Part shown: positions 1 to 64,000 of the stretch, in pieces
Layout of the letters: each line of letters opens with the position of its first letter
How positions within the stretch are numbered: position 1 is the first letter of the stretch
Assembly: GCA_016432625.1 (NCBI GenBank)
Contig: CP066697.1
Location: 279,363-343,362, forward strand
From: Candidatus Berkelbacteria bacterium
GTDB taxonomy: Bacteria > Patescibacteriota > UBA1384 > 2-12-FULL-50-11
DNA length: 64,000 nt
Direction of reading: 5' to 3'
Notes under the pieces: model-generated
The model's database searches: none
What the model was told of the DNA's origin: nothing
Seen by the model: the letters and a program-made list of their open reading frames with translations, nothing else
Translations under genes and position numbers: made by a program

Positions 1-671
1 TTTGCTATTCCAAAAATAACGTCAAAATCATTGGCTCGCATGCTGGTTTGAGTGTTGGAGCTGATGGCGCGACCCATCAGGCGCTTGAGGATGTGGCGAT
101 AATGCGCGTGTTACCAAATATGGTCGTGGTCGTGCCGTGCGATGCGACTGAAGCACATAAAGCCACCCTCGCAATCGCTAAACATAAAGGCCCGTGTTAT
201 TTACGACTCGGTCGAGAGAAAGTCCCCACCATCACGAGCGAGGAAACGCCGTTTGAACTTGGTAAAGCGATAACTATAACTAAAGGTAGCGATGTGACGA
301 TTGTCGCCAATGGCCCATTAGTATTCAACGCTCTACAGGCAGCTCACCAGCTTGAAGGCACGTACTCCGTCAGGGTCGTTAACCTTCATACCGTTAAACC
401 GTTAGATCATAAGACAATTTTAGACGCGGCAGAGGAGACCGGCGCCATTGTTACTGCCGAGGATCATCAAATTGACGGCGGAATGGGCTCGGCTGTTGCT
501 GAGCTGGTTAGCCAATTTAATCCGGTACCAGTTGTACGTGTCGGGGTTAAGGACAGTTTTGGTGAATCTGGATCGGTTAAGGAGTTAATGGACCACTTCG
601 GGCTAAACGTCGAGGCTATCTGCGACGCGGTCAAAAAAGCCATCACCCTGAAGGGAAAAAATGCTCGTTAA
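1..671 (+). CDS. tkt: transketolase, C-terminal subunit (5' partial; reading frame is open to the window edge)
   Basis: The in-frame translation upstream of the listed ORF reads ...IGSHAGLSVGADGATHQ, the transketolase central-domain motif. The rest is a transketolase C-terminal domain. The stop is TAA at 669-671. Confidence 0.8.
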   Translation, partial: CYSKNNVKIIGSHAGLSVGADGATHQALEDVAIMRVLPNMVVVVPCDATEAHKATLAIAKHKGPCYLRLGREKVPTITSEETPFELGKAITITKGSDVTIVANGPLVFNALQAAHQLEGTYSVRVVNLHTVKPLDHKTILDAAEETGAIVTAEDHQIDGGMGSAVAELVSQFNPVPVVRVGVKDSFGESGSVKELMDHFGLNVEAICDAVKKAITLKGKNAR

Positions 672-1506
672 CCTAACGAAAATACTCGCCTTGGCGGACG
701 AGGGCCACTACGCGATTGGCGGCTTCAATATGACCACACTCGAATCGGCCATGGCGGTTGTGGAGGCCGGAGAACAAGAAGATTCACCAGTCATCTTACA
801 AATTAGTGAGAAAACGATTGATTATATGGGCCTCGACTTGGCGTTTGCCATCGCCAAAACATTGGCCGATCGGGCAAAAGTGCCAGTTTGCGTCCATTTC
901 GATCACGGACGAAATTTTGAGCTCGTCGAACAATCCCTTCGAACTGGATTCTCCTCGGTCATGCTCGATGTCTCGCAAATGGAAAAGAACAAACGTATCC
1001 CGTTCGTCAAAGACTTTACGCTTAAAGCTCACAGGCTTGGGGCAACGGTCGAAGCGGAGGAGGATCAGATCGGAGGTCGAGAAGATTACGTCGAGGGTGA
1101 CAATAGCCATTTCACCGACCCAAAACGAGCCATGACTTTCGTTAAAGAGACCGGCGTTGATGCTTTTGCGGTTTCAATTGGTTCAACTCACGGCAAGCCA
1201 CTGCCACACGAGAGGCTCGACGTTGAGCTGCTCGCTGAAATTAATAAAGTTGTGAACGTGCCATTAGTCCTGCATGGCGCCTCATCTACCGACGAGAAAC
1301 TAGTGCGTGAAGTGATTTCAGCGGGGGTTTGCAAAATTAATATCGATACCGATTTGCGTCTAGCTTTCACACGCGAGTTGCGTCGTACTTTAAAGGATCC
1401 GGACATTTACGATCCGCGAGAAGAGCTTAAACCATCTCGTGACGAGATTATCGAAGAAGTTCGCCGACATATTAAGTTGTTTGGCAGTAGTGGGAAAGCC
1501 CGCTAA
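661..1506 (+). CDS. fba: class II fructose-bisphosphate aldolase
   Basis: It has the HFDHG and LHGASS motifs of class II FBA/tagatose-bisphosphate aldolases. Its start overlaps the tkt stop. Confidence 0.85.
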   Translation: MLVNLTKILALADEGHYAIGGFNMTTLESAMAVVEAGEQEDSPVILQISEKTIDYMGLDLAFAIAKTLADRAKVPVCVHFDHGRNFELVEQSLRTGFSSVMLDVSQMEKNKRIPFVKDFTLKAHRLGATVEAEEDQIGGREDYVEGDNSHFTDPKRAMTFVKETGVDAFAVSIGSTHGKPLPHERLDVELLAEINKVVNVPLVLHGASSTDEKLVREVISAGVCKINIDTDLRLAFTRELRRTLKDPDIYDPREELKPSRDEIIEEVRRHIKLFGSSGKAR

Positions 1507-1523
1507 GATGTCCAAGGAGGAAA

Positions 1524-2522
1524 ATGCTTAAAATTGCAATCAACGGTTTCGGCAGAATCGGGCGCACAGCAGCGCGAATCTTGCTTACTCACCATGCGGA
1601 ACAGGCCGAACTCGTCGCGGTTAATGATTTAACAGACCCCAAAACGCTGGCCCACCTTTTTACGTACGACTCAAATTACCGGACCTTCTCGCCCGCAGCC
1701 AAAAGCGATAGCGATCTAATTATTGTTGGTGAAAAACAGATAAAAGTTTTTGCCGAGCAAGACCCAGCGAAATTACCTTGGGACGAGTTAAATGTTGACG
1801 TGGTACTTGAATGCACTGGTCATTTCACGGACGGTAAAACCGCCGCAGCTCATCTTAAAGCCGGAGCTCGTCGGGTTGTGATTTCAGCACCTGCTGACAA
1901 CGCCCCGACGCATGTTCTTGGCGTTAATGACGAAACGGCTCACGAATCTGAAGTTATCAACAATGCCTCATGCACGACTAACTGTATTAGCCCGGTCGCC
2001 GCGGTGATGCATGCCAAGTTTGGTGTGGCAAAGGCAATGATGACAACAATTCACTCGTACACTCAGGATCAGAATTTGCAGGACGGACCACACAAGGATT
2101 TGCGTCGCGCTCGCGCCGCCGCTCAAAATATTGTCCCAACGACAACCGGCGCCGCTAAAGCAACAACGGAAGTTATTCCCGAGCTTAAAGGCTTATTTGA
2201 TGGTCTAGCCATCAGGGTTCCAACACCGGTCGGTTCGCTAGCCGATTTCACTTTCTTACTAAAAAGTAAGACGACTGTGGACGAAATTAAGCAGGTACTA
2301 ATCGATGCCGCAAAAAGCCCGAGGTATCGGGGGATTCTTGAGGTAACAGACGAGCCGCTTGTTTCATCAGATGTTATTGGTAACCCTGCCTCAGCTATTG
2401 TCGACTTGTCGCTTACCCAAGTGATCGATGGCGATATGGCAAAAGTAATTGCCTGGTACGACAACGAATACGGCTATTCTTGCCGGCTTGTCGAGATGGC
2501 TCTAAAAGTTGGGGCAAAGTAA
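1524..2522 (+). CDS. gap: glyceraldehyde-3-phosphate dehydrogenase
   Basis: INGFGRIGR Rossmann N-terminus and the ASCTTNC active-site motif. An AAGGAGG RBS precedes the ATG. Confidence 0.9.
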   Translation: MLKIAINGFGRIGRTAARILLTHHAEQAELVAVNDLTDPKTLAHLFTYDSNYRTFSPAAKSDSDLIIVGEKQIKVFAEQDPAKLPWDELNVDVVLECTGHFTDGKTAAAHLKAGARRVVISAPADNAPTHVLGVNDETAHESEVINNASCTTNCISPVAAVMHAKFGVAKAMMTTIHSYTQDQNLQDGPHKDLRRARAAAQNIVPTTTGAAKATTEVIPELKGLFDGLAIRVPTPVGSLADFTFLLKSKTTVDEIKQVLIDAAKSPRYRGILEVTDEPLVSSDVIGNPASAIVDLSLTQVIDGDMAKVIAWYDNEYGYSCRLVEMALKVGAK

Positions 2523-3208
2523 TGCGCAGCGGTACCTACGACGGGGCGACGATTTCAGCGTTGGGCCATGACGGCTTTATTGTCGAATATCCCGAGCAAA
2601 AGTTTACTTTTGCCTTTGATCCGTATGACGTCAAAGACGAGTTCGTTACTCCAGTGGACTTTGTTTTTGTGTCTCACCCACATTTCGACCACTGTGACGT
2701 TAACTCAATCAGAAAGCTTCTGAAGCCGAGCGGTAAAATATTTGCCCCGCCGGCCGCCGCAAAGGAGCTGGAGTCATTCGGCGCCCAATTAGAAATTTTT
2801 GATGGCAAAGATAAGCGCGCCACGAAATTTTTTAAATATTGGACGGTTCCTGCTTACAATATCGATAAATTTCGAACACCAAACGAAGTATTTCACCCTA
2901 AGGAAGCAGGTTTTGTTGGCTGGATCATTGAAGTTGGTGCGACGCGCTACTACCACGCTGGTGACAGTGACTTCACCCCTGAAATGGCGGAGTTAAAGAA
3001 GATTGACGTTGCCTTTCTACCGATCTCTGGGACGTTTGTAATGACACTCGAGGAGGCGATCAAGGCGGTTGAAGTTTTGGAGCCAGATGTGGTTGTGCCG
3101 ATGCATTTCGGTAAGTTACTTGGCTCGGTATCTGACGCCCATCGTTTTGCTAATTTACTGAAGGAAAAGTCCAAGATTCTTGTTCTATCAACCGAGAGCT
3201 ATCCGTGA
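2522..3208 (+). CDS. metallo-beta-lactamase-fold hydrolase
   Basis: It has an HPHFDHCD (HxHxDH) metal-binding motif. The ATG overlaps the gap stop (TAATG). An alternative upstream start at 2480 would overlap gap. Confidence 0.6.
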   Translation: MRSGTYDGATISALGHDGFIVEYPEQKFTFAFDPYDVKDEFVTPVDFVFVSHPHFDHCDVNSIRKLLKPSGKIFAPPAAAKELESFGAQLEIFDGKDKRATKFFKYWTVPAYNIDKFRTPNEVFHPKEAGFVGWIIEVGATRYYHAGDSDFTPEMAELKKIDVAFLPISGTFVMTLEEAIKAVEVLEPDVVVPMHFGKLLGSVSDAHRFANLLKEKSKILVLSTESYP

Positions 3209-3245
3209 CTTTGGACGGTTTTTAAGGTAGAATTTGGCTCGTCAA

Positions 3246-4373
3246 ATGGTAAGAATTTATGCCGATTACGCTGCGGCCACACCGACCGATAAGAAAGTTG
3301 CACTAGCAATGCAGCCTTTTTTTACGAACAATTTCGGTAATCCGTCGAGCAATCATAACTTCGGACGTTTCGCGGCTGACGCGGTAGAGTCCTCACGAGC
3401 CGAGATTGCGAAATTTATCAACGCCAAACCCAAAGAAGTATATTTTACTGGTACCGGCACTGAGAGTAATAATTTAGCTATTTTGGGGGCCGCAAGGGCA
3501 AATAAAAAAACCGGCAACCACATTGTTACCACTCAAATTGAGCACCCCAGTGTTCTAACCACCTGCCAAGCACTAGAGCGTGATGGATTACAAGTTGCAT
3601 ATGTCGCCCCACATGAGAATGGAACGGTATCACCGAAGCAAATTGCGTCCGCCGTCACGGCCAAGACGTCCCTTATCAGTGTCCATCTGGCAAACTCTGA
3701 AATCGGCGTAATCCAGGACGTCGCCGCTATTGTACAAGCGGTGAAGTCGAAAAACCCTCAAACCCTTGTACATGTTGATGCTTGCCAAGCAACGAGTTTT
3801 ATCGAGTTCGATGTTCAGAAACTTGGGGTGGATCTGTTGGCGTTTAATGGTAGCAAGGCATATGGCCCGAAAGGTATCGCGGTGCTTTACGTACGAGATA
3901 AGGTTAGCATTTTCCCGTTAATTTACGGTGGGGGACAGGAACAGAGTTTGCGTAGCGGTACTGAGAATGTGCCGGGGATCGTCGGACTAGCGGAAGCGGT
4001 TCGAATTATTAAGAACAACCGCCAAAAAGACTTCATTAAGATAAGTGATTTGCGAGATTTTCTTCAAGCAGAGCTTAAAAGTCTCGGTAATATTTTAGTT
4101 AACTGTGAAGACGCCCCACGCTTACCTAACCATCTTTCGGTGACACTCGCGAAGACTAAGTCCACCGATCTCGTCCGCGATTTAGATGCGGCAGGAATCG
4201 CTGTGTCGGCAGGAAGCGCCTGCAGCTCAAAGAGTCTAGCCGAGTCACATGTTTTAGCCGCCATCGGGCTCAATTCTCAGCTGGCGAATAAAACGATCCG
4301 TATAACGCTTGGGCGGGAAACAACAAGCAGCGATTGTCGAACGATTATCGACACAATTAAAACGTTAGTCTAA
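3246..4373 (+). CDS. cysteine desulfurase / class V aminotransferase (IscS/NifS-like)
   Basis: N-terminus is YADYAAATP and the PLP-lysine region is FNGSKAYGPKG. An alternative TTG start lies at 3234. Confidence 0.75.
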   Translation: MVRIYADYAAATPTDKKVALAMQPFFTNNFGNPSSNHNFGRFAADAVESSRAEIAKFINAKPKEVYFTGTGTESNNLAILGAARANKKTGNHIVTTQIEHPSVLTTCQALERDGLQVAYVAPHENGTVSPKQIASAVTAKTSLISVHLANSEIGVIQDVAAIVQAVKSKNPQTLVHVDACQATSFIEFDVQKLGVDLLAFNGSKAYGPKGIAVLYVRDKVSIFPLIYGGGQEQSLRSGTENVPGIVGLAEAVRIIKNNRQKDFIKISDLRDFLQAELKSLGNILVNCEDAPRLPNHLSVTLAKTKSTDLVRDLDAAGIAVSAGSACSSKSLAESHVLAAIGLNSQLANKTIRITLGRETTSSDCRTIIDTIKTLV

Positions 4374-4709
4374 TGGTCCCGCGCGATTGCTTGGGACCAT
4401 TGAGAGCCGTCATTGGCTAGACTTGCCACCTGTCGTTACCCTGCTCACGTTCTGCCCGTTCGGCGATGTACCGCTCAATCGGACCGCGCGTGTCATTCTG
4501 GGACGACGGCTGGGGTCGTAGCTCGTCAGTTGTTGCTTCACCACGTAGTCGGGCGAAGCAGCAGCTGTTGAGATCAGGGTTAAATAAGGAACACCAATCT
4601 GGGTCACTACACATGCTGTCCTCCCGCTCTGTAGAATGAGCAGTTGCCTTTCGGTATGAATATCTTAGTATTAACTTCAACGATAATAAACATTGATAAG
4701 GAGGCCGAG

Positions 4710-5297
4710 ATGTACGAAGCCAAAAAATTTAGTTCGATTCGCGAGCTTGATGGTATTAGCGAACGGACTATGACCGAGCACTATAAGCTCTACGAGGGTT
4801 ATGTTAAGAAGTGGAACGAGATTATCGGCGAATTACGGGAAGTTGACCTGGCTTCGGCGAACCAAATTTCCTCAAAATTTCGTGCCCTGTCGGTCGAGAT
4901 GACTTTCGCGTTGTCGGGCATAAAAAATCATGAGGTATATTTCGGGCTCCTAGGTGGTAGTGGTGAGCAACCGTCGGGCAAATTGTTAGAACGACTTACC
5001 AAAGACTTTGGCTCGTATGAATCATGGAAAGACATTTTCACCGCTGCTGGTATGGCAGCTCGCGGTTGGGCACACCTAGTTTGGGATCGTGACTTAGAGC
5101 GCTTGCTGGTGATCGTTGGCGATTCTCAAAATACTTATTTGAACTGGAATTCTGTTCCGCTGGTTGCACTGGACGTCTACGAGCATGCTTATTTTATCGA
5201 CTACGGCGTAAAACGCGCTGACTACGTTACAGCGTTCTTTAAGAACATCGACTGGTCGGTCGTCGAAAAACAATTCGCAGCGGTAAGTGTCAGATGA
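4710..5297 (+). CDS. Fe/Mn superoxide dismutase family protein
   Basis: C-terminal DVYEHAYFIDY metal-ligand motif and a mid NHEVYF motif. The ATG at 4710 is preceded by an AAGGAGG RBS. The N-terminal His motif is atypical (EHYKLYE). Confidence 0.75.
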   Translation: MYEAKKFSSIRELDGISERTMTEHYKLYEGYVKKWNEIIGELREVDLASANQISSKFRALSVEMTFALSGIKNHEVYFGLLGGSGEQPSGKLLERLTKDFGSYESWKDIFTAAGMAARGWAHLVWDRDLERLLVIVGDSQNTYLNWNSVPLVALDVYEHAYFIDYGVKRADYVTAFFKNIDWSVVEKQFAAVSVR

Positions 5298-6124
5298 TTA
5301 TCGGTGCTCACGTACCGACTGCGGGTGGCTTGGAGACCGCTCTTAAAAAGGGTCGCGAGATCGGCGCGGAAGCGCTACAAATCTTCCCCTCAGCTCCCTT
5401 GCAGTGGAAAATTCGTGGTTGGAGCGACGAGGCATGTGCGGCTTTTCTAGAGGCATGGCCGAAACAATTTAAACAAGTTATCTTTCATGGCATATATCTA
5501 ACTAACCTTGCAGGCGCTTCAGCGGATAACGTCGTCAAAACAATTACTGCCTTAACCGAGACGCTAAAATTAGCCCCGAAAGTTGGCGTCGTGGGAACGG
5601 TTTTCCACCCAGGCACTTATAACGGCGGAATCGAAAGCAACGCCAAACAAATTAAGCAAATTATTAAGACGGTACTCGACGCAACACCACCCGAGGCTAA
5701 ATTAATTTATGAGAACTCAGCTGGCTCAACAATCGGCGGTAAACTCGAAGATTTGGCTTGGTTGTTAGAAAATTCAAGCGACCGAAAACGTGCCGGTGTT
5801 TGTTTGGATACTTGCCACGCTTTCGCGGCTGGGTACGACATCTCCAATGCCGAAGGTTACGAAAAGTATGTTAACGAAGTCTCTCGGCTTATTGGCCTGG
5901 AGAACGTGTTCTGCTGGCATCTCAATGACTCAAAATTTGATCTTGGTGCCAAACGCGACCGGCACGAGAATATCGGCGAAGGGAAGATGGGATCACTGCC
6001 GTTTGAGCTCATCGTCAATGACGAACGTTGGGCAAACTTGGCCGGATATCTTGAAGTACCGGGCTACGACAACCTCGGGCCAGACGCGAGAAACGTTGCC
6101 ACACTCACGAAATTGCGTCCATAG
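5294..6124 (+). CDS. nfo: endonuclease IV (AP endonuclease family 2)
   Basis: HGIYLTNLA, HLNDSK and DRHENIGEG motifs. The start overlaps the SOD stop (ATGA). Confidence 0.85.
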   Translation: MIIGAHVPTAGGLETALKKGREIGAEALQIFPSAPLQWKIRGWSDEACAAFLEAWPKQFKQVIFHGIYLTNLAGASADNVVKTITALTETLKLAPKVGVVGTVFHPGTYNGGIESNAKQIKQIIKTVLDATPPEAKLIYENSAGSTIGGKLEDLAWLLENSSDRKRAGVCLDTCHAFAAGYDISNAEGYEKYVNEVSRLIGLENVFCWHLNDSKFDLGAKRDRHENIGEGKMGSLPFELIVNDERWANLAGYLEVPGYDNLGPDARNVATLTKLRP

Positions 6125-6269
6125 TACCAACTCGCCAATTTTCCATACCCGCCGGGATCGAAGAACCCTAGGGAAAGCAGTTGGCATACAATTTCTTCCT
6201 GCCAACTTCTATTGTAACTGGCTCGGGCCTTTGTTTAACTGTACAAGAAGTAAGAATTAGGAGGAAAAA

Positions 6270-6695
6270 ATGAAAACGTTAATATGGGTAGTAGTAATTT
6301 TGGTTCTGATCATCGCGGCTTGGTTCTTGTTTGGTAATAAGAATAACGACAGCAGTAGTAATGACGATGTGTCCAACCAGCAATCCGGCACCGCTAGCCA
6401 AGACGATGGTAGCGTCGCTGTTGAGCGAACAATCGCTTATACCGACAACGGTTTTTCGCCTGATTCTGCAACTGTCAAAGCTGGCACCAAAGTAATCTTT
6501 CGCAACGATAGCAGCAATCCACTTTGGGTTGCATCTGATCCTCACCCAACGCATACAGGAATGCCGGGACTTGATGCTGGCAAGAACTTAGCCAAAGGCG
6601 AGAGCTTTTCCTTCACTTTCAACGAGGTCGGCGCCTGGGGTTATCACAACCATTCCGACACGTCTGACACCGGCAAGATAACCGTCGAGAAATAG
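6270..6695 (+). CDS. membrane-anchored cupredoxin-like domain protein
   Basis: N-terminal transmembrane helix and a Ser/Asp-rich linker, then a beta-rich domain with HPTHTGMPG and YHNHSD motifs reminiscent of plastocyanin-like proteins. No Cys ligand. Strong AGGAGG RBS. Confidence 0.5.
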   Translation: MKTLIWVVVILVLIIAAWFLFGNKNNDSSSNDDVSNQQSGTASQDDGSVAVERTIAYTDNGFSPDSATVKAGTKVIFRNDSSNPLWVASDPHPTHTGMPGLDAGKNLAKGESFSFTFNEVGAWGYHNHSDTSDTGKITVEK

Positions 6696-6697
6696 CG

Positions 6698-8239
6698 CTA
6701 TTTCTTAGTCAATAAATCGTTCGTATAACCTGGGAAGAAATCCTGGCGGATGTTCGATCTTGGCACGCCCATCTCGCCTAAAAGTTGCGACAAAGCTTCG
6801 ACCATCGGCTCTGGTCCAGAGACATAGAACAGTTGGCTAAGCAGGTCAGGTACTTCCTCCTTTATCACAGCAGGGCTTATCTGACCTTTATAGCCGCTCC
6901 AGTTTTCTGGTGGGTTGCTGACAACGGTTACTATCTTCAGGCCAAATGCCTCGCTGGCTTCGTGGAAAAGATCCATGAAAACCAAATCCTCGGCGGTTTT
7001 AGTAGCATAAATGAGAATAATATCGCGTCGTTCGCCGCTATCGACGAGATATTTAATCATGCTGCGGAACGGGGTGATGCCGATGCCACCGGCAATAAAA
7101 ACCAATGGCTTGGTTTTATCGCTTGGCATGACGAAGTCGCCTTCAAGGCCGCGTGCAAAGACTTGTTGATGCGGTTTTAAGGCTCGCAAGGCTGTCTTAA
7201 AACTGCTCGACTTATCAGCAAAACGGGTGGTTAGAAGCAGGAGTTTTTCGGTAGGCGATGAGGAGATAGTAAACCAGCGCCTTACCCCACGACTATCTGG
7301 ACTAGAGTGTGGTAACGTCCATTCCAAAAACTGTCCGGGCACAAAATTAACTTTCGGCTGCGGCTCAAAAGTGAAAAGTTCAATTGTCGGCGCTAATTTA
7401 TCTTGTTTAACGAGCGTCATAGTAAAGTAGTCAATCTTCTCCACAACTCGGGCGAGAATGTTTCCGAGTAAGAGTGATAATTCGAGCGAGTAGGGGATAC
7501 TTGGTAAAAAGCGCTGAATAGCCACGCCGCCAAAAGCAATTAACACCGCGTAGGCGTAACCAAGACGGTGATTAGCTGGGGAGGTTGCCGGCTCTGGCAG
7601 CATCACTAACGCAAAGAAAAATAGCGGCGAGTTTAGTAACAAGCCTTCGATGAGCTTGGCGTTGTCCGATAGCGGCAGCCCAGTTCCGTTCAGAGTAAAG
7701 AATAGGAGAAGAAAGGCCACTATATATACCACGGCCATTTTTAACCGGCGAATCTTGTATCCGATTAGAATAGCGCCAGCCACCACTAAAACGGTTAGTG
7801 GCATAACTCCTATCCACCAGCTCGCCCCCGTTCCGGTAGTTAAATACATCGTAACGACACCAACTGCTGCTGGGTTGAAGATATGGCGGGATTTAAACCG
7901 CAGAAGGTATTTCGATGCCATTGCTGCTGCAGCGGCAATTAGCAGCGGCAGCCACGAGGCGCTTAACGAGGCTGGACCAACAATAAGGGCGAGGATAAGC
8001 GAAGAGATCAGCCACGATTCTGGATTAGGTCTGACTTTGAAAAATCGTGCCAGTAACAAATTGAAGACGTAGCAGCTAACGACAGAAACAAGCGTGGTTG
8101 TGGCTATCGCACTCGCTTCAAACGGTACTTTATCCGCCAGTGCCAAAACGAAAGCAATCGCCAGCATCCCAGCGAGAAACCGCACCATTAGCGCATACAT
8201 CGTCATTGATCCCAAAAACTTTGTTAATGCGGGCCTCAT
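6698..8239 (-). CDS. membrane flavoprotein oxidoreductase: NqrB/RnfD-like polytopic domain fused to a ferredoxin-NADP reductase-like FAD/NAD(P) domain
   Basis: The N-terminal half has at least 6 hydrophobic helices with HIFNPAA and a TTGTGAS (flavinylation-like TGAS) motif. The C-terminal half has RWFTISS (RxYS FAD motif) and GGIGITP (NAD(P) motif). Confidence 0.6.
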   Translation of the reverse strand: MRPALTKFLGSMTMYALMVRFLAGMLAIAFVLALADKVPFEASAIATTTLVSVVSCYVFNLLLARFFKVRPNPESWLISSLILALIVGPASLSASWLPLLIAAAAAMASKYLLRFKSRHIFNPAAVGVVTMYLTTGTGASWWIGVMPLTVLVVAGAILIGYKIRRLKMAVVYIVAFLLLFFTLNGTGLPLSDNAKLIEGLLLNSPLFFFALVMLPEPATSPANHRLGYAYAVLIAFGGVAIQRFLPSIPYSLELSLLLGNILARVVEKIDYFTMTLVKQDKLAPTIELFTFEPQPKVNFVPGQFLEWTLPHSSPDSRGVRRWFTISSSPTEKLLLLTTRFADKSSSFKTALRALKPHQQVFARGLEGDFVMPSDKTKPLVFIAGGIGITPFRSMIKYLVDSGERRDIILIYATKTAEDLVFMDLFHEASEAFGLKIVTVVSNPPENWSGYKGQISPAVIKEEVPDLLSQLFYVSGPEPMVEALSQLLGEMGVPRSNIRQDFFPGYTNDLLTKK

Positions 8240-8329
8240 CTCTTAATTGTTAGCATACGAAGGGCGCAAAATCTTGTACTTCAGGTCAGACGTTACGTAT
8301 AGTGAGGACAACATAGGAAGGAGGTGAAA

Positions 8330-8743
8330 ATGAATTACGATATCTCTGTAAATTATTGGGCAGTGTTTGTGGCAGCAATCGCATATATGGTGGTTGGTTA
8401 TATATGGTACAGTTTGCCAGTGTTTGGTCGGATGTGGATTGCTGCTATAGGTAAAACCGAACAGGAGATTAAGGAAGGTTATAAACCGGTCACGATGTTG
8501 TGGACCTATATTTTGGCCGCAATCGGGGCTTATGTTTTGGCTCACTTTATTCGGCTTGTGGGCACCACAACGATGACTGAGGCTCTCCAGACTGCTGCTT
8601 GGGCTTGGGTCGGCTTCATTGCTGTGACAATGGCTACGAATGCTTTTTATGAAGGTCGGAGCGCTAGACTCTTCTGGATTAACGCGCTTTACCAACTAGT
8701 TTCAATCCTAATTGCCGCGGCAATTTTATTTGCCTGGCAGTAG
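8330..8743 (+). CDS. small polytopic membrane protein (DUF1761-like)
   Basis: Four predicted hydrophobic helices. The ATG at 8330 is 6 nt downstream of GGAAGGAGG. Confidence 0.5.
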   Translation: MNYDISVNYWAVFVAAIAYMVVGYIWYSLPVFGRMWIAAIGKTEQEIKEGYKPVTMLWTYILAAIGAYVLAHFIRLVGTTTMTEALQTAAWAWVGFIAVTMATNAFYEGRSARLFWINALYQLVSILIAAAILFAWQ

Positions 8744-8749
8744 TCTTCG

Positions 8750-8786
8750 AAGCAAAAACAGCCTAATCTTAAGGCTGTTTTTGCTT
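8750..8786. terminator. bidirectional intrinsic terminator between convergent genes
   Basis: A 15-bp perfect stem (aagcaaaaacagcct / aggctgtttttgctt) with a 6-nt loop and T/A runs on both sides. It overlaps the last codons of the minus-strand gene. Confidence 0.6.
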
Positions 8787-9164
8787 GTCTTCTAAAAGTT
8801 CCTTGATAGCGCCGAGGTAAAAGCTCTTCCAGCCGTCTATAAGGTCTTTCGTCTCTTCTTCGGGGTGGCCAGTCTGTGTTAACTCGACACGAGTCACGTC
8901 GCCCTCTTCAAACAATTCAAAAACAACTGTCGAGGGGCTTGGCCAGTCACCGTACTCCCAGTCTTGAACTAACTTCTTCTTCGGCACTACGATTGTATTT
9001 GTGCCGTGAATCTCTCCTCCCCAAAACTCGAATCTACTACCGACTTTTTCGTCCATTATCGCTGGACCGCCTTCCCATTTGTCGATTTCTGCTGGGTCAG
9101 TCAGAGCTTTCCAAACGGCTGTTATCGGGGCGTTGATTGTTACTGTCAGGTGAATTTCGTCCAT
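8769..9164 (-). CDS. SRPBCC-superfamily protein (AHSA1 / activator of Hsp90 ATPase-like)
   Basis: 131 aa. Overall similarity pattern to AHSA1-domain proteins (TVTINAPITAVWKALTDP...). Confidence 0.5.
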   Translation of the reverse strand: MDEIHLTVTINAPITAVWKALTDPAEIDKWEGGPAIMDEKVGSRFEFWGGEIHGTNTIVVPKKKLVQDWEYGDWPSPSTVVFELFEEGDVTRVELTQTGHPEEETKDLIDGWKSFYLGAIKELLEDKQKQP

Positions 9165-9185
9165 GATTCATTTAATATACCTTTT

Positions 9186-9932
9186 ATGCGTTATGAAAAA
9201 AGCCGCTATACCTACGATCCAAAATCTAAAGGTCCGTTCAAACTGTCACGCACCAAGATTGATAACTTCCTAAAGTGTCCACGTTGCTTTTACCTTGATC
9301 GGCGTTACGGCGTCGGCCAACCGCCAGGATTTCCGTTCACCCTCAATTCGGCGGTGGACTTTTTGCTCAAAAAAGAGTTCGACGCCCATCGCGCGGTAGG
9401 TACTAAGCACCCTTTAATGGAAAATTACGGAGTCGACGCAACACCGTTCGATCACACGAAATTGAGCCAGTGGCGAGAAAACTTTGAGGGCATCCGTTAC
9501 CATCATCAACCGACAAATTTTATAGTCTTCGGCGCTATAGACGATGTTTGGATTAATTCACAAAAAGAACTACATATAGTTGATTACAAAGCGACCTCAA
9601 AAGAAGGGGCAATAAGTTTGGACGCCGAGTGGCAAATTGGCTATAAGCGACAAGCTGAAGTTTATCAATGGTTATTTCGTCGCAACGATTTCAAGGTGTC
9701 TGACACTGCCTACTTTGTTTACGTCAACGGGCGTAAGGATCGCGAAGCGTTCGACGCTAGATTAGAGTTTGATGTCCATTTACTCCCGTATAGTGGTGAT
9801 GATTCGTGGGTAGAGCCGACACTTGTTGATATCAAAAAAACTCTCGATAATGCAGCTATTCCTGAGGCCAATCCAGACTGTGAATACTGCCAATACTCGC
9901 GCGAACGAAACACGGTAGAAACGTCCTCGTAA
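9186..9932 (+). CDS. PD-(D/E)XK nuclease family protein (Cas4/RecB-nuclease-like) with N- and C-terminal CxxC pairs
   Basis: IVDYKATSKE (D..xK) catalytic motif, CPRC near the N-terminus and CEYC near the C-terminus. The ATG at 9186 avoids overlap with the upstream minus-strand gene. Confidence 0.6.
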   Translation: MRYEKSRYTYDPKSKGPFKLSRTKIDNFLKCPRCFYLDRRYGVGQPPGFPFTLNSAVDFLLKKEFDAHRAVGTKHPLMENYGVDATPFDHTKLSQWRENFEGIRYHHQPTNFIVFGAIDDVWINSQKELHIVDYKATSKEGAISLDAEWQIGYKRQAEVYQWLFRRNDFKVSDTAYFVYVNGRKDREAFDARLEFDVHLLPYSGDDSWVEPTLVDIKKTLDNAAIPEANPDCEYCQYSRERNTVETSS

Positions 9933-10121
9933 GAACTGCCATAAAAGTCTCCTTAAGGCCGAGCTATAATTGGCGGGTCATGGTTGACGACGCGAAAAAA
10001 GAAGATCCAGTCGAAGAAACTATTCACCGAGGTTGTGGGCTGCCGGTGTTATTTTTGTCGATGTTTCTATTAGGTTGGCTGATTATCACTCTTACAACCT
10101 AATTTTTTGGGGTAAGCGAAA

Positions 10122-10141
10122 GCCCTGTTACATGAACAGGG
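10122..10141. terminator. perfect 10+10 bp palindrome between convergent genes
   Basis: gccctgttca|tgaacagggc, preceded by a T-run on the + strand. It could equally be a protein-binding site. Confidence 0.4.
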
Positions 10142-10189
10142 CTTCGGGTGACCCACTCGGGGTCAAGTTGGCCTTGCGGCCGCCTCGAC

Positions 10190-12091
10190 TCAGTCGTCGA
10201 GGTTGAGAAGCTTCTTCAGGCCCTCAAGGTCGTTTGCAGCGAGCAACTGCTTGGCTGCAGCGGCTGCCTCTGGATTGGCTCGGAAAGCCTCACCGACGAC
10301 CTTAGTTTGCATGAGCTTCTGCTTTTTGCGCACGAGCGCCGCCATTGCCTCGTCTTGCGCCGCCATTTCCGCTTCGAGCTCGGCCAACGAATCGTCGATG
10401 GTCTTCTCGATCCTAGGAGTGGACGGCTGAACGTTCGGTATGGCCCCGACCGGTTTTTTAGCCGGAGTTTGCTTTCTCACTGCGGAGGCAGCCGGCGCCG
10501 TAGTGGTGCCATTTGTCGCTTTGAGATCTGCAATCACCTTGCTAGCCGAATCGACCTTCTGAAGGTCAAGTTCGCGCTGTCGTGTCGTGCTTGCGTCAAA
10601 CTCGGCTTCGCGTTCCTTCCAGATCGGTTGCCAAGCTTCAACGAGAGAGACTAGCTTCTCGTTGATCGTGTAGCCTACACCGTACGGGTTGCGTCGCTCC
10701 CCGGTGATGTAGCGAGCGTTTGATAACGCTCGGTGGGAGGCCTCAATGACTTTCTCGTTTGTCGTCCAGACATCCAGGGCTTTGCGAAGCGCCGCCCAGT
10801 ATGAGTCCGCTATGAGGAAGTTTGTGCCCTCAGAAGCCGCGATCAGCGTCTCGCCGACCGTGGCAATGCCCTCGTCTGAAGCGACGCGCTCCAGCAAGTT
10901 GTTCAGTCGAGTCTCCGTTAGCTGGTCGCCTTGGGGGCGACTTTTCTTGGCGAGTTCAATTGCTTCTCGCTGCTTGACCACGACGTAGCCTTTGTGTTCG
11001 TACGGCTCTCCGCACTGCTCGAGCACCTTGCGACGCACGAGCTGGCTTAGGCCGCCACCGATCCGACGATCGGCGATTTCATTTGAGTCGATGCCGATTC
11101 TTTGTAAGTACCGACAGAAGACGGCAAGCGTAGCCACGTAGGATAGAGATCCTGACAATGGGTCGGCCTCTGCCATCAGCTCCGCTTCCAGAGCGGCTAG
11201 CTTCTGTTCGTTCTGAAAGAGGTCGCCAAAGGTGCCCTTCTGTTCAGTCTGAGGAGTCGGCGACGCGGCAGGATCCGCTGCGTCATGAGTGTCGAGTTTT
11301 CCCGGTGCGGCCGGTTTCGTGTCTCCCTCGTTGGTAACGGGGGGAGTATCAGCGGGCGGCTGTGGAACGACGACCGTAGTGACGGCCTGCTGGGCAGGCG
11401 GTTCAGGCGTCGTTTGCTGGGTAAAACCAGCTGCAGCTGTTACAACAGCGGCAATAGAGGCGTCTTTCGTCAGCGTGAAGTGGCTAATCGTCTTGCCGTT
11501 CTGAGCGAACGGGAAGAGGTGACTGCCACGCACGAGGCGAAGAAACGCGTCTTGAACGAGCTCTTCACTCGGGTTCTTAACGCCACTGCTGTCTTCGATA
11601 ACGCAGACAACTGCAGTTGCAACCTCTGTGATCGGGATCAAGCCGCGATCCGTCTTCGGGTCGACAACAAGTTGAACGACCAGATTCAGGTGGCTTTCGT
11701 TCCAGAACACGTCGGGGTTGATGCTTGCCTGTCGCTCGCTTATGTTGACGACGACGCTCGACGGCGCCGACTTCTCCTCAGCAGCGCTGACCTTAGCGTG
11801 AACCACGCTGGGGTCGAGTGGGCTGTGAACCTGGGCCCGGAAATGATAACAAGTGTCGTTATCACCCGGTTGGCAAACGCCTTCGATCAAGCGGCCATTA
11901 CGGCGGCTGATCTTGACGCCCTTCCGGTGATGCGTACCCTTGATCTTCTCTCCGATCCAGAGCTCGATTTTGCCTGCGCATTGCAGGCGGTCGCTGAAAC
12001 GTCGTTCGATTGACTCGAAGAAGTCCTTGGGGGCTTCTTTCCGCCGATCGTGACGCTCGAATGTTAACGAACGAGTTTTCGTTTCTATCAC
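10190..12091 (-). CDS. hypothetical protein, 633 aa, with Pro/Thr/Ala-rich central linker and C-terminal coiled-coil; GC-rich
   Basis: Long ORF, about 60% GC versus a backbone of about 47%. No domain recognised. Confidence 0.55.
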   Translation of the reverse strand: MIETKTRSLTFERHDRRKEAPKDFFESIERRFSDRLQCAGKIELWIGEKIKGTHHRKGVKISRRNGRLIEGVCQPGDNDTCYHFRAQVHSPLDPSVVHAKVSAAEEKSAPSSVVVNISERQASINPDVFWNESHLNLVVQLVVDPKTDRGLIPITEVATAVVCVIEDSSGVKNPSEELVQDAFLRLVRGSHLFPFAQNGKTISHFTLTKDASIAAVVTAAAGFTQQTTPEPPAQQAVTTVVVPQPPADTPPVTNEGDTKPAAPGKLDTHDAADPAASPTPQTEQKGTFGDLFQNEQKLAALEAELMAEADPLSGSLSYVATLAVFCRYLQRIGIDSNEIADRRIGGGLSQLVRRKVLEQCGEPYEHKGYVVVKQREAIELAKKSRPQGDQLTETRLNNLLERVASDEGIATVGETLIAASEGTNFLIADSYWAALRKALDVWTTNEKVIEASHRALSNARYITGERRNPYGVGYTINEKLVSLVEAWQPIWKEREAEFDASTTRQRELDLQKVDSASKVIADLKATNGTTTAPAASAVRKQTPAKKPVGAIPNVQPSTPRIEKTIDDSLAELEAEMAAQDEAMAALVRKKQKLMQTKVVGEAFRANPEAAAAAKQLLAANDLEGLKKLLNLDD

Positions 12092-12240
12092 GTCATACCT
12101 CCATTGGTGCTGCGACGATGGACCTGGAAACGATTTCCAGATCCGGTTACTGACGGGCAGTAACCGTAGTGACGAAATTCTACTCTACACTGAGCAAAAA
12201 TCAAGGCTTTTGCAAGTCATTTTGAGCTGCTGATATGGAA

Positions 12241-12264
12241 ACGCCTCCCGGTTAGGGGAGGCGT
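12241..12264 (-). terminator. hairpin downstream of the 363-aa gene
   Basis: acgcctccc-ggtta-gggaggcgt stem-loop, 20 nt after the stop on the minus strand. The following T-run is weak. Confidence 0.35.
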
Positions 12265-12284
12265 CTTCGGGTTGCGTCCAAGTG

Positions 12285-13376
12285 TTACTTCCACAAGGAC
12301 GCGATTTGGGTCTCGTCGAGATGCTGCAAGAGTGAGTTGCTTGACGGGTCAACGTCAGCAGCTTTCGCTGCCTCGATTTTGCCGGCAAGCTCCGCTTGCT
12401 GCTGCTGGCAGGTCTGCACTTCCTGCTCGGATCGCACCACGTTCCTGCGTGCCTGTTCGAGTCGTGACTGCGCTCGGGTGAGCTCAGTTTCGAGTTGTTC
12501 CTCCTCCTTCTTCAAGGACAAGAGCGTTTTTCGCGTTTCGATCAAGGTGCGCAGTGCCTCGACTTTCTCGCGAGCCCCAGGCGCCATGCCCTGAACGCTA
12601 CCCGACAGAAGCTGCCGAATGGCGCTGAGGGCGAGCTTCTTACCACGCCGGTCCAGGAGGTAGTTGTTTTGCTCGTCTTGCATGACGACGTTCGTCTCCA
12701 AGAGAACCCTCTTGGCAACGTAACGGCAACCTTGGCGCATCTTGCCCTCGCCGGTAGCTAGCTCGTGAGTCAACTCGATCACAACATCGAACTCTTCTTC
12801 GGTGCACGAAGCGTTGTCGAGGCACCAGATGTAGTTCAACACTACGTCGTTCTGCAGGAAGTCGCGACGCCAGGCCTGCTCGCAATCGGCGCAGATCTGG
12901 GCCAAGGGTATTCCTGAGTCGGCCTCGGCATCGTTCCATCGCTTCGGCTCCCGGATCCCGAGCCGCTGACAGACCACGTCTACACCGATATTGAGTGGGT
13001 TAATCAGCGTGTAGAAAGCTTGGAGCGAGTCGCCGTGCTGTACCAAGACCTTGATAGAGTCTCGGTTCGGCACGCATTCGATCGGTTCGAAGGCAAAGGT
13101 GACTTCTTTTCTGCCTGCCGCCGCCGAAATCACCTCGATCTCGACGTCGCCAGTGATGCCACGCTTCTGAAGCTCGCTGATGACGTAGTCGATAAACTCT
13201 TGAGGCCTATCGACATTCTTGAGAATTGAAGCGGCTTTGACGGACTTATCGGCCGCCGCACGCGCTTCTTGCTCGGTGAGGCCTAGGGCAGTGCCCACGA
13301 CCGCACTGAGGTGCCGCAGATTTTTAATTTTCAATTCCGATAATCCTCCACGAAATGCCCAGGCATTGTAAAGCAA
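12285..13376 (-). CDS. hypothetical protein, 363 aa, C-terminal coiled-coil; GC-rich
   Basis: Long ORF co-directional with and upstream of the 633-aa gene. No domain recognised. Confidence 0.55.
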   Translation of the reverse strand: MLYNAWAFRGGLSELKIKNLRHLSAVVGTALGLTEQEARAAADKSVKAASILKNVDRPQEFIDYVISELQKRGITGDVEIEVISAAAGRKEVTFAFEPIECVPNRDSIKVLVQHGDSLQAFYTLINPLNIGVDVVCQRLGIREPKRWNDAEADSGIPLAQICADCEQAWRRDFLQNDVVLNYIWCLDNASCTEEEFDVVIELTHELATGEGKMRQGCRYVAKRVLLETNVVMQDEQNNYLLDRRGKKLALSAIRQLLSGSVQGMAPGAREKVEALRTLIETRKTLLSLKKEEEQLETELTRAQSRLEQARRNVVRSEQEVQTCQQQQAELAGKIEAAKAADVDPSSNSLLQHLDETQIASLWK

Positions 13377-13410
13377 ATAAACGGATAAATCTAGCCTAGA
13401 GGCAGACGTT

Positions 13411-15042
13411 TTATTGAGTGCTTAAAGATTTCTTCGACTGTCTTTTACGCTGAAAACCGATAGCGAAGCGGTGGACTTCGTCGCGGATTCGACTTAGCAG
13501 TAGCAGCCCTTTGTGGCCACGAGTAACGGCTATTGGCAATTTGCGGCCGGGCAAAAAGACTCGATCAGGTTTTTTTGCTAGCGCTATTATTGTCTTAGGT
13601 TGAATAGGGGCGTCTTTTATCCCTTCAAGGGCGGATTTCAGTTGCTCAACGCCACCGTCGATCACCATTATGTCCGGCGCAGTCCGGGTTGTATCACTGA
13701 AGCGGCGATGCATTACCTCCCGGATCATCGCAAAGTCATTCTGGCCCTCAACGGTTTTTATTTTATAGCGACGGTACTCGTTTTTATCTGGTTTGCCGTT
13801 AACGTAACAGACAGTTGCCCCAACCGGTTCCGAACTACCCAGATTAGAAATATCAACAGCTTCAATACGAGTTGGTAGAGCCGGGAGCTTAAGTAGTTCC
13901 TGAACAGCGACAACGCTTTTAAATGATTGGTCGGTCCTGAGGAGTCTCGTTTCGAGTTTGGCAGCGGCGTTCCTTGCGGCTAGTTCAACCATTTGCCGTT
14001 TCTCGCCGCGCTCGGCAGTCCGCAGTTCGACCTTTTTGCCGGCGACGGTACCGAGAAACTTGGCAATTACATCCTGGTCGCTGATTTCTTCGCTTAACGC
14101 TACAAGACCAGGAATTTCAGAAAAATTTTGGTAAGCACTAATTATAAAACTCCTCACTACTTCATTCTGATTCTCACTGCCGGTTAATTGAAAATAAAAG
14201 GTTTTCTGTCCAGTTACTCGACCTTCTCTTACCATCAGGACGCTGACAGCAGCACTCATTTGGGTTTGAGCGGCGGCAATCACGTCGTAATCATCCTGAA
14301 TTGTAGAGATAACCTTTTGCCGGCTGAGTATTTGCTCAACTGATTGCAGTCGGTCGCGTAACTTGGCTGCTAATTCGTACTGCTCATTCTTCGCAGCCAG
14401 TCGCATCCGATCATCAAGGTCATCAACGAGATGCTTCCTTTTGCCTTGCAAAAATTCAATGGCGCGATCAACTCGCTCCTGATAGGACTCCTCGTCAACC
14501 TCGCCGCTCAGTGGGCAGGTGAACTCGCCGAGCTGACAACTCAAACACGCTCGGTCACGGTTGGGTCGAAGAGGTGTGCTACTGATGTGGATCCCGTAGA
14601 TTTTACGAAGAAACTCCAAAGTGTTTATGGCGTCTCGGCCAGAAAGATATGGTCCAAAGTATATGGCCTTGTCTTTGTTTCGCTTTCGAGTAACTGTAAA
14701 ACGCGGGATCGCCTCGTTTAAGACGACTTTAAGAAACGGGTAAGCCTTGTCGTCGGTAAGCTTAATATTGAAACGGGGCAAGTGTTGCTTGATTAGTGTC
14801 GCTTCGAGCATTAACGCCTCAACCTCGTTGGTTACAACGATAGTTTCCACGTTATGGACAAAACCCATCATCACTTGAATCCAGGGGCGGTCGTTATTTT
14901 TACCAGAGAAATAACTCCCGACCCGGCTTTTAAGGTTTAAAGCCTTACCGACATAAAGAATCTGTCCTGAGACGTCCTTAAATAGGTAAACACCTGGTTT
15001 ATCTGGGAGTCCCTGCCACAAATTCTTCTGGGCACTAATCAT
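13411..15042 (-). CDS. uvrC: excinuclease ABC subunit C (short form lacking C-terminal helix-hairpin-helix domain)
   Basis: N-terminal GIY-YIG (GVYLFKDVSGQILYVGKALNLKSRVGSYF), UvrBC-interaction region and RDEVHRFAIGFQRKR near the C-terminus. It ends about 60 aa earlier than canonical UvrC. Confidence 0.9.
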   Translation of the reverse strand: MISAQKNLWQGLPDKPGVYLFKDVSGQILYVGKALNLKSRVGSYFSGKNNDRPWIQVMMGFVHNVETIVVTNEVEALMLEATLIKQHLPRFNIKLTDDKAYPFLKVVLNEAIPRFTVTRKRNKDKAIYFGPYLSGRDAINTLEFLRKIYGIHISSTPLRPNRDRACLSCQLGEFTCPLSGEVDEESYQERVDRAIEFLQGKRKHLVDDLDDRMRLAAKNEQYELAAKLRDRLQSVEQILSRQKVISTIQDDYDVIAAAQTQMSAAVSVLMVREGRVTGQKTFYFQLTGSENQNEVVRSFIISAYQNFSEIPGLVALSEEISDQDVIAKFLGTVAGKKVELRTAERGEKRQMVELAARNAAAKLETRLLRTDQSFKSVVAVQELLKLPALPTRIEAVDISNLGSSEPVGATVCYVNGKPDKNEYRRYKIKTVEGQNDFAMIREVMHRRFSDTTRTAPDIMVIDGGVEQLKSALEGIKDAPIQPKTIIALAKKPDRVFLPGRKLPIAVTRGHKGLLLLSRIRDEVHRFAIGFQRKRQSKKSLSTQ

Positions 15043-15186
15043 GATCGGGGAAATGGTATCACAGATAAGACTTCAAGTCAGGGGACGAATATGGTTCAAA
15101 AAATTCGCGCCAGGCCGTTGGCGCTTCCTTGCGCTACCCCAATGGCGATCATCGCTACTATATATACCTGTAATAGTATATTCTTC

Positions 15187-15267
15187 GTAGGGGCAAGGGG
15201 CTTCATTGCGAAGTCAGCCCCTTACCCCTACAACCCCATCCCCAACACGCTCCCTACGGGGTTAAGG
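15187..15267 (+). repeat. R repeat copy A: GC-rich hairpin (gtaggggcaaggggc / ttcattgcgaagtca loop / gccccttacccctac) plus downstream box ccccaacacgctccc
   Basis: A near-identical copy in inverted orientation lies at 26504-26581. Related copies lie at 59343-59412, 60070-60220 and 60995-61042. Confidence 0.8.
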
Positions 15268-15331
15268 TGAAAACTTTCGGTTCGTTCCGGAAGGATCGCG
15301 GTAACAGCCCCTCAGTTTCGACTATTAACTA

Positions 15332-15385
15332 ATCGAAAAACAAGCAAATCTAACCCTCAAGCAGGTTATTTACTTGTTTTTCTCC
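15332..15385 (+). repeat. S stem-loop copy A (atcgaaaa-[stem]-aatctaaccctcaagcaggttatt-[stem']-ttttctcc)
   Basis: Direct copy at 26450-26503 with a different but again self-complementary stem. Third copy (reverse complement) at 59425-59475. Possible structured RNA or att-like site. Confidence 0.6.
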
Positions 15386-15543
15386 AGACGCCTGTTCGAA
15401 TGTGCCGGGGGTTGGTCGTTAGGATAGGGGGCGGGCTTCTAAACTCTGAGCCCCCTGTCCTAACATGTAGCCTCGCTTCGTGCGACGAAAAACAATAAAC
15501 AATTAGCATATGCTTCGTAACATAAAAAACATCCTAAACTCAT

Positions 15544-15571
15544 TGACAAATAGATGAGTTTAGAGTATCAT
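15544..15571 (+). promoter_or_regulatory. sigma70-like promoter reading into the GC-rich island
   Basis: TTGACA, a 16-nt spacer, then TATCAT, in an AT-rich patch at the island's left edge. Confidence 0.5.
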
Positions 15572-15584
15572 CTTGCACAACAAG

Positions 15585-15785
15585 TTAGGAAAGAATATTT
15601 TCTACTTGAGCACGTCCAACTAAATAAAGATCGAATGCGTCGGTAGCGCCTTCATCAGTGATTATTGATGACTTTGCGCGCGAATCGGCAAGGTCTTTTT
15701 TGTTGCCCGTGAGGCGGTAGGCCCGTCCTCGGCTTGAGCGATTATGCCTAACGAGGTAGTTGCAACAATAGCCACTCTTTAACAA
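15585..15785 (-). CDS. possible small basic protein (66 aa, TTG start) antisense to the promoter-proximal leader
   Basis: GAGGA lies 5 nt upstream of the TTG. There is no other support. Confidence 0.2.
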   Translation of the reverse strand: MLKSGYCCNYLVRHNRSSRGRAYRLTGNKKDLADSRAKSSIITDEGATDAFDLYLVGRAQVENILS

Positions 15786-16160
15786 CTTGTTTCCTCATTG
15801 CCCACGAGCCTAAGTTCGTGAGTAGCGAGGAGCGGTTGAAGCAATTCGACCGCTGGTAATCCAGTCATGATAAAAAACCACAAAGATCCGCGGGCCGAGA
15901 AGGCTCGCTCTCGTCGAAGTCCGGACTATTCACGCGACCCTGCTGGCTGTTTTGCCAGACATGCCCACAAGGCAGATCGCCGACTTCGCCATATGGGTGT
16001 GAAGGGAAAGCGTCCGAAAATCTACTGGGTGACGACGCTCGGTTGGCGAGCAAGCATTTAGCAGTACAGCGATACGGGCGAGACCAGATCTTCGAATTTG
16101 GTCTCGCCCTCTCATGACACGTTCGATGACTCGAACGTGGCTAGGAGGATAGTAAAAACC

Positions 16161-16511
16161 ATGATTGAATTCGGTCGACTACCGTTTAGCGGAGCCGAGG
16201 ATTTAAAGAGACATCGGGAACGCCTACTTCAGTACATGACTGGACAACACGCCGAGGCCTGCCTGGACAGACTACTTGATGCTGACGCAAAGATCGTCGC
16301 TATCAGCTACACACACGGTCGGGAGTTCGGTAAGGGCGAGGCAATTTACTTCGTCATGTCGGCAGACGAGTCGTCGGTGATGGTCATGAACACAGACGAG
16401 AACAAGCTGACGGGAACCCGACGCGGGAGCTTGCGGGGTGCAGGTGAGAATCTTCTCACGAGATACTTGCTCGACGACAACCTCAGTTCACTTCGCGTGG
16501 CTGCACAGTGA
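16161..16511 (+). CDS. island hypothetical protein (117 aa, cytoplasmic)
   Basis: The ATG is 7 nt after AGGAGGA. Two strong hairpins lie in the leader (16076-16108, 16113-16134). Confidence 0.5.
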   Translation: MIEFGRLPFSGAEDLKRHRERLLQYMTGQHAEACLDRLLDADAKIVAISYTHGREFGKGEAIYFVMSADESSVMVMNTDENKLTGTRRGSLRGAGENLLTRYLLDDNLSSLRVAAQ

Positions 16512-16599
16512 ATACGACACGGTGAGGCGGCAACTTCGGTTGCTCGCCTCACCCTCAATTAAGTTCACAACCACATGTTGCGAACTTTGAGAGAACAAA

Positions 16600-16854
16600 A
16601 TGAAGACTTTACTCGGCCTTTTCTTCGTCACCGTTTGCTGTTTCTTTCTCGGTTCTGGCGGCTTTGTGGCCGTCGAACTCGTCAAGATGATCCAAGCAAA
16701 CCAGATTACATCAACGCAAAGTGCGATCATAACGCTCGTGGTCGTTACCTCACTCGCGTTCGCGGTCGGCTCGTACCGGGCGAGCAAGTACGCGTTCAAA
16801 GGTCAGTTCCGACGGTTCTGGAAGCTGATCAACGGCGGCTGGCTTCCGGTCTGA
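16600..16854 (+). CDS. island small membrane protein (84 aa, 2 TM)
   Basis: Hydrophobic ORF, co-directional and tightly packed with its neighbours. Confidence 0.45.
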   Translation: MKTLLGLFFVTVCCFFLGSGGFVAVELVKMIQANQITSTQSAIITLVVVTSLAFAVGSYRASKYAFKGQFRRFWKLINGGWLPV

Positions 16855-16962
16855 CAACACTTCGAAAACAAGGGCGAAACGGAGCTTCAGCTCCGTATCG
16901 CCCGACCCGCAAAGCTCGTAATAGCGTATGAGTTGTGCGGGTTCTTGGAGGGCCCTCAGTCA

Positions 16963-17301
16963 ATGAAGAAACTCGTCACTCGAGCCTTTACGCTCGTTGA
17001 GATTATGATCATAGTTGTGATCGCAATCGTCCTCTTGCTCGCGATTGCGCTTCCCACCTTTCGCCACGCCAGCGAGACCAGCCGTAAGACCAGATGCATC
17101 GGTGGGCTCGGGCTGATCAGCGCGGCCAAAGAGCAGTGGGTGAAGGACCACAAGAATGGCGGTGGTACGGTTGTGCTTCTGGCTGACCTGTCGCCGCTAT
17201 ACATCAGGGATTTCCCTTCATGTCCCTCGGGTGGCGAGATCACGATCGGCAAGATTGGGGAGGCCCCGACCTGCTCGATTCCTGGTCATGCCTTGCCGTA
17301 A
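16963..17301 (+). CDS. prepilin-type N-terminal domain protein (type IV pilin/pseudopilin-like)
   Basis: MKKLVTRAFTLVEIMIIVVIAIVLL matches the class III signal and hydrophobic segment of type IV pilins (A in place of the usual G before FTLxE). Confidence 0.55.
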   Translation: MKKLVTRAFTLVEIMIIVVIAIVLLLAIALPTFRHASETSRKTRCIGGLGLISAAKEQWVKDHKNGGGTVVLLADLSPLYIRDFPSCPSGGEITIGKIGEAPTCSIPGHALP

Positions 17302-17452
17302 CCAACCCACCCAGTTCGCTCCGGAAGGCGAGACGTAGCTTTGGCTCCGTCTCGCCTCTTCCTTTCAGCCCACACTTTGTTAATTTGAACCTTTCAGTGG
17401 GCTGAAAGGAGGAAACTCCCCGTGATCCCGCGGTTAAGGGTGGAGGAACAAA

Positions 17453-17818
17453 ATGCTAACTTTGCGTAATCAGAACAATGCTCGTACCCTTACCGAATTG
17501 CTAGGATCCCTCACTGGATCGAAGGCGCAGGCGGTGTGCGAGAAGATTCGTCATATGAACGGCATCGTTGAAGCGATCAACGACGCGCCGCGTGGTAATG
17601 CGGGTGTCGAAATCGTTTACTTCGCCGAGCCAGTTCACAACGCACCTGGTGGTGGGCTGTCCCACTATGCCGTCTACTCGGTTTCCACCAACGATATCTG
17701 TGTCTCGCACTGCTATCGAGGCTTGTACAGCTTCTCGTTACAGCGCGAGGAACTCCTGCAAAGGGTCCTCCTCGAAGACGACCGAGAGGCATGGGAAGCC
17801 CTGGCTGGCAAGTGCTAG
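17453..17818 (+). CDS. island hypothetical protein (121 aa)
   Basis: GGTGGAGGA RBS 6 nt upstream of the ATG. Confidence 0.5.
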   Translation: MLTLRNQNNARTLTELLGSLTGSKAQAVCEKIRHMNGIVEAINDAPRGNAGVEIVYFAEPVHNAPGGGLSHYAVYSVSTNDICVSHCYRGLYSFSLQREELLQRVLLEDDREAWEALAGKC

Positions 17819-17937
17819 CTCGTTATCAACTTTGTCGCGAGTCCGACCCTTCGGGGTTCGGGCTCGCGGCTCCGACCTTTACTTCGTGATATTCCCATCC
17901 GTCTTTGACTTCCCAGTCGAGACGGGTGGTGAACAGC

Positions 17938-18195
17938 ATGAAAGTCGTTATATTAGTAATCGTCGCTTGCTTTGTGCTTGGCTGCCAAACTGTGCCGAAA
18001 GAAGATGTTGCCAAAGCTAAAGCTGACTTTTTGCAGCGAACAAGAGGTGTAGTCAACGAAGAGTCCGTTTCTTGTCACGCCTGGGACAAGCTGAACCCCT
18101 ACGTGAGATGTAGTGGTGTAACTGCCCAAGGCAAGGTGATAAGTGCGGTATACCAATGGAATCAAGAGTGGTGCGTGACATTCTACTCCGACTAA
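17938..18195 (+). CDS. island lipoprotein (85 aa)
   Basis: Signal peptide with lipobox (VLGC). Four further Cys. Confidence 0.5.
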   Translation: MKVVILVIVACFVLGCQTVPKEDVAKAKADFLQRTRGVVNEESVSCHAWDKLNPYVRCSGVTAQGKVISAVYQWNQEWCVTFYSD

Positions 18196-18310
18196 ATGGG
18201 GTGGATAAGTCATGAGGCTACCCGATACATCAACCTTTGGCGTCCCGAGGGGACGCTCACTCGTAAGCGACAAGAAAACGTCGCCGACAACCGTTCCTAC
18301 CGGAGGTGGG

Positions 18311-18574
18311 ATGAAGCAAGTACTGTCTGCCGTATGGTCGTGGCTCCTAGCCTTGGGCGCTTGGTGCTTCGAAAACCCTCGCCGTGGTCTAATCACGATC
18401 GCTGCGATTCTGATCCTCGTCTACCCGCCGATTCTCGGTAAGGTAGTTGGTCGGATATTTGAGGCGCTCGCTCCGTTCATTGGCTTATTGCTGATGTTCG
18501 GGATGATCTACCTCATTATCAAGCCACTCCTGCCGAAGCGGCCCAAACCCCAGCAGCGGAGGTCGGACCGATGA
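18311..18574 (+). CDS. island small membrane protein (87 aa, 2 TM)
   Basis: GGAGGTGGG RBS directly upstream of the ATG at 18311. Confidence 0.5.
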   Translation: MKQVLSAVWSWLLALGAWCFENPRRGLITIAAILILVYPPILGKVVGRIFEALAPFIGLLLMFGMIYLIIKPLLPKRPKPQQRRSDR

Positions 18575-18690
18575 CCGCCTGCTGCGACTCTCGGGCGAAA
18601 CGGATCTCGTATCCGTCTTCGCCCTTCAATGAAGCTGCTGAACGCGTGACGTTCGACAGTTTCTAGAAATCTCACGGAGGAAACACACAC

Positions 18691-19044
18691 TTGGGACAAT
18701 CACCTACCATAGGACAGAGTCTGGAATTTCCGGACTTCTTCTACTTCTTGCGGTTCGGTCAAGAAAGCTCGCATTTTGCCGTCACGACCCACCTGGGCGA
18801 GTCGGCGATGTTGTGTTTTCGCTCGATCCGCGACATGGACGTTTACGCTAAGCCCTTCGAGGACACTCCGGGCATGTCGCGTTACGATTCCGACGCTCAG
18901 TCGATTGACTCGGCGCGGGATTTTCTTCGGGAACACTTCCCGAGCTTCCGTGCACTTGTCCTATTCGAGCCGGGCTATGTGCCCGGGCGAGATGAGGCGC
19001 GGCTGTCGGTGCATATCCCGCCGCCGCAACCCGTGATCGGGTGA
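18691..19044 (+). CDS. island hypothetical protein (117 aa, TTG start)
   Basis: GGAGGA lies 10 nt upstream of the TTG. Confidence 0.4.
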   Translation: MGQSPTIGQSLEFPDFFYFLRFGQESSHFAVTTHLGESAMLCFRSIRDMDVYAKPFEDTPGMSRYDSDAQSIDSARDFLREHFPSFRALVLFEPGYVPGRDEARLSVHIPPPQPVIG

Positions 19045-19132
19045 CCACTTACGCCTAACTTGGCGAGGTGGTCGCCCACCTTTCCGTCACCAGGAATTCG
19101 CTATGGCGATATTCGTGGTGGGGGATAAGCGT

Positions 19133-19285
19133 ATGAAACAGTATTCTTCTGAGTCCGATCAGCGCCGCCAGGAACGTTATGAGTTTTGGCGACTGCTTGG
19201 ACTTGGGGCTTTGTGCCTCGTCATCACTACCGCCGTTGTGGTTATCGCAACCCAATGGTGGAACAACCCGATCACCGTCAGGTGA
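19133..19285 (+). CDS. island small C-tail-anchored membrane protein (50 aa)
   Basis: GGGGGA RBS. Single C-terminal hydrophobic helix. Confidence 0.35.
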   Translation: MKQYSSESDQRRQERYEFWRLLGLGALCLVITTAVVVIATQWWNNPITVR

Positions 19286-19301
19286 AGGAGCGCAATGCGC
19301 A

Positions 19302-19610
19302 ATGGAAGAGCTTTTGGCTAGTTTTGACTTTCCGGAAGAGTTCTACATCGTCAGGCTTCTAGATTCCGAGGGCTACGGCCGTACCAATTACTGGGGACTA
19401 CCAGCCATTCTTTGTTTTCAGTTGAAAGATGATGCAGAGAACTTCGCCCGAAGGATGAACCGGGGCAACGAGATCTTGGTGGTCTCGCTCGATTTTGCCA
19501 GGGATCTGGCACTGTCAAGTCACGTGTACCGCTACCTCGTTCTCTACCAGCCTGAGACGCCGGAAGAAGAGTATCCGGCGATCTATGTTCCCGTTTCCAA
19601 AACAGGGTGA
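19302..19610 (+). CDS. island hypothetical protein (102 aa)
   Basis: GAAGGAG RBS upstream. Acidic, soluble. Confidence 0.45.
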   Translation: MEELLASFDFPEEFYIVRLLDSEGYGRTNYWGLPAILCFQLKDDAENFARRMNRGNEILVVSLDFARDLALSSHVYRYLVLYQPETPEEEYPAIYVPVSKTG

Positions 19611-19734
19611 CCAATGGCAAACCAGCCAAACGTCACCCACCTTTCCTCCAGCATGAAGCAATTCGTGCTTGGGGATGAGGGAAACCTCGAGACCTGTAAG
19701 TCCTGACCGCAAGGCAGGCTGGGTAAGGAAAGAA

Positions 19735-20151
19735 ATGGCAGACGAATGGGATGACATCCGCGGCGACATTCGCCAAGGACACGGTATCTTCTTTCGGTAC
19801 TTCTGGCTGTGGCTGATCATCTTGATCGGCTTGAGCTGGGGCGGGACCCTCGCCTACAAGGCTTGGATTCGTCCGACCGAAATCAACTTGGAGACGAAGG
19901 CGATTCGCCAGTCGATCCAGTATCAGGACACGGGCATCACCGCGATGCTCGAGAACGTCAAGGGTTACAAACGGCTCGAAACGGATATCCTGAAGTACGA
20001 AAGCGACCCGGCCAACGCCAAGCTCGTCGAGGGCATGCGCTCACAGCAGCGCTCGCTCTTGGACGACATCGAGACCACTGCCGATCGTATCGGCCGCGAC
20101 CGCGTGCCGGATTCGGTGCGCAGCTTCCTGGCAGCTCACGAGGGAGGGTAA
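19735..20151 (+). CDS. island N-terminally anchored membrane protein (138 aa)
   Basis: AAGGAAAG RBS. One TM helix, then a soluble domain. Confidence 0.5.
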   Translation: MADEWDDIRGDIRQGHGIFFRYFWLWLIILIGLSWGGTLAYKAWIRPTEINLETKAIRQSIQYQDTGITAMLENVKGYKRLETDILKYESDPANAKLVEGMRSQQRSLLDDIETTADRIGRDRVPDSVRSFLAAHEGG

Positions 20152-20158
20152 CGAGACA

Positions 20159-20746
20159 ATGAAAAACCTTTGCACGATCCTTTTGGTCACGGGCATTTTC
20201 TTCGTCTCGGGCTGTGGCTCGGATAACAAGGCAACCGCTGACACCCGTGAGCAGGTGGCTGTGAATAGGCAGCAGGAGATCTACGTGAAGAACCAGCCGA
20301 TCCCGGTCTTCGATTGGAGCCGGACGCGTGATCTTCTGATCCAATTCTACGTTGCCCAAAACGGGGCAGCGGCGACCTGGAGCTACATAACGCCCCAAAT
20401 GGGCGCGACTGTGCTGTTCGAAACACCGAGCCAGGGCTACCCGATCCCGATGGATACTCAGCTCACCAACCCGCTCCAAGCGGTTTGGGAAAGCAATAGC
20501 TATGGGTTGGGTGGACTTACACTCGCACAAGCGGAGCCTAACGGGGTCTTCACCTCGCCGAATACCGACGCGACAATCGTCATGGCGGTAAACGGCGACG
20601 GCACGCTCTCGCCGATCTACACCGAGCTCAAGGTGACCACGTTCCCATTCCCTGTCCGCTGGGATAAGGAGAAGGGGCAGTGGGTTCGGATCGAGGGCAA
20701 GGAGCCTTCTATCAAACTCATCCCCAAAGCGGGGAAGGGTGGATAG
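20159..20746 (+). CDS. island lipoprotein (195 aa)
   Basis: Signal peptide with lipobox (VSGC). GAGGGAGGG RBS. Confidence 0.55.
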   Translation: MKNLCTILLVTGIFFVSGCGSDNKATADTREQVAVNRQQEIYVKNQPIPVFDWSRTRDLLIQFYVAQNGAAATWSYITPQMGATVLFETPSQGYPIPMDTQLTNPLQAVWESNSYGLGGLTLAQAEPNGVFTSPNTDATIVMAVNGDGTLSPIYTELKVTTFPFPVRWDKEKGQWVRIEGKEPSIKLIPKAGKGG

Positions 20747-20846
20747 CGGTTCTTGCCTCTCACCCCTTCGGGTCAGTCCGGCGCAAGCCGGGTCTGGCCC
20801 ACCTTTCCCCGTTCACAATCAATTGTGGGCGGAGAGGAGGTTTGAT

Positions 20847-21122
20847 GTGTACTTCTTACTGTTCGCCGGGCTTTTCGTTGCCTTCTTCTCAGGCTTAGCA
20901 CTGCTGGTCACCCTTATCGTGTACAACTGGGGCATGTTTGGTGCGCGCAAGCGGTTTGGCCGGGAAGAGTTTTGGTCGACACTCGCCAGCGGAAACGATG
21001 ATTTCGACGATGTACGCGAAAATGCGATATGCATACCCGCAATCGCCGTTATCGCTGTCCTAGACCTCATACCCTGGCTCACGAGCAAGCTATTTCGCCG
21101 TCCCAACCAAAAGACGGCGTGA
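20847..21122 (+). CDS. island 2-TM small protein, paralog 1 (GTG start)
   Basis: GGAGG lies 6 nt upstream of the GTG. Two hydrophobic helices. Confidence 0.45.
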   Translation: MYFLLFAGLFVAFFSGLALLVTLIVYNWGMFGARKRFGREEFWSTLASGNDDFDDVRENAICIPAIAVIAVLDLIPWLTSKLFRRPNQKTA

Positions 21123-21228
21123 GCTTCTCATTCGGCTGAAGCGTGTGCATACGCAAACGTTTCAGCCCCCAACTGGATTCTTGACCAGCAGGTCGAGGGT
21201 TCTGAGGGAAACCTTAAGGAGAGAAGAA

Positions 21229-21525
21229 ATGGAAACCCTAAGCAACCTGCTAGGAGTTTTGTTGTTTTGGACTGTCATATCCTTCGGCTTTGCGTCCTTC
21301 GCCCGAGCATCCATGCCGGAGCGTGGGGACAACATGTTCGAGTGGTTTCGACGTATGTGCTTCGGACTTGAGCCAAATGACGGACCGATTTGGCTGGTAG
21401 TTGTCGCTCTGACGCTGCCAACCACTATACTGATCGGGATTTGGGAGTGGGTAGTTTATCCACCTGTTTCCCGAGCAAGTCGCAAGTTTCTTGAACGCAT
21501 CCAAGCCACAGGCAATGCGTCGTGA
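21229..21525 (+). CDS. island 2-TM small protein, paralog 2
   Basis: AAGGAGAG RBS. Preceded by a hairpin plus a conserved 37-bp ttgacc-containing motif. Confidence 0.5.
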   Translation: METLSNLLGVLLFWTVISFGFASFARASMPERGDNMFEWFRRMCFGLEPNDGPIWLVVVALTLPTTILIGIWEWVVYPPVSRASRKFLERIQATGNAS

Positions 21526-21598
21526 CCCGGCTGACGGTACTCGTACCGTCAGCCATCGCTCCTTGACCGTCAGGTAACTGATGATCGGGGATACGAAC

Positions 21599-21913
21599 AT
21601 GTATAACAACATCGACTCACTAACTTGGTGGTGGACTGTAATACTGCCTAGTTGGGTAGTGGCGAATCTGGTGGTGTGGTTCCTCTTCTGTTTGCTCCAC
21701 GCCACAGCTGGTGGACCGGCTGACGGACTCATCCTGTTCTTGAAAAAGCCCTTTGAGAGCCTAGACGAGAACACAGACCGACTTCCTGAACGACTACTCA
21801 TCGTAGGATTCGTTCTATTTTTCCTACCGCTCTTCGTTGCCGTTCAGCTTTGTGTTCTGATTGCACGGCTTGCACGCTTTCTTTGGATTGTCGCTACCAT
21901 AAAACGTGCATAA
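21599..21913 (+). CDS. island 2-TM small protein, paralog 3
   Basis: Same cassette layout as paralog 2. Preceded by a perfect 12-bp-stem hairpin and a ttgacc motif. Confidence 0.45.
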   Translation: MYNNIDSLTWWWTVILPSWVVANLVVWFLFCLLHATAGGPADGLILFLKKPFESLDENTDRLPERLLIVGFVLFFLPLFVAVQLCVLIARLARFLWIVATIKRA

Positions 21914-21999
21914 ACGCTCGCTTTGACTGACGGACACTCTCCGTCAGTCCCCGACTGAATTCTTGACCAGATGGTCGAGGGTTCTGAGGGAGGAACTAA

Positions 22000-22197
22000 T
22001 TGAAAGTGTTTGAATCGTTCATTTCTTGGCTTCTTCAAGCTTGGCTGACCGCCGCGTTTGAGCTCCACACCTTCAAGTGCGAGCAGTGTTTGAACGTTGA
22101 AATGGGGTTAACCGCTCCCGACAGCTTATGCCAGCGAGGCAAAGAGCTCAAAGCCGCGATCGGCGCGGAAGAAACCAACTGTGGGCAACCAAACTAG
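22000..22197 (+). CDS. island small Cys-rich protein (65 aa, CxxC...C...C; TTG start)
   Basis: GGGAGG upstream. Possible zinc-ribbon-like fold. Confidence 0.35.
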   Translation: MKVFESFISWLLQAWLTAAFELHTFKCEQCLNVEMGLTAPDSLCQRGKELKAAIGAEETNCGQPN

Positions 22198-22365
22198 GAT
22201 TGCCCACCCAACTGAGTTTTCAAATCTTTGAAGACTTTGAGGGTTTGTCTGGCCGGATCCGCTCCGGACGCAACGGTATCAGATGAAGTAATTCATTTTG
22301 AAATTTGCCGTTGCACTACCGCCGGAGCGGTTTTGGCTGGACAACGGTTCAGCAGGAGTGAACGT

Positions 22366-22662
22366 ATGTTACAAGTCTGGGTGAATGCTCAACTTGTCCG
22401 CCGAGGCGCTGTAGAAAGCGATTCGGAGGGCATCGCCTACTGCCGTTTCCGCTCTAAAGACGGAGACGTGGTGGCCACTTTCAACGAACGCAAGATTCAG
22501 GAAGAGGGCGGCAACGTCCTCATACCAGGAGCTTGCGACGACCTGATCGGCGAAAATGGCTTCATCGCCGTTAAGCCTGACTACGAGCCGTTTCTTTGGG
22601 GGGTTCACGGCCGCCCGAGAGAAACCGTATTGGTTCCGACAGCTGAGGTGATCTCAAGGTGA
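22366..22662 (+). CDS. island hypothetical protein (98 aa)
   Basis: AGGAGTG RBS 6 nt before the ATG at 22366. Confidence 0.45.
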   Translation: MLQVWVNAQLVRRGAVESDSEGIAYCRFRSKDGDVVATFNERKIQEEGGNVLIPGACDDLIGENGFIAVKPDYEPFLWGVHGRPRETVLVPTAEVISR

Positions 22663-23321
22663 AAAGCCTGACGATCGCCGTATCGCTTATCGTTGCTGCA
22701 ACGGGTTTGATCTTGGCGCTTATGCCGCTGATCTACCCAGGGCAACTTTACCTGATCGAAATCGGCGGCAGCATGGCCGTTGTCGCCGCAGCGTTGCTAA
22801 TTTGGGCAACACTTGTTCTGCGGGAGACTTGCTACTACGAGCTGAGGCTTGTTCGCGAGTCTGGCGGTGACATAGAGGGTTGCCTGGATGTCATGAGCCA
22901 CGACGGGCGAACATTCGTCAGTATCGGGGACATCTACCACCTGATCGATCAGTTCAACGACTCAGCGAACGGCAGCACTCACCTTAAGGTTGAGCGCCGG
23001 CAGATCTCAGCAGACAAGGCTAGTTCGCTTTGCGAACTGTCCTTTGAGGAAGTCTGGGGGATTGAGCCGCTCGAAGCCGAGCTGCTCCTCTTTGCCACGA
23101 CGCAAAGCCAAGGCGCTACGCTTCGTTACGAGGAGATGCCTGAGTTCAAGCTGGCTCTGGTTCACTACCGCTCGGAAATCCTGGCGATGGAAACCACGGA
23201 GTTCGACGGACTTCTGGCTGTCGTCAAGGGTTTGGCCGACAACCACAAGTTCATACGGCTACAAACTAGCCTGCGAACAACGGCGGCCAGTTATGAGGTG
23301 TTCGATGGAATACGCTCATAA
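22659..23321 (+). CDS. island membrane protein (220 aa, 2 N-terminal TM; GTG start)
   Basis: Overlaps the preceding stop (GTGA). Confidence 0.5.
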   Translation: MKSLTIAVSLIVAATGLILALMPLIYPGQLYLIEIGGSMAVVAAALLIWATLVLRETCYYELRLVRESGGDIEGCLDVMSHDGRTFVSIGDIYHLIDQFNDSANGSTHLKVERRQISADKASSLCELSFEEVWGIEPLEAELLLFATTQSQGATLRYEEMPEFKLALVHYRSEILAMETTEFDGLLAVVKGLADNHKFIRLQTSLRTTAASYEVFDGIRS

Positions 23322-23418
23322 TCACGACCACAACCTGGAGGCGCACGAATGAGAGTAATCTCACCCGTGCGCCCACCAACTGCCCGACAAGCTACCGCTT
23401 GAAAGGCTGAGGTTAAAC

Positions 23419-23874
23419 GTGAATAGACCCACATTAGTGCCACTCGTACTCGGGTTTATTTTCGGGTACCTACTTTTCAACACTGGTTTCTTCGGAGGTC
23501 CGTGTGTATTGCCACTGCTCTTGTTGATCGCACTCTACTCGCGAGGTATAGCCAGGATGCGTGAAGCTCATCGCTGGGCTGACATGCAGGCTATTCCCGC
23601 GGGCGACTGGTTGGTGCAGCTAAACATCTTCACCAACATTGGTTGCCAGAAGCATGAGCATCAAGTCCGTGGTGAGTTCAGGAGGCTCATACCCTTCATC
23701 GGCATTCGTTCGCCCGAAGAGGTAGAGCGGATTCGTCAGATGGTGGCGGATGCTTCGGAGGGTGGCTACGACTGGGTCACACTCTACAACCCTCCGGGAT
23801 TACCAAAACAGTTCGAACATCAGGCAACCTCGACGATTACTATCAGGTATTCGCCGTTGGAGGCCCCATCATAA
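23419..23874 (+). CDS. island membrane protein (151 aa)
   Basis: Two N-terminal hydrophobic helices. Confidence 0.45.
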   Translation: MNRPTLVPLVLGFIFGYLLFNTGFFGGPCVLPLLLLIALYSRGIARMREAHRWADMQAIPAGDWLVQLNIFTNIGCQKHEHQVRGEFRRLIPFIGIRSPEEVERIRQMVADASEGGYDWVTLYNPPGLPKQFEHQATSTITIRYSPLEAPS

Positions 23875-23946
23875 GGCGCACGGAACATCTTGTGCGCCCA
23901 CTTCCCCACCGCCTGCGTACAATGCGGACGGTGAGGAGAGTGAAGA

Positions 23947-24180
23947 ATGTATCGCAACATAAGGGGATCATCAGAATTCAAAGTTGGGTGCGTAGTACTG
24001 TTCGCCATGATCGTGCTCGCGATAATGATGATTCCCATAAAGAAACAACGTGACTGGCTAATGCTGTCCTGGATGGTAGCCGCTTGGGCGACCCTCTTTT
24101 TTATTCCCTGGCTCAGATATATTCGCCGGGAAAGAGAGCTTGAAGCACAGAAAAGGTTGAAAGAAAATCAAGCGCCTTGA
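23947..24180 (+). CDS. island small membrane protein (77 aa)
   Basis: GAGGAGAG RBS. Two hydrophobic helices. Confidence 0.45.
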   Translation: MYRNIRGSSEFKVGCVVLFAMIVLAIMMIPIKKQRDWLMLSWMVAAWATLFFIPWLRYIRRERELEAQKRLKENQAP

Positions 24181-24263
24181 CCTTTCGCAAAAGCGCCGAG
24201 TGAAACATCTCGGCGCACCCCCTCTCGTTTCGAACTTCGGTTCAAACGTGGAGGTAGGTGAAT

Positions 24264-24887
24264 ATGAACCGGCTCACAGTAATACTTCATGCCGGTTTAG
24301 TTCGGCTACTGAAGATCGTCGTTTGGCCAGTACTTCGGTACTTTGGCCCCGTCACGTGTGTTAAAGGGGCTACGCTTCCAAAAAAGGGAGGAGTCCTGAT
24401 TGTTGCCAACCACGAAAGCGTCGCCGATCCAGTCGTCGTGCAGTACACCTGCGCGCGACCGATCTGCTTCATGGCAAAAGCGGAGCTTTTCAAGCGCCCA
24501 GTGCTAAGTTTCGTGATTCGGCTGTTTCGCACGTTCATCGTCGAACCCAACACCTCAGATATCAGAGCAATTAGGCAAGCCATCGACTTACTGAAAGCTG
24601 GTGAGGTGGTGTTGGTCTTTCCGGAAGGTAAGATTAACGGCGAAAGTGGGGCTTTGCTTGGATTTCGCAAGGGCGTCGGGCTCATCGCCCGAAAGTCTGG
24701 GGCGACGGTGATTCCATGTGCCATTAGGCACTCCCGCCGCGTCTGGGCAAAGCCATCTTGGATACCAACTGGCCGTCACCAGATGACGGTCATCTGGGGC
24801 AAGGCGTATCGGTTCCGAGTCAGTGATGACAACGAAACAATTGCCACCGAACTTCGACAAGAAGTTTCTGCCCTCCTTGGGCGATAG
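24264..24887 (+). CDS. lysophospholipid acyltransferase (PlsC/LPLAT family)
   Basis: NHESVADP (HxxxxD acyltransferase motif) and FPEG motif. GGAGGTAGG RBS. Confidence 0.65.
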   Translation: MNRLTVILHAGLVRLLKIVVWPVLRYFGPVTCVKGATLPKKGGVLIVANHESVADPVVVQYTCARPICFMAKAELFKRPVLSFVIRLFRTFIVEPNTSDIRAIRQAIDLLKAGEVVLVFPEGKINGESGALLGFRKGVGLIARKSGATVIPCAIRHSRRVWAKPSWIPTGRHQMTVIWGKAYRFRVSDDNETIATELRQEVSALLGR

Positions 24888-24957
24888 GCCTCGAGCCTCT
24901 CGCCCCGCTTCCTCTCGTCTTTGCGACCACTACGGTCGTAGGCGGGGAGGAGAGTGA

Positions 24958-25203
24958 ATGTTTATCGGTGATCGAATCGACAAGATCTGCCAACTTGTCG
25001 CCCTTCTAGGGGTTCTTTTCTGCGTCGGCTCTATGTGGGTCTTCGCTCGTCTGGATAAACCGGTTACTTGGGCTTATTACTCAATGTTAGGCCTTGTTGT
25101 AACATTGGTTGCCCTCACGGTTATTCTCTTTCGGGGAAAACGCTATCAGAAGATGTGGCAGAAAGCCCGATGCATGTTCCTGAAGGAGTGGCCCGATGAC
25201 TAA
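24958..25203 (+). CDS. island small 2-TM membrane protein (81 aa)
   Basis: GGGGAGGAGAG RBS. Confidence 0.5.
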   Translation: MFIGDRIDKICQLVALLGVLFCVGSMWVFARLDKPVTWAYYSMLGLVVTLVALTVILFRGKRYQKMWQKARCMFLKEWPDD

Positions 25204-25292
25204 CATGTCCGTTATCCGGCGCAGCGACTTGCACCCGCTGCGCCCGCTTCCTGACCGCCCGTGAAGAACACGGACGGCGAGGTAGGTGATTA

Positions 25293-25454
25293 ATGTCGAC
25301 AAGTGGAAAATGCCTCATGCTGGGATCGATTGTCCTTGGTTCGATTGCCGGCACCCAGCTACACAGTTTCTGGGTAGGTTTGGGCGTCTGGTTCGGGCTG
25401 GCGATATACGGCTCGGCATTCTTGGTCGCTCAGAACAAAGGGGAAACAAGTTGA
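25293..25454 (+). CDS. island small hydrophobic protein (53 aa). Not in the ORF track; preferred over the listed 25286..25504 frame
   Basis: GAGGTAGGTGA lies 5 nt upstream of the ATG. Product MSTSGKCLMLGSIVLGSIAGTQLHSFWVGLGVWFGLAIYGSAFLVAQNKGETS is membrane-like, as are its neighbours. Confidence 0.35.
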   Translation: MSTSGKCLMLGSIVLGSIAGTQLHSFWVGLGVWFGLAIYGSAFLVAQNKGETS

Positions 25455-25548
25455 GAATCCGCGAAGCGCCGGGCTTAAAAACCCCGGCGCTTTTTGCGTT
25501 TTAAAAAGGTGTAAAATACTTTCATCTGAAACGAGCAGGAGGTGAAAG

Positions 25549-25833
25549 ATGAGCTCGGGCAGTGTTCCTCAAAGCGGCCAGTCCAAAAGTAACCGGCCGA
25601 ATGACTATCAAAGTCTTGGTGGGGCAGGGAACTTCTTCCTTGAGCCCGACGAGGTTTATGGAACTGCACCGGACTATGCCAGTTATCTCAAGGTCATTGG
25701 TCTGATCTTGGGCGAATCGGGCATCGTTTACGGTCTCTACCGGTTCGGCAGTCCGTTGGCGTTAGTGGTTCTCGTCGCCATAATCTTTTTGGCGATCTTA
25801 GCCTACGGCGTTAATAGGGTGCTGTTTGAATAG
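25549..25833 (+). CDS. island C-terminally anchored membrane protein (94 aa)
   Basis: GCAGGAGGTGA RBS. Confidence 0.5.
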   Translation: MSSGSVPQSGQSKSNRPNDYQSLGGAGNFFLEPDEVYGTAPDYASYLKVIGLILGESGIVYGLYRFGSPLALVVLVAIIFLAILAYGVNRVLFE

Positions 25834-25888
25834 CGGCTGGACGATTTCCAAAGATGTCGGGTCAAACTCGGCAAAGGAGGTGGGTCTA

Positions 25889-26140
25889 ATGGTGATCCAA
25901 GAGAAACCTCGAAACGACGAGTGGCGTGAGCGTTACGCTCACCCGCATCAGACGCGCTTGAGCCGTGTGGCTGAGGAAATACGGTTAATACCCGTGGTTC
26001 TCGGTCTGGCGATTGGTGGACTGGTGCTTGTTGGTCTGTCGGTTGGCTTCTCCGCGCCAATATATGCCGGAATTATTCTGTTCTCATTCGGAATACTGGC
26101 GGAATGGCTGCTGGGCAGACACTATGACTACACGTCTTGA
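25889..26140 (+). CDS. island membrane protein (83 aa)
   Basis: AAAGGAGGTGGG RBS before the ATG at 25889. Confidence 0.5.
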   Translation: MVIQEKPRNDEWRERYAHPHQTRLSRVAEEIRLIPVVLGLAIGGLVLVGLSVGFSAPIYAGIILFSFGILAEWLLGRHYDYTS

Positions 26141-26449
26141 AACTAGGACGTGGCTCGGGGCGGCTTCGGCCGCCCCAATTCTATATAAAAATGTTGCGCT
26201 GACTTGACGCATAGGCATACACTATTACTGAGTTGATCTCGGCAACCGTCGAGGTGGCTTGCATCGGAGGGAAAACATGAAGAAACTCTATCGTTTCCGG
26301 TCGCACGCGACGCACAAGCAGCACAGACGTCTACTGCATATGCTCGCCGCGAGCTTCATCGGCCGGGTGGCCTGGGGGTAGGCCGACGCAATCCTTCGAC
26401 ATCAAGTACGGCCCGGGTTTCTAACCCGGGCCGCTTGCTTAATATAAAT

Positions 26450-26503
26450 ATCGAAAATGGTGCGAATCTAACCCAAAGCAGGTTATTCGCCCATTTTCAT
26501 CCG
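26450..26503 (+). repeat. S stem-loop copy B (direct repeat of 15332-15385 with compensatory stem)
   Basis: atcgaaaa-tggtgcg-aatctaacccaaagcaggttatt-cgcccat-tttcatcc. Confidence 0.6.
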
Positions 26504-26581
26504 TAACCCCGTAGGGAGCGTGTCGGGGATGGGGTTGTAGGGGTAAGGGGGTGACTTCGCAATGAACCCCTTTACCCCTAC
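26504..26581 (-). repeat. R repeat copy B (inverted copy of 15187-15267), abutting the uvrA stop codon
   Basis: Its reverse complement reads gtaggggtaaaggggttcattgcgaagtcaccccccttacccctacaaccccatccccgacacgctccctacgggg. Confidence 0.8.
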
Positions 26582-29484
26582 TCACTTTTTTCTACAGACG
26601 GAGAATGTTTTGCTTTCTTGCCAAAAATAACGGGCTCTAAAACTTTCCCGGTTAACGAGGCTTTGGTTAACGCCACCTCTTCTGGCGTTCCTTTGGCAAC
26701 AATCGTGCCGCCTGCTTCGCCACCTCCGGGTCCTAAATCAATCAGCCAGTCAGCACTTTTGATAACGTCTAGGTTGTGTTCGATAACAACGATTGTGTTA
26801 CCACGGTCAACCAGCTTCTGAAGAACGAGCAGTAGGCGTTCGACGTCGGAAAAATGAAGGCCGGTCGTCGGTTCATCTAAAACATAGAGAGTTTTGCCGG
26901 TATCGCGCCGTGAGAGCTCGGAAGCGAGCTTGATTCGTTGCGCTTCACCGCCGGACAACGTTGTTGCCGGTTGTCCGAGGCGAATATAGCCCAAGCCAAC
27001 TTGCTGCAAAGTGCGCAGTTTGTCAGCGAGAACGCCGATATTTTCAAAAAATTCCAACGCTTCATCGACGGTCATATTGAGAACCTGGGAGATATTCTTC
27101 CCTTTCCAGGTAACTTCAAGCGTCTCGCGGCTATAGCGTGTGCCCTTACAAACGTCGCAGGTGATATAAACATCGGGCAGGAAGTTCATTTCGATCTTAA
27201 TTACCCCGTCGCCCTGACAGTTTTCGCAACGTCCACCGACAACGTTAAAAGAAAACCGACCTGGTTTATAACCGCGACTTCGGGCGGAAGGCGTAGCGGC
27301 GAAAAGCTGGCGAATCGGGTCAAAAGCCTTGGTGTAGGTGGCCGGGTTGCTGCGCGGAGTACGGCCGATAGGGGACTGATCGATTTCGATTATCTTGTCG
27401 ATATGTTCGGTCCCGGTGATCGACTCGTGACTGCCCGGCACGTCGCTTTTTAAGCCGAGTTTCATACTAATTCCTTTACTAAGAATCTCAGTGACTAGGG
27501 TTGATTTACCCGATCCAGAAACTCCCGTCACGGCGACAAAACGCTTTAGCGGAATGTTGGCGGTGATGTTCTTGAGATTATTCTCTTTAGCTCCGTGAAT
27601 GGTGATGTTTGTGTGCCCTTTCTCGATCGTGCGTCGTTCTGGCAGGGCAATTTTCTTATCGCCGCTTAGGTACGGCGCGGTGATTGATTTGGGGTTCTTT
27701 AAGACTTCGTCTAAAGTTCCGGCGGCAACGATTGTCCCGCCGTGTTCACCAGCTCCCGGGCCGATATCGACGACGTAGTCCGCTTCGCGAATAGTTGCCT
27801 CGTCGTGCTCAACAACAATTACCGAGTTGCCTAAATCTCGCAGACGTTTCAGGGTTTCAATGAGTCGGTCGTTGTCGGTTGGGTGAAGGCCGATTGTCGG
27901 CTCGTCCAAAACATACAGGATACCGACAAGCGCCGAACCAATCTGTGAGGCAAGGCGGATGCGTTGGCTTTCACCGCCGGCCAGAGTTGTAGCGGTGCGA
28001 TCAAGCGTCAAATAGTTGAGCCCGACTTTTCCCAGGAATTCGAGTCGGCTAGCAATTTCGAGCAATACCTTGCCGGCGATATTGGCTTCGCGGGCGTTTA
28101 ATTTTAATTCATCAAAGAATGCTCGTGCCTTGTCGATTGTGAGTTGCGACACTTCAGCGATATTTTTGCCGCCAACTTTTACGATTAGTGCGTCTTCCTT
28201 CAGACGAGCGCCTTTGCAGGTTTTGCACTCGCTGGAGAGCATATAGCGCTCGATTTGCTCGCGCACCATGTCTGACTCGGTTTCATGGTAGCGAGATTCA
28301 AGGTGCGGAATGAGTCCACGAAAACCAACCATAAAATGATGGGCAACACCGGCGGAGTAGTACTTTAGTTTTAGCTTTAACGGCGCTCCGACGCCGTAAA
28401 GAAGCTTATTTAAGTCTTGTTTCTCAAGTTTTTTGATCGGCACGTCAACGCTCATCCCAAAATGCTCGGCAGCGTTTTTAAGCAAAATTCCGTAATAGTT
28501 TGTTGGCGAGTACGTCCAGGGCATAATACCGCCCTCGGCAATTGATTTATTGTCGTCGGGAATGATTAAAACCTCGGAAACCTCTTTTTTGAAGCCTAAG
28601 CCGTGACAGTCTTCGCAAGCGCCATAAGGGCTATTGAATGAAAACGACCGGGGCGAAATTTCACCCAAAGAAAAACCGTCGTATGGGCAGGCTAAATCCT
28701 CGCTCAGCATCAATTCGTCGTCTTTGCCTTCCTGAGCAATAATAACCAAGCCTTTAGAAAGCTTAATTGCTGTTTCCATCGCTTCGTTCAAGCGGGTGCG
28801 ACTTGATTGGCCCATAATTAGTCGGTCAACTACCACTTCAATGTTGTGGGCTTTATAGCGGTCCAGCTGGATTGAATCAGTCAGGGCGTACATCTCGTCG
28901 TTGACTCGAACGCGGGCAAAACCACCCTTATATAGGTCGTAGAGTAATTGGTGATATTCGCCTTTGCGGCCACGGACGACCGGCGCAAGGACGATTACGC
29001 GGGTGTCTTGCGGCAACGACTCGACCAGGTCAACCATCTGGTCGGTCGTTTGGCGCGAGATTGGCCGGCCGCATTTAGGACAAAACGGGGTCCCAACCCT
29101 GGCAAAAAGTAGTCTCAGGTAGTCGTAAATTTCTGTCACCGTGCCAACCGTCGAGCGTGGATTATGGGAGACGGTTTTTTGGTCGATTGAAATCGCTGGC
29201 GAGAGCCCTTCGATATAATCTACGTCGGGTTTCTCCATTTGACCCAAAAATTGCCGGGCGTAGCTTGAGAGCGATTCCATGTAACGGCGCTGTCCTTCGG
29301 CGTAAATCGTGTCGAAGGCCAGGCTGGACTTGCCAGAACCTGACAGGCCAGTGAAAACAATTAGTTTTTCGCGCGGCAACTCAAGGTCAATGTTTTTGAG
29401 ATTATGTTCGCGGGCGCCTTTAATAACTATAGTTCCTGCGGAACTTTCGAGGGCTTTGCTTGAGATCTTTTCTTCCGTTGCCAT
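26578..29484 (-). CDS. uvrA: excinuclease ABC subunit A
   Basis: 968 aa. Duplicated ABC ATPase ([20 protein letters not shown]), zinc-finger Cys clusters and LSGGE signature motifs. Confidence 0.95.
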
Positions 29485-29562
29485 AGCAATCTATTGTACC
29501 AAACAATTCCCGAAACATTTCTAGCCATTGTGACGCTGGTGCGGGACGGTTAGAGTTAAACA

Positions 29563-30657
29563 ATGCCAGAGACAGAAACTTCTTCACCGACTGAAGTATT
29601 GGGACTTGAACGCGATCCGTACGAGCGTCTCGAGTCAGACGAGCGAGAGTACCTTTATGCCGAAACCGGCGAACTGGCTAAATATTGGGAGGGCGCGTAT
29701 TCCGACGCACTGGAGAAAACTTCCACCTGGGACGAATTCCGCCAGGAAATTTATGATAATCATCAGGCTCAACAAGCCTTGAGGGGAAACTACGAAGATA
29801 ATCCAGCGGTTTTGAGGGCGTTTGATAAGGTTAATTATATTTTCGGCTCTATGCCGTCGGCGCTTGTCGATCCTCAGGCCAATTTGTTACTCGCAAGTTA
29901 TAGAAACGAACGCGGCAACGTGGCCAAGCTTTACTCCGAGGAGGATATGCAGGCAATCAAAGCTGGCAACCACGAATTGAATACTCACCAAAGCGCGATG
30001 CGCGAAGCCGAGTGGATTAACGAAACTATTTGGTCATTACTACGATTTCGGGCAAACGAGCTGACCGAGCCAAAGAGCTTTACTAATGGTAAGGGGCGAA
30101 AAGAAGTTATAGAGGCAGGGCAAACCTTGCCGGAGATGCTTATCCCCCTGATGGCCAAAACATTCGAGAAGGGCATGCCAGCCCGCATGGCTAGACAAGA
30201 GTTTTCCTGGATGTTGAGTGGGGTATACGGCCCGGTCAAATTGGCGCGGGCTGCTCGGGCTGCGGGTTTTAGGGCGATTTTACCCAATCCGTACTGGGAC
30301 GTGGTCGGAAAAGTTGATCTTAACCTCGCTACCGAAGACCGCAGGACGTTATATCCGGTACAGATAAAATCAACACGGCAGTCAGCAGAGTTTGCCAGAT
30401 ATTTCAGCGATGCGCCTTCGATGGATTTCGGAGGCCGTGAAGTGGCGCCGCGTGATGAATGGACTGCGCTCGACAACTTCTGCGCCAAAGTTCAACAGAC
30501 CTCAAATTGGCGCTCTTCAGGTATTGATATTATCCCCAAATGGGCTAGAATGTATGACGCTCAAGCAGATATTGCTGGGTTCAAGGCTGTTCTGGCTGAC
30601 AAGCCCGATCCTAAAGAGGTCGAGTTGCTAGCTGCTTTGAAAGGAAACCGCCCATGA
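29563..30657 (+). CDS. hypothetical protein (364 aa) between uvrA and uvrB
   Basis: Long ORF. No domain recognised. Confidence 0.5.
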   Translation: MPETETSSPTEVLGLERDPYERLESDEREYLYAETGELAKYWEGAYSDALEKTSTWDEFRQEIYDNHQAQQALRGNYEDNPAVLRAFDKVNYIFGSMPSALVDPQANLLLASYRNERGNVAKLYSEEDMQAIKAGNHELNTHQSAMREAEWINETIWSLLRFRANELTEPKSFTNGKGRKEVIEAGQTLPEMLIPLMAKTFEKGMPARMARQEFSWMLSGVYGPVKLARAARAAGFRAILPNPYWDVVGKVDLNLATEDRRTLYPVQIKSTRQSAEFARYFSDAPSMDFGGREVAPRDEWTALDNFCAKVQQTSNWRSSGIDIIPKWARMYDAQADIAGFKAVLADKPDPKEVELLAALKGNRP

Positions 30658-30857
30658 ATCAATTGGACCAACCGCCGCCGGTGACGCCAAAGCCAGAATC
30701 TCTACCAACGGACAACGTAGAGGCTGAGCTTGAGGCGATCACCCCCGAAGACGTCATGTCTCGGGATCTTGAAGAGGTGCTCCAAGAGGACGCGCCTAGC
30801 AAATAACGGCAATCACAGTTCATACGCCGGCACCAAGGATGGTTGCCGGCTTTGATT

Positions 30858-32843
30858 TTATACCGACGTTAACTTCTCCCGCTCTTTCTGCATCTTTTTT
30901 AGTTTTATCACTTCGTCACGCAGGATAGCGGCTAGCTCGAATTGAAGCTCGTTTGAAGCGGCTTTCATCTGACGCTCTTTTTCGCGTACCATAGCGTCGA
31001 TATTGCCACGAGCCAGCTCTTTCTCGATCTTATCCAGCCCCACAGATTCCACAATTTCCCGCTCGATAATTGAAGTAATTTCTTTGGAGATAGATTGGGG
31101 CGTAATACCATTGTCCTTATTGTGCTGCTCCTGAATCTTACGGCGCCGGTTCGTCTCGTCGATGGCTTTTTTCAGGCTGTCGGTGATGTTATTGGCGTAT
31201 AAAATAACTTGCCCTTGAACGTTTCTGGCGGCGCGGCCAATTGTTTGAATCAGGCTTCGTTCGCTGCGCAAGAAACCTTCTTTATCAGCATCAAGAATCG
31301 CCACAAGCGAAACTTCTGGTAGATCCAAACCTTCGCGGAGCAAGTTAACGCCGATCAAAACGTCGAATATGCCCTTTCGTAGATCGCGCAGTATCTCTAC
31401 CCGCTCCAGCGTTTCGATGCCCGAATGTAAATATCTAACCTTGAGCCCTTGCTCTTGCATGTAATCGCTGAGTTCTTCGGCCATCTTTTTCGTCAGTGTC
31501 GTCACGAGGACTCGCTCCTGTTTTTCGACGCGGTCTTTCACACGTTCCATTAGATCAGCCACTTGGTTGTCACACGGCTGTATTATTAATTCTGGATCGA
31601 GCAGGCCGGTCGGGCGGATAATCTGTGAGACTGTATTCTGGGTTTTTTGCAGCTCGTACTGGCCTGGGGTTGCTGAGGTGTATATAACCTGATTAATGCG
31701 CTGCTCAAATTCAGGGAATTTTAACGGCCTGTTGTCGCGCGCCGAGGGGAGGCGGAAGCCGTGCTCGACCAGGATGTCTTTGCGAGCTTTGTCGCCGTTG
31801 TACATCCCGTTTAGTTGTGGCACAGTCACGTGCGACTCATCTATTACTAGCAAGAAATCTTTAGGAAAATAGCCAAGCAAGGTATTTGGGGCGTCGCCGG
31901 GCTGGCGCCCGTCGAAGTGACGGGAATAGTTTTCGATCCCGTTGCAGTAACCAATCTCGCGGATCATTTCGAGGTCGTAACGTGTTCGTCGGCGCAACCG
32001 CTCGGCCTCGAGGAATTTGTCGCTCGCTTCCATTCTTTTAAGCTGTTCATCCAATTCATGCTCGATAGATTTTGTGGCCTGCTCGATTTGCTCTGGCGGT
32101 GTGACGAAGTGACGTGACGGATAAATTACCGCAACACGCAAAGTTTGTAGCGGCGAATTTGTCGTTGGGTCGATCTCCTCAATGTTCTCGACGGTATCGC
32201 CAAAAAGGTTTAGACGAATTATCCGTTGGGAGTTTGCTGGCATCACTTCAATGACGTCGCCACGAGCTCTAAAATTACCGCGTTCCATCGCCACGTCATT
32301 GCGTTGGTACTGCAAGAAAACTAACTTGTCGATAATTTCGTCGCGGTTAATGTTCTCACCGCTACGGATGACGAGCATCGCTTTTTGGTATTCCTCAGCC
32401 GAGCCGAGGCCGTAAATACAGGAGACAGAAGCGACGACAATGACGTCTTGGCGTGAGAGGACGGCTTGAGTGGCGGCGTGGCGCAAGCGGTCAATCTCAT
32501 CGTTAATCTGCGCTTCTTTTTCTATATAGGTATCGGTATTCGGAATGTAGGCCTCTGGTTGGTAGTAATCGTAATAGCTGACGAAGTATTCAACGGCATT
32601 TTTTGGGAAAAAATGACGGTACTCGCTGGTTAGCTGGGCGGCTAAAGTTTTGTTGTGAGCAATTACTAGCGTTGGCTTTTGGATCGCTTGAATGACATTT
32701 GCGGCGGTGAAAGTTTTACCTGAGCCAGTTACCCCCAAAAGTATCTGGTGTTTCAACCCCTTTTTCACGCCAGCAACCAACGATTCGATGGCTGTTGGCT
32801 GGTCACCCTTTGGCTCAACGGACTTAATTAATTCAAATCCCAT
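30858..32843 (-). CDS. uvrB: excinuclease ABC subunit B
   Basis: 661 aa. GVTGSGKT Walker A, helicase motifs and a C-terminal UVR domain. Confidence 0.95.
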   Translation of the reverse strand: MGFELIKSVEPKGDQPTAIESLVAGVKKGLKHQILLGVTGSGKTFTAANVIQAIQKPTLVIAHNKTLAAQLTSEYRHFFPKNAVEYFVSYYDYYQPEAYIPNTDTYIEKEAQINDEIDRLRHAATQAVLSRQDVIVVASVSCIYGLGSAEEYQKAMLVIRSGENINRDEIIDKLVFLQYQRNDVAMERGNFRARGDVIEVMPANSQRIIRLNLFGDTVENIEEIDPTTNSPLQTLRVAVIYPSRHFVTPPEQIEQATKSIEHELDEQLKRMEASDKFLEAERLRRRTRYDLEMIREIGYCNGIENYSRHFDGRQPGDAPNTLLGYFPKDFLLVIDESHVTVPQLNGMYNGDKARKDILVEHGFRLPSARDNRPLKFPEFEQRINQVIYTSATPGQYELQKTQNTVSQIIRPTGLLDPELIIQPCDNQVADLMERVKDRVEKQERVLVTTLTKKMAEELSDYMQEQGLKVRYLHSGIETLERVEILRDLRKGIFDVLIGVNLLREGLDLPEVSLVAILDADKEGFLRSERSLIQTIGRAARNVQGQVILYANNITDSLKKAIDETNRRRKIQEQHNKDNGITPQSISKEITSIIEREIVESVGLDKIEKELARGNIDAMVREKERQMKAASNELQFELAAILRDEVIKLKKMQKEREKLTSV

Positions 32844-32962
32844 AACGTGGACATTCTACCTGAAAATGGGTTGGTAGTCCCTTGTCTTGGAGATAGTTAA
32901 CCGGTACAATTCCCCGGTCAGATTGATCTTTAAACGCTTCGACGGCGTTAGGAGGATGTAGT

Positions 32963-33517
32963 ATGCCGATTGCCATAGGCTTAGGGGAGATCGGCTGGAC
33001 GTCCAATCTCTTTCCCTGGTGCCACGACCAAGAACACACCGGGATCTACTTGCGCCCGAACGACCCAAGAGACATTGCCCATCAAGTACAGACGCCCTCA
33101 GCGTACTTTCTTGATTCATCCGGCATGGATAGGTCACGAAGAGCCTTAAACAAGCTGATTGAAGTCAATTTCAATTACTTCGCGCTGGAACCGGACACTC
33201 GTTTGGTTGATATTCGTGGTCGCAAGTACGACTTCGTCATCAACCGCGACACCGAACAGGTCCTGCAGTACGACGAATCATGGCTGCTTGAGGACGCCGG
33301 GCGCGAAGGGATTGAAAAGTGCTTCACTTGTGAGGCAGTTGATCTGTTCTGGCGGCTCGACCGCTATCGTGAGATCCGCACCCTTGATTGGAAAGAGCCG
33401 AACTTGATCGTCAGCTTCGATGGGATGATGAACACCGTCAATCCGAACGAGTTTATCTTTACTCTGACGCGACGGATGTCAGAGTGGTGGCGACTGATCA
33501 ACCAGCTCAGATCGTGA
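32963..33517 (+). CDS. hypothetical protein (184 aa)
   Basis: GGAGGA RBS. Followed by a terminator hairpin at 33523-33560. Confidence 0.45.
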   Translation: MPIAIGLGEIGWTSNLFPWCHDQEHTGIYLRPNDPRDIAHQVQTPSAYFLDSSGMDRSRRALNKLIEVNFNYFALEPDTRLVDIRGRKYDFVINRDTEQVLQYDESWLLEDAGREGIEKCFTCEAVDLFWRLDRYREIRTLDWKEPNLIVSFDGMMNTVNPNEFIFTLTRRMSEWWRLINQLRS

Positions 33518-33582
33518 GGGACCGAGCCCCGAGCCACATTAGAGTGGTTCGGGGCTTTTGCTATCCTAATAGATATAAAAAG

Positions 33583-33612
33583 AGTCAGCGGCCGGAGATT
33601 CCGGCCGCTGAT
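33583..33612 (-). terminator. intrinsic terminator for the GlcG-like gene
   Basis: 12-bp stem tcagcggccgga/tccggccgctga, followed on the minus strand by a ctcttttta run. Confidence 0.6.
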
Positions 33613-33631
33613 GCGGGTTGTTCCAGACGCG

Positions 33632-34132
33632 CTAGCCCGTTTGACTAGCTTCGCCCCAGGGTGAAGGGTGGCCGCCGAGCTTAGCAAGCCCGATTGCCAC
33701 GTAGCCGATCATTCGTGAGATCGCCTCATCGAGCTCGGCCTGTCCGCCGCTCGTGCCGACTGCGAGGTGGAAACCGTCGCAGCAGATGTAGACGCCGCCG
33801 GGGTAAAAAGCCCCATTGACCTTGATCTCTTCACTGACGAGTTCCGGCTTTTGGCTTAACGCCCAACCGCCATTGACCCGGTGCTCGGCGGAGAACTTAG
33901 CCTTGTTGACGCCGTAGAGCTGGTAAGGATGCTCGTAGTCCTTAACGCTCCCAAGCATCTCGGAGTGCAGCAGGTCGCCGCTCTCTGGATCGACGAGAAA
34001 GATGGCGATGTCGTGACGTTTGAACGTGCCGTCGTTCATCATGCTGCGAATCGCGGGCAAAGCGTGATGAACTGCTTCGCGGGCGACTTCGGGCGTGATG
34101 CTTCTTAAAGTTACAGGTGCGCTTGATTCCAA
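33632..34132 (-). CDS. GlcG/HbpS-like (DUF336) putative heme-binding protein
   Basis: LAVGTSGGQAELDEAI resembles the conserved G-x-SGG motif of DUF336 proteins. Confidence 0.45.
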   Translation of the reverse strand: MESSAPVTLRSITPEVAREAVHHALPAIRSMMNDGTFKRHDIAIFLVDPESGDLLHSEMLGSVKDYEHPYQLYGVNKAKFSAEHRVNGGWALSQKPELVSEEIKVNGAFYPGGVYICCDGFHLAVGTSGGQAELDEAISRMIGYVAIGLAKLGGHPSPWGEASQTG

Positions 34133-34354
34133 CTAGTGCCTCCTCAACTTCCAGGGAAGTTGTTGGGGTTATTTTGGCTAAAATCTACAGGTAAGTCAAC
34201 GTGTTGAACCTGTAAAAATCGTTAAAGCCTTGACAGGTTTATCAGGTGTCTTTAGTAATGTAAGAGTTAACCAGAACAACTGGTTAAAGACTCTTGAGCT
34301 TGGGAGTCGCAATAGAATCGCAACATAACCACAGGGGAAGGAGGTGAGAAGTTT

Positions 34355-34558
34355 ATGGCATTTAGTACACAGTCCAAGAAGTCAGGTAAGACTTACTACT
34401 TGCACTCGAAGTCGGTTACGCTACGCGGCGGCCGCCAGCAGACCATCTACTACTTCGCGCAAGATGTTCGTGACGGCGCAATGGATTCCGTCCCTTCTGG
34501 TTACATGGTGATGGAGAACCCACGCACGGGTCTACCGATGTTAAAGAAGAGTATGTAA
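34355..34558 (+). CDS. small hypothetical protein (67 aa)
   Basis: GGAAGGAGGTGA RBS. Upstream TTGACA promoter-like box and a ttaaccag/ctggttaa palindrome. Confidence 0.5.
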   Translation: MAFSTQSKKSGKTYYLHSKSVTLRGGRQQTIYYFAQDVRDGAMDSVPSGYMVMENPRTGLPMLKKSM

Positions 34559-34658
34559 GACGTTCGACAATATGTTGGATGTTTACCAAAGATCCGTCCT
34601 AACAGACGGGTTTTTGGTTGAAAATACCTGTTGAACAGTCGTACAATGGAATCCCGCC

Positions 34659-36020
34659 ATGAGGAAATTCAATCTTCAGTTCGCTTTAGTGACGGTCATC
34701 ATCGATTTACTGATGTTATGGCTAGCTATGGCTGTGGCTTATCAAATTAGAAGTAACGGCGAGGAGCTTTACCTTTGGTCGCTTAGTTACTACTCGTTGT
34801 TTGTTTTGAAATTCCTGCCGGTTTGGCTGGTTCTATTTATATATCAAGGGCTCTATCGTTTGCGTACACCGATTAAAGGTTGGACAGCGATTGCCCGCAC
34901 GACAACGGCGATTCTCTCTGGGTGGGGCGTGATCTTAATTTATCTTTACTTATCAAGATCACCTGAAGCGCTAGTCTTCCCCCGGCTAATTATTGCCTAC
35001 GGACTCGGACTGACTTTGCTATTTGTCTTCATTGGCCGTTTTTTGCTAGATGGCTTCAGGCGCTTGCTTAACTCCCAGGGCTACGGGCTGATCAGAGCAG
35101 CTGTTATTGCAAAAGACGAACAAGTAGATTTTATTAAGACACTTTCGCAGCCAACCCATGGACGCGTGATCCAAGGAGTTATAACCGCTGATTATCTAGA
35201 AGCGCTGAGAGGTCTCGTCCAAAATAAGAAAATTGACGAGCTTATTGTGGCGCTGCCCGGATTAGACGAAAAAACAATTTTGTCGTTAGTCGACTGGGCC
35301 GAGACCAACTACGTTAATTTCGTTCAAGTACAGACTTTACTGTCCGTGAAAGCGACGAACATTGAGACTGGTTCTTTGGCAGGAACGCCGGTAATCTTCT
35401 ACAAACAATCGCCGCTTGATGGTTGGGGGCGAATTTTCAAACGAGCCTTTGATCTTGTCTTGGTGATACCGCTGCTCATCATTATTTCCCCGCTGTATTT
35501 CCTGTTGGCGTTACTAGTCAAATTATCTAGTCCCGGACCGGTTTACTATAAAGAGAAGCGAGTTGGCCAAGACGGTCAGGAATTTGTTGTCGGTAAGTTT
35601 CGCAGTATGTACGCCGACTGGCGCGAGCGTTTTCCGAATGTCCAAGATTGGTCAGCCGATGAGGCCACCGACGTTCGTATCACGCCGCTCGGGAGAGTGC
35701 TAAGAAAAACTAATCTCGACGAGTTGCCCCAGCTCTGGGACGTTTTGACTGGGCGGATGAGTATTGTTGGGCCACGGCCTGAACAGCCAAAATACGTCGA
35801 AAAATTCGCTCAAGAAATTCCCGCCTACGTCAAACGTCATCACGTTAAGTCTGGCTTAACAGGATGGGCACAAATTAACGGCTTGCGTGGTAATACGCCA
35901 ATTCCTGACAGGGTTAAATACGACCTCTACTATATAGAGAACTGGTCTATATGGTTCGACCTCCGTATTATTCTTGGCACGGTCGTTTATATCTTCCGTC
36001 AGTTCGTTACCAGCTCATGA
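34659..36020 (+). CDS. polyprenyl-phosphate sugar phosphotransferase (bacterial sugar transferase, WbaP-like)
   Basis: N-terminal TM block, then a C-terminal sugar-transferase domain (KFRSM, PRPE motifs). Confidence 0.75.
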   Translation: MRKFNLQFALVTVIIDLLMLWLAMAVAYQIRSNGEELYLWSLSYYSLFVLKFLPVWLVLFIYQGLYRLRTPIKGWTAIARTTTAILSGWGVILIYLYLSRSPEALVFPRLIIAYGLGLTLLFVFIGRFLLDGFRRLLNSQGYGLIRAAVIAKDEQVDFIKTLSQPTHGRVIQGVITADYLEALRGLVQNKKIDELIVALPGLDEKTILSLVDWAETNYVNFVQVQTLLSVKATNIETGSLAGTPVIFYKQSPLDGWGRIFKRAFDLVLVIPLLIIISPLYFLLALLVKLSSPGPVYYKEKRVGQDGQEFVVGKFRSMYADWRERFPNVQDWSADEATDVRITPLGRVLRKTNLDELPQLWDVLTGRMSIVGPRPEQPKYVEKFAQEIPAYVKRHHVKSGLTGWAQINGLRGNTPIPDRVKYDLYYIENWSIWFDLRIILGTVVYIFRQFVTSS

Positions 36021-37120
36021 GAATTGCCCTCGTTCATGACTTTCTGAACACCTGGGGTGGGGGAGAGTACGTCTTAAAAGTTTTCACCGAGCTTTATCCT
36101 GAGGCGCCGATCTATTCGCTCACTTATAAGCAGGCGATTGTCGACGAATTTTTTCCAGGGAGAAAAATAATTCCGAGCTTCTTGCAAAACTATCCAGGGA
36201 TGCCGGATAAGTTCAAATACTATCTATCGTTTATGCCGAAAGCGATCGAATCGTTTGATTTTAGTGATTATGACGTCGTGCTGTCCGATTCGTCAGCTTA
36301 CGCAAAGGGCGCCATTACAAAAGGGGCAACAAAGCACGTTTGCTACCTGCATACGCCAACGCGTTATCTGTGGAGTGATCGAGAAGAATATATTAAAAAC
36401 GCGCCCATTCCGCTGCCGATTATTGGACGAAGCGTAGTTAAGGGTATCGTCAAAAAATTACAAAAATGGGATTTAGAGGCCGCTAAACGGCCTGATGTAA
36501 TAATCGCTAATTCAAAATACATCGCCGAACGTACCCGAACCTACTATCACCGGGACCCAGAGTATGTGGTTTTTCCTCCGGTGAACGTGAAGCAGTTTAA
36601 GATCGGCACGCCAGGCGATTACTTCCTGGTTCTAGCGCGTGCTGAGCCGTACAAGCGAACAGACCTCGCGATTCAAGCAGCCAACAAGCTCGGGCTTAAG
36701 CTCAAAGTGGTTGGAGGAGGAACTAAAATTAAGTACCTACAGGAAATGGCCGGACCGAATGTTGAATTTTTGGGCCGTGTCAGTGAGGAAGAGAAAGTAA
36801 GGTTGTTCTCTGGTTGTTTAGCCTTCATATTCCCGCCAAAGGAGGACGCTGGTATTACGCCACTTGAAGCGATGGCTTCAGGACGGCCGGTGATTGCGTA
36901 CAGCGAGGGCGGAGCGTTAGAGTCGGTAGTTGAGGGCGAGACGGGCGAGTTTTTTTCCGACCAGACTGTCGACTCACTTGTTGAGGTACTAAAAGTTTTC
37001 GATCCATCAAATTACAATCCGCAGAAAATCAGGCAGCACGCGGATAAATTCGACAAGGAGATTTTCAAAAATAGAATCCAACAAATCGTTAACGACGCAT
37101 TGAGTTCAGACAAGCGCTGA
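36017..37120 (+). CDS. glycosyltransferase family 4 (GT-B fold)
   Basis: The EX7E-type C-terminal motif region. The ATG overlaps the upstream stop (ATGA). Confidence 0.7.
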   Translation: MRIALVHDFLNTWGGGEYVLKVFTELYPEAPIYSLTYKQAIVDEFFPGRKIIPSFLQNYPGMPDKFKYYLSFMPKAIESFDFSDYDVVLSDSSAYAKGAITKGATKHVCYLHTPTRYLWSDREEYIKNAPIPLPIIGRSVVKGIVKKLQKWDLEAAKRPDVIIANSKYIAERTRTYYHRDPEYVVFPPVNVKQFKIGTPGDYFLVLARAEPYKRTDLAIQAANKLGLKLKVVGGGTKIKYLQEMAGPNVEFLGRVSEEEKVRLFSGCLAFIFPPKEDAGITPLEAMASGRPVIAYSEGGALESVVEGETGEFFSDQTVDSLVEVLKVFDPSNYNPQKIRQHADKFDKEIFKNRIQQIVNDALSSDKR

Positions 37121-37160
37121 GTTAGTATTCATCCACGGTTTTCGTTCTTGAGGTGAAACA

Positions 37161-37628
37161 ATGAAAATGTTGGCGCTAACGTATCGCTATATCGGTCCTG
37201 ACGCCGCGCATCAGCTGCTTTTGGAGCCGATTGAAAGGGGCGACAACGTCGTTATCCCGATCAGTGGCGAACAGTACATGAAGATGTTTCCGCACGTTGG
37301 TCGAACGGAGCTGGAGGATCAGACTTACGTTCTGGAAAACATCTACGACCCGAAACTGGCAGTACACGAGCCGGATATCCTGCTCGTTTATATCGGCCAC
37401 CATGCCGTAGACAAGACGGCCGAGTTTCTGACCCATTTTGGGGGCTCTGAAGTTCATGTCGTCACTTGCCAATGCGACTTGGAGGCGCGCAAGAAGGCGT
37501 TGTCAACGTACGCGTTTCGCCGGGCGATAATGCATCCCCAAAGCGAATGCGGCGGCAACAAAACTATGCATCGGTTGGTCATGGAGTTCCTCGAAACGGG
37601 CGCTCTTCACTATCCACGTCCTAGCTAG
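37161..37628 (+). CDS. hypothetical protein (155 aa)
   Basis: GAGGTGAAA RBS. Unknown function. Confidence 0.45.
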   Translation: MKMLALTYRYIGPDAAHQLLLEPIERGDNVVIPISGEQYMKMFPHVGRTELEDQTYVLENIYDPKLAVHEPDILLVYIGHHAVDKTAEFLTHFGGSEVHVVTCQCDLEARKKALSTYAFRRAIMHPQSECGGNKTMHRLVMEFLETGALHYPRPS

Positions 37629-37700
37629 ACGAACGACCACTTTGGGCGCGATTCAACACGGATCGCGCCCCGTCATATTTGGCTTGTTTTATCCTTATAA

Positions 37701-39662
<1,962 letters not shown>

Positions 39663-39665
39663 ACA

Positions 39666-42386
39666 ATGAGCGACGAAATTAACCCACAAGAAGAAATCGA
39701 AGAAACTCCGGAAGAATCAACGGAAGATAGTATTCCCCAAGACGAACCGTCGGCTGAAAGTACTGACGAGAGTAGTGAGGGCGCGCTTCTTGACGATTAC
39801 ATCGAGGAGGACAAACCAAAACAGACGGAATACGGCTTAATTAAGCCACGCTCGATTTATAACGAGATGTCCGACTCTTATCTCGATTACGCTATGAGCG
39901 TCATTGTCATGCGCGCTCTGCCAGATGTACGCGACGGCTTAAAACCAGTTCAACGCCGCATTCTTTACGCCATGAGCGAGATCGGACTGACGGCAAACGC
40001 CAAGCATCGAAAATCCGCCAAGATCGTCGGTGAAGTTCTAGGTAATTACCACCCGCATGGCGATATGGCTGTCTACGACGCGATGGTCCGTATGGCTCAG
40101 TGGTGGAGCCTGCGGATGCCGCTTGTTAATGGCCAAGGAAACTTTGGTTCGATGGACGGCGATTTCCCCGCAGCCCCGCGTTACACCGAAGCACGTTTAG
40201 CGACGCCTGCCGAAGCGCTGCTAGCAGATATCGATAAGAACACGGTTGATTTTCGGGAGAACTACGACGGCACTAAAATGGAGCCGAGCGTTCTTCCGAC
40301 ACGGCTGCCAAACCTCCTTATTAACGGTTCGCAAGGTATCGCTGTCGGTATGGCCACCAACATCCCGCCTCACAATCTCGACGAAATCGTCGAAGCACTA
40401 GTTTTATTAATTGATAAGCCAGACACGGAAATTGATGAGCTTCTAACGATCGTCAAAGGCCCGGACTTTCCAACATCAGGGATAATCTACAACCAAAAAG
40501 ACATAAACGAAGCGCTCTCCACAGGACGAGGTCGTATTATAATTCGCGGCCGAGCTGAAATTATAGAAGATAAACGCCGCGACTCAATTGTCGTTACCGA
40601 GTTGCCATATCAAGTGAACAAGGCCACCTTCATTACCCATATTGCCGATCTAGTTAAAGCGAAGAAGATCGAAGGTATCAGCGATATTCGCGACGAGTCA
40701 GACCGAAAAGACGGTGTACGAGTAGTAATTGAGCTAAAACAGGGTGCTCACGCTAATAAAATCTTAAACCAGCTCTACAGCCTGACCGAGCTGCAGACTG
40801 TTGTGCACTACAACATGGTGGCTCTAATCGACGGCATTCAGCCTCGCTTACTCAATCTGAGCGACGCCCTTGAGGAATTTATCGCCCACCGAATAGTTGT
40901 TGTCACCCGTCGTACCGAGTACGAGCTCGGCATTGCTAAGGATCGAGCCCATATTTTAGAAGGTCTAAAGATTGCTCTCGACCATCTCGACGAAATTATT
41001 GCCCTAATCCGTAAATCAGAAGATCGCGACGCCGCTAAGGCAGCGCTTGTGTCTCAATTTAAACTCAGTGAGCGTCAGGCCAACGCCATTCTGGATATGC
41101 GTTTGTCGCAACTTGCGAATCTGGAACGACAACGAGTTTACGATGAGTATGACGCAATCATGAAACTGATCGCCGACTTGGAAGACATCCTTGCTAAGCC
41201 CGAGCGCGTTCGTCAGATCGTCAAGGACGAATTGACGGATCTCAAGAAAAAGTACCACCAAGAACGCCTGACCGAAGTACGACCGGAACCACTTGGCGAA
41301 TTGGCGGCAACTGACTTAATTCCGCAGGAAAATGTTCTTATTAGTCTAACGGTCGGTAATTATGTCAAAAGGTTGACTACCGATACTTATAAATCGCAAT
41401 TACGTGGCGGTAAGGGTGTAATAGGTATGACGACCCGGGAAGATGACGCTGTTAAAGAAATTGTTTATGCCACAACCCATGACGACGTAATCTTCTTTAC
41501 AGACTGGGGTCGTGCCTTCCGTATTAAAGCGTACGAGATTCCTGCTTCCAGCCGACAAGCCAAGGGCATAGCCTTGCCGAACATTATCCGCATCTCACCG
41601 CAAGAAAAAGTTACGACGGTGCTGACTGTCAAACAATCTGACGAAGGGCATTTCTACTTTTTCGCCACCAAGAAAGGTACCGTCAAACGTGTCCCGGTGG
41701 AAGCGTTCACAAACGTTCGCAAAAGCGGCATTGCAGCCATTAATTTAAATAAAGGCGACCAGCTACTTTGGGTAAAACAGACCTCCGGCTCCGATGAAAT
41801 TGCTCAAATTACGCGTGACGGTCAAGTTATCGTTTATAACGAATCCGAAGTTCGCCAGATGGGCCGTGGCGCAGCCGGTGTGCGCGGCATTAAACTTAAA
41901 GGTGACGACGAAGTGATCGAGATGACTGTCCTAAATAGCGACTCACGCTCTGTAGTAGTTATTTCCGAACGTGGCATTGGTAAACAAGTCGATCTCAAAG
42001 AGTTCCGCAACCAGCACCGTGGCGGTAGTGGCGTACGCATAGCCAAGTTGAATGACAAAACGGGTCGTCTAGCCGACGGGGCTGTTGCGACCGCCGAGGC
42101 CAAAGATTTAATTATTAGTACTATTACTGGCCAAGTCATTCGAATCGGCGTTTCTTCAGTCAAGAAGCTTTCCCGTCAGGCCTCCGGCGTTATACTAATT
42201 CGTCTTAATGAAAACGATCGCGTTAGCTCCCTAACCGTCGTTGGCGAAGAAGCTGAGGAGGGCAACGTCGAGACTGCCGAAGCAGTAAAAACGAGTAACG
42301 ACGCTTCAGTTCCGACCGAAACCGAGGTAGAATTAGAGCCGACTGCTTCTGAGGGCTCTGTTGAGAGCGAGGAAGCGGAAAAGTAA
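39666..42386 (+). CDS. gyrA: DNA gyrase subunit A
   Basis: Active-site Tyr region ([10 protein letters not shown]), QRR-region HPHGD and a C-terminal beta-pinwheel with acidic tail. Confidence 0.95.
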
Positions 42387-42393
42387 TCGTCAA

Positions 42394-44100
42394 ATGACTG
42401 ATACAAAATTACTACATTTACCCGAAACAGTTTCGGTCCGGACACTTGCAAGCCAACTTAACGTTGAGCCGACTGCCGTAATCGGCAAATTAATTGCCAA
42501 CGGCGTGATGGCGCATATTAACCAGAACCTCGATTACGATACCGCCGCACTGTTGGCGGAAGAGTTTGGTTTCACGACTGAACCAGAGGTAAAAACTGCC
42601 GCGCAAATTACAAAATCAATTGACACCAAAAATGCCGAAGCCCGCGCGCCAATTGTGACGATCATGGGCCATGTTGATCACGGTAAAACGAGCTTACTTG
42701 ACTATATCCGCTCAACAAACGTTGCGGCCGGAGAATCCGGTGGAATTACGCAAAATATTTCCGCCTACCAGATAGACTTCACAACCAGCGACAAACAAAC
42801 AAGAAAAATTACTTTTATCGATACGCCTGGGCATGAGGCTTTCTCGGCCTTACGGGCGCACGGCGCGAGCATCACCGATTTGGTTGTGTTGGTAGTGGCG
42901 GCTGATGACGGCGTAAAACCGCAAACCATTGAAGCAATTAATCACGCTAAACTCGCCGGTGTGCCAATTATTGTCGCTATTAACAAAACTGACGTGGGCA
43001 AAGCAAACATCGAACGGGTCAAGCAACAGCTCGCGGAGCACGAACTAATTCCTGAAGAATGGGGCGGCAAGACTGTCATGACGCCGCTAAGCGCGAAGAC
43101 CGGTGACGGCGTAGACAATCTTCTCGAACTCATCATCCTAACTACTGACTTACTTGAATTGAAGGCAGACGCCAGCCTAAATCCTGAGGGAATCGTTTTA
43201 GAGGCCAACCTTGATAAGCAAGTTGGACCGATCGCTACGGTCCTCATATATAACGGCACACTCCACACTGGCCAAGTGCTCGTTGTCGGCAAGACCTATG
43301 GACGGATTCGCTCATTGGAAGACGACCGCGGCCGCAAACTACCTTCGGCAGGACCGGCTCAACCGGTAGTTATAACGGGCCTTAAAGATGTCCCGACGTT
43401 TGGTGACCGAATCGAAGCAGTGCCAAACGAAAAAGTGGCCAAAACCATGACGCAATCGGGCAGTAAAACAGGCTCCAAGACCGCTGGTGACTCGAATAAC
43501 TCCTTCCGGATCGTTTTGAAAGTTGATGTCGGCGGATCACTGGCCGCGCTCGAGGACTCGATTCACAAATTAAAAATAAAAGACGCAACCGTTGAGATCC
43601 TTAGTGCCGGAATCGGGCAGATTAATGAGAATGATATTAACCTTGCCAAGGCCTCTGGTGCTGCGGTAATTTCTTTCCGCTCAGCGCCTCTTAAGCGAGT
43701 CTTGGACTTAGCGGAAAAAGACGGCGTGCCAGTCAAGGAATTTTGGATCATTTACGAAGTTATTGATTTTCTTAAAGATAAGCTAACCGAAATTGCTACC
43801 CCAACTTACGTCACTATCGAAGTCGGCCGCCTGAAAGTGCTCGAAGTCTTCTCCGCCAAGGGGCCGAACGCCATCGCTGGTGGTGAGGTAACGGAAGGCG
43901 AAGTCTCAAAGAACAAAGATGTTGTCATCTTCCGAGAAAAAGAAGAAGTCGGTAAAGGCAAAGTGATTAGCGTTAAAATGGGCAAAGTGGATGTCGATAA
44001 AGCCGAAAAAGGTGCGCAGTGCGGTATGAGCCTTGAGCAATTATCAGCTCCAGTTGAAAAGGGTGACGTCTTGGTGTTTTCCGAGACAAAAGAAGAGTAA
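42394..44100 (+). CDS. infB: translation initiation factor IF-2 (short form)
   Basis: [13 protein letters not shown]1 motif, DTPGHEAF and NKTD. 569 aa. Confidence 0.9.
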
Positions 44101-44103
44101 CTC

Positions 44104-44574
44104 ATGCCACACATTCACGATCTGATCGATTTCACGGTCGAGGCGTTTGTGGTTCATAAAAACAAGGTGCTGCTGCGGAAGCACGACAAGTACAATATGT
44201 GGCTTTCGGTCGGTGGGCATATTGAGCTAGATGAAGACCCGAACCAAGCCGCGCTCAGAGAAGTCAAAGAAGAGGTTGGGCTCGACGTTAAGATTATTGG
44301 TGAAGCGATCAATATTCCAGAGAATGGGCCCGAATATATGGAACTAATCCCGCCGCTATTTCTGAATCGTCACCGAATTAACCCTAATCACGAGCATGTC
44401 ACGCTTGTTTACTTTGCCACTAGCGACTCTGACAAGCTGAATTTAACTGACGGGGAAGAAAAAAGTGACGACTGTCGGTGGTTTACGCAGAGTGAGCTAA
44501 AGGAGCTCGAGGGTCTCCGGCCGTCAGTCAAGGCTCAGGCGTTACTTGCCCTGCAAAGACTAGCGACAAATTAA
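44104..44574 (+). CDS. NUDIX hydrolase
   Basis: Nudix box GGHIELDEDPNQAALREVKEEVGL. Confidence 0.8.
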   Translation: MPHIHDLIDFTVEAFVVHKNKVLLRKHDKYNMWLSVGGHIELDEDPNQAALREVKEEVGLDVKIIGEAINIPENGPEYMELIPPLFLNRHRINPNHEHVTLVYFATSDSDKLNLTDGEEKSDDCRWFTQSELKELEGLRPSVKAQALLALQRLATN

Positions 44575-44653
44575 TTGTTAGATCGCCGTTAGTAGTGGTA
44601 GGATTTATGAGGAGGGCATTATCGAGACCTTACAGAATATTTGGACAGGTTGG

Positions 44654-46168
44654 TTGCAGTTTGGTTTAGGGGCGACTAGTCGCCAAGCCTTCTTTGTCGT
44701 CGATCTTGTCATAAGCGCGATCATTATTTTCCTCATCCTGCGCTTCTTCAACTTCAAGAGAGGCCTAGCTTATTTTCTGGTAGTTTTTGGCGCTATCGTT
44801 GGCCTAGTAATCTCCGCTAATTACACTTTGCCAGCGCTTCACTTGCTCTCTCAGCTAATTTTAACCGTGCTGATTGTCGGTTTGCCGCTTTTCTTTGAGG
44901 AGAAATGGTTAGCATTATTCAATCGTGGTACGACCAACGATTTTCCGAGCGCTCCAAAACCGCGATACCTTAATACTTTTTGGATGGCACTTATCTCGCT
45001 TGTTGTTGGGCTCTTGTTTGCGGCGATCAGTAACGGCCCCGGTGTTAAAACCGCAGAATTACCACAGGGGGTGGCGGTCTCAGCCACAAACTTGAAGGAA
45101 GGCATTAGCGCCAATTTTGGCTCACAGAAACGGATAAGCGTTATAGTTCAAGCGCCCCGCTCGGTTTGGGCGACACTTAAAGACGAGGATTTCTCGGCTT
45201 CGGCTGATGTTAAAAATCTTGAAGAAGGAACTCACGAGGTAGCAATTATGGTTACCAGTAAAAAGAGCGACGTCAAAATTGTCCGAACCAAGCCAACGAA
45301 GGTCACGGTTACATTAGAGCCGGTGATACGTAAAACAGTTGCCGTCGTGGCGCGCTACGTTGGTAAGGCTGGAAACGACTTGGTTCCGGGTGACCCGGTT
45401 TTCGATCCAGACAAAGCCGAGATCACCGGACCCAAATCTGTTGTTGAAGACGTGAGCCAGGCGGTTGTGGAGGTTAAGTTAGACGGATTAGCGCAAAACA
45501 TTGACCAGAAATTTCGCTTAGTAGCCTTGAACTCTAGCGGCCAGGTTATAGAAGATGTCACGTTTTTGCCCGTAGAAGTCGCTGCTAAGGTGCCGCTTGT
45601 TAAGGCTGGCAAGCTTAAAACGGTCGGCATTAAGGTCAAGACGACCGGTGCGCCAACCGCCGGTTATTGGGTTGAACAACTCCTACCAACACCTAGCACC
45701 GTTGTCGTTACAGGTTCGGCTGATGCTCTCGATAAACTAACATTTATTGAAACCGATGCTGTTTCTGTTTCTGGGCTGAGCGCTGATAGCGAGGTCCAGA
45801 TTACTCTGGCTTTTCCAAGTGGTATCGCCGCGGCCGAGCCGATTAACAAAGTCACGGTCAAGATTGACCTCAGTGAAACAAACTCGGTTAAAACAATCGC
45901 CCCGACTATCACCTATGACGGCGTTGATGCTTCACTGAAAGTCACCACTATCAACCCGACCTCAGTTAGTGTTGTTGTCAGTGGCACTAACCAAGTGCTA
46001 AACGCCCTCAACGGCGGCGACATTAACTTAAAGCTCAATTTATCTGCCTATAAGTCGGCCGGAACCTATGCCGTGACGATTAAAAATGAAAACTTTGTGA
46101 TGAAAGAGGGGACGGCACTTGTTAGTTTCCTTCCCTCGGTCATCAATGTTACATTAGAGCTGAAGTGA
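44654..46168 (+). CDS. YbbR-like repeat protein (CdaR-like) with N-terminal TM region
   Basis: Multiple ~80-aa beta-rich repeats after hydrophobic N-terminal helices. Confidence 0.55.
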   Translation: MQFGLGATSRQAFFVVDLVISAIIIFLILRFFNFKRGLAYFLVVFGAIVGLVISANYTLPALHLLSQLILTVLIVGLPLFFEEKWLALFNRGTTNDFPSAPKPRYLNTFWMALISLVVGLLFAAISNGPGVKTAELPQGVAVSATNLKEGISANFGSQKRISVIVQAPRSVWATLKDEDFSASADVKNLEEGTHEVAIMVTSKKSDVKIVRTKPTKVTVTLEPVIRKTVAVVARYVGKAGNDLVPGDPVFDPDKAEITGPKSVVEDVSQAVVEVKLDGLAQNIDQKFRLVALNSSGQVIEDVTFLPVEVAAKVPLVKAGKLKTVGIKVKTTGAPTAGYWVEQLLPTPSTVVVTGSADALDKLTFIETDAVSVSGLSADSEVQITLAFPSGIAAAEPINKVTVKIDLSETNSVKTIAPTITYDGVDASLKVTTINPTSVSVVVSGTNQVLNALNGGDINLKLNLSAYKSAGTYAVTIKNENFVMKEGTALVSFLPSVINVTLELK

Positions 46169-46515
46169 TGAGACACGATTCAAAACACCACTCAAAGAAG
46201 CACTGGGAGCAATGGCTAAAGCTGAACGGCACCGGTGTTGGAGTAGTGACGATTTCACTGGTCGTCCTCGCCGGAGTTATCGGACTCTATCTGCTCGACA
46301 TTCGCCTCAGCCCTAGTGATATCCGTACTGAGAATAATGTCACCGTTCGTCTCCAAGTAACTGATCACGACGCAACAAGTTTTTTAATTAACAGCCTCAC
46401 TGACAACTCTCAATCACCCGTCTATAACGACAGTCAATTGAAACAAATTAATCGCGAGACTTCTGGACGAATCCCGACGATGTTCAGAATTCAAGGAACG
46501 CTAACTTACCGATGA
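46165..46515 (+). CDS. small membrane-anchored protein (116 aa)
   Basis: Translationally coupled to neighbouring genes. One TM helix. Confidence 0.45.
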   Translation: MMRHDSKHHSKKHWEQWLKLNGTGVGVVTISLVVLAGVIGLYLLDIRLSPSDIRTENNVTVRLQVTDHDATSFLINSLTDNSQSPVYNDSQLKQINRETSGRIPTMFRIQGTLTYR

Positions 46516-47912
46516 ATAACAAGTTAAAGGTAGTTGTACTGGGTCTTGCCGGGGTGATTGGCAGCTTTTTGTTCGCAGTCACACCAGTGCTGGCGCAAGC
46601 GGAGTTAAAGATAAACTTGCCGCCGAGATTGATTTTTACTCCTAACGAGTTTCTTTTTAATAGAGACAAATATGTTTTCCGTGAAAATCCGCCAAGGCTT
46701 GACCCTAACGGTTCCATAAGTGGTACTCAGATAGTACGCGTTGAGACAGTAGACCAAGATCAGGGCACTGGTGGGGATGAACGCGGCGAATACTATCGGA
46801 TTATTGTCGGCAATATCGAAAAAAACTGGTTTGGTTACAACCCTCTGCAAAAAAGTAAGAAGCTTTTTGCCAATCTTGTGCCAATGGTTGAACGTGTTAA
46901 AGCTTACGCGCCTCCACCGGCAACCAATATTTTACTTTTCCGCCGAGCCTACCCGTTTCGTTTGACACTTAAACAGCCTGTTTCAGCCGAGAATATCGAT
47001 ACACTTGCCGCGTATATATCCGAAAAGGGCAGAAAGGATAACGCCTTTTTCGGCTCTACGACGTGTCAAGAGGACGGATCCCGCTCTTTTATATGTTTTA
47101 AAGAGACAGTGATTGTCACTAACCCCGATACCTCACAGATCACCTTGACGCTCAGTCAAAAGACAAAACTTAGTGGCATTTACGTACAGGGTAATATTGC
47201 GGCACCGCAACAAATTGCTCATCTTCGCCTGGCTCCTAACGCCATTGCTGTTGGTGGCAGTTTTCAAGACGTGACTGGCACTAAGTTGGACCAATATCTG
47301 CGGGATACACCCACGTCGCAAATCAAATGGGACGGAGCTGACGGCGCCGCCGCTAAGATTGATCAGCTCTACGAGAAGCGAACCCGCGGTACGACCATTG
47401 GTCGAAGTGTTATCAGTGGCGTTTGGTACCTCAACACAGCCAGCGATAATCCGGCTGAGTTCCAAACCCCAACTTCTTTCACTTCGCCGCCCGATGGCCG
47501 TTTATGGAACGTTAATCCGGCCAATAACACTTTCACCTTCAATGACGTCGATTTCCGCGGACAGGGAACGGTTGTAATTAACGGTAATGCGATCTTTAAC
47601 GGCTCCGTAAAATGCTCTGATTCGAAGCGTGTGGGTGTGCTGGTGCGTGGTAATATCGTCTTCAATACTACTCACGTTGAATGTGGTGCCTACGTTGCCT
47701 TAGGAAGCGGCGCGGCCGGGTTCATTGATATCGCGGCTGAACCGCCAGCCGACGGCGGGACAGTACGGGGTATATTTGTCGCTAAAGGCAACATTACTAT
47801 CCCGAATGCAGCTGCTTCGCCGCTCCTAATTGATTATGACGGCGCGTTTGCTCAGCAACCGACAGTTCTATTCAAGGAACTACTGACAATTCTGCTCATA
47901 GCCTTGTCGTAA
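46512..47912 (+). CDS. secreted hypothetical protein (466 aa, signal peptide)
   Basis: N-terminal signal peptide ending in AQA, then a Gly/Asn/Thr-rich beta-type sequence. Confidence 0.55.
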   Translation: MNNKLKVVVLGLAGVIGSFLFAVTPVLAQAELKINLPPRLIFTPNEFLFNRDKYVFRENPPRLDPNGSISGTQIVRVETVDQDQGTGGDERGEYYRIIVGNIEKNWFGYNPLQKSKKLFANLVPMVERVKAYAPPPATNILLFRRAYPFRLTLKQPVSAENIDTLAAYISEKGRKDNAFFGSTTCQEDGSRSFICFKETVIVTNPDTSQITLTLSQKTKLSGIYVQGNIAAPQQIAHLRLAPNAIAVGGSFQDVTGTKLDQYLRDTPTSQIKWDGADGAAAKIDQLYEKRTRGTTIGRSVISGVWYLNTASDNPAEFQTPTSFTSPPDGRLWNVNPANNTFTFNDVDFRGQGTVVINGNAIFNGSVKCSDSKRVGVLVRGNIVFNTTHVECGAYVALGSGAAGFIDIAAEPPADGGTVRGIFVAKGNITIPNAAASPLLIDYDGAFAQQPTVLFKELLTILLIALS

Positions 47913-48935
<1,023 letters not shown>

Positions 48936-49128
48936 CAAAAAGTTAATCTGGGCTACTATAAGCGTAGCTTAGTAAGAAACCGAAATGCGACAGGCAGCCG
49001 CTAGGATACTGCACGTATCCTAGTCGATTTCGCGCATTTAACAATTGAATAAACATGCCGCACGGGTGGGTGGCAAATAAGAGCTTGAGGAGGCTAAACT
49101 GCGTAAGTATTTTCGACCGCTGGAGTCG

Positions 49129-52100
49129 GTGACTAGTTTTTCGAACTTAATCGAAGTGCAGCTAAAGAGCTATCTATGGTTGTTTGAAGAGGGTTTGGGC
49201 GAACTATTAAATGAAGTTTCGCCAGTAGAGGACTTTACGGGGAAAGTTTTCTCTTTGGAATTCGGCGAGTATTCGTTAGACAAGCCGAAATACGACGAGA
49301 AGACCGCCAAAGACAAGAATCTAACTTTTAAAGCGCCGCTACGGTGCAAGGTTAAGCTTGTTAATAAGTTGACTAATAAATCAAAGACCGGAGAGGTCTT
49401 TTTGGGCGACTTCCCATTAATGACCGAACGGGGAACGTTTATTATTAACGGTGTTGAGCGAGTTGTGGTTAGCCAAATTGTCCGTTCGTTCGGAATCTTT
49501 TTTGTCTCGGAAGAAATTGGCGCCAGACGCCTATTCGGCGCCAAGGTAATTCCTAACCGCGGTGCTTGGCTTGAGTTTGAGACCAACTCTCGCGACGTAA
49601 TCTCCGTGAAAGTTGATCGAAAACGACGCATTCCTGCCACCACCTTCCTCCGCGCTCTTGGTAAATACGACGACGCAAAAATTAAGAGTCTATTCAAAGA
49701 TATCGATACCAACCCGGACCACCATTACATCGACGCTACGCTTGCTCGTGACCCGGCCAAAACTCAAGAAGAGGCTGTGGTAGAAGTTTACAAGCGTATT
49801 CGTCCAGGGGATCTGGTAACGCCAGAAACAGCCGAAACGTTTATTCAGACTATTTTCTTCAACTCGAAACGCTACGACCTCGGTCGCGTTGGCCGCTACA
49901 AAATTAACCAGCGACTTGAAATGAATCTGCCGAATAACGCGACTAACCGCGTGTTGCGCGTTGAGGATATCGTTTCCACAATTCGTGAAATTATCCGCCT
50001 CAACAATACCCCAGGCGCCGAGCAAGATGATGTTGATCACTTGAAGAATCGCCGTGTTAAAGCCGTCGGCGAACTGGTCCAGAACCGCCTTCGTGTCGGC
50101 CTACTTCGTATGGAGCGCATTATCAAGGACAGAATGAGTCAGATTGTCGATCCGGAAGAGGTAAACCCGGTCACGCTTGTTAACTCCCGACCGGTAGCGG
50201 CAATTTTGCAAGAATTCTTCGCCTCTTCTCAGATGAGCCAATTCATGAACCAAACCAACCCGCTTGCCGAGTTGGAGCACAAACGGACGCTTTCTGCGAC
50301 CGGCCCAGGTGGTTTATCACGCGAACACGCCGGCTTTGATGTCCGTGACGTTCACCGTTCGCACTACGGTCGTATCTGCCCGATTACCACTCCGGAAGGT
50401 CAGAACATTGGTTTAGTTGGCTACCTTGCAACTAGCGCCCGCGTTAACGAATACGGCTTCATTGAAACTCCGTTCCGTAAAATTGAACATAAAGACAACA
50501 AGGCACGCGTTACAGAAAAGGTTGAGTACCTCGACGCCTACGAAGAAGAAAAGTACACCCTAGCGCCGTATTCGGCCAAAGTTGACGACAAAGGTTACGT
50601 TATCGGCTCACGAATTATCGCCCGCCGAGGCGGTGATCCAGTTGTTGAAGCAACCGGTAAGGTTGACTACATCGATATCTCGCCACAGCAGATCGGCGCT
50701 ATTGCCGTTGCGCTTATCCCGTTCGTCGAACACGACGACGCCGTCCGCGCCTCCATGGGTTCTAACATGCAACGTCAAGCCGTGCCGCTGGTCCGCAGCG
50801 AAGCGCCTATTATCGGTACTGGGCTAGAAGGTTCCGTTAAGGATTCTGGTCAGCTCATTGTCGCCGAAGAAGATGGCGAAGTATCGTACGTTGACGCCGC
50901 TAAAATCGTGCTCAAAACTAAGCGTGGCGAAAAAACTTACGACCTCTTGAAGTTCTCCCGCTCAAACCAGTCGACTTGTATTAACCAGCGACCAATCGTG
51001 GAGATCGGTCAGAAGGTTAAGATCGGCGACGTGATCGCCGACTCCTCGGCAAGTGATCAGGGCGAACTGGCTATCGGCCAGAACGTGACCGTCGCTTATA
51101 TGAGCTGGGGCGGCTACAACTATGAAGACGCCATCATCGTTAGCGAACGTCTAGTTAAAGACGATCGCTACACCTCAATTCACATTGAAAAATATTCTGC
51201 TGAAGTGCGCGACACTAAACTTGGCCCGGAATTAGTCACGCGCGACATTCCTAATGTCGGCGACGAAGCACTAGCCAACCTTGATGAGCAGGGCATTGTC
51301 CGCATCGGCGCCGAGGTCTCAGCCGGCGACATTTTGGTCGGTAAAATTACTCCTAAAGGAGAAACCGAACTAACGGCTGAGGAAAAACTACTCCGAGCCA
51401 TCTTTGGCGAAAAGGCCAAAGACGTTAAGGACACCTCACTGCGCTTGCCTCACGGTGAGTACGGTAAGGTAGTCGCCGTCAAGATTTTCTCCAAAGAACA
51501 AGGCGACGAACTACCAGCCGGCGTTTATCAGCAAATCGAAGTCTCAGTGGCTCAAATGCGCAAAGTCACCGTTGGTGACAAAATGGCCGGCCGACACGGT
51601 AACAAGGGTGTCATCTCTAGGGTCGTTCCAGAAGAGGACATGCCGTTCCTACCTGACGGTACGCCAGTTGACATCATCTTGAACCCGCTCGGCGTTATTT
51701 CGCGCATGAACCTCGGACAAATTCTTGAAACCCACCTAGGCTGGGCCGCAAAGAAGCTCGGCTACCGGGTTGCTTCGCCGGCTTTTCACGGCGTTCCAGT
51801 TGCCGAGATCGAAAAAGAACTCGCCAAAGCTGACTTGCCAGTATCCGGCAAGATCCAACTGCGAAACGGTCGCGACGGTAACGATTACGACCAAGAAACA
51901 ACCGTCGGCATTAAATACTTACTGAAACTAATTCACCTTGTCGACGACAAGATGCACGCCCGCTCAACCGGCCCGTACTCCATGGTCACTCAGCAGCCGC
52001 TCGGTGGTAAAGCCCAATTCGGCGGTCAGCGATTTGGTGAAATGGAAGTGTGGGCATTGGAAGCTTACGGCGCCGCCCATACCTTACAAGAAATGCTGAC

Positions 52101-52473
52101 GATTAAATCTGACGACGTTATCGGCCGAGCCAAAGCTTACGAAGCGATTATTAAGGGCGAAACTATTCAGAAACCACAGATCCCGGCCTCATTTGCCGTT
52201 CTCGTGCGTGAGCTTGAATCGCTAGGCTTAAACGTTGAAGTCATCGAAACAGAAGAAAAGATGAATGAGATTACTGAAGAGCAAAGCTTGCTTGAAGACC
52301 AGGGCCTGCCAGAAGGCAAGCTGCGAATTACCGACCCGTTGGGCGAAGACGCCGACGAGATGGTTCGTGATACCGCTGCTCGCCAAACCGCAATCGACGA
52401 ATCACCGGAAGAGCAAGAGGTACTCACCAGAAAATCAGCCTCAAAAGCTTCCAAAGAAAGGAAGGAGGACTAA
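49129..52473 (+). CDS. rpoB: DNA-directed RNA polymerase subunit beta (true start probably upstream, non-canonical)
   Basis: 1114 aa, unmistakable RpoB. Conserved N-terminal residues (LRKYFRPLES) are encoded upstream of the listed GTG with no ATG/GTG/TTG in frame. Confidence 0.95.
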   Translation: MTSFSNLIEVQLKSYLWLFEEGLGELLNEVSPVEDFTGKVFSLEFGEYSLDKPKYDEKTAKDKNLTFKAPLRCKVKLVNKLTNKSKTGEVFLGDFPLMTERGTFIINGVERVVVSQIVRSFGIFFVSEEIGARRLFGAKVIPNRGAWLEFETNSRDVISVKVDRKRRIPATTFLRALGKYDDAKIKSLFKDIDTNPDHHYIDATLARDPAKTQEEAVVEVYKRIRPGDLVTPETAETFIQTIFFNSKRYDLGRVGRYKINQRLEMNLPNNATNRVLRVEDIVSTIREIIRLNNTPGAEQDDVDHLKNRRVKAVGELVQNRLRVGLLRMERIIKDRMSQIVDPEEVNPVTLVNSRPVAAILQEFFASSQMSQFMNQTNPLAELEHKRTLSATGPGGLSREHAGFDVRDVHRSHYGRICPITTPEGQNIGLVGYLATSARVNEYGFIETPFRKIEHKDNKARVTEKVEYLDAYEEEKYTLAPYSAKVDDKGYVIGSRIIARRGGDPVVEATGKVDYIDISPQQIGAIAVALIPFVEHDDAVRASMGSNMQRQAVPLVRSEAPIIGTGLEGSVKDSGQLIVAEEDGEVSYVDAAKIVLKTKRGEKTYDLLKFSRSNQSTCINQRPIVEIGQKVKIGDVIADSSASDQGELAIGQNVTVAYMSWGGYNYEDAIIVSERLVKDDRYTSIHIEKYSAEVRDTKLGPELVTRDIPNVGDEALANLDEQGIVRIGAEVSAGDILVGKITPKGETELTAEEKLLRAIFGEKAKDVKDTSLRLPHGEYGKVVAVKIFSKEQGDELPAGVYQQIEVSVAQMRKVTVGDKMAGRHGNKGVISRVVPEEDMPFLPDGTPVDIILNPLGVISRMNLGQILETHLGWAAKKLGYRVASPAFHGVPVAEIEKELAKADLPVSGKIQLRNGRDGNDYDQETTVGIKYLLKLIHLVDDKMHARSTGPYSMVTQQPLGGKAQFGGQRFGEMEVWALEAYGAAHTLQEMLTIKSDDVIGRAKAYEAIIKGETIQKPQIPASFAVLVRELESLGLNVEVIETEEKMNEITEEQSLLEDQGLPEGKLRITDPLGEDADEMVRDTAARQTAIDESPEEQEVLTRKSASKASKERKED

Positions 52474-55400
52474 ATGGCCGAACTTAAGTTAAACACCCGA
52501 ACCGAAAAAGCCGAGTTCAACCTCATGAACTTCGAGGGGCTGCGCATTCGCGTAGCTTCCACGACAGATGTTGAGCGTTGGAGCTACGGCGAGGTCCTAA
52601 AACCAGAAACGATCAACTATCGTACCCAGAAACCTGAGCGTGACGGTCTTTTTGACGAGCGAATATTCGGCCCGACTAAAGACTGGGAATGTTACTGCGG
52701 CAAGTACAAACGGATTCGTTACAAAGGCGTAATTTGCGATAAATGTGGCGTTGAAGTCACTCGTGCTTCTGTTCGACGCGAACGCATGGGTCACATTGAC
52801 CTTGCCGTTCCGGTATCACACATCTGGTACGTCCGTGGTGCGCCGTATGTCATGAGCACTCTGCTCGACATCTCCGTCACCGACCTCGAAAAAGTTAACT
52901 ATTTTGCTGGATTTGTAATCGTTGACGTTAACGAAGAATTGAAAGCCGAAGCGTTCGAGCAGCTGGATGGCGAGTTCAAAGCCGGCAAGCAGTTACTTAA
53001 AGACGCGCCTGAGCGCCTCGAGCAGCTCGAAAACAACTATAAAACAACCAAAGCCGAACTAAACGCCCTCCAACCAAAAACCGTTATCGCCGAAGGTAAA
53101 TTCCATGAGCTTTCATACCGTTTCGGTAACCTTATTAAGGTTGGTACCGGCGCTGAAGCCTTACTCGACCTCTTGAAGAAAGTTGATCTCGATGAAGAAA
53201 TCGCTGAGATCAGGGCTCTCGCCAAGGGTGCCTTACCAAACGCCTATCGTCGTTTGATGAAGCGTCTACGCTTAGTCACCGACATGAAACTGGCTGGTAT
53301 TAAGGCCGAAGATCTCATAATCGCTAAATTGCCGGTGCTGCCGCCTGATTTGAGACCAATGGTTCAGCTTGATGGTGGACGTTTCGCCTCTAGCGACTTA
53401 AACGATCTATATCGCCGCGTTATCAACCGCAACAACCGTCTAAAGCGGCTTATGAACCAAGGTGCGCCAGATGTTATTGTCCGCAACGAAAAACGCATGC
53501 TCCAAGAAGCTGTTGACGCCCTCATTGATAACTCTGCCCGCAAAAGCCAAACGACTACCGGCATCGGCCGGCAGCCAAGATCTCTATCTGATATGTTGCG
53601 CGGTAAACAGGGTCGTTTTCGCCAGAACTTACTGGGTAAGCGCGTTGACTACTCTGGCCGTTCAGTTATCGTCGTCGGCCCAAACTTGAAACTTGACCAA
53701 TGTGGTCTGCCAAAGGTTATGGCACTTGAATTATTCAAGCCGTTTGTCATCTCACGCCTAATTGCTGACGGCTATGTTCACAACGTCAAGAACGCCGCCC
53801 GCTTAATTGAGCGTGGCACGCCTGAAGTTTGGGAAATATTGGAACAAATTACTAAACAGGCCGTCGTTATGCTTAACCGCGCCCCGACGCTGCACCGTCT
53901 AGGTATCCAAGCTTTCCGACCGCTGCTAATCGAAGGTAAAGCAATCCAGCTACACCCGCTTGTTTGTGCTGCCTACAACGCCGACTTCGACGGTGACCAA
54001 ATGGCCGTACACGTACCACTCTCGGTTCAGGCACGTTTCGAAGCGGAAAGTTTAATGCTGTCAACGAACAACCTGCTTAAGCCGGCTTCTGGTGAGACAC
54101 TCGTCGCACCACGTCTCGATATAGTTTTTGGCATCTATTACCTTACCAACTCAGCCAAAGGCGTCAAAGGCGAAGGAAAAGTGTTTGGCTCGATCAGTGA
54201 TGTGCAGATGGCTCACACGCGTGGTGAAATTCACCCGCACGCCGCCATCCAGTTACGTCACGGTGAAGAGCGGATCGAAACCACCGCCGGCCGCGCAATC
54301 TTTAACTCAGTGATGCCAGAGGGCTACATCTTCGTTAACGACGTCTTGGACGCTAAAAAGCTCAAGAAAATCATCCGCGACATCTACAAGAAATTCGGCA
54401 AAGAAGCGACGGCTAAACTCGCCGACGACTTGATGGCACTCGGCTTCAGATTTGCTGAACGCTCTGGTATGACCATGGCAATTTCTGACATCCAAGTCCC
54501 TGAAATCAAGAACGAATATCTAAAACAGGGCGAAGAGGCAGTCGAGGAAATCACCAAACGCTACCGCCGCGGTCTCTTAAACGAGGATGAACGACGCAAA
54601 CTAACAATTGAGGAGTGGACCAAAGTTCGTGGCAAAATCGAGAAGGCAGTTTTCGATCAATTTGATCGCAACAGTCCCGTTTGGACGATGGTTGACTCCG
54701 GTGCTCGTGGCTCAAAGAACTCCCTTACTCAGCTCTCAGGTATGAAGGGCTTGGTGGTTAACCCGGGTGGTGAGATTATCGATATTCCAATCCGCTCTAA
54801 CTACAAAGAAGGTCTATCAGTACTTGAATACTTCATCTCCACTCACGGTTCCAGAAAGGGTAAGTCAGACACCTCGCTCAAGACTGCTGACGCAGGCTAT
54901 CTAACCCGTCGGTTAGTCGACGTTGCCCAAGACCTAGTCGTAACGACTGAAGACTGTGGTGTTAAAGAAGGTGTCTTAGTCTCGGAAAACGAAAGCGAGC
55001 AATTCGGCCAGTCATACGCTGATCGTCTACTTGGCCGCGTTCTGATTGAACCGATCAAAGACAAGAGCGGCAAGGTTCTACTCAAGACTGGCGAAGAGAT
55101 CACTGAGGACAACATCAAACACATTCTTGATAACGACATCAAACAGCTCACTGTTCGTTCAGTTCTCTACTGTAAGTCAGGCTGGGGTGTCTGCCAGAAC
55201 TGTTACGGTCGCGACCTAGCGACTGGCCGTAAAGTGGAGCTAGGCACCGCTGTTGGTATCATGGCCGCTCAAGCAATTGGTGAGCCAGGTACGCAGCTGA
55301 CGATGAAAACCTTCCACTCCGGTGGTGTGGCTCATGGCGGCGACGTCACGAGCGGTCTACCGCGCGTTGAGGAAATTTTCGAAGCCCGCCCACCACATAA

Positions 55401-56289
55401 TCCGGCTATTGTCAGCGAAGTCGCCGGTAAAATCTCAATCTACGAAGAGAAAGATCACCAGTACGTTGAGGTTATTAGCGAAGAAATTCCTGAGGAAGAG
55501 TACGAACTTGAAGAAGGTTACGAGGCAGTCGTTAAGAGCGGTGATGTTGTTAAGCCAAAACAGGCCATCGCAACTGCTCCCGACAAAAAGGCTGTCCGCG
55601 CCGCTATCGGCGGTAAGATTCGCCTTGAAAAAGGAAAAGTCTTCATCAAGTCGGCTGAGCCGCTTAAGGTCAACTACCAAGTACCTGCTGATTCAACCCT
55701 TCGGGTTAAAAGCGGCGAGTCAGTTGAGCGCGGCGACATGCTAACTGAAGGTCACCTAGATCTCACTATGGCACTCGAATTACGCGGTTTGCGCGACACC
55801 CAGAAATACATTATCCGCGAAGTTCAAAACATCTACGCCGGTCACGGTGCAGAGGTTAACGAAAAGCATATCGAGATTATTGCTCGAGCCATGCTGGCAA
55901 AGATCCGAGTTGTTGAAGGTGGCGAGTCCACCTTACTAACCGGTGGAATTGTCGACCGCTTGGTTGCCGAGCGCATCAACGACCGCCTGAAGAAAGATCA
56001 TAAGCAGCCCGTCCAATACGAGCAGATTGTTCTTGGTATTACCCGAGCTTCGCTCAACACCAATAGCTTCCTATCGGCGGCTTCCTTCCAGGAAACCACC
56101 AGCGTTCTTATCAAGGCGGCAATTCGTGGCGCTGTTGACCCACTCAAAGGACTTAAAGAGAACGTTATTATCGGTAAACTGATCCCCGCCGGTACTGGAT
56201 ATAACGCCGAACCGATCATTGAAGAAGTGGCCGCGCCCGAGCGTCCCGAAGCTAAGCCGCGGGTTGAATCGAAGGCTGAAACCGAGTAA
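52474..56289 (+). CDS. rpoC: DNA-directed RNA polymerase subunit beta'
   Basis: 1271 aa. NADFDGD catalytic motif and Cys4 zinc finger (CYCGKY...CDKCG). Confidence 0.95.
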   Translation: MAELKLNTRTEKAEFNLMNFEGLRIRVASTTDVERWSYGEVLKPETINYRTQKPERDGLFDERIFGPTKDWECYCGKYKRIRYKGVICDKCGVEVTRASVRRERMGHIDLAVPVSHIWYVRGAPYVMSTLLDISVTDLEKVNYFAGFVIVDVNEELKAEAFEQLDGEFKAGKQLLKDAPERLEQLENNYKTTKAELNALQPKTVIAEGKFHELSYRFGNLIKVGTGAEALLDLLKKVDLDEEIAEIRALAKGALPNAYRRLMKRLRLVTDMKLAGIKAEDLIIAKLPVLPPDLRPMVQLDGGRFASSDLNDLYRRVINRNNRLKRLMNQGAPDVIVRNEKRMLQEAVDALIDNSARKSQTTTGIGRQPRSLSDMLRGKQGRFRQNLLGKRVDYSGRSVIVVGPNLKLDQCGLPKVMALELFKPFVISRLIADGYVHNVKNAARLIERGTPEVWEILEQITKQAVVMLNRAPTLHRLGIQAFRPLLIEGKAIQLHPLVCAAYNADFDGDQMAVHVPLSVQARFEAESLMLSTNNLLKPASGETLVAPRLDIVFGIYYLTNSAKGVKGEGKVFGSISDVQMAHTRGEIHPHAAIQLRHGEERIETTAGRAIFNSVMPEGYIFVNDVLDAKKLKKIIRDIYKKFGKEATAKLADDLMALGFRFAERSGMTMAISDIQVPEIKNEYLKQGEEAVEEITKRYRRGLLNEDERRKLTIEEWTKVRGKIEKAVFDQFDRNSPVWTMVDSGARGSKNSLTQLSGMKGLVVNPGGEIIDIPIRSNYKEGLSVLEYFISTHGSRKGKSDTSLKTADAGYLTRRLVDVAQDLVVTTEDCGVKEGVLVSENESEQFGQSYADRLLGRVLIEPIKDKSGKVLLKTGEEITEDNIKHILDNDIKQLTVRSVLYCKSGWGVCQNCYGRDLATGRKVELGTAVGIMAAQAIGEPGTQLTMKTFHSGGVAHGGDVTSGLPRVEEIFEARPPHNPAIVSEVAGKISIYEEKDHQYVEVISEEIPEEEYELEEGYEAVVKSGDVVKPKQAIATAPDKKAVRAAIGGKIRLEKGKVFIKSAEPLKVNYQVPADSTLRVKSGESVERGDMLTEGHLDLTMALELRGLRDTQKYIIREVQNIYAGHGAEVNEKHIEIIARAMLAKIRVVEGGESTLLTGGIVDRLVAERINDRLKKDHKQPVQYEQIVLGITRASLNTNSFLSAASFQETTSVLIKAAIRGAVDPLKGLKENVIIGKLIPAGTGYNAEPIIEEVAAPERPEAKPRVESKAETE

Positions 56290-56300
56290 ACTGACTTGTA

Positions 56301-56717
56301 ATGCCGACGATTAACCAATTAATTAGGAAAAGCCGAAAAAGCGTGGCCAGCAAGTCCAAATCGCCAGCGCTTCACCGTGGCTTTAACTCTTTGAAGAACC
56401 GACCCGTTCAGTTTCCCAAGGGTCGGCCGCTCATCCGTGGGGTCTGCACAAAAGTCACCACCATGACGCCAAAGAAACCTAACTCTGCTCTGCGTAAAAT
56501 CGCCCGTGTCCGCTTAACTAGCGGCCAGGAAGTCACCGCTTATATTCCGGGCATTAAACACAACTTGCAGGAGCACTCGTTGGTTCTCGTCCGCGGCGGC
56601 CGCGTTAAAGATTTACCAGGTGTGAAGTATCACATTGTCCGTGGCGTCTTGAACGCTGACGGCGTTGAAAATAGAAAACAGGGTCGCTCTAAGTACGGAG
56701 CCAAGAAGGCGAAGTAA
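56301..56717 (+). CDS. rpsL: 30S ribosomal protein S12
   Basis: [11 protein letters not shown]-terminus and [10 protein letters not shown] motif. Confidence 0.95.
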
Positions 56718-57190
56718 TGAGAGGACGACGCAACATCAAACGCCCGGCTGTACTGCTTGATTCAAAGTACGCCGATCCACTAGTTACTAAGTTCATCAAC
56801 CGCGTCATGGAACGCGGTAAAAAAGATACCGCGGAACGCTTGGTTTACGCAGCTCTTGAGCGCCTTGCTAAGGAAAACAACAAAGAAGTCCCGGCCTTAT
56901 TCGCCGAGATCATTGAAAAGGCAGCGCCGATCCTTGAGGTTCGCTCTCGCCGTGTTGGCGGAGCAAATTACCAGGTCCCGGTAGAAGTCCGTCCAAGCCG
57001 CAAAGTCATTTTGGTTTTGCGCTGGATCGTCACCACTGCCCGAAGTCGCAAAGGCGTGCCGATGTCGGTCGCGCTCTACAACGAGATGAAAGATGTCCTC
57101 GGCGGCACTGGTTCAGTCATGAAAACCCGCGAAGACATGCACAAAATGGCCGAGGCCAACCGCGCCTTTGCCCACTTTGCTAGATACTAA
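56717..57190 (+). CDS. rpsG: 30S ribosomal protein S7
   Basis: Typical S7 sequence. Overlaps the rpsL stop. Confidence 0.9.
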
Positions 57191-57203
57191 TTCTGGGGCA
57201 ACT

Positions 57204-59291
57204 ATGGCACGTGAATATCCGTTAGAGAGTGTCCGTAACTTTGGCATAATTGCTCACATCGACGCTGGTAAAACCACCGTTTCGGAACGCATCCTGTTCT
57301 TCACCGGTAAAACTTACAAGATTGGTGAAGTACACGAGGGTGCGGCCGTCATGGACTGGATGGAGCAGGAACAAGAGCGTGGTATTACTATCACCGCCGC
57401 CGCTACCACCACTTTTTGGAAAGATCACACGTTCAACATCATCGACACCCCGGGACACATCGACTTTACCGTTGAAGTTCAGCGCTCTCTGCGCGTGCTT
57501 GACGGGGCGGTGACCGTTTTTGATGGTGTGGCCGGTGTTGAGGCGCAAAGTGAAACTGTTTGGCGACAAGCCGACAAGTATAAAGTACCGCGAATCTGTT
57601 TCGTCAATAAACTCGATCGTATCGGGGCGGATTTCAAGCACGTTATTAAAACCATTCACGATCGTCTCGGCGCCAAGACAGCGATTCTCCAACTGCCAAT
57701 CGGCACCGAGGATCAGTTAAAGGGTGTTGTCGATTTACTCGAGAACAAAGCCCTGGTTTGGCCAAAAGAAGAAGCCACCGAACCCACGATCGAAGACGTT
57801 CCGGCCGATATGAAAGCCGAAGTCGAAGAGTATCGCAGTAAACTAATCGAACAAATCGCCGAAACTGACGAAGCCCTGCTGGAAAAGTTTTTTGCCGGTG
57901 AAGAGCTCGCTATTGATGAGTTGAAAAAAGCGCTTCGTAAAGCGGTCATCAATGTCGAACTCTTTCCCGTCATGGCTGGTTCTGCCCTCAAAAACAAAGG
58001 CGTTCAGCCGTTGCTAGACGCAGTTGTTGATTATCTTCCGTCGCCGCTTGATGTTCCGCCGGTTGAGGGAATTAACCCGAAAAACGAAGAAGAAAAAATT
58101 GTCCGCGAAACTTCTGACGACGTACCATTTACAGCCCTTGCCTTTAAAGTCGCAACCGATCCTTTTGTTGGCTCGTTAACGTTCTTCCGCGTCTACGCCG
58201 GAAAACTTGCTGCTGGCTCGTATGTTTTAAACCCTGGAAAAGGCGAGAAAGAACGTATCGGTCGCATCGTCCGCTTGCACGCCAATAGCCGCGAGGACGT
58301 CAAAGAAGTCTACGCTGGTGAAATTGCCGCTGCTGTGGGATTAAAAGCCACTACTACTGGCGACACTCTCTGCGCCGAAAATGCGCCGATCGTGCTGGAA
58401 CAGATCAGTTTCCCAGAGCCGGTCATCAAAATGTCAATCGAGCCGAAAACCAAAGCCGACCAAGAAAAAATGGGCGCTGCCCTGCAACGTCTCGCCGCCG
58501 AAGACCCAACTCTACGTTTATCTAAAGACGAAACTGGCTCACAAACGCTGATCGAAGGCATGGGCGAGCTTCACCTCGACATTATCGTCGACCGCATGAA
58601 GCGCGAGTTCAACGTTGAAGCCATTAAAGGCGCGCCGCAGGTTGCTTACAAAGAAACGATCAAAAGCACCGTCAAACAAGAAGGCAAATACATCAAACAA
58701 ACCGGTGGCCGCGGCCAGTACGGTCACGTTTGGCTGCAAATCGAGCCGCAAGAATCAGGAACCGGCTTTGAATTCGTCAACAAGATTGTCGGCGGCACCA
58801 TTCCTCGCGAATTCATTCCTTCAGTTGAAAAGGGTATCAAAGACGCCCTGACCAAGGGTGTAGTTGCCGGCTATCCAATGGTTGATATTAAAGCCACGCT
58901 TTACGATGGTTCGTACCACGACGTCGACTCTAGTGACGTTGCCTTCCAGATTGCCGGCGCCATGGCCTTCAAAGATGGTTGTAAAAAAGCTAACCCGATT
59001 CTCCTTGAACCGATAATGAAGGTTGAAGTCGTCACGCCGGAAGAGTTCTTCGGTAACGCGATGGGCGACTTAAACAGTCGTCGTGGCCGAGTAATGGGTA
59101 CCGAAGATCGCGGCAACTCCAAAGTTATCGACTCGCACGTCCCGCTTGCTGAAATGTTTGGCTACATCACTGATCTTCGCGGTATGAGCCAAGGACGAGC
59201 TTCGTTCACCATGGAATTTGACCATTACGAAGAGGCGCCGAGCAATATCACCGCTGGCATCGTTGGGAAAAGTGCCAAGGCAGAGGCGTAA
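57204..59291 (+). CDS. fusA: elongation factor G
   Basis: [17 protein letters not shown] and NKLD motifs. ATG at 57204. Confidence 0.95.
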
Positions 59292-59312
59292 AATATTTTG
59301 AATCAAAAGCAG

Positions 59313-59337
59313 AGAAGCGCCGATGCGGTGCTTTTTT
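59313..59337 (+). terminator. intrinsic terminator after fusA
   Basis: gcgccgatgcggtgc hairpin followed by tttttt. Confidence 0.6.
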
Positions 59338-59342
59338 GTTTC

Positions 59343-59412
59343 GCAGGAGGTAGGGGAATTCATTGCGACGTCATCCCCCTACCTCCTGCACCTCCACCCC
59401 CGACACGCTCGC
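59343..59412 (+). repeat. R repeat copy C (hairpin 59343-59389 plus ccccgacacgctcgct box)
   Basis: Loop attcattgcgacgtca and box are shared with copies A and B. Confidence 0.75.
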
Positions 59413-59424
59413 TCATGGCTGAAG

Positions 59425-59475
59425 GCAAAAAGCGACTTCATAACCTGCCTAGGGGTTAGATTCAGCCGCTTTTTA
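59425..59475 (-). repeat. S stem-loop copy C (reverse orientation)
   Basis: Its reverse complement reads aaaaagcggctg-aatctaacccctaggcaggttat-gaagtcgcttttt. Confidence 0.5.
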
Positions 59476-59515
59476 ACTATTTAATAAAATACATACAAAA
59501 TACGGGGCGAAGGCG

Positions 59516-59544
59516 TTGACTTTGAGGTGGGTTTAGGGTATTAT
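59516..59544 (+). promoter_or_regulatory. strong sigma70-like promoter (TTGACT, 17-nt spacer, TATTAT) with no ORF downstream
   Basis: The consensus-like boxes are followed about 110 nt later by a hairpin/T-run terminator (59656-59690). Confidence 0.5.
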
Positions 59545-59551
59545 TCGCCAG

Positions 59552-59690
59552 CGTTCGACGGCTTCCTTTGGAAGCAAACTTCCGGCTGTGGCCAGGTTGT
59601 GCAAACAACCGACCTAAACCACGTAAGCCCCAATTCAAGAATCGTCGAACGAAACCGGCTCCCGCCACCATACGGGAGCCGTTTCATATT
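59552..59690 (+). ncRNA. candidate small RNA (promoter-to-terminator unit of about 130 nt) convergent with the 67-aa hydrophobic-protein gene
   Basis: Defined only by the promoter at 59516-59544 and the terminator cggctcccgccaccatacgggagccg + tttcatatt. No credible ORF. Confidence 0.3.
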
Positions 59691-59734
59691 ATGTATGAGT
59701 TGGGCCCGGGAAGTTCATCCCGGGCCCTTTCTGG

Positions 59735-59938
59735 CTACCGCTGTGGAGGCAAAGGGCCTCCGCCGAGTGTCTCGCCCATGCCTAACGCAAAGGCGATAAA
59801 CATGGGAGAAAGTGCGATGCCGATGCCGGCATACATCACCTGTTCCTGGTGAAACAAGGCAGCGATGCCGGTAATGATCAGTCCGAAGACTGTTCCAGAT
59901 GCGTATGGGTGCCTTCGCACAAAAGAAACGAACCTCAT
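59735..59938 (-). CDS. small hydrophobic protein (67 aa, 2 TM), candidate type I toxin-like
   Basis: GGAGGT RBS 6 nt from the ATG. Extended -10 (TGgTATACT) upstream. Two tandem hairpins downstream on the minus strand. Confidence 0.5.
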   Translation of the reverse strand: MRFVSFVRRHPYASGTVFGLIITGIAALFHQEQVMYAGIGIALSPMFIAFALGMGETLGGGPLPPQR

Positions 59939-60069
59939 CCGGTTACCTCCTACCGATGTTTCGCAGAGTATACCAGTTAACCCCCACCTAATCCATATAA
60001 AACCCGTCGAAAAGTAAATCGAAAATTACCAAGCCATGGAACAGCGCGGTAATTTTCTCCTCAACCGCG

Positions 60070-60220
60070 TAGCGAGCGTGTCGGGGTGAGACCGCCAGTG
60101 AGAAGCCAACTGCTTGGCTTTGAACCGGTCGAACGGGTTGAGGCCTATTCGTAGAATGCCGAAACCCCGCTTCATTTGTTGGTAGGGGCTGACTTCGCAA
60201 TGAATTCCTCTACCTCCTGC
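60070..60220 (-). repeat. R repeat copy D (box tagcgagcgtgtcgggg, about 95-nt spacer, hairpin with loop ttcgcaatgaatt)
   Basis: Reverse-complement orientation relative to copy C. Forms the right inverted repeat of the insertion. Confidence 0.7.
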
Positions 60221-60371
60221 AAAACAAAAAGCGGCCTTTGGCCGCTCGCTGCTTTTGATTCAAAATGTTTTAAGCTCCGGCTAGCGAGGGCGAATTGCTC
60301 ACGCTAGTCTGGATTTTTTAACAAAAGATATATATAATTCCGACTAATCTTCGGATTACAGGAGGAACCCC

Positions 60372-60851
60372 TTGGAAGAGAACGTTAAAGATGATCGGAG
60401 AATCTGGGCGCTGATTCGAGAAATCGATGAGGTTAAGAAGCGCTCCTTGCTTCCACCCGGACAGCAGGAAATGAGTAAGGCCAGACGATGCAAATTAGCT
60501 CGTCGGCTTATGTACCTTCTTGATGATGCGAAAGGCGTGATGACGGAAAGCGAATTATTCAGCCACCTAGGCACTACGGCTGAAGAGTATCACACGCAGT
60601 GTTCGCCAAAGTACGGTGATGCGACGATCGTCGAATTCGTCAGGTCTCGAGACGCCAAACTCGATAACCTACGCGAAAGGTGTTTAGACACACTTGATCC
60701 GAACAGGGTCAAGATCGGCACATCAAGGTCGAGTGGACGAGCGATTAGTTTCCTGAGCAATGCCGAGCAGGGCGCAGGAGCTGAACTCTCAATTGACAGG
60801 TGCATCTCGCTTCTCGAGGAGTTACGCAAAATCCAAGACGAGGCGAAATGA
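60372..60851 (+). CDS. hypothetical protein (159 aa, TTG start)
   Basis: CAGGAGGA RBS 5 nt before the TTG. GC-rich. No domain recognised. Confidence 0.45.
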   Translation: MEENVKDDRRIWALIREIDEVKKRSLLPPGQQEMSKARRCKLARRLMYLLDDAKGVMTESELFSHLGTTAEEYHTQCSPKYGDATIVEFVRSRDAKLDNLRERCLDTLDPNRVKIGTSRSSGRAISFLSNAEQGAGAELSIDRCISLLEELRKIQDEAK

Positions 60852-60994
60852 AGACGATACGAAGGCCGAGGCGCGCAAGCGCTGAGGCCTTTTTCTTTAC
60901 TTATCACCCAAAAACCACGAGCCATGCTCCGTGAAACAGGATCAGCGAGCGGTTTTCACCTCGCCCCTGCGGGTGGCGTGCTTGGGTGGGGAGT

Positions 60995-61042
60995 GCAGAG
61001 GGGTAGGGCAGCGCTTCGCAAGTAGCACCCCTACCCCTCTGC
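60995..61042. repeat. R-like hairpin copy E (diverged), followed by a T-run
   Basis: gcagaggggtaggg / loop cagcgcttcgcaagtagca / cccctacccctctgc. The loop shares cttcgcaa with other R loops. An upstream agcgagcg box lies at about 60953. Confidence 0.55.
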
Positions 61043-61102
61043 TTGAGTTTTCGCTGCTACAATTAGGAAAGACGTCAGCACCCTGTCTTAACGAAAGGAG
61101 CC

Positions 61103-61132
61103 TTGACGCTCCTTCTGATAACCAGGTACAAT
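61103..61132 (+). promoter_or_regulatory. sigma70-like promoter for tuf
   Basis: TTGACG, an 18-nt spacer, then TACAAT, about 65 nt before the tuf ATG. Confidence 0.5.
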
Positions 61133-61198
61133 AGCGAAGCTAGACACAATATGCAAACTAGTTAAATAATTATTAGGTTAAAGGAGAAGTTTAAATAA

Positions 61199-62380
<1,182 letters not shown>

Positions 62381-62402
62381 TCATCAATTTGTACCTTAGA
62401 AA

Positions 62403-62747
62403 ATGAGTGAATCAAAACACAAAAACGAAAAGCGCACACAAGCTAAGTCCTCGATCCGCATTAAGCTCAAAGCTTACGATTACCGGGTCATCGACCGTAG
62501 CGCTAAGAAGATAATTGAAACTGCTGAACGGACCGGGGCGGTGGTTGCTGGACCTATCCCGCTGCCAACGGAAAAGAACCTCGTCACGGTCAACCGTTCA
62601 ACGTTCGTCCACAAAGACGCGCGTGAGCAGTTCGAGATCCGCACCCACAAACGCATCATCGACGTCTTGGACCCAAATCCAAAGACTTTAGATGCCTTGA
62701 TGAATCTGGACTTGCCAGCGGGTGTAGACATAGAGATTAAGACTTAA
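62403..62747 (+). CDS. rpsJ: 30S ribosomal protein S10 (with short basic N-terminal extension)
   Basis: IRIKLKAYD...LPTEK...THKRIIDV S10 signature. Confidence 0.9.
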
Positions 62748-62773
62748 GTTGAACTAAAAAACCTAAGCGCAGA

Positions 62774-62804
62774 AAGCCCCAGGTGAAAGCCTGGGCTTTT
62801 TGTG
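62774..62804 (+). terminator. intrinsic terminator after rpsJ
   Basis: gccccagg-tgaa-agcctggggc followed by tttttgtg. Confidence 0.7.
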
Positions 62805-62817
62805 CTAAGTAAACAAC

Positions 62818-63513
62818 ATGGATCCCAATAGTGATGAGTATAAGAATTTTCTAGCCTTCAAGGAAGATAGGCTCGGGACAGCAAAACTGCGAGATGAGGT
62901 TGTTGATAAGTTTGTTGGACATATCACAGATAATCTTAAGCAGCGACGTGAGCTACTGAAGCATATAACAATTATCTCCGCAGGTATTGTTGCGGTTTTG
63001 CCTGTGATACAAAACGGAAGCGATAATAGTAACTTGTTTTTCTGGGGAATATTCTTACTGCTAGTCACGGTGGTGCTAACGGTTAGTTATTTGCGAGAGA
63101 AGATGGACCTTGAAGGACAATCTCTGCAAGACAATTCGGAGAAGTATCTGACTATACTCAAGACAAAGCTTGCCCTACTTGATCGGTACATCGGTGAGCG
63201 GAAATTCTCTAATAACAATGTTTCTGAGTATCTGGATGAGTTGGAGAATGAGCCAACTATTAGAGAGCTTGGACGAGAGGTAGGTAAACCCGCAGAAAAA
63301 GAACGTTTAGAATATTTCTCTGAGTTCGTTGTCTTTTTATTCGTAAGCGCACTTTTCCTTTTAGCTTCAGCACTTGTTCCGTTGTCCCTAAATCCCTACG
63401 AGTTTTTTTCAACAATTGTCGTGATATTCATCGTTTCCTTCACTGGGTTTGCTTCATTACTCTCTCGAGTAATCACCGACATCATCGACTACTTTTTGCA
63501 TAGGATCAGGTAA
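62818..63513 (+). CDS. hypothetical membrane protein (231 aa)
   Basis: Several hydrophobic helices. Lower GC than the backbone average. Confidence 0.5.
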   Translation: MDPNSDEYKNFLAFKEDRLGTAKLRDEVVDKFVGHITDNLKQRRELLKHITIISAGIVAVLPVIQNGSDNSNLFFWGIFLLLVTVVLTVSYLREKMDLEGQSLQDNSEKYLTILKTKLALLDRYIGERKFSNNNVSEYLDELENEPTIRELGREVGKPAEKERLEYFSEFVVFLFVSALFLLASALVPLSLNPYEFFSTIVVIFIVSFTGFASLLSRVITDIIDYFLHRIR

Positions 63514-63524
63514 CCCTCTTGCGA

Positions 63525-63914
63525 CTAGGCCCGTATAATCTTTTCCATTGGCCTACCCTTGGCCAGGTCGTCGATGAGTTTGTCTAGAATTCGAACTTCG
63601 CGGACTATTGGGTCGGTGATTTCTTCGATCCGTACGCCACAGATTGTGCCAGTAACTTTAGTGCGGTTGGGATTGGGTTTGGGAGCTTGGGAGAAAAACG
63701 CTTCGAAATCAGTTTCGCTATTGAGTACGGCTTCTAATTCTTTTTGAGAATAACCCGTCAGCCAGCGGATAATTTCATCAACTTCAGCTTTGGTGCGGCC
63801 CTTTTTCTCGGCCTTGGCAACATAAAACGGGTACACCCCCGCCACCTTCATTTTATATATTCGTTGTTTCGACTTCTCGGTATCCATAATTAGTTCCCTT
63901 ATTCTACCAAACAC
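63525..63914 (-). CDS. DUF2200-like protein (129 aa)
   Basis: [27 protein letters not shown] resembles the conserved N-terminus of the DUF2200 family. The start could be the internal Met. Confidence 0.45.
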
Positions 63915-64000
63915 CCCTAATTTCCTAGCATATGCTATGGCAATGGCCGGTCGTGATGACCGGCCAATACTTGGGAGCGAGCGGTTACTCGCGAGAGATG

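Follow-up and report, generated by a model that had tools for sequence, protein, structure and literature searches.

In the spacer between fusA and tuf of an uncultured Candidatus Berkelbacteria MAG (CPR/Patescibacteria), a minus-strand ORF for a hydrophobic peptide of 67 aa (ORF67) faces a plus-strand promoter followed by a stretch predicted to give a structured RNA. The two units converge on a common hairpin, inside a lineage-specific insertion bounded by inverted copies of a dispersed repeat. Our leading reading, put forward tentatively, is that they form a convergent sense/antisense pair in which the RNA probably lowers the level of the ORF67 mRNA. Whether the pair is real, with transcripts that overlap, seems to us a nearly balanced question.

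A lineage-specific insertion between fusA and tuf

The stretch of DNA analysed (64 kb, hereafter the window, to which all positions refer) was placed on a 768-kb contig of the MAG through ORF159, which is identical to an NCBI protein of that contig annotated as hypothetical protein HZB70_01015. The fusA gene, on the left, probably starts at the ATG at 57204, giving an EF-G of 695 aa as in relatives. It ends at 59291 and tuf starts at 61199, with a spacer of 1907 bp between them. Coordinates of all features are collected in Table 1.

Relatives were found through EF-G in the protein database, and their contigs were then read for fusA–tuf spacers; a scan of genome contigs with EF-G was discarded as a source of relatives, being swamped by universal motifs and giving no close ones. 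The spacer measures 156 bp in L085 and 103 bp in L086 (EF-G identity 93% in both), 438 bp in the contig P0010 (88%), 951 bp in L087 (86%), 113 bp in the contig P0012 (83%) and 115 bp in L089 (82%). Since the spacers of relatives are far shorter than that of the window, the region 59292–61100 (≈1.8 kb) is, as judged from this comparison, a lineage-specific insertion. The module had been placed inside an insertion by the earlier note, and this is borne out by the spacers of 103–156 bp, against 1907 bp here, in relatives with EF-G identities of 82–93%. Apart from the repeat described below, the content of the insertion was absent from the relatives' sequences compared.

The right end of the insertion is marked by the tuf promoter, kept as TTGACG/C, 17–18 nt, TACAAT in every spacer that could be read (four genomes) and of the same type as the promoter assigned below to the plus-strand RNA. 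With fusA having its own terminator and tuf its own promoter, the spacer can take up extra DNA with neither gene being broken. It looks indeed like a variable hotspot, whose content differs lineage by lineage: that of L087 holds an unrelated minus-strand orphan of 149 aa and a different promoter-plus-hairpin piece, without any hydrophobic ORF.

A second orphan gene, ORF159, lies in the right part of the insertion. It was considered as a transposase or a regulator and rejected as either, no Pfam, NCBIfam or PDB match being found; its AlphaFold model (pLDDT 56) was too poor for a fold search, and it is unrelated to the 149-aa orphan of L087. An origin of the insertion from a phage or a plasmid was likewise rejected, with no DNA match and no PHROG or PADLOC match. 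No phage or plasmid genes were found in it by Pfam, PHROG, PADLOC or phage/plasmid DNA and protein searches, no transposase or recombinase was recognised, and a search for tRNA and tmRNA genes found none.

Table 1. Features of the fusA–tuf spacer, with copies of the dispersed repeat elsewhere in the window and in relatives
Feature	Position	Strand	Basis and remarks
fusA (EF-G), left boundary gene	57204..59291	+	ORF list and relatives' EF-G
fusA stop codon, terminator-like hairpin (59316-59332) and T-run	59286..59342	+	read from sequence; outer part of left inverted-repeat arm
Repeat copy A	59343..59470	+	14-bp hairpin 59343-59389, loop TTCATTGCGACGTCA; CCCCGACACGCTCGCT at 59398-59413
Sigma-70-type promoter TTGACT-17-TATTAT, putative, for the plus-strand RNA	59516..59544	+	10/12 positions match
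Predicted non-coding RNA, ≈140 nt	59551..59692	+	fold, MFE
Hairpin T2, predicted bidirectional terminator	59656..59681	.	terminator scan, folds; U-rich tails on both strands
Hairpin T1 (GGGCCCGGG...CCCGGGCCC)	59702..59727	.	U-tail on plus strand only; in ORF67 3' UTR
ORF67, orphan 67-aa peptide, ATG	59735..59938	-	ORF list, codon score, hydrophobicity, AlphaFold
Shine-Dalgarno AGGAGGT	59945..59951	-	6 nt upstream of ORF67 ATG, read from sequence
Extended -10 TGgTATACT, putative ORF67 promoter	59967..59975	-	read from sequence
Repeat copy D, inverted relative to A	60052..60235	-	hairpin interrupted by ≈80 extra nt (60103-60183)
Intrinsic terminator (60247-60229) and outer end of right arm	60229..60275	-	
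ORF159, second orphan gene of the insertion	60372..60851	+	AGGAGG ribosome-binding site, TTG start
Repeat copy E, diverged	60940..61045	-	hairpin 60995-61042
tuf promoter TTGACG-18-TACAAT	61103..61132	+	right end of insertion; conserved in relatives
Repeat copy B	15184-15273	+	
Repeat copy C	26445-26584	-	
Repeat copies in relatives, at least two	L084 2036-2170; L088 2778-2868		

ORF67 and its peptide

The gene anatomy that the earlier note had described for ORF67 was found again throughout. The minus-strand ORF exists with the translation given there, the GGAGGT ribosome-binding site is present within AGGAGGT, and the product has two hydrophobic segments (about residues 13–31 and 34–55; GRAVY 0.64). 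The extended -10 is also present, the reverse complement of 59967–59975 reading TGGTATACT; it comes with no good -35, which is why this promoter is not listed by a two-hexamer scan. Among the 215 ORFs of 50–90 aa in the window, a correctly spaced 6-mer Shine-Dalgarno occurs in two, ORF67 and 34355–34558, the latter also reading like a real small protein, and two hydrophobic segments occur in 10. ORF67 is the only frame in the core with a positive codon score; its value of +0.11 per codon lies in the low tail of real genes (mean 0.30, 5th percentile 0.06) and is marginal. AlphaFold predicted a helix over residues 11–58 (pLDDT 78). In the centroid fold of the mRNA the AGGAGG is unpaired, and the MFE structure pairs it only via a low-probability long-range helix. 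We consider it quite likely that ORF67 is a real, translated gene.

It is also an orphan. A word-indexed search of 5.8 billion protein clusters returned only the self-match, and an exhaustive HMMER search of 1.84 billion representatives returned, besides self, only spurious matches to long repetitive proteins with many short stretches. ORF67 was not found in phage, plasmid and IMG/VR collections (tblastn against phages and IMG/VR), no paralogue of it turned up in the window or the retrieved loci, and it is absent from the fusA–tuf spacers of relatives with 82–93% identical EF-G. Lack of conservation is one half of a condition (non-toxic and unconserved) that the earlier note had named as refuting its reading, and this half holds on every count: no homologue, no paralogue, and absence from the closest relatives. 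No significant Pfam, NCBIfam, PHROG or PADLOC match was obtained, nor homology to Hok, Ldr, Ibs, TisB, ShoB, Fst, TxpA/BsrG/YonT or other toxin families. The ORF was left uncalled in the NCBI annotation of the MAG, its sole database source being Logan. Two metagenome contigs, from two independent samples, carry the region and are 100% identical to the window, hence giving no information on selection; the Berkelbacteria population assembles from SRR12113407 and SRR12113397.

The plus-strand RNA and its promoter

The near-consensus plus-strand promoter reported in the earlier note, TTGACT-17-TATTAT, is present where it had been placed. A local scan (2.5 kb) gave this one match, not above the shuffle expectation of 1.8; in the whole window only 11 sites match at 10/12 positions or better. 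Of these, the remaining plus-strand ones that are well placed between genes (15543, 34618, 48932 for rpoB and 61103 for tuf) lie ahead of a gene or a conserved leader, and since comparable sites are so located, the promoter at 59516–59544 appears credible from its sequence.

Transcription from this promoter would yield a non-coding RNA in which a 10-bp closing helix (59552–59561/59642–59651) holds two inner hairpins and is followed by the T2 hairpin. The 142-nt transcript has an MFE of -57.5 kcal/mol (z -5.9, terminator included), and its body without the terminator has a z of about -3.8 to -4.0. A z of -4 or lower is reached in ≈2% of random 101-nt windows of the host genome, the body being more structured than ≈96–98% of genomic windows. 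Its reverse complement folds equally well (z -4.2 against -4.0), and assigning the strand of the RNA from folding was rejected, both strands folding alike. The structure is only moderately unusual and is not strand-specific.

No Rfam family was found at gathering score in the window, nor at permissive thresholds for the region. A known RNA family was rejected for the plus-strand RNA, the Rfam matches being weak, terminator-driven and of at most 18.5 bits. The stretch had been described as free of ORFs; two mechanical ORFs do in fact cross it (59527–59799 and 59568–59852), and what stands is that neither is credible as coding, both having negative codon scores and no ribosome-binding site. [quoted passage not shown] A discrete RNA is in our judgement likely.

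A predicted shared terminator and 3' overlap

On the minus strand T2 (59681–59656) is followed by the U-rich tail GUUUCGUUCG, whereas T1 (59727–59702) is followed by AACUCAUACA, with no U-rich tail, so that T1 is not a classical terminator for ORF67. On the plus strand U-rich tails come after both hairpins, UUUCAUAUUAU and UUUCU. The two tandem terminators that had been assigned to ORF67 therefore exist as hairpins, but only T2 is U-tailed on its strand; with both tails on the plus strand and T2 alone on the minus, the tandem would serve the plus-strand RNA better than ORF67.

If both RNAs end after T2, the predicted overlap is ≈40 nt (59650–59690), with T2 as its core, and it would extend up to ≈85 nt if the plus-strand RNA runs on to T1 (≈59732). 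The ORF67 stop codon being at 59735–59737, the overlap would fall wholly within the 3' UTR. Outside the shared terminator, no complementarity between the plus-strand RNA and the ORF67 mRNA was found above shuffled controls. Pairing in trans of the RNA body with the start of translation or the coding sequence of ORF67 was rejected, as it did no better than shuffled controls. ORF67 and the RNA are plausibly a sense/antisense pair whose convergent layout is like that of a type I TA system.

In the mechanism we propose, the ORF67 mRNA would be driven by the extended -10 promoter and code for an orphan helical membrane peptide of 67 aa, while the near-consensus promoter would drive a structured non-coding RNA of ≈140 nt, or ≈180 nt with read-through, both transcription units stopping at the common hairpin(s). 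The RNA would be perfectly complementary to ≈40–85 nt of the 3' UTR of the peptide mRNA and would match neither the coding region nor the ribosome-binding site; the 3'-end duplex would be cleaved by a double-strand RNase and the level of the peptide mRNA would fall. Such cis-antisense control, in the same mode as SR6 on yonT and SR5 on bsrE in B. subtilis, is by analogy the most likely working relation of the pair. No RNase III signature was found within the 64-kb window, which is part of the 768-kb contig and thus uninformative for the whole genome.

Several observations weigh against the pair: ORF67 has neither homologue nor paralogue and scores only marginally in codon usage; the body of the RNA folds alike on the minus strand, with ≈2% of random windows reaching the same z; complementarity does not go beyond the terminator, and the ribosome-binding site is free in the centroid fold. 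The plus-strand promoter, moreover, resembles that at 15543 and may be a passenger of the repeat and not an evolved antitoxin promoter, and sharing of a terminator is common between any two convergent units.

A dispersed hairpin repeat and its inverted copies

What the earlier note missed is that the module sits between two copies of a dispersed repeat in opposite orientation. The core with ORF67 and the RNA (≈59414–60070) lies between two inverted arms (59286–59430 and 60050–60275; ≈145 and ≈225 nt) that are ≈85–90% identical, the right one holding ≈80 extra nt. In each arm the outer part is an intrinsic terminator and the inner part is one copy of the repeat. The left outer terminator is fusA's own and aligns, within 59286–59342, to 60275–60229 in reverse complement; the right one faces the opposite way, and its stem differs in sequence from the left one yet pairs, a hairpin being formed in both.

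The repeat is ≈95–130 nt long and consists of a 13–17-bp hairpin, whose loop TTCATTGCGAAGTCA is conserved, and of CCCCGACACGCTCSCT...GGTGAAAA after it; its motif was counted 4 times against 0.05–0.2 expected. The copies are intergenic, several per 64 kb, and often come directly after gene 3' ends. The hairpin is intact in 6 of 7 copies, copy D being broken by its insert, and since it stays intact while the stems differ, the stem changes appear compensatory. In having multiple intergenic copies with a common palindromic hairpin the family is REP/MITE-like. There is no Rfam model for it and it is absent from IMG/VR; neither a RAYT nor a transposase was seen in the window, with the insertion and the surroundings of copies B and C included, and visual inspection of the ends of the copies showed no target-site duplications.

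A second inverted pair, also facing inwards, consists of copies B and C; it encloses a block of ≈11 kb (15.2–26.6 kb) that lies between uvrC and uvrA and whose ORFs have no Pfam matches. In L088 a copy is found after fusA in the opposite orientation, and in L084 the repeat is directly followed by a TTGACT-17-TATAGT promoter. Within the window, the spacer of the promoter at 59516 (promoter A) matches that of the promoter at 15543–15571 (promoter B) at 11 of 17 positions, as counted by eye on the alignment. The plus-strand promoter may have been brought in by a unit of repeat plus promoter. Two further relations were considered and rejected: that the two inward promoters are homologous parts of both arms, the local alignment not being significant, and that the ribosome-binding site and N-terminus of ORF67 are a degenerate sixth copy of the repeat, an idea based on the shared AGGAGGTA and TGCGAAG.CA.CCC that did not reach significance (z at most 2).

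Alternative explanations

A genuine type I TA (addiction) module, with ORF67 as a membrane-damaging toxin, the RNA as antitoxin and the pair stabilising the insertion, is a stronger, functional version of the sense/antisense pair and a subset of it. The evidence of layout (ribosome-binding site, hydrophobic segments, convergent promoters, hairpins) applies to it equally. The antitoxin-side promoter, with a -35 and 10/12 matches, looks stronger than the toxin-side one (extended -10 only), which is what an antitoxin made in excess would call for. The location, in strain-specific and repeat-bounded DNA, also agrees, and a candidate toxin with two TM helices has a precedent in MsoT1 (PMC12390103). 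Nevertheless, ORF67 is a single-copy orphan that was found neither in related genomes nor in further copies, and chromosomal type I families usually occur in several relatives or copies. Its 67 aa and two hydrophobic segments are atypical, classical type I toxins having <60 aa and one TM helix (PMC12390103). The mRNA fold does not occlude the ribosome-binding site, as a translationally inert primary transcript would, and no phage or plasmid genes were found in the insertion for such a module to stabilise. [quoted passage not shown] Of the convergent type I TA-like layout described in the earlier note, the anatomy stands, since it fits the 3'-overlap class, but membership is not established for an ORF that is unconserved and has no homology. 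We regard a functional addiction module as rather unlikely.

We would say the same of two functionally unrelated units that merely have a bidirectional terminator in common. ORF67 would then be a small orphan membrane protein of an ordinary kind, and the plus-strand transcript an independent sRNA or the by-product of a repeat-borne promoter. The confinement of the overlap to the terminator region, with no other complementarity, fits this account, as do the match between the spacers of promoters A and B, the repeat copy of L084 that directly adjoins its TTGACT promoter, and the promoter-plus-hairpin piece of L087, which has no hydrophobic ORF beside it. It is less easily reconciled with perfectly complementary 3' ends of at least 40 nt, which double-strand RNases would attack wherever the two RNAs occur together, and with an RNA body that ranks so high in structure among genomic windows.

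Improbable, in our view, is that the locus is evolutionary debris, i.e., non-functional remains from a rearrangement mediated by the repeats or from an inverted duplication of the 3' flank of fusA, with ORF67 untranslated. The total absence of ORF67 homologues, the marginal codon score and the lack of an ORF67 call in the NCBI annotation, with Logan as its only source, would all be expected of debris; so would flanks that are an inverted duplication taking in the fusA terminator, in a spacer that is a variable hotspot across lineages. A 6-mer ribosome-binding site, an ATG, two hydrophobic segments, an extended -10 and hairpins are however unlikely to coincide by chance, the individual frequencies among comparable ORFs being ≈1% for the ribosome-binding site and ≈5% for the two segments, and the sequence is identical in two independent samples.

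A further extension, in which a working type I TA system with a two-helix toxin would be the cargo of a repeat-bounded cassette in a CPR bacterium, and inverted repeat pairs would bound hypervariable Berkelbacteria DNA, seems to us very unlikely; the hypervariable boundaries concerned would be those of the 1-kb unit between copies A and D and of the 11-kb block between B and C. Least probable of all is that 59286–60275 is a mobile or invertible foldback element with ORF67 and the RNA as cargo (a view compatible with the other readings), which draws on the length and identity of the arms, the second inward-facing pair B/C around its block of ORFs of unknown function and the opposite orientation of the L088 copy after fusA, but is opposed by the lack of any transposase or recombinase in the insertion and of visible target-site duplications, by arms that are 10–15% diverged, by two assemblies showing one orientation only, and by an arm homology that takes in the host fusA terminator and so suggests duplication rather than transposition.

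We retain the convergent sense/antisense pair as an in silico candidate that is not backed by conservation. If it is functional, its principle would be familiar, and the novelty would lie in the toxin-like peptide, in the phylum and in a setting bounded by repeats; a working type I TA system in an ultra-small CPR bacterium would widen the known phylum range and add a new type of toxin. The sites at which Berkelbacteria genomes acquire or rearrange lineage-specific DNA may be marked by the flanking repeat family, and ribosomal-gene spacers with a flanking terminator and promoter of their own (fusA–tuf, downstream of rpsJ) seem to be tolerated insertion sites. The repeat family and these variable "safe-harbour" spacers may be as worthy of study as the TA idea.

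Comparison with known systems

The repeat resembles REP/BIME, ERIC-type and MITE-like repeats in being intergenic and in having a conserved hairpin with stems that covary from copy to copy. It differs from them in lacking clear terminal inverted repeats, target duplications and an Rfam family. Its copies in the window form inward-facing inverted pairs around lineage-specific DNA, which is not known as a described property of REP or ERIC.

As to the peptide, the nearest parallel is msoT1/msoA1 of Microcystis aeruginosa, whose candidate type I toxin also has two predicted TM helices, and which also lies outside the three classical phyla and was found through in silico criteria of the same kind (PMC12390103). 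There is no sequence similarity between the two, and msoT1/msoA1 has experimental toxicity data whereas ORF67 is known from sequence alone. In txpA/RatA of the B. subtilis skin element, toxin and antisense RNA are likewise convergent with overlapping 3' ends, and RatA promotes decay of the txpA mRNA, with the ribosome-binding site not blocked (PMC3834814). The TxpA family was not matched by Pfam or NCBIfam in the ORF67 search, and the txpA ribosome-binding site lies in a 5-bp helix, none being predicted for ORF67.

By analogy, the closest layout to that of ORF67 and the plus-strand RNA is the 3'-overlap class of B. subtilis, represented by yonT/SR6, bsrE/SR5 and bsrG/SR4. [quoted passage not shown] They differ from our locus in showing no sequence homology to ORF67, in a prophage context that is missing here, and in the host, Patescibacteria (CPR) here as against B. 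subtilis. The toxins of this class have 38–58 aa and one segment, as against 67 aa and two hydrophobic segments in ORF67. In bsrG/SR4 the toxin has 38 aa and the terminator loop of SR4 makes the first contact (PMC3834814). In yonT/SR6, from the SPbeta prophage, a 58-aa toxin with a 100-nt RNA is subject to RNase III-dependent decay and the promoters are of the extended -10 type (PMC5848175); its 3' UTR overlap of ≈65 nt (PMC5848175) compares with the ≈40–85 nt predicted for ORF67 and the plus-strand RNA.

Dispersed hairpin repeat and the DNA between its copies

A repeat of ~95-130 nt, for which no Rfam family was found, was detected in five window copies (A to E) and in the contigs L084 and L088 of relatives (see the table). 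It contains a hairpin of 13-17 bp, whose stem covaries from copy to copy and whose loop is conserved as TTCATTGCGAAGTCA, followed downstream by CCCCGACACGCTCSCT...GGTGAAAA. Copies A/D and B/C form inward-facing inverted pairs flanking lineage-specific DNA.

Coordinates of the repeat copies and of the promoter-leader segment
Feature	Sequence	Position	Strand
Repeat copy A	window	59343-59470	+
Repeat copy B	window	15184-15273	+
Repeat copy C	window	26445-26584	-
Repeat copy D	window	60052-60235	-
Repeat copy E	window	60940-61045	-
Repeat copy	L084	2036-2170	
Repeat copy	L088	2778-2868	
Promoter + leader, common to both	window	15543-15830	
	L084	2187-2480	

The B/C pair brackets a block of ~11 kb (15184-26584) that separates uvrC (13411-15042, minus) from uvrA (26578-29484, minus) and holds ~20 ORFs. 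A Pfam search with 19 of these ORFs left 18 without match, an acyltransferase (24258-24887) being the one clear exception. Possibly the whole block represents a genomic island.

A strong promoter (TTGACA-17-TATCAT) and the leader of ~270 nt behind it, containing a boxA-like CTCTTTAACAA, are conserved between the window and L084. No similarity was detectable by tblastx between the genes that follow them in the two sequences. The segment is a conserved leader ahead of hypervariable cargo.

Variable site downstream of rpsJ

Neither in the window (62403-63513) nor in the relatives L085 (4825-8922) and L087 (10682-13570) does rplC come after rpsJ. At this site the window encodes a membrane protein of 231 aa that matches the SLATT domain weakly (E 1e-3), L085 a type I restriction-modification system and L087 a PIF1-like helicase. 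The site is a second variable hotspot adjoining a ribosomal gene.

Translation signals and small ORFs

Shine-Dalgarno usage is patchy across the Candidatus Berkelbacteria genome. In several window genes (uvrA, and those at 34659 and 37719) a TACAAT/TATAAT box lies just ~8-10 nt 5' of the ATG, a distance so short that it suggests leaderless or very short-leader mRNAs. Besides ORF67, the minus-strand ORF of the main locus, the sole window ORF of 50-90 aa with a 6-mer Shine-Dalgarno is 34355-34558 (plus), probably an unannotated small gene, whose 67-aa product (MAFSTQSKKSGKTYYLH...) is basic and soluble-looking.

Promoter-hairpin arrangements elsewhere

The fusA-tuf spacer of L087, a relative with 86% EF-G identity, measures 951 bp. 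At 8720-8878 it contains a separate promoter (TTGACT-17-TAAAGT) and, downstream of that, two hairpin/terminator structures (z -3.6). This piece adjoins an orphan of 149 aa, unrelated and encoded on the other strand, and shares no sequence similarity with the window's predicted plus-strand RNA.

Within the window, a promoter-like site, a short ORF (34 aa, basic, with a strongly negative codon score) and a hairpin (GGCCCGGG, 26410-26434) adjoin copy C at 26196-26440. With its promoter, predicted short transcript and hairpin next to a repeat, this arrangement loosely resembles the locus of ORF67 and the predicted plus-strand RNA.
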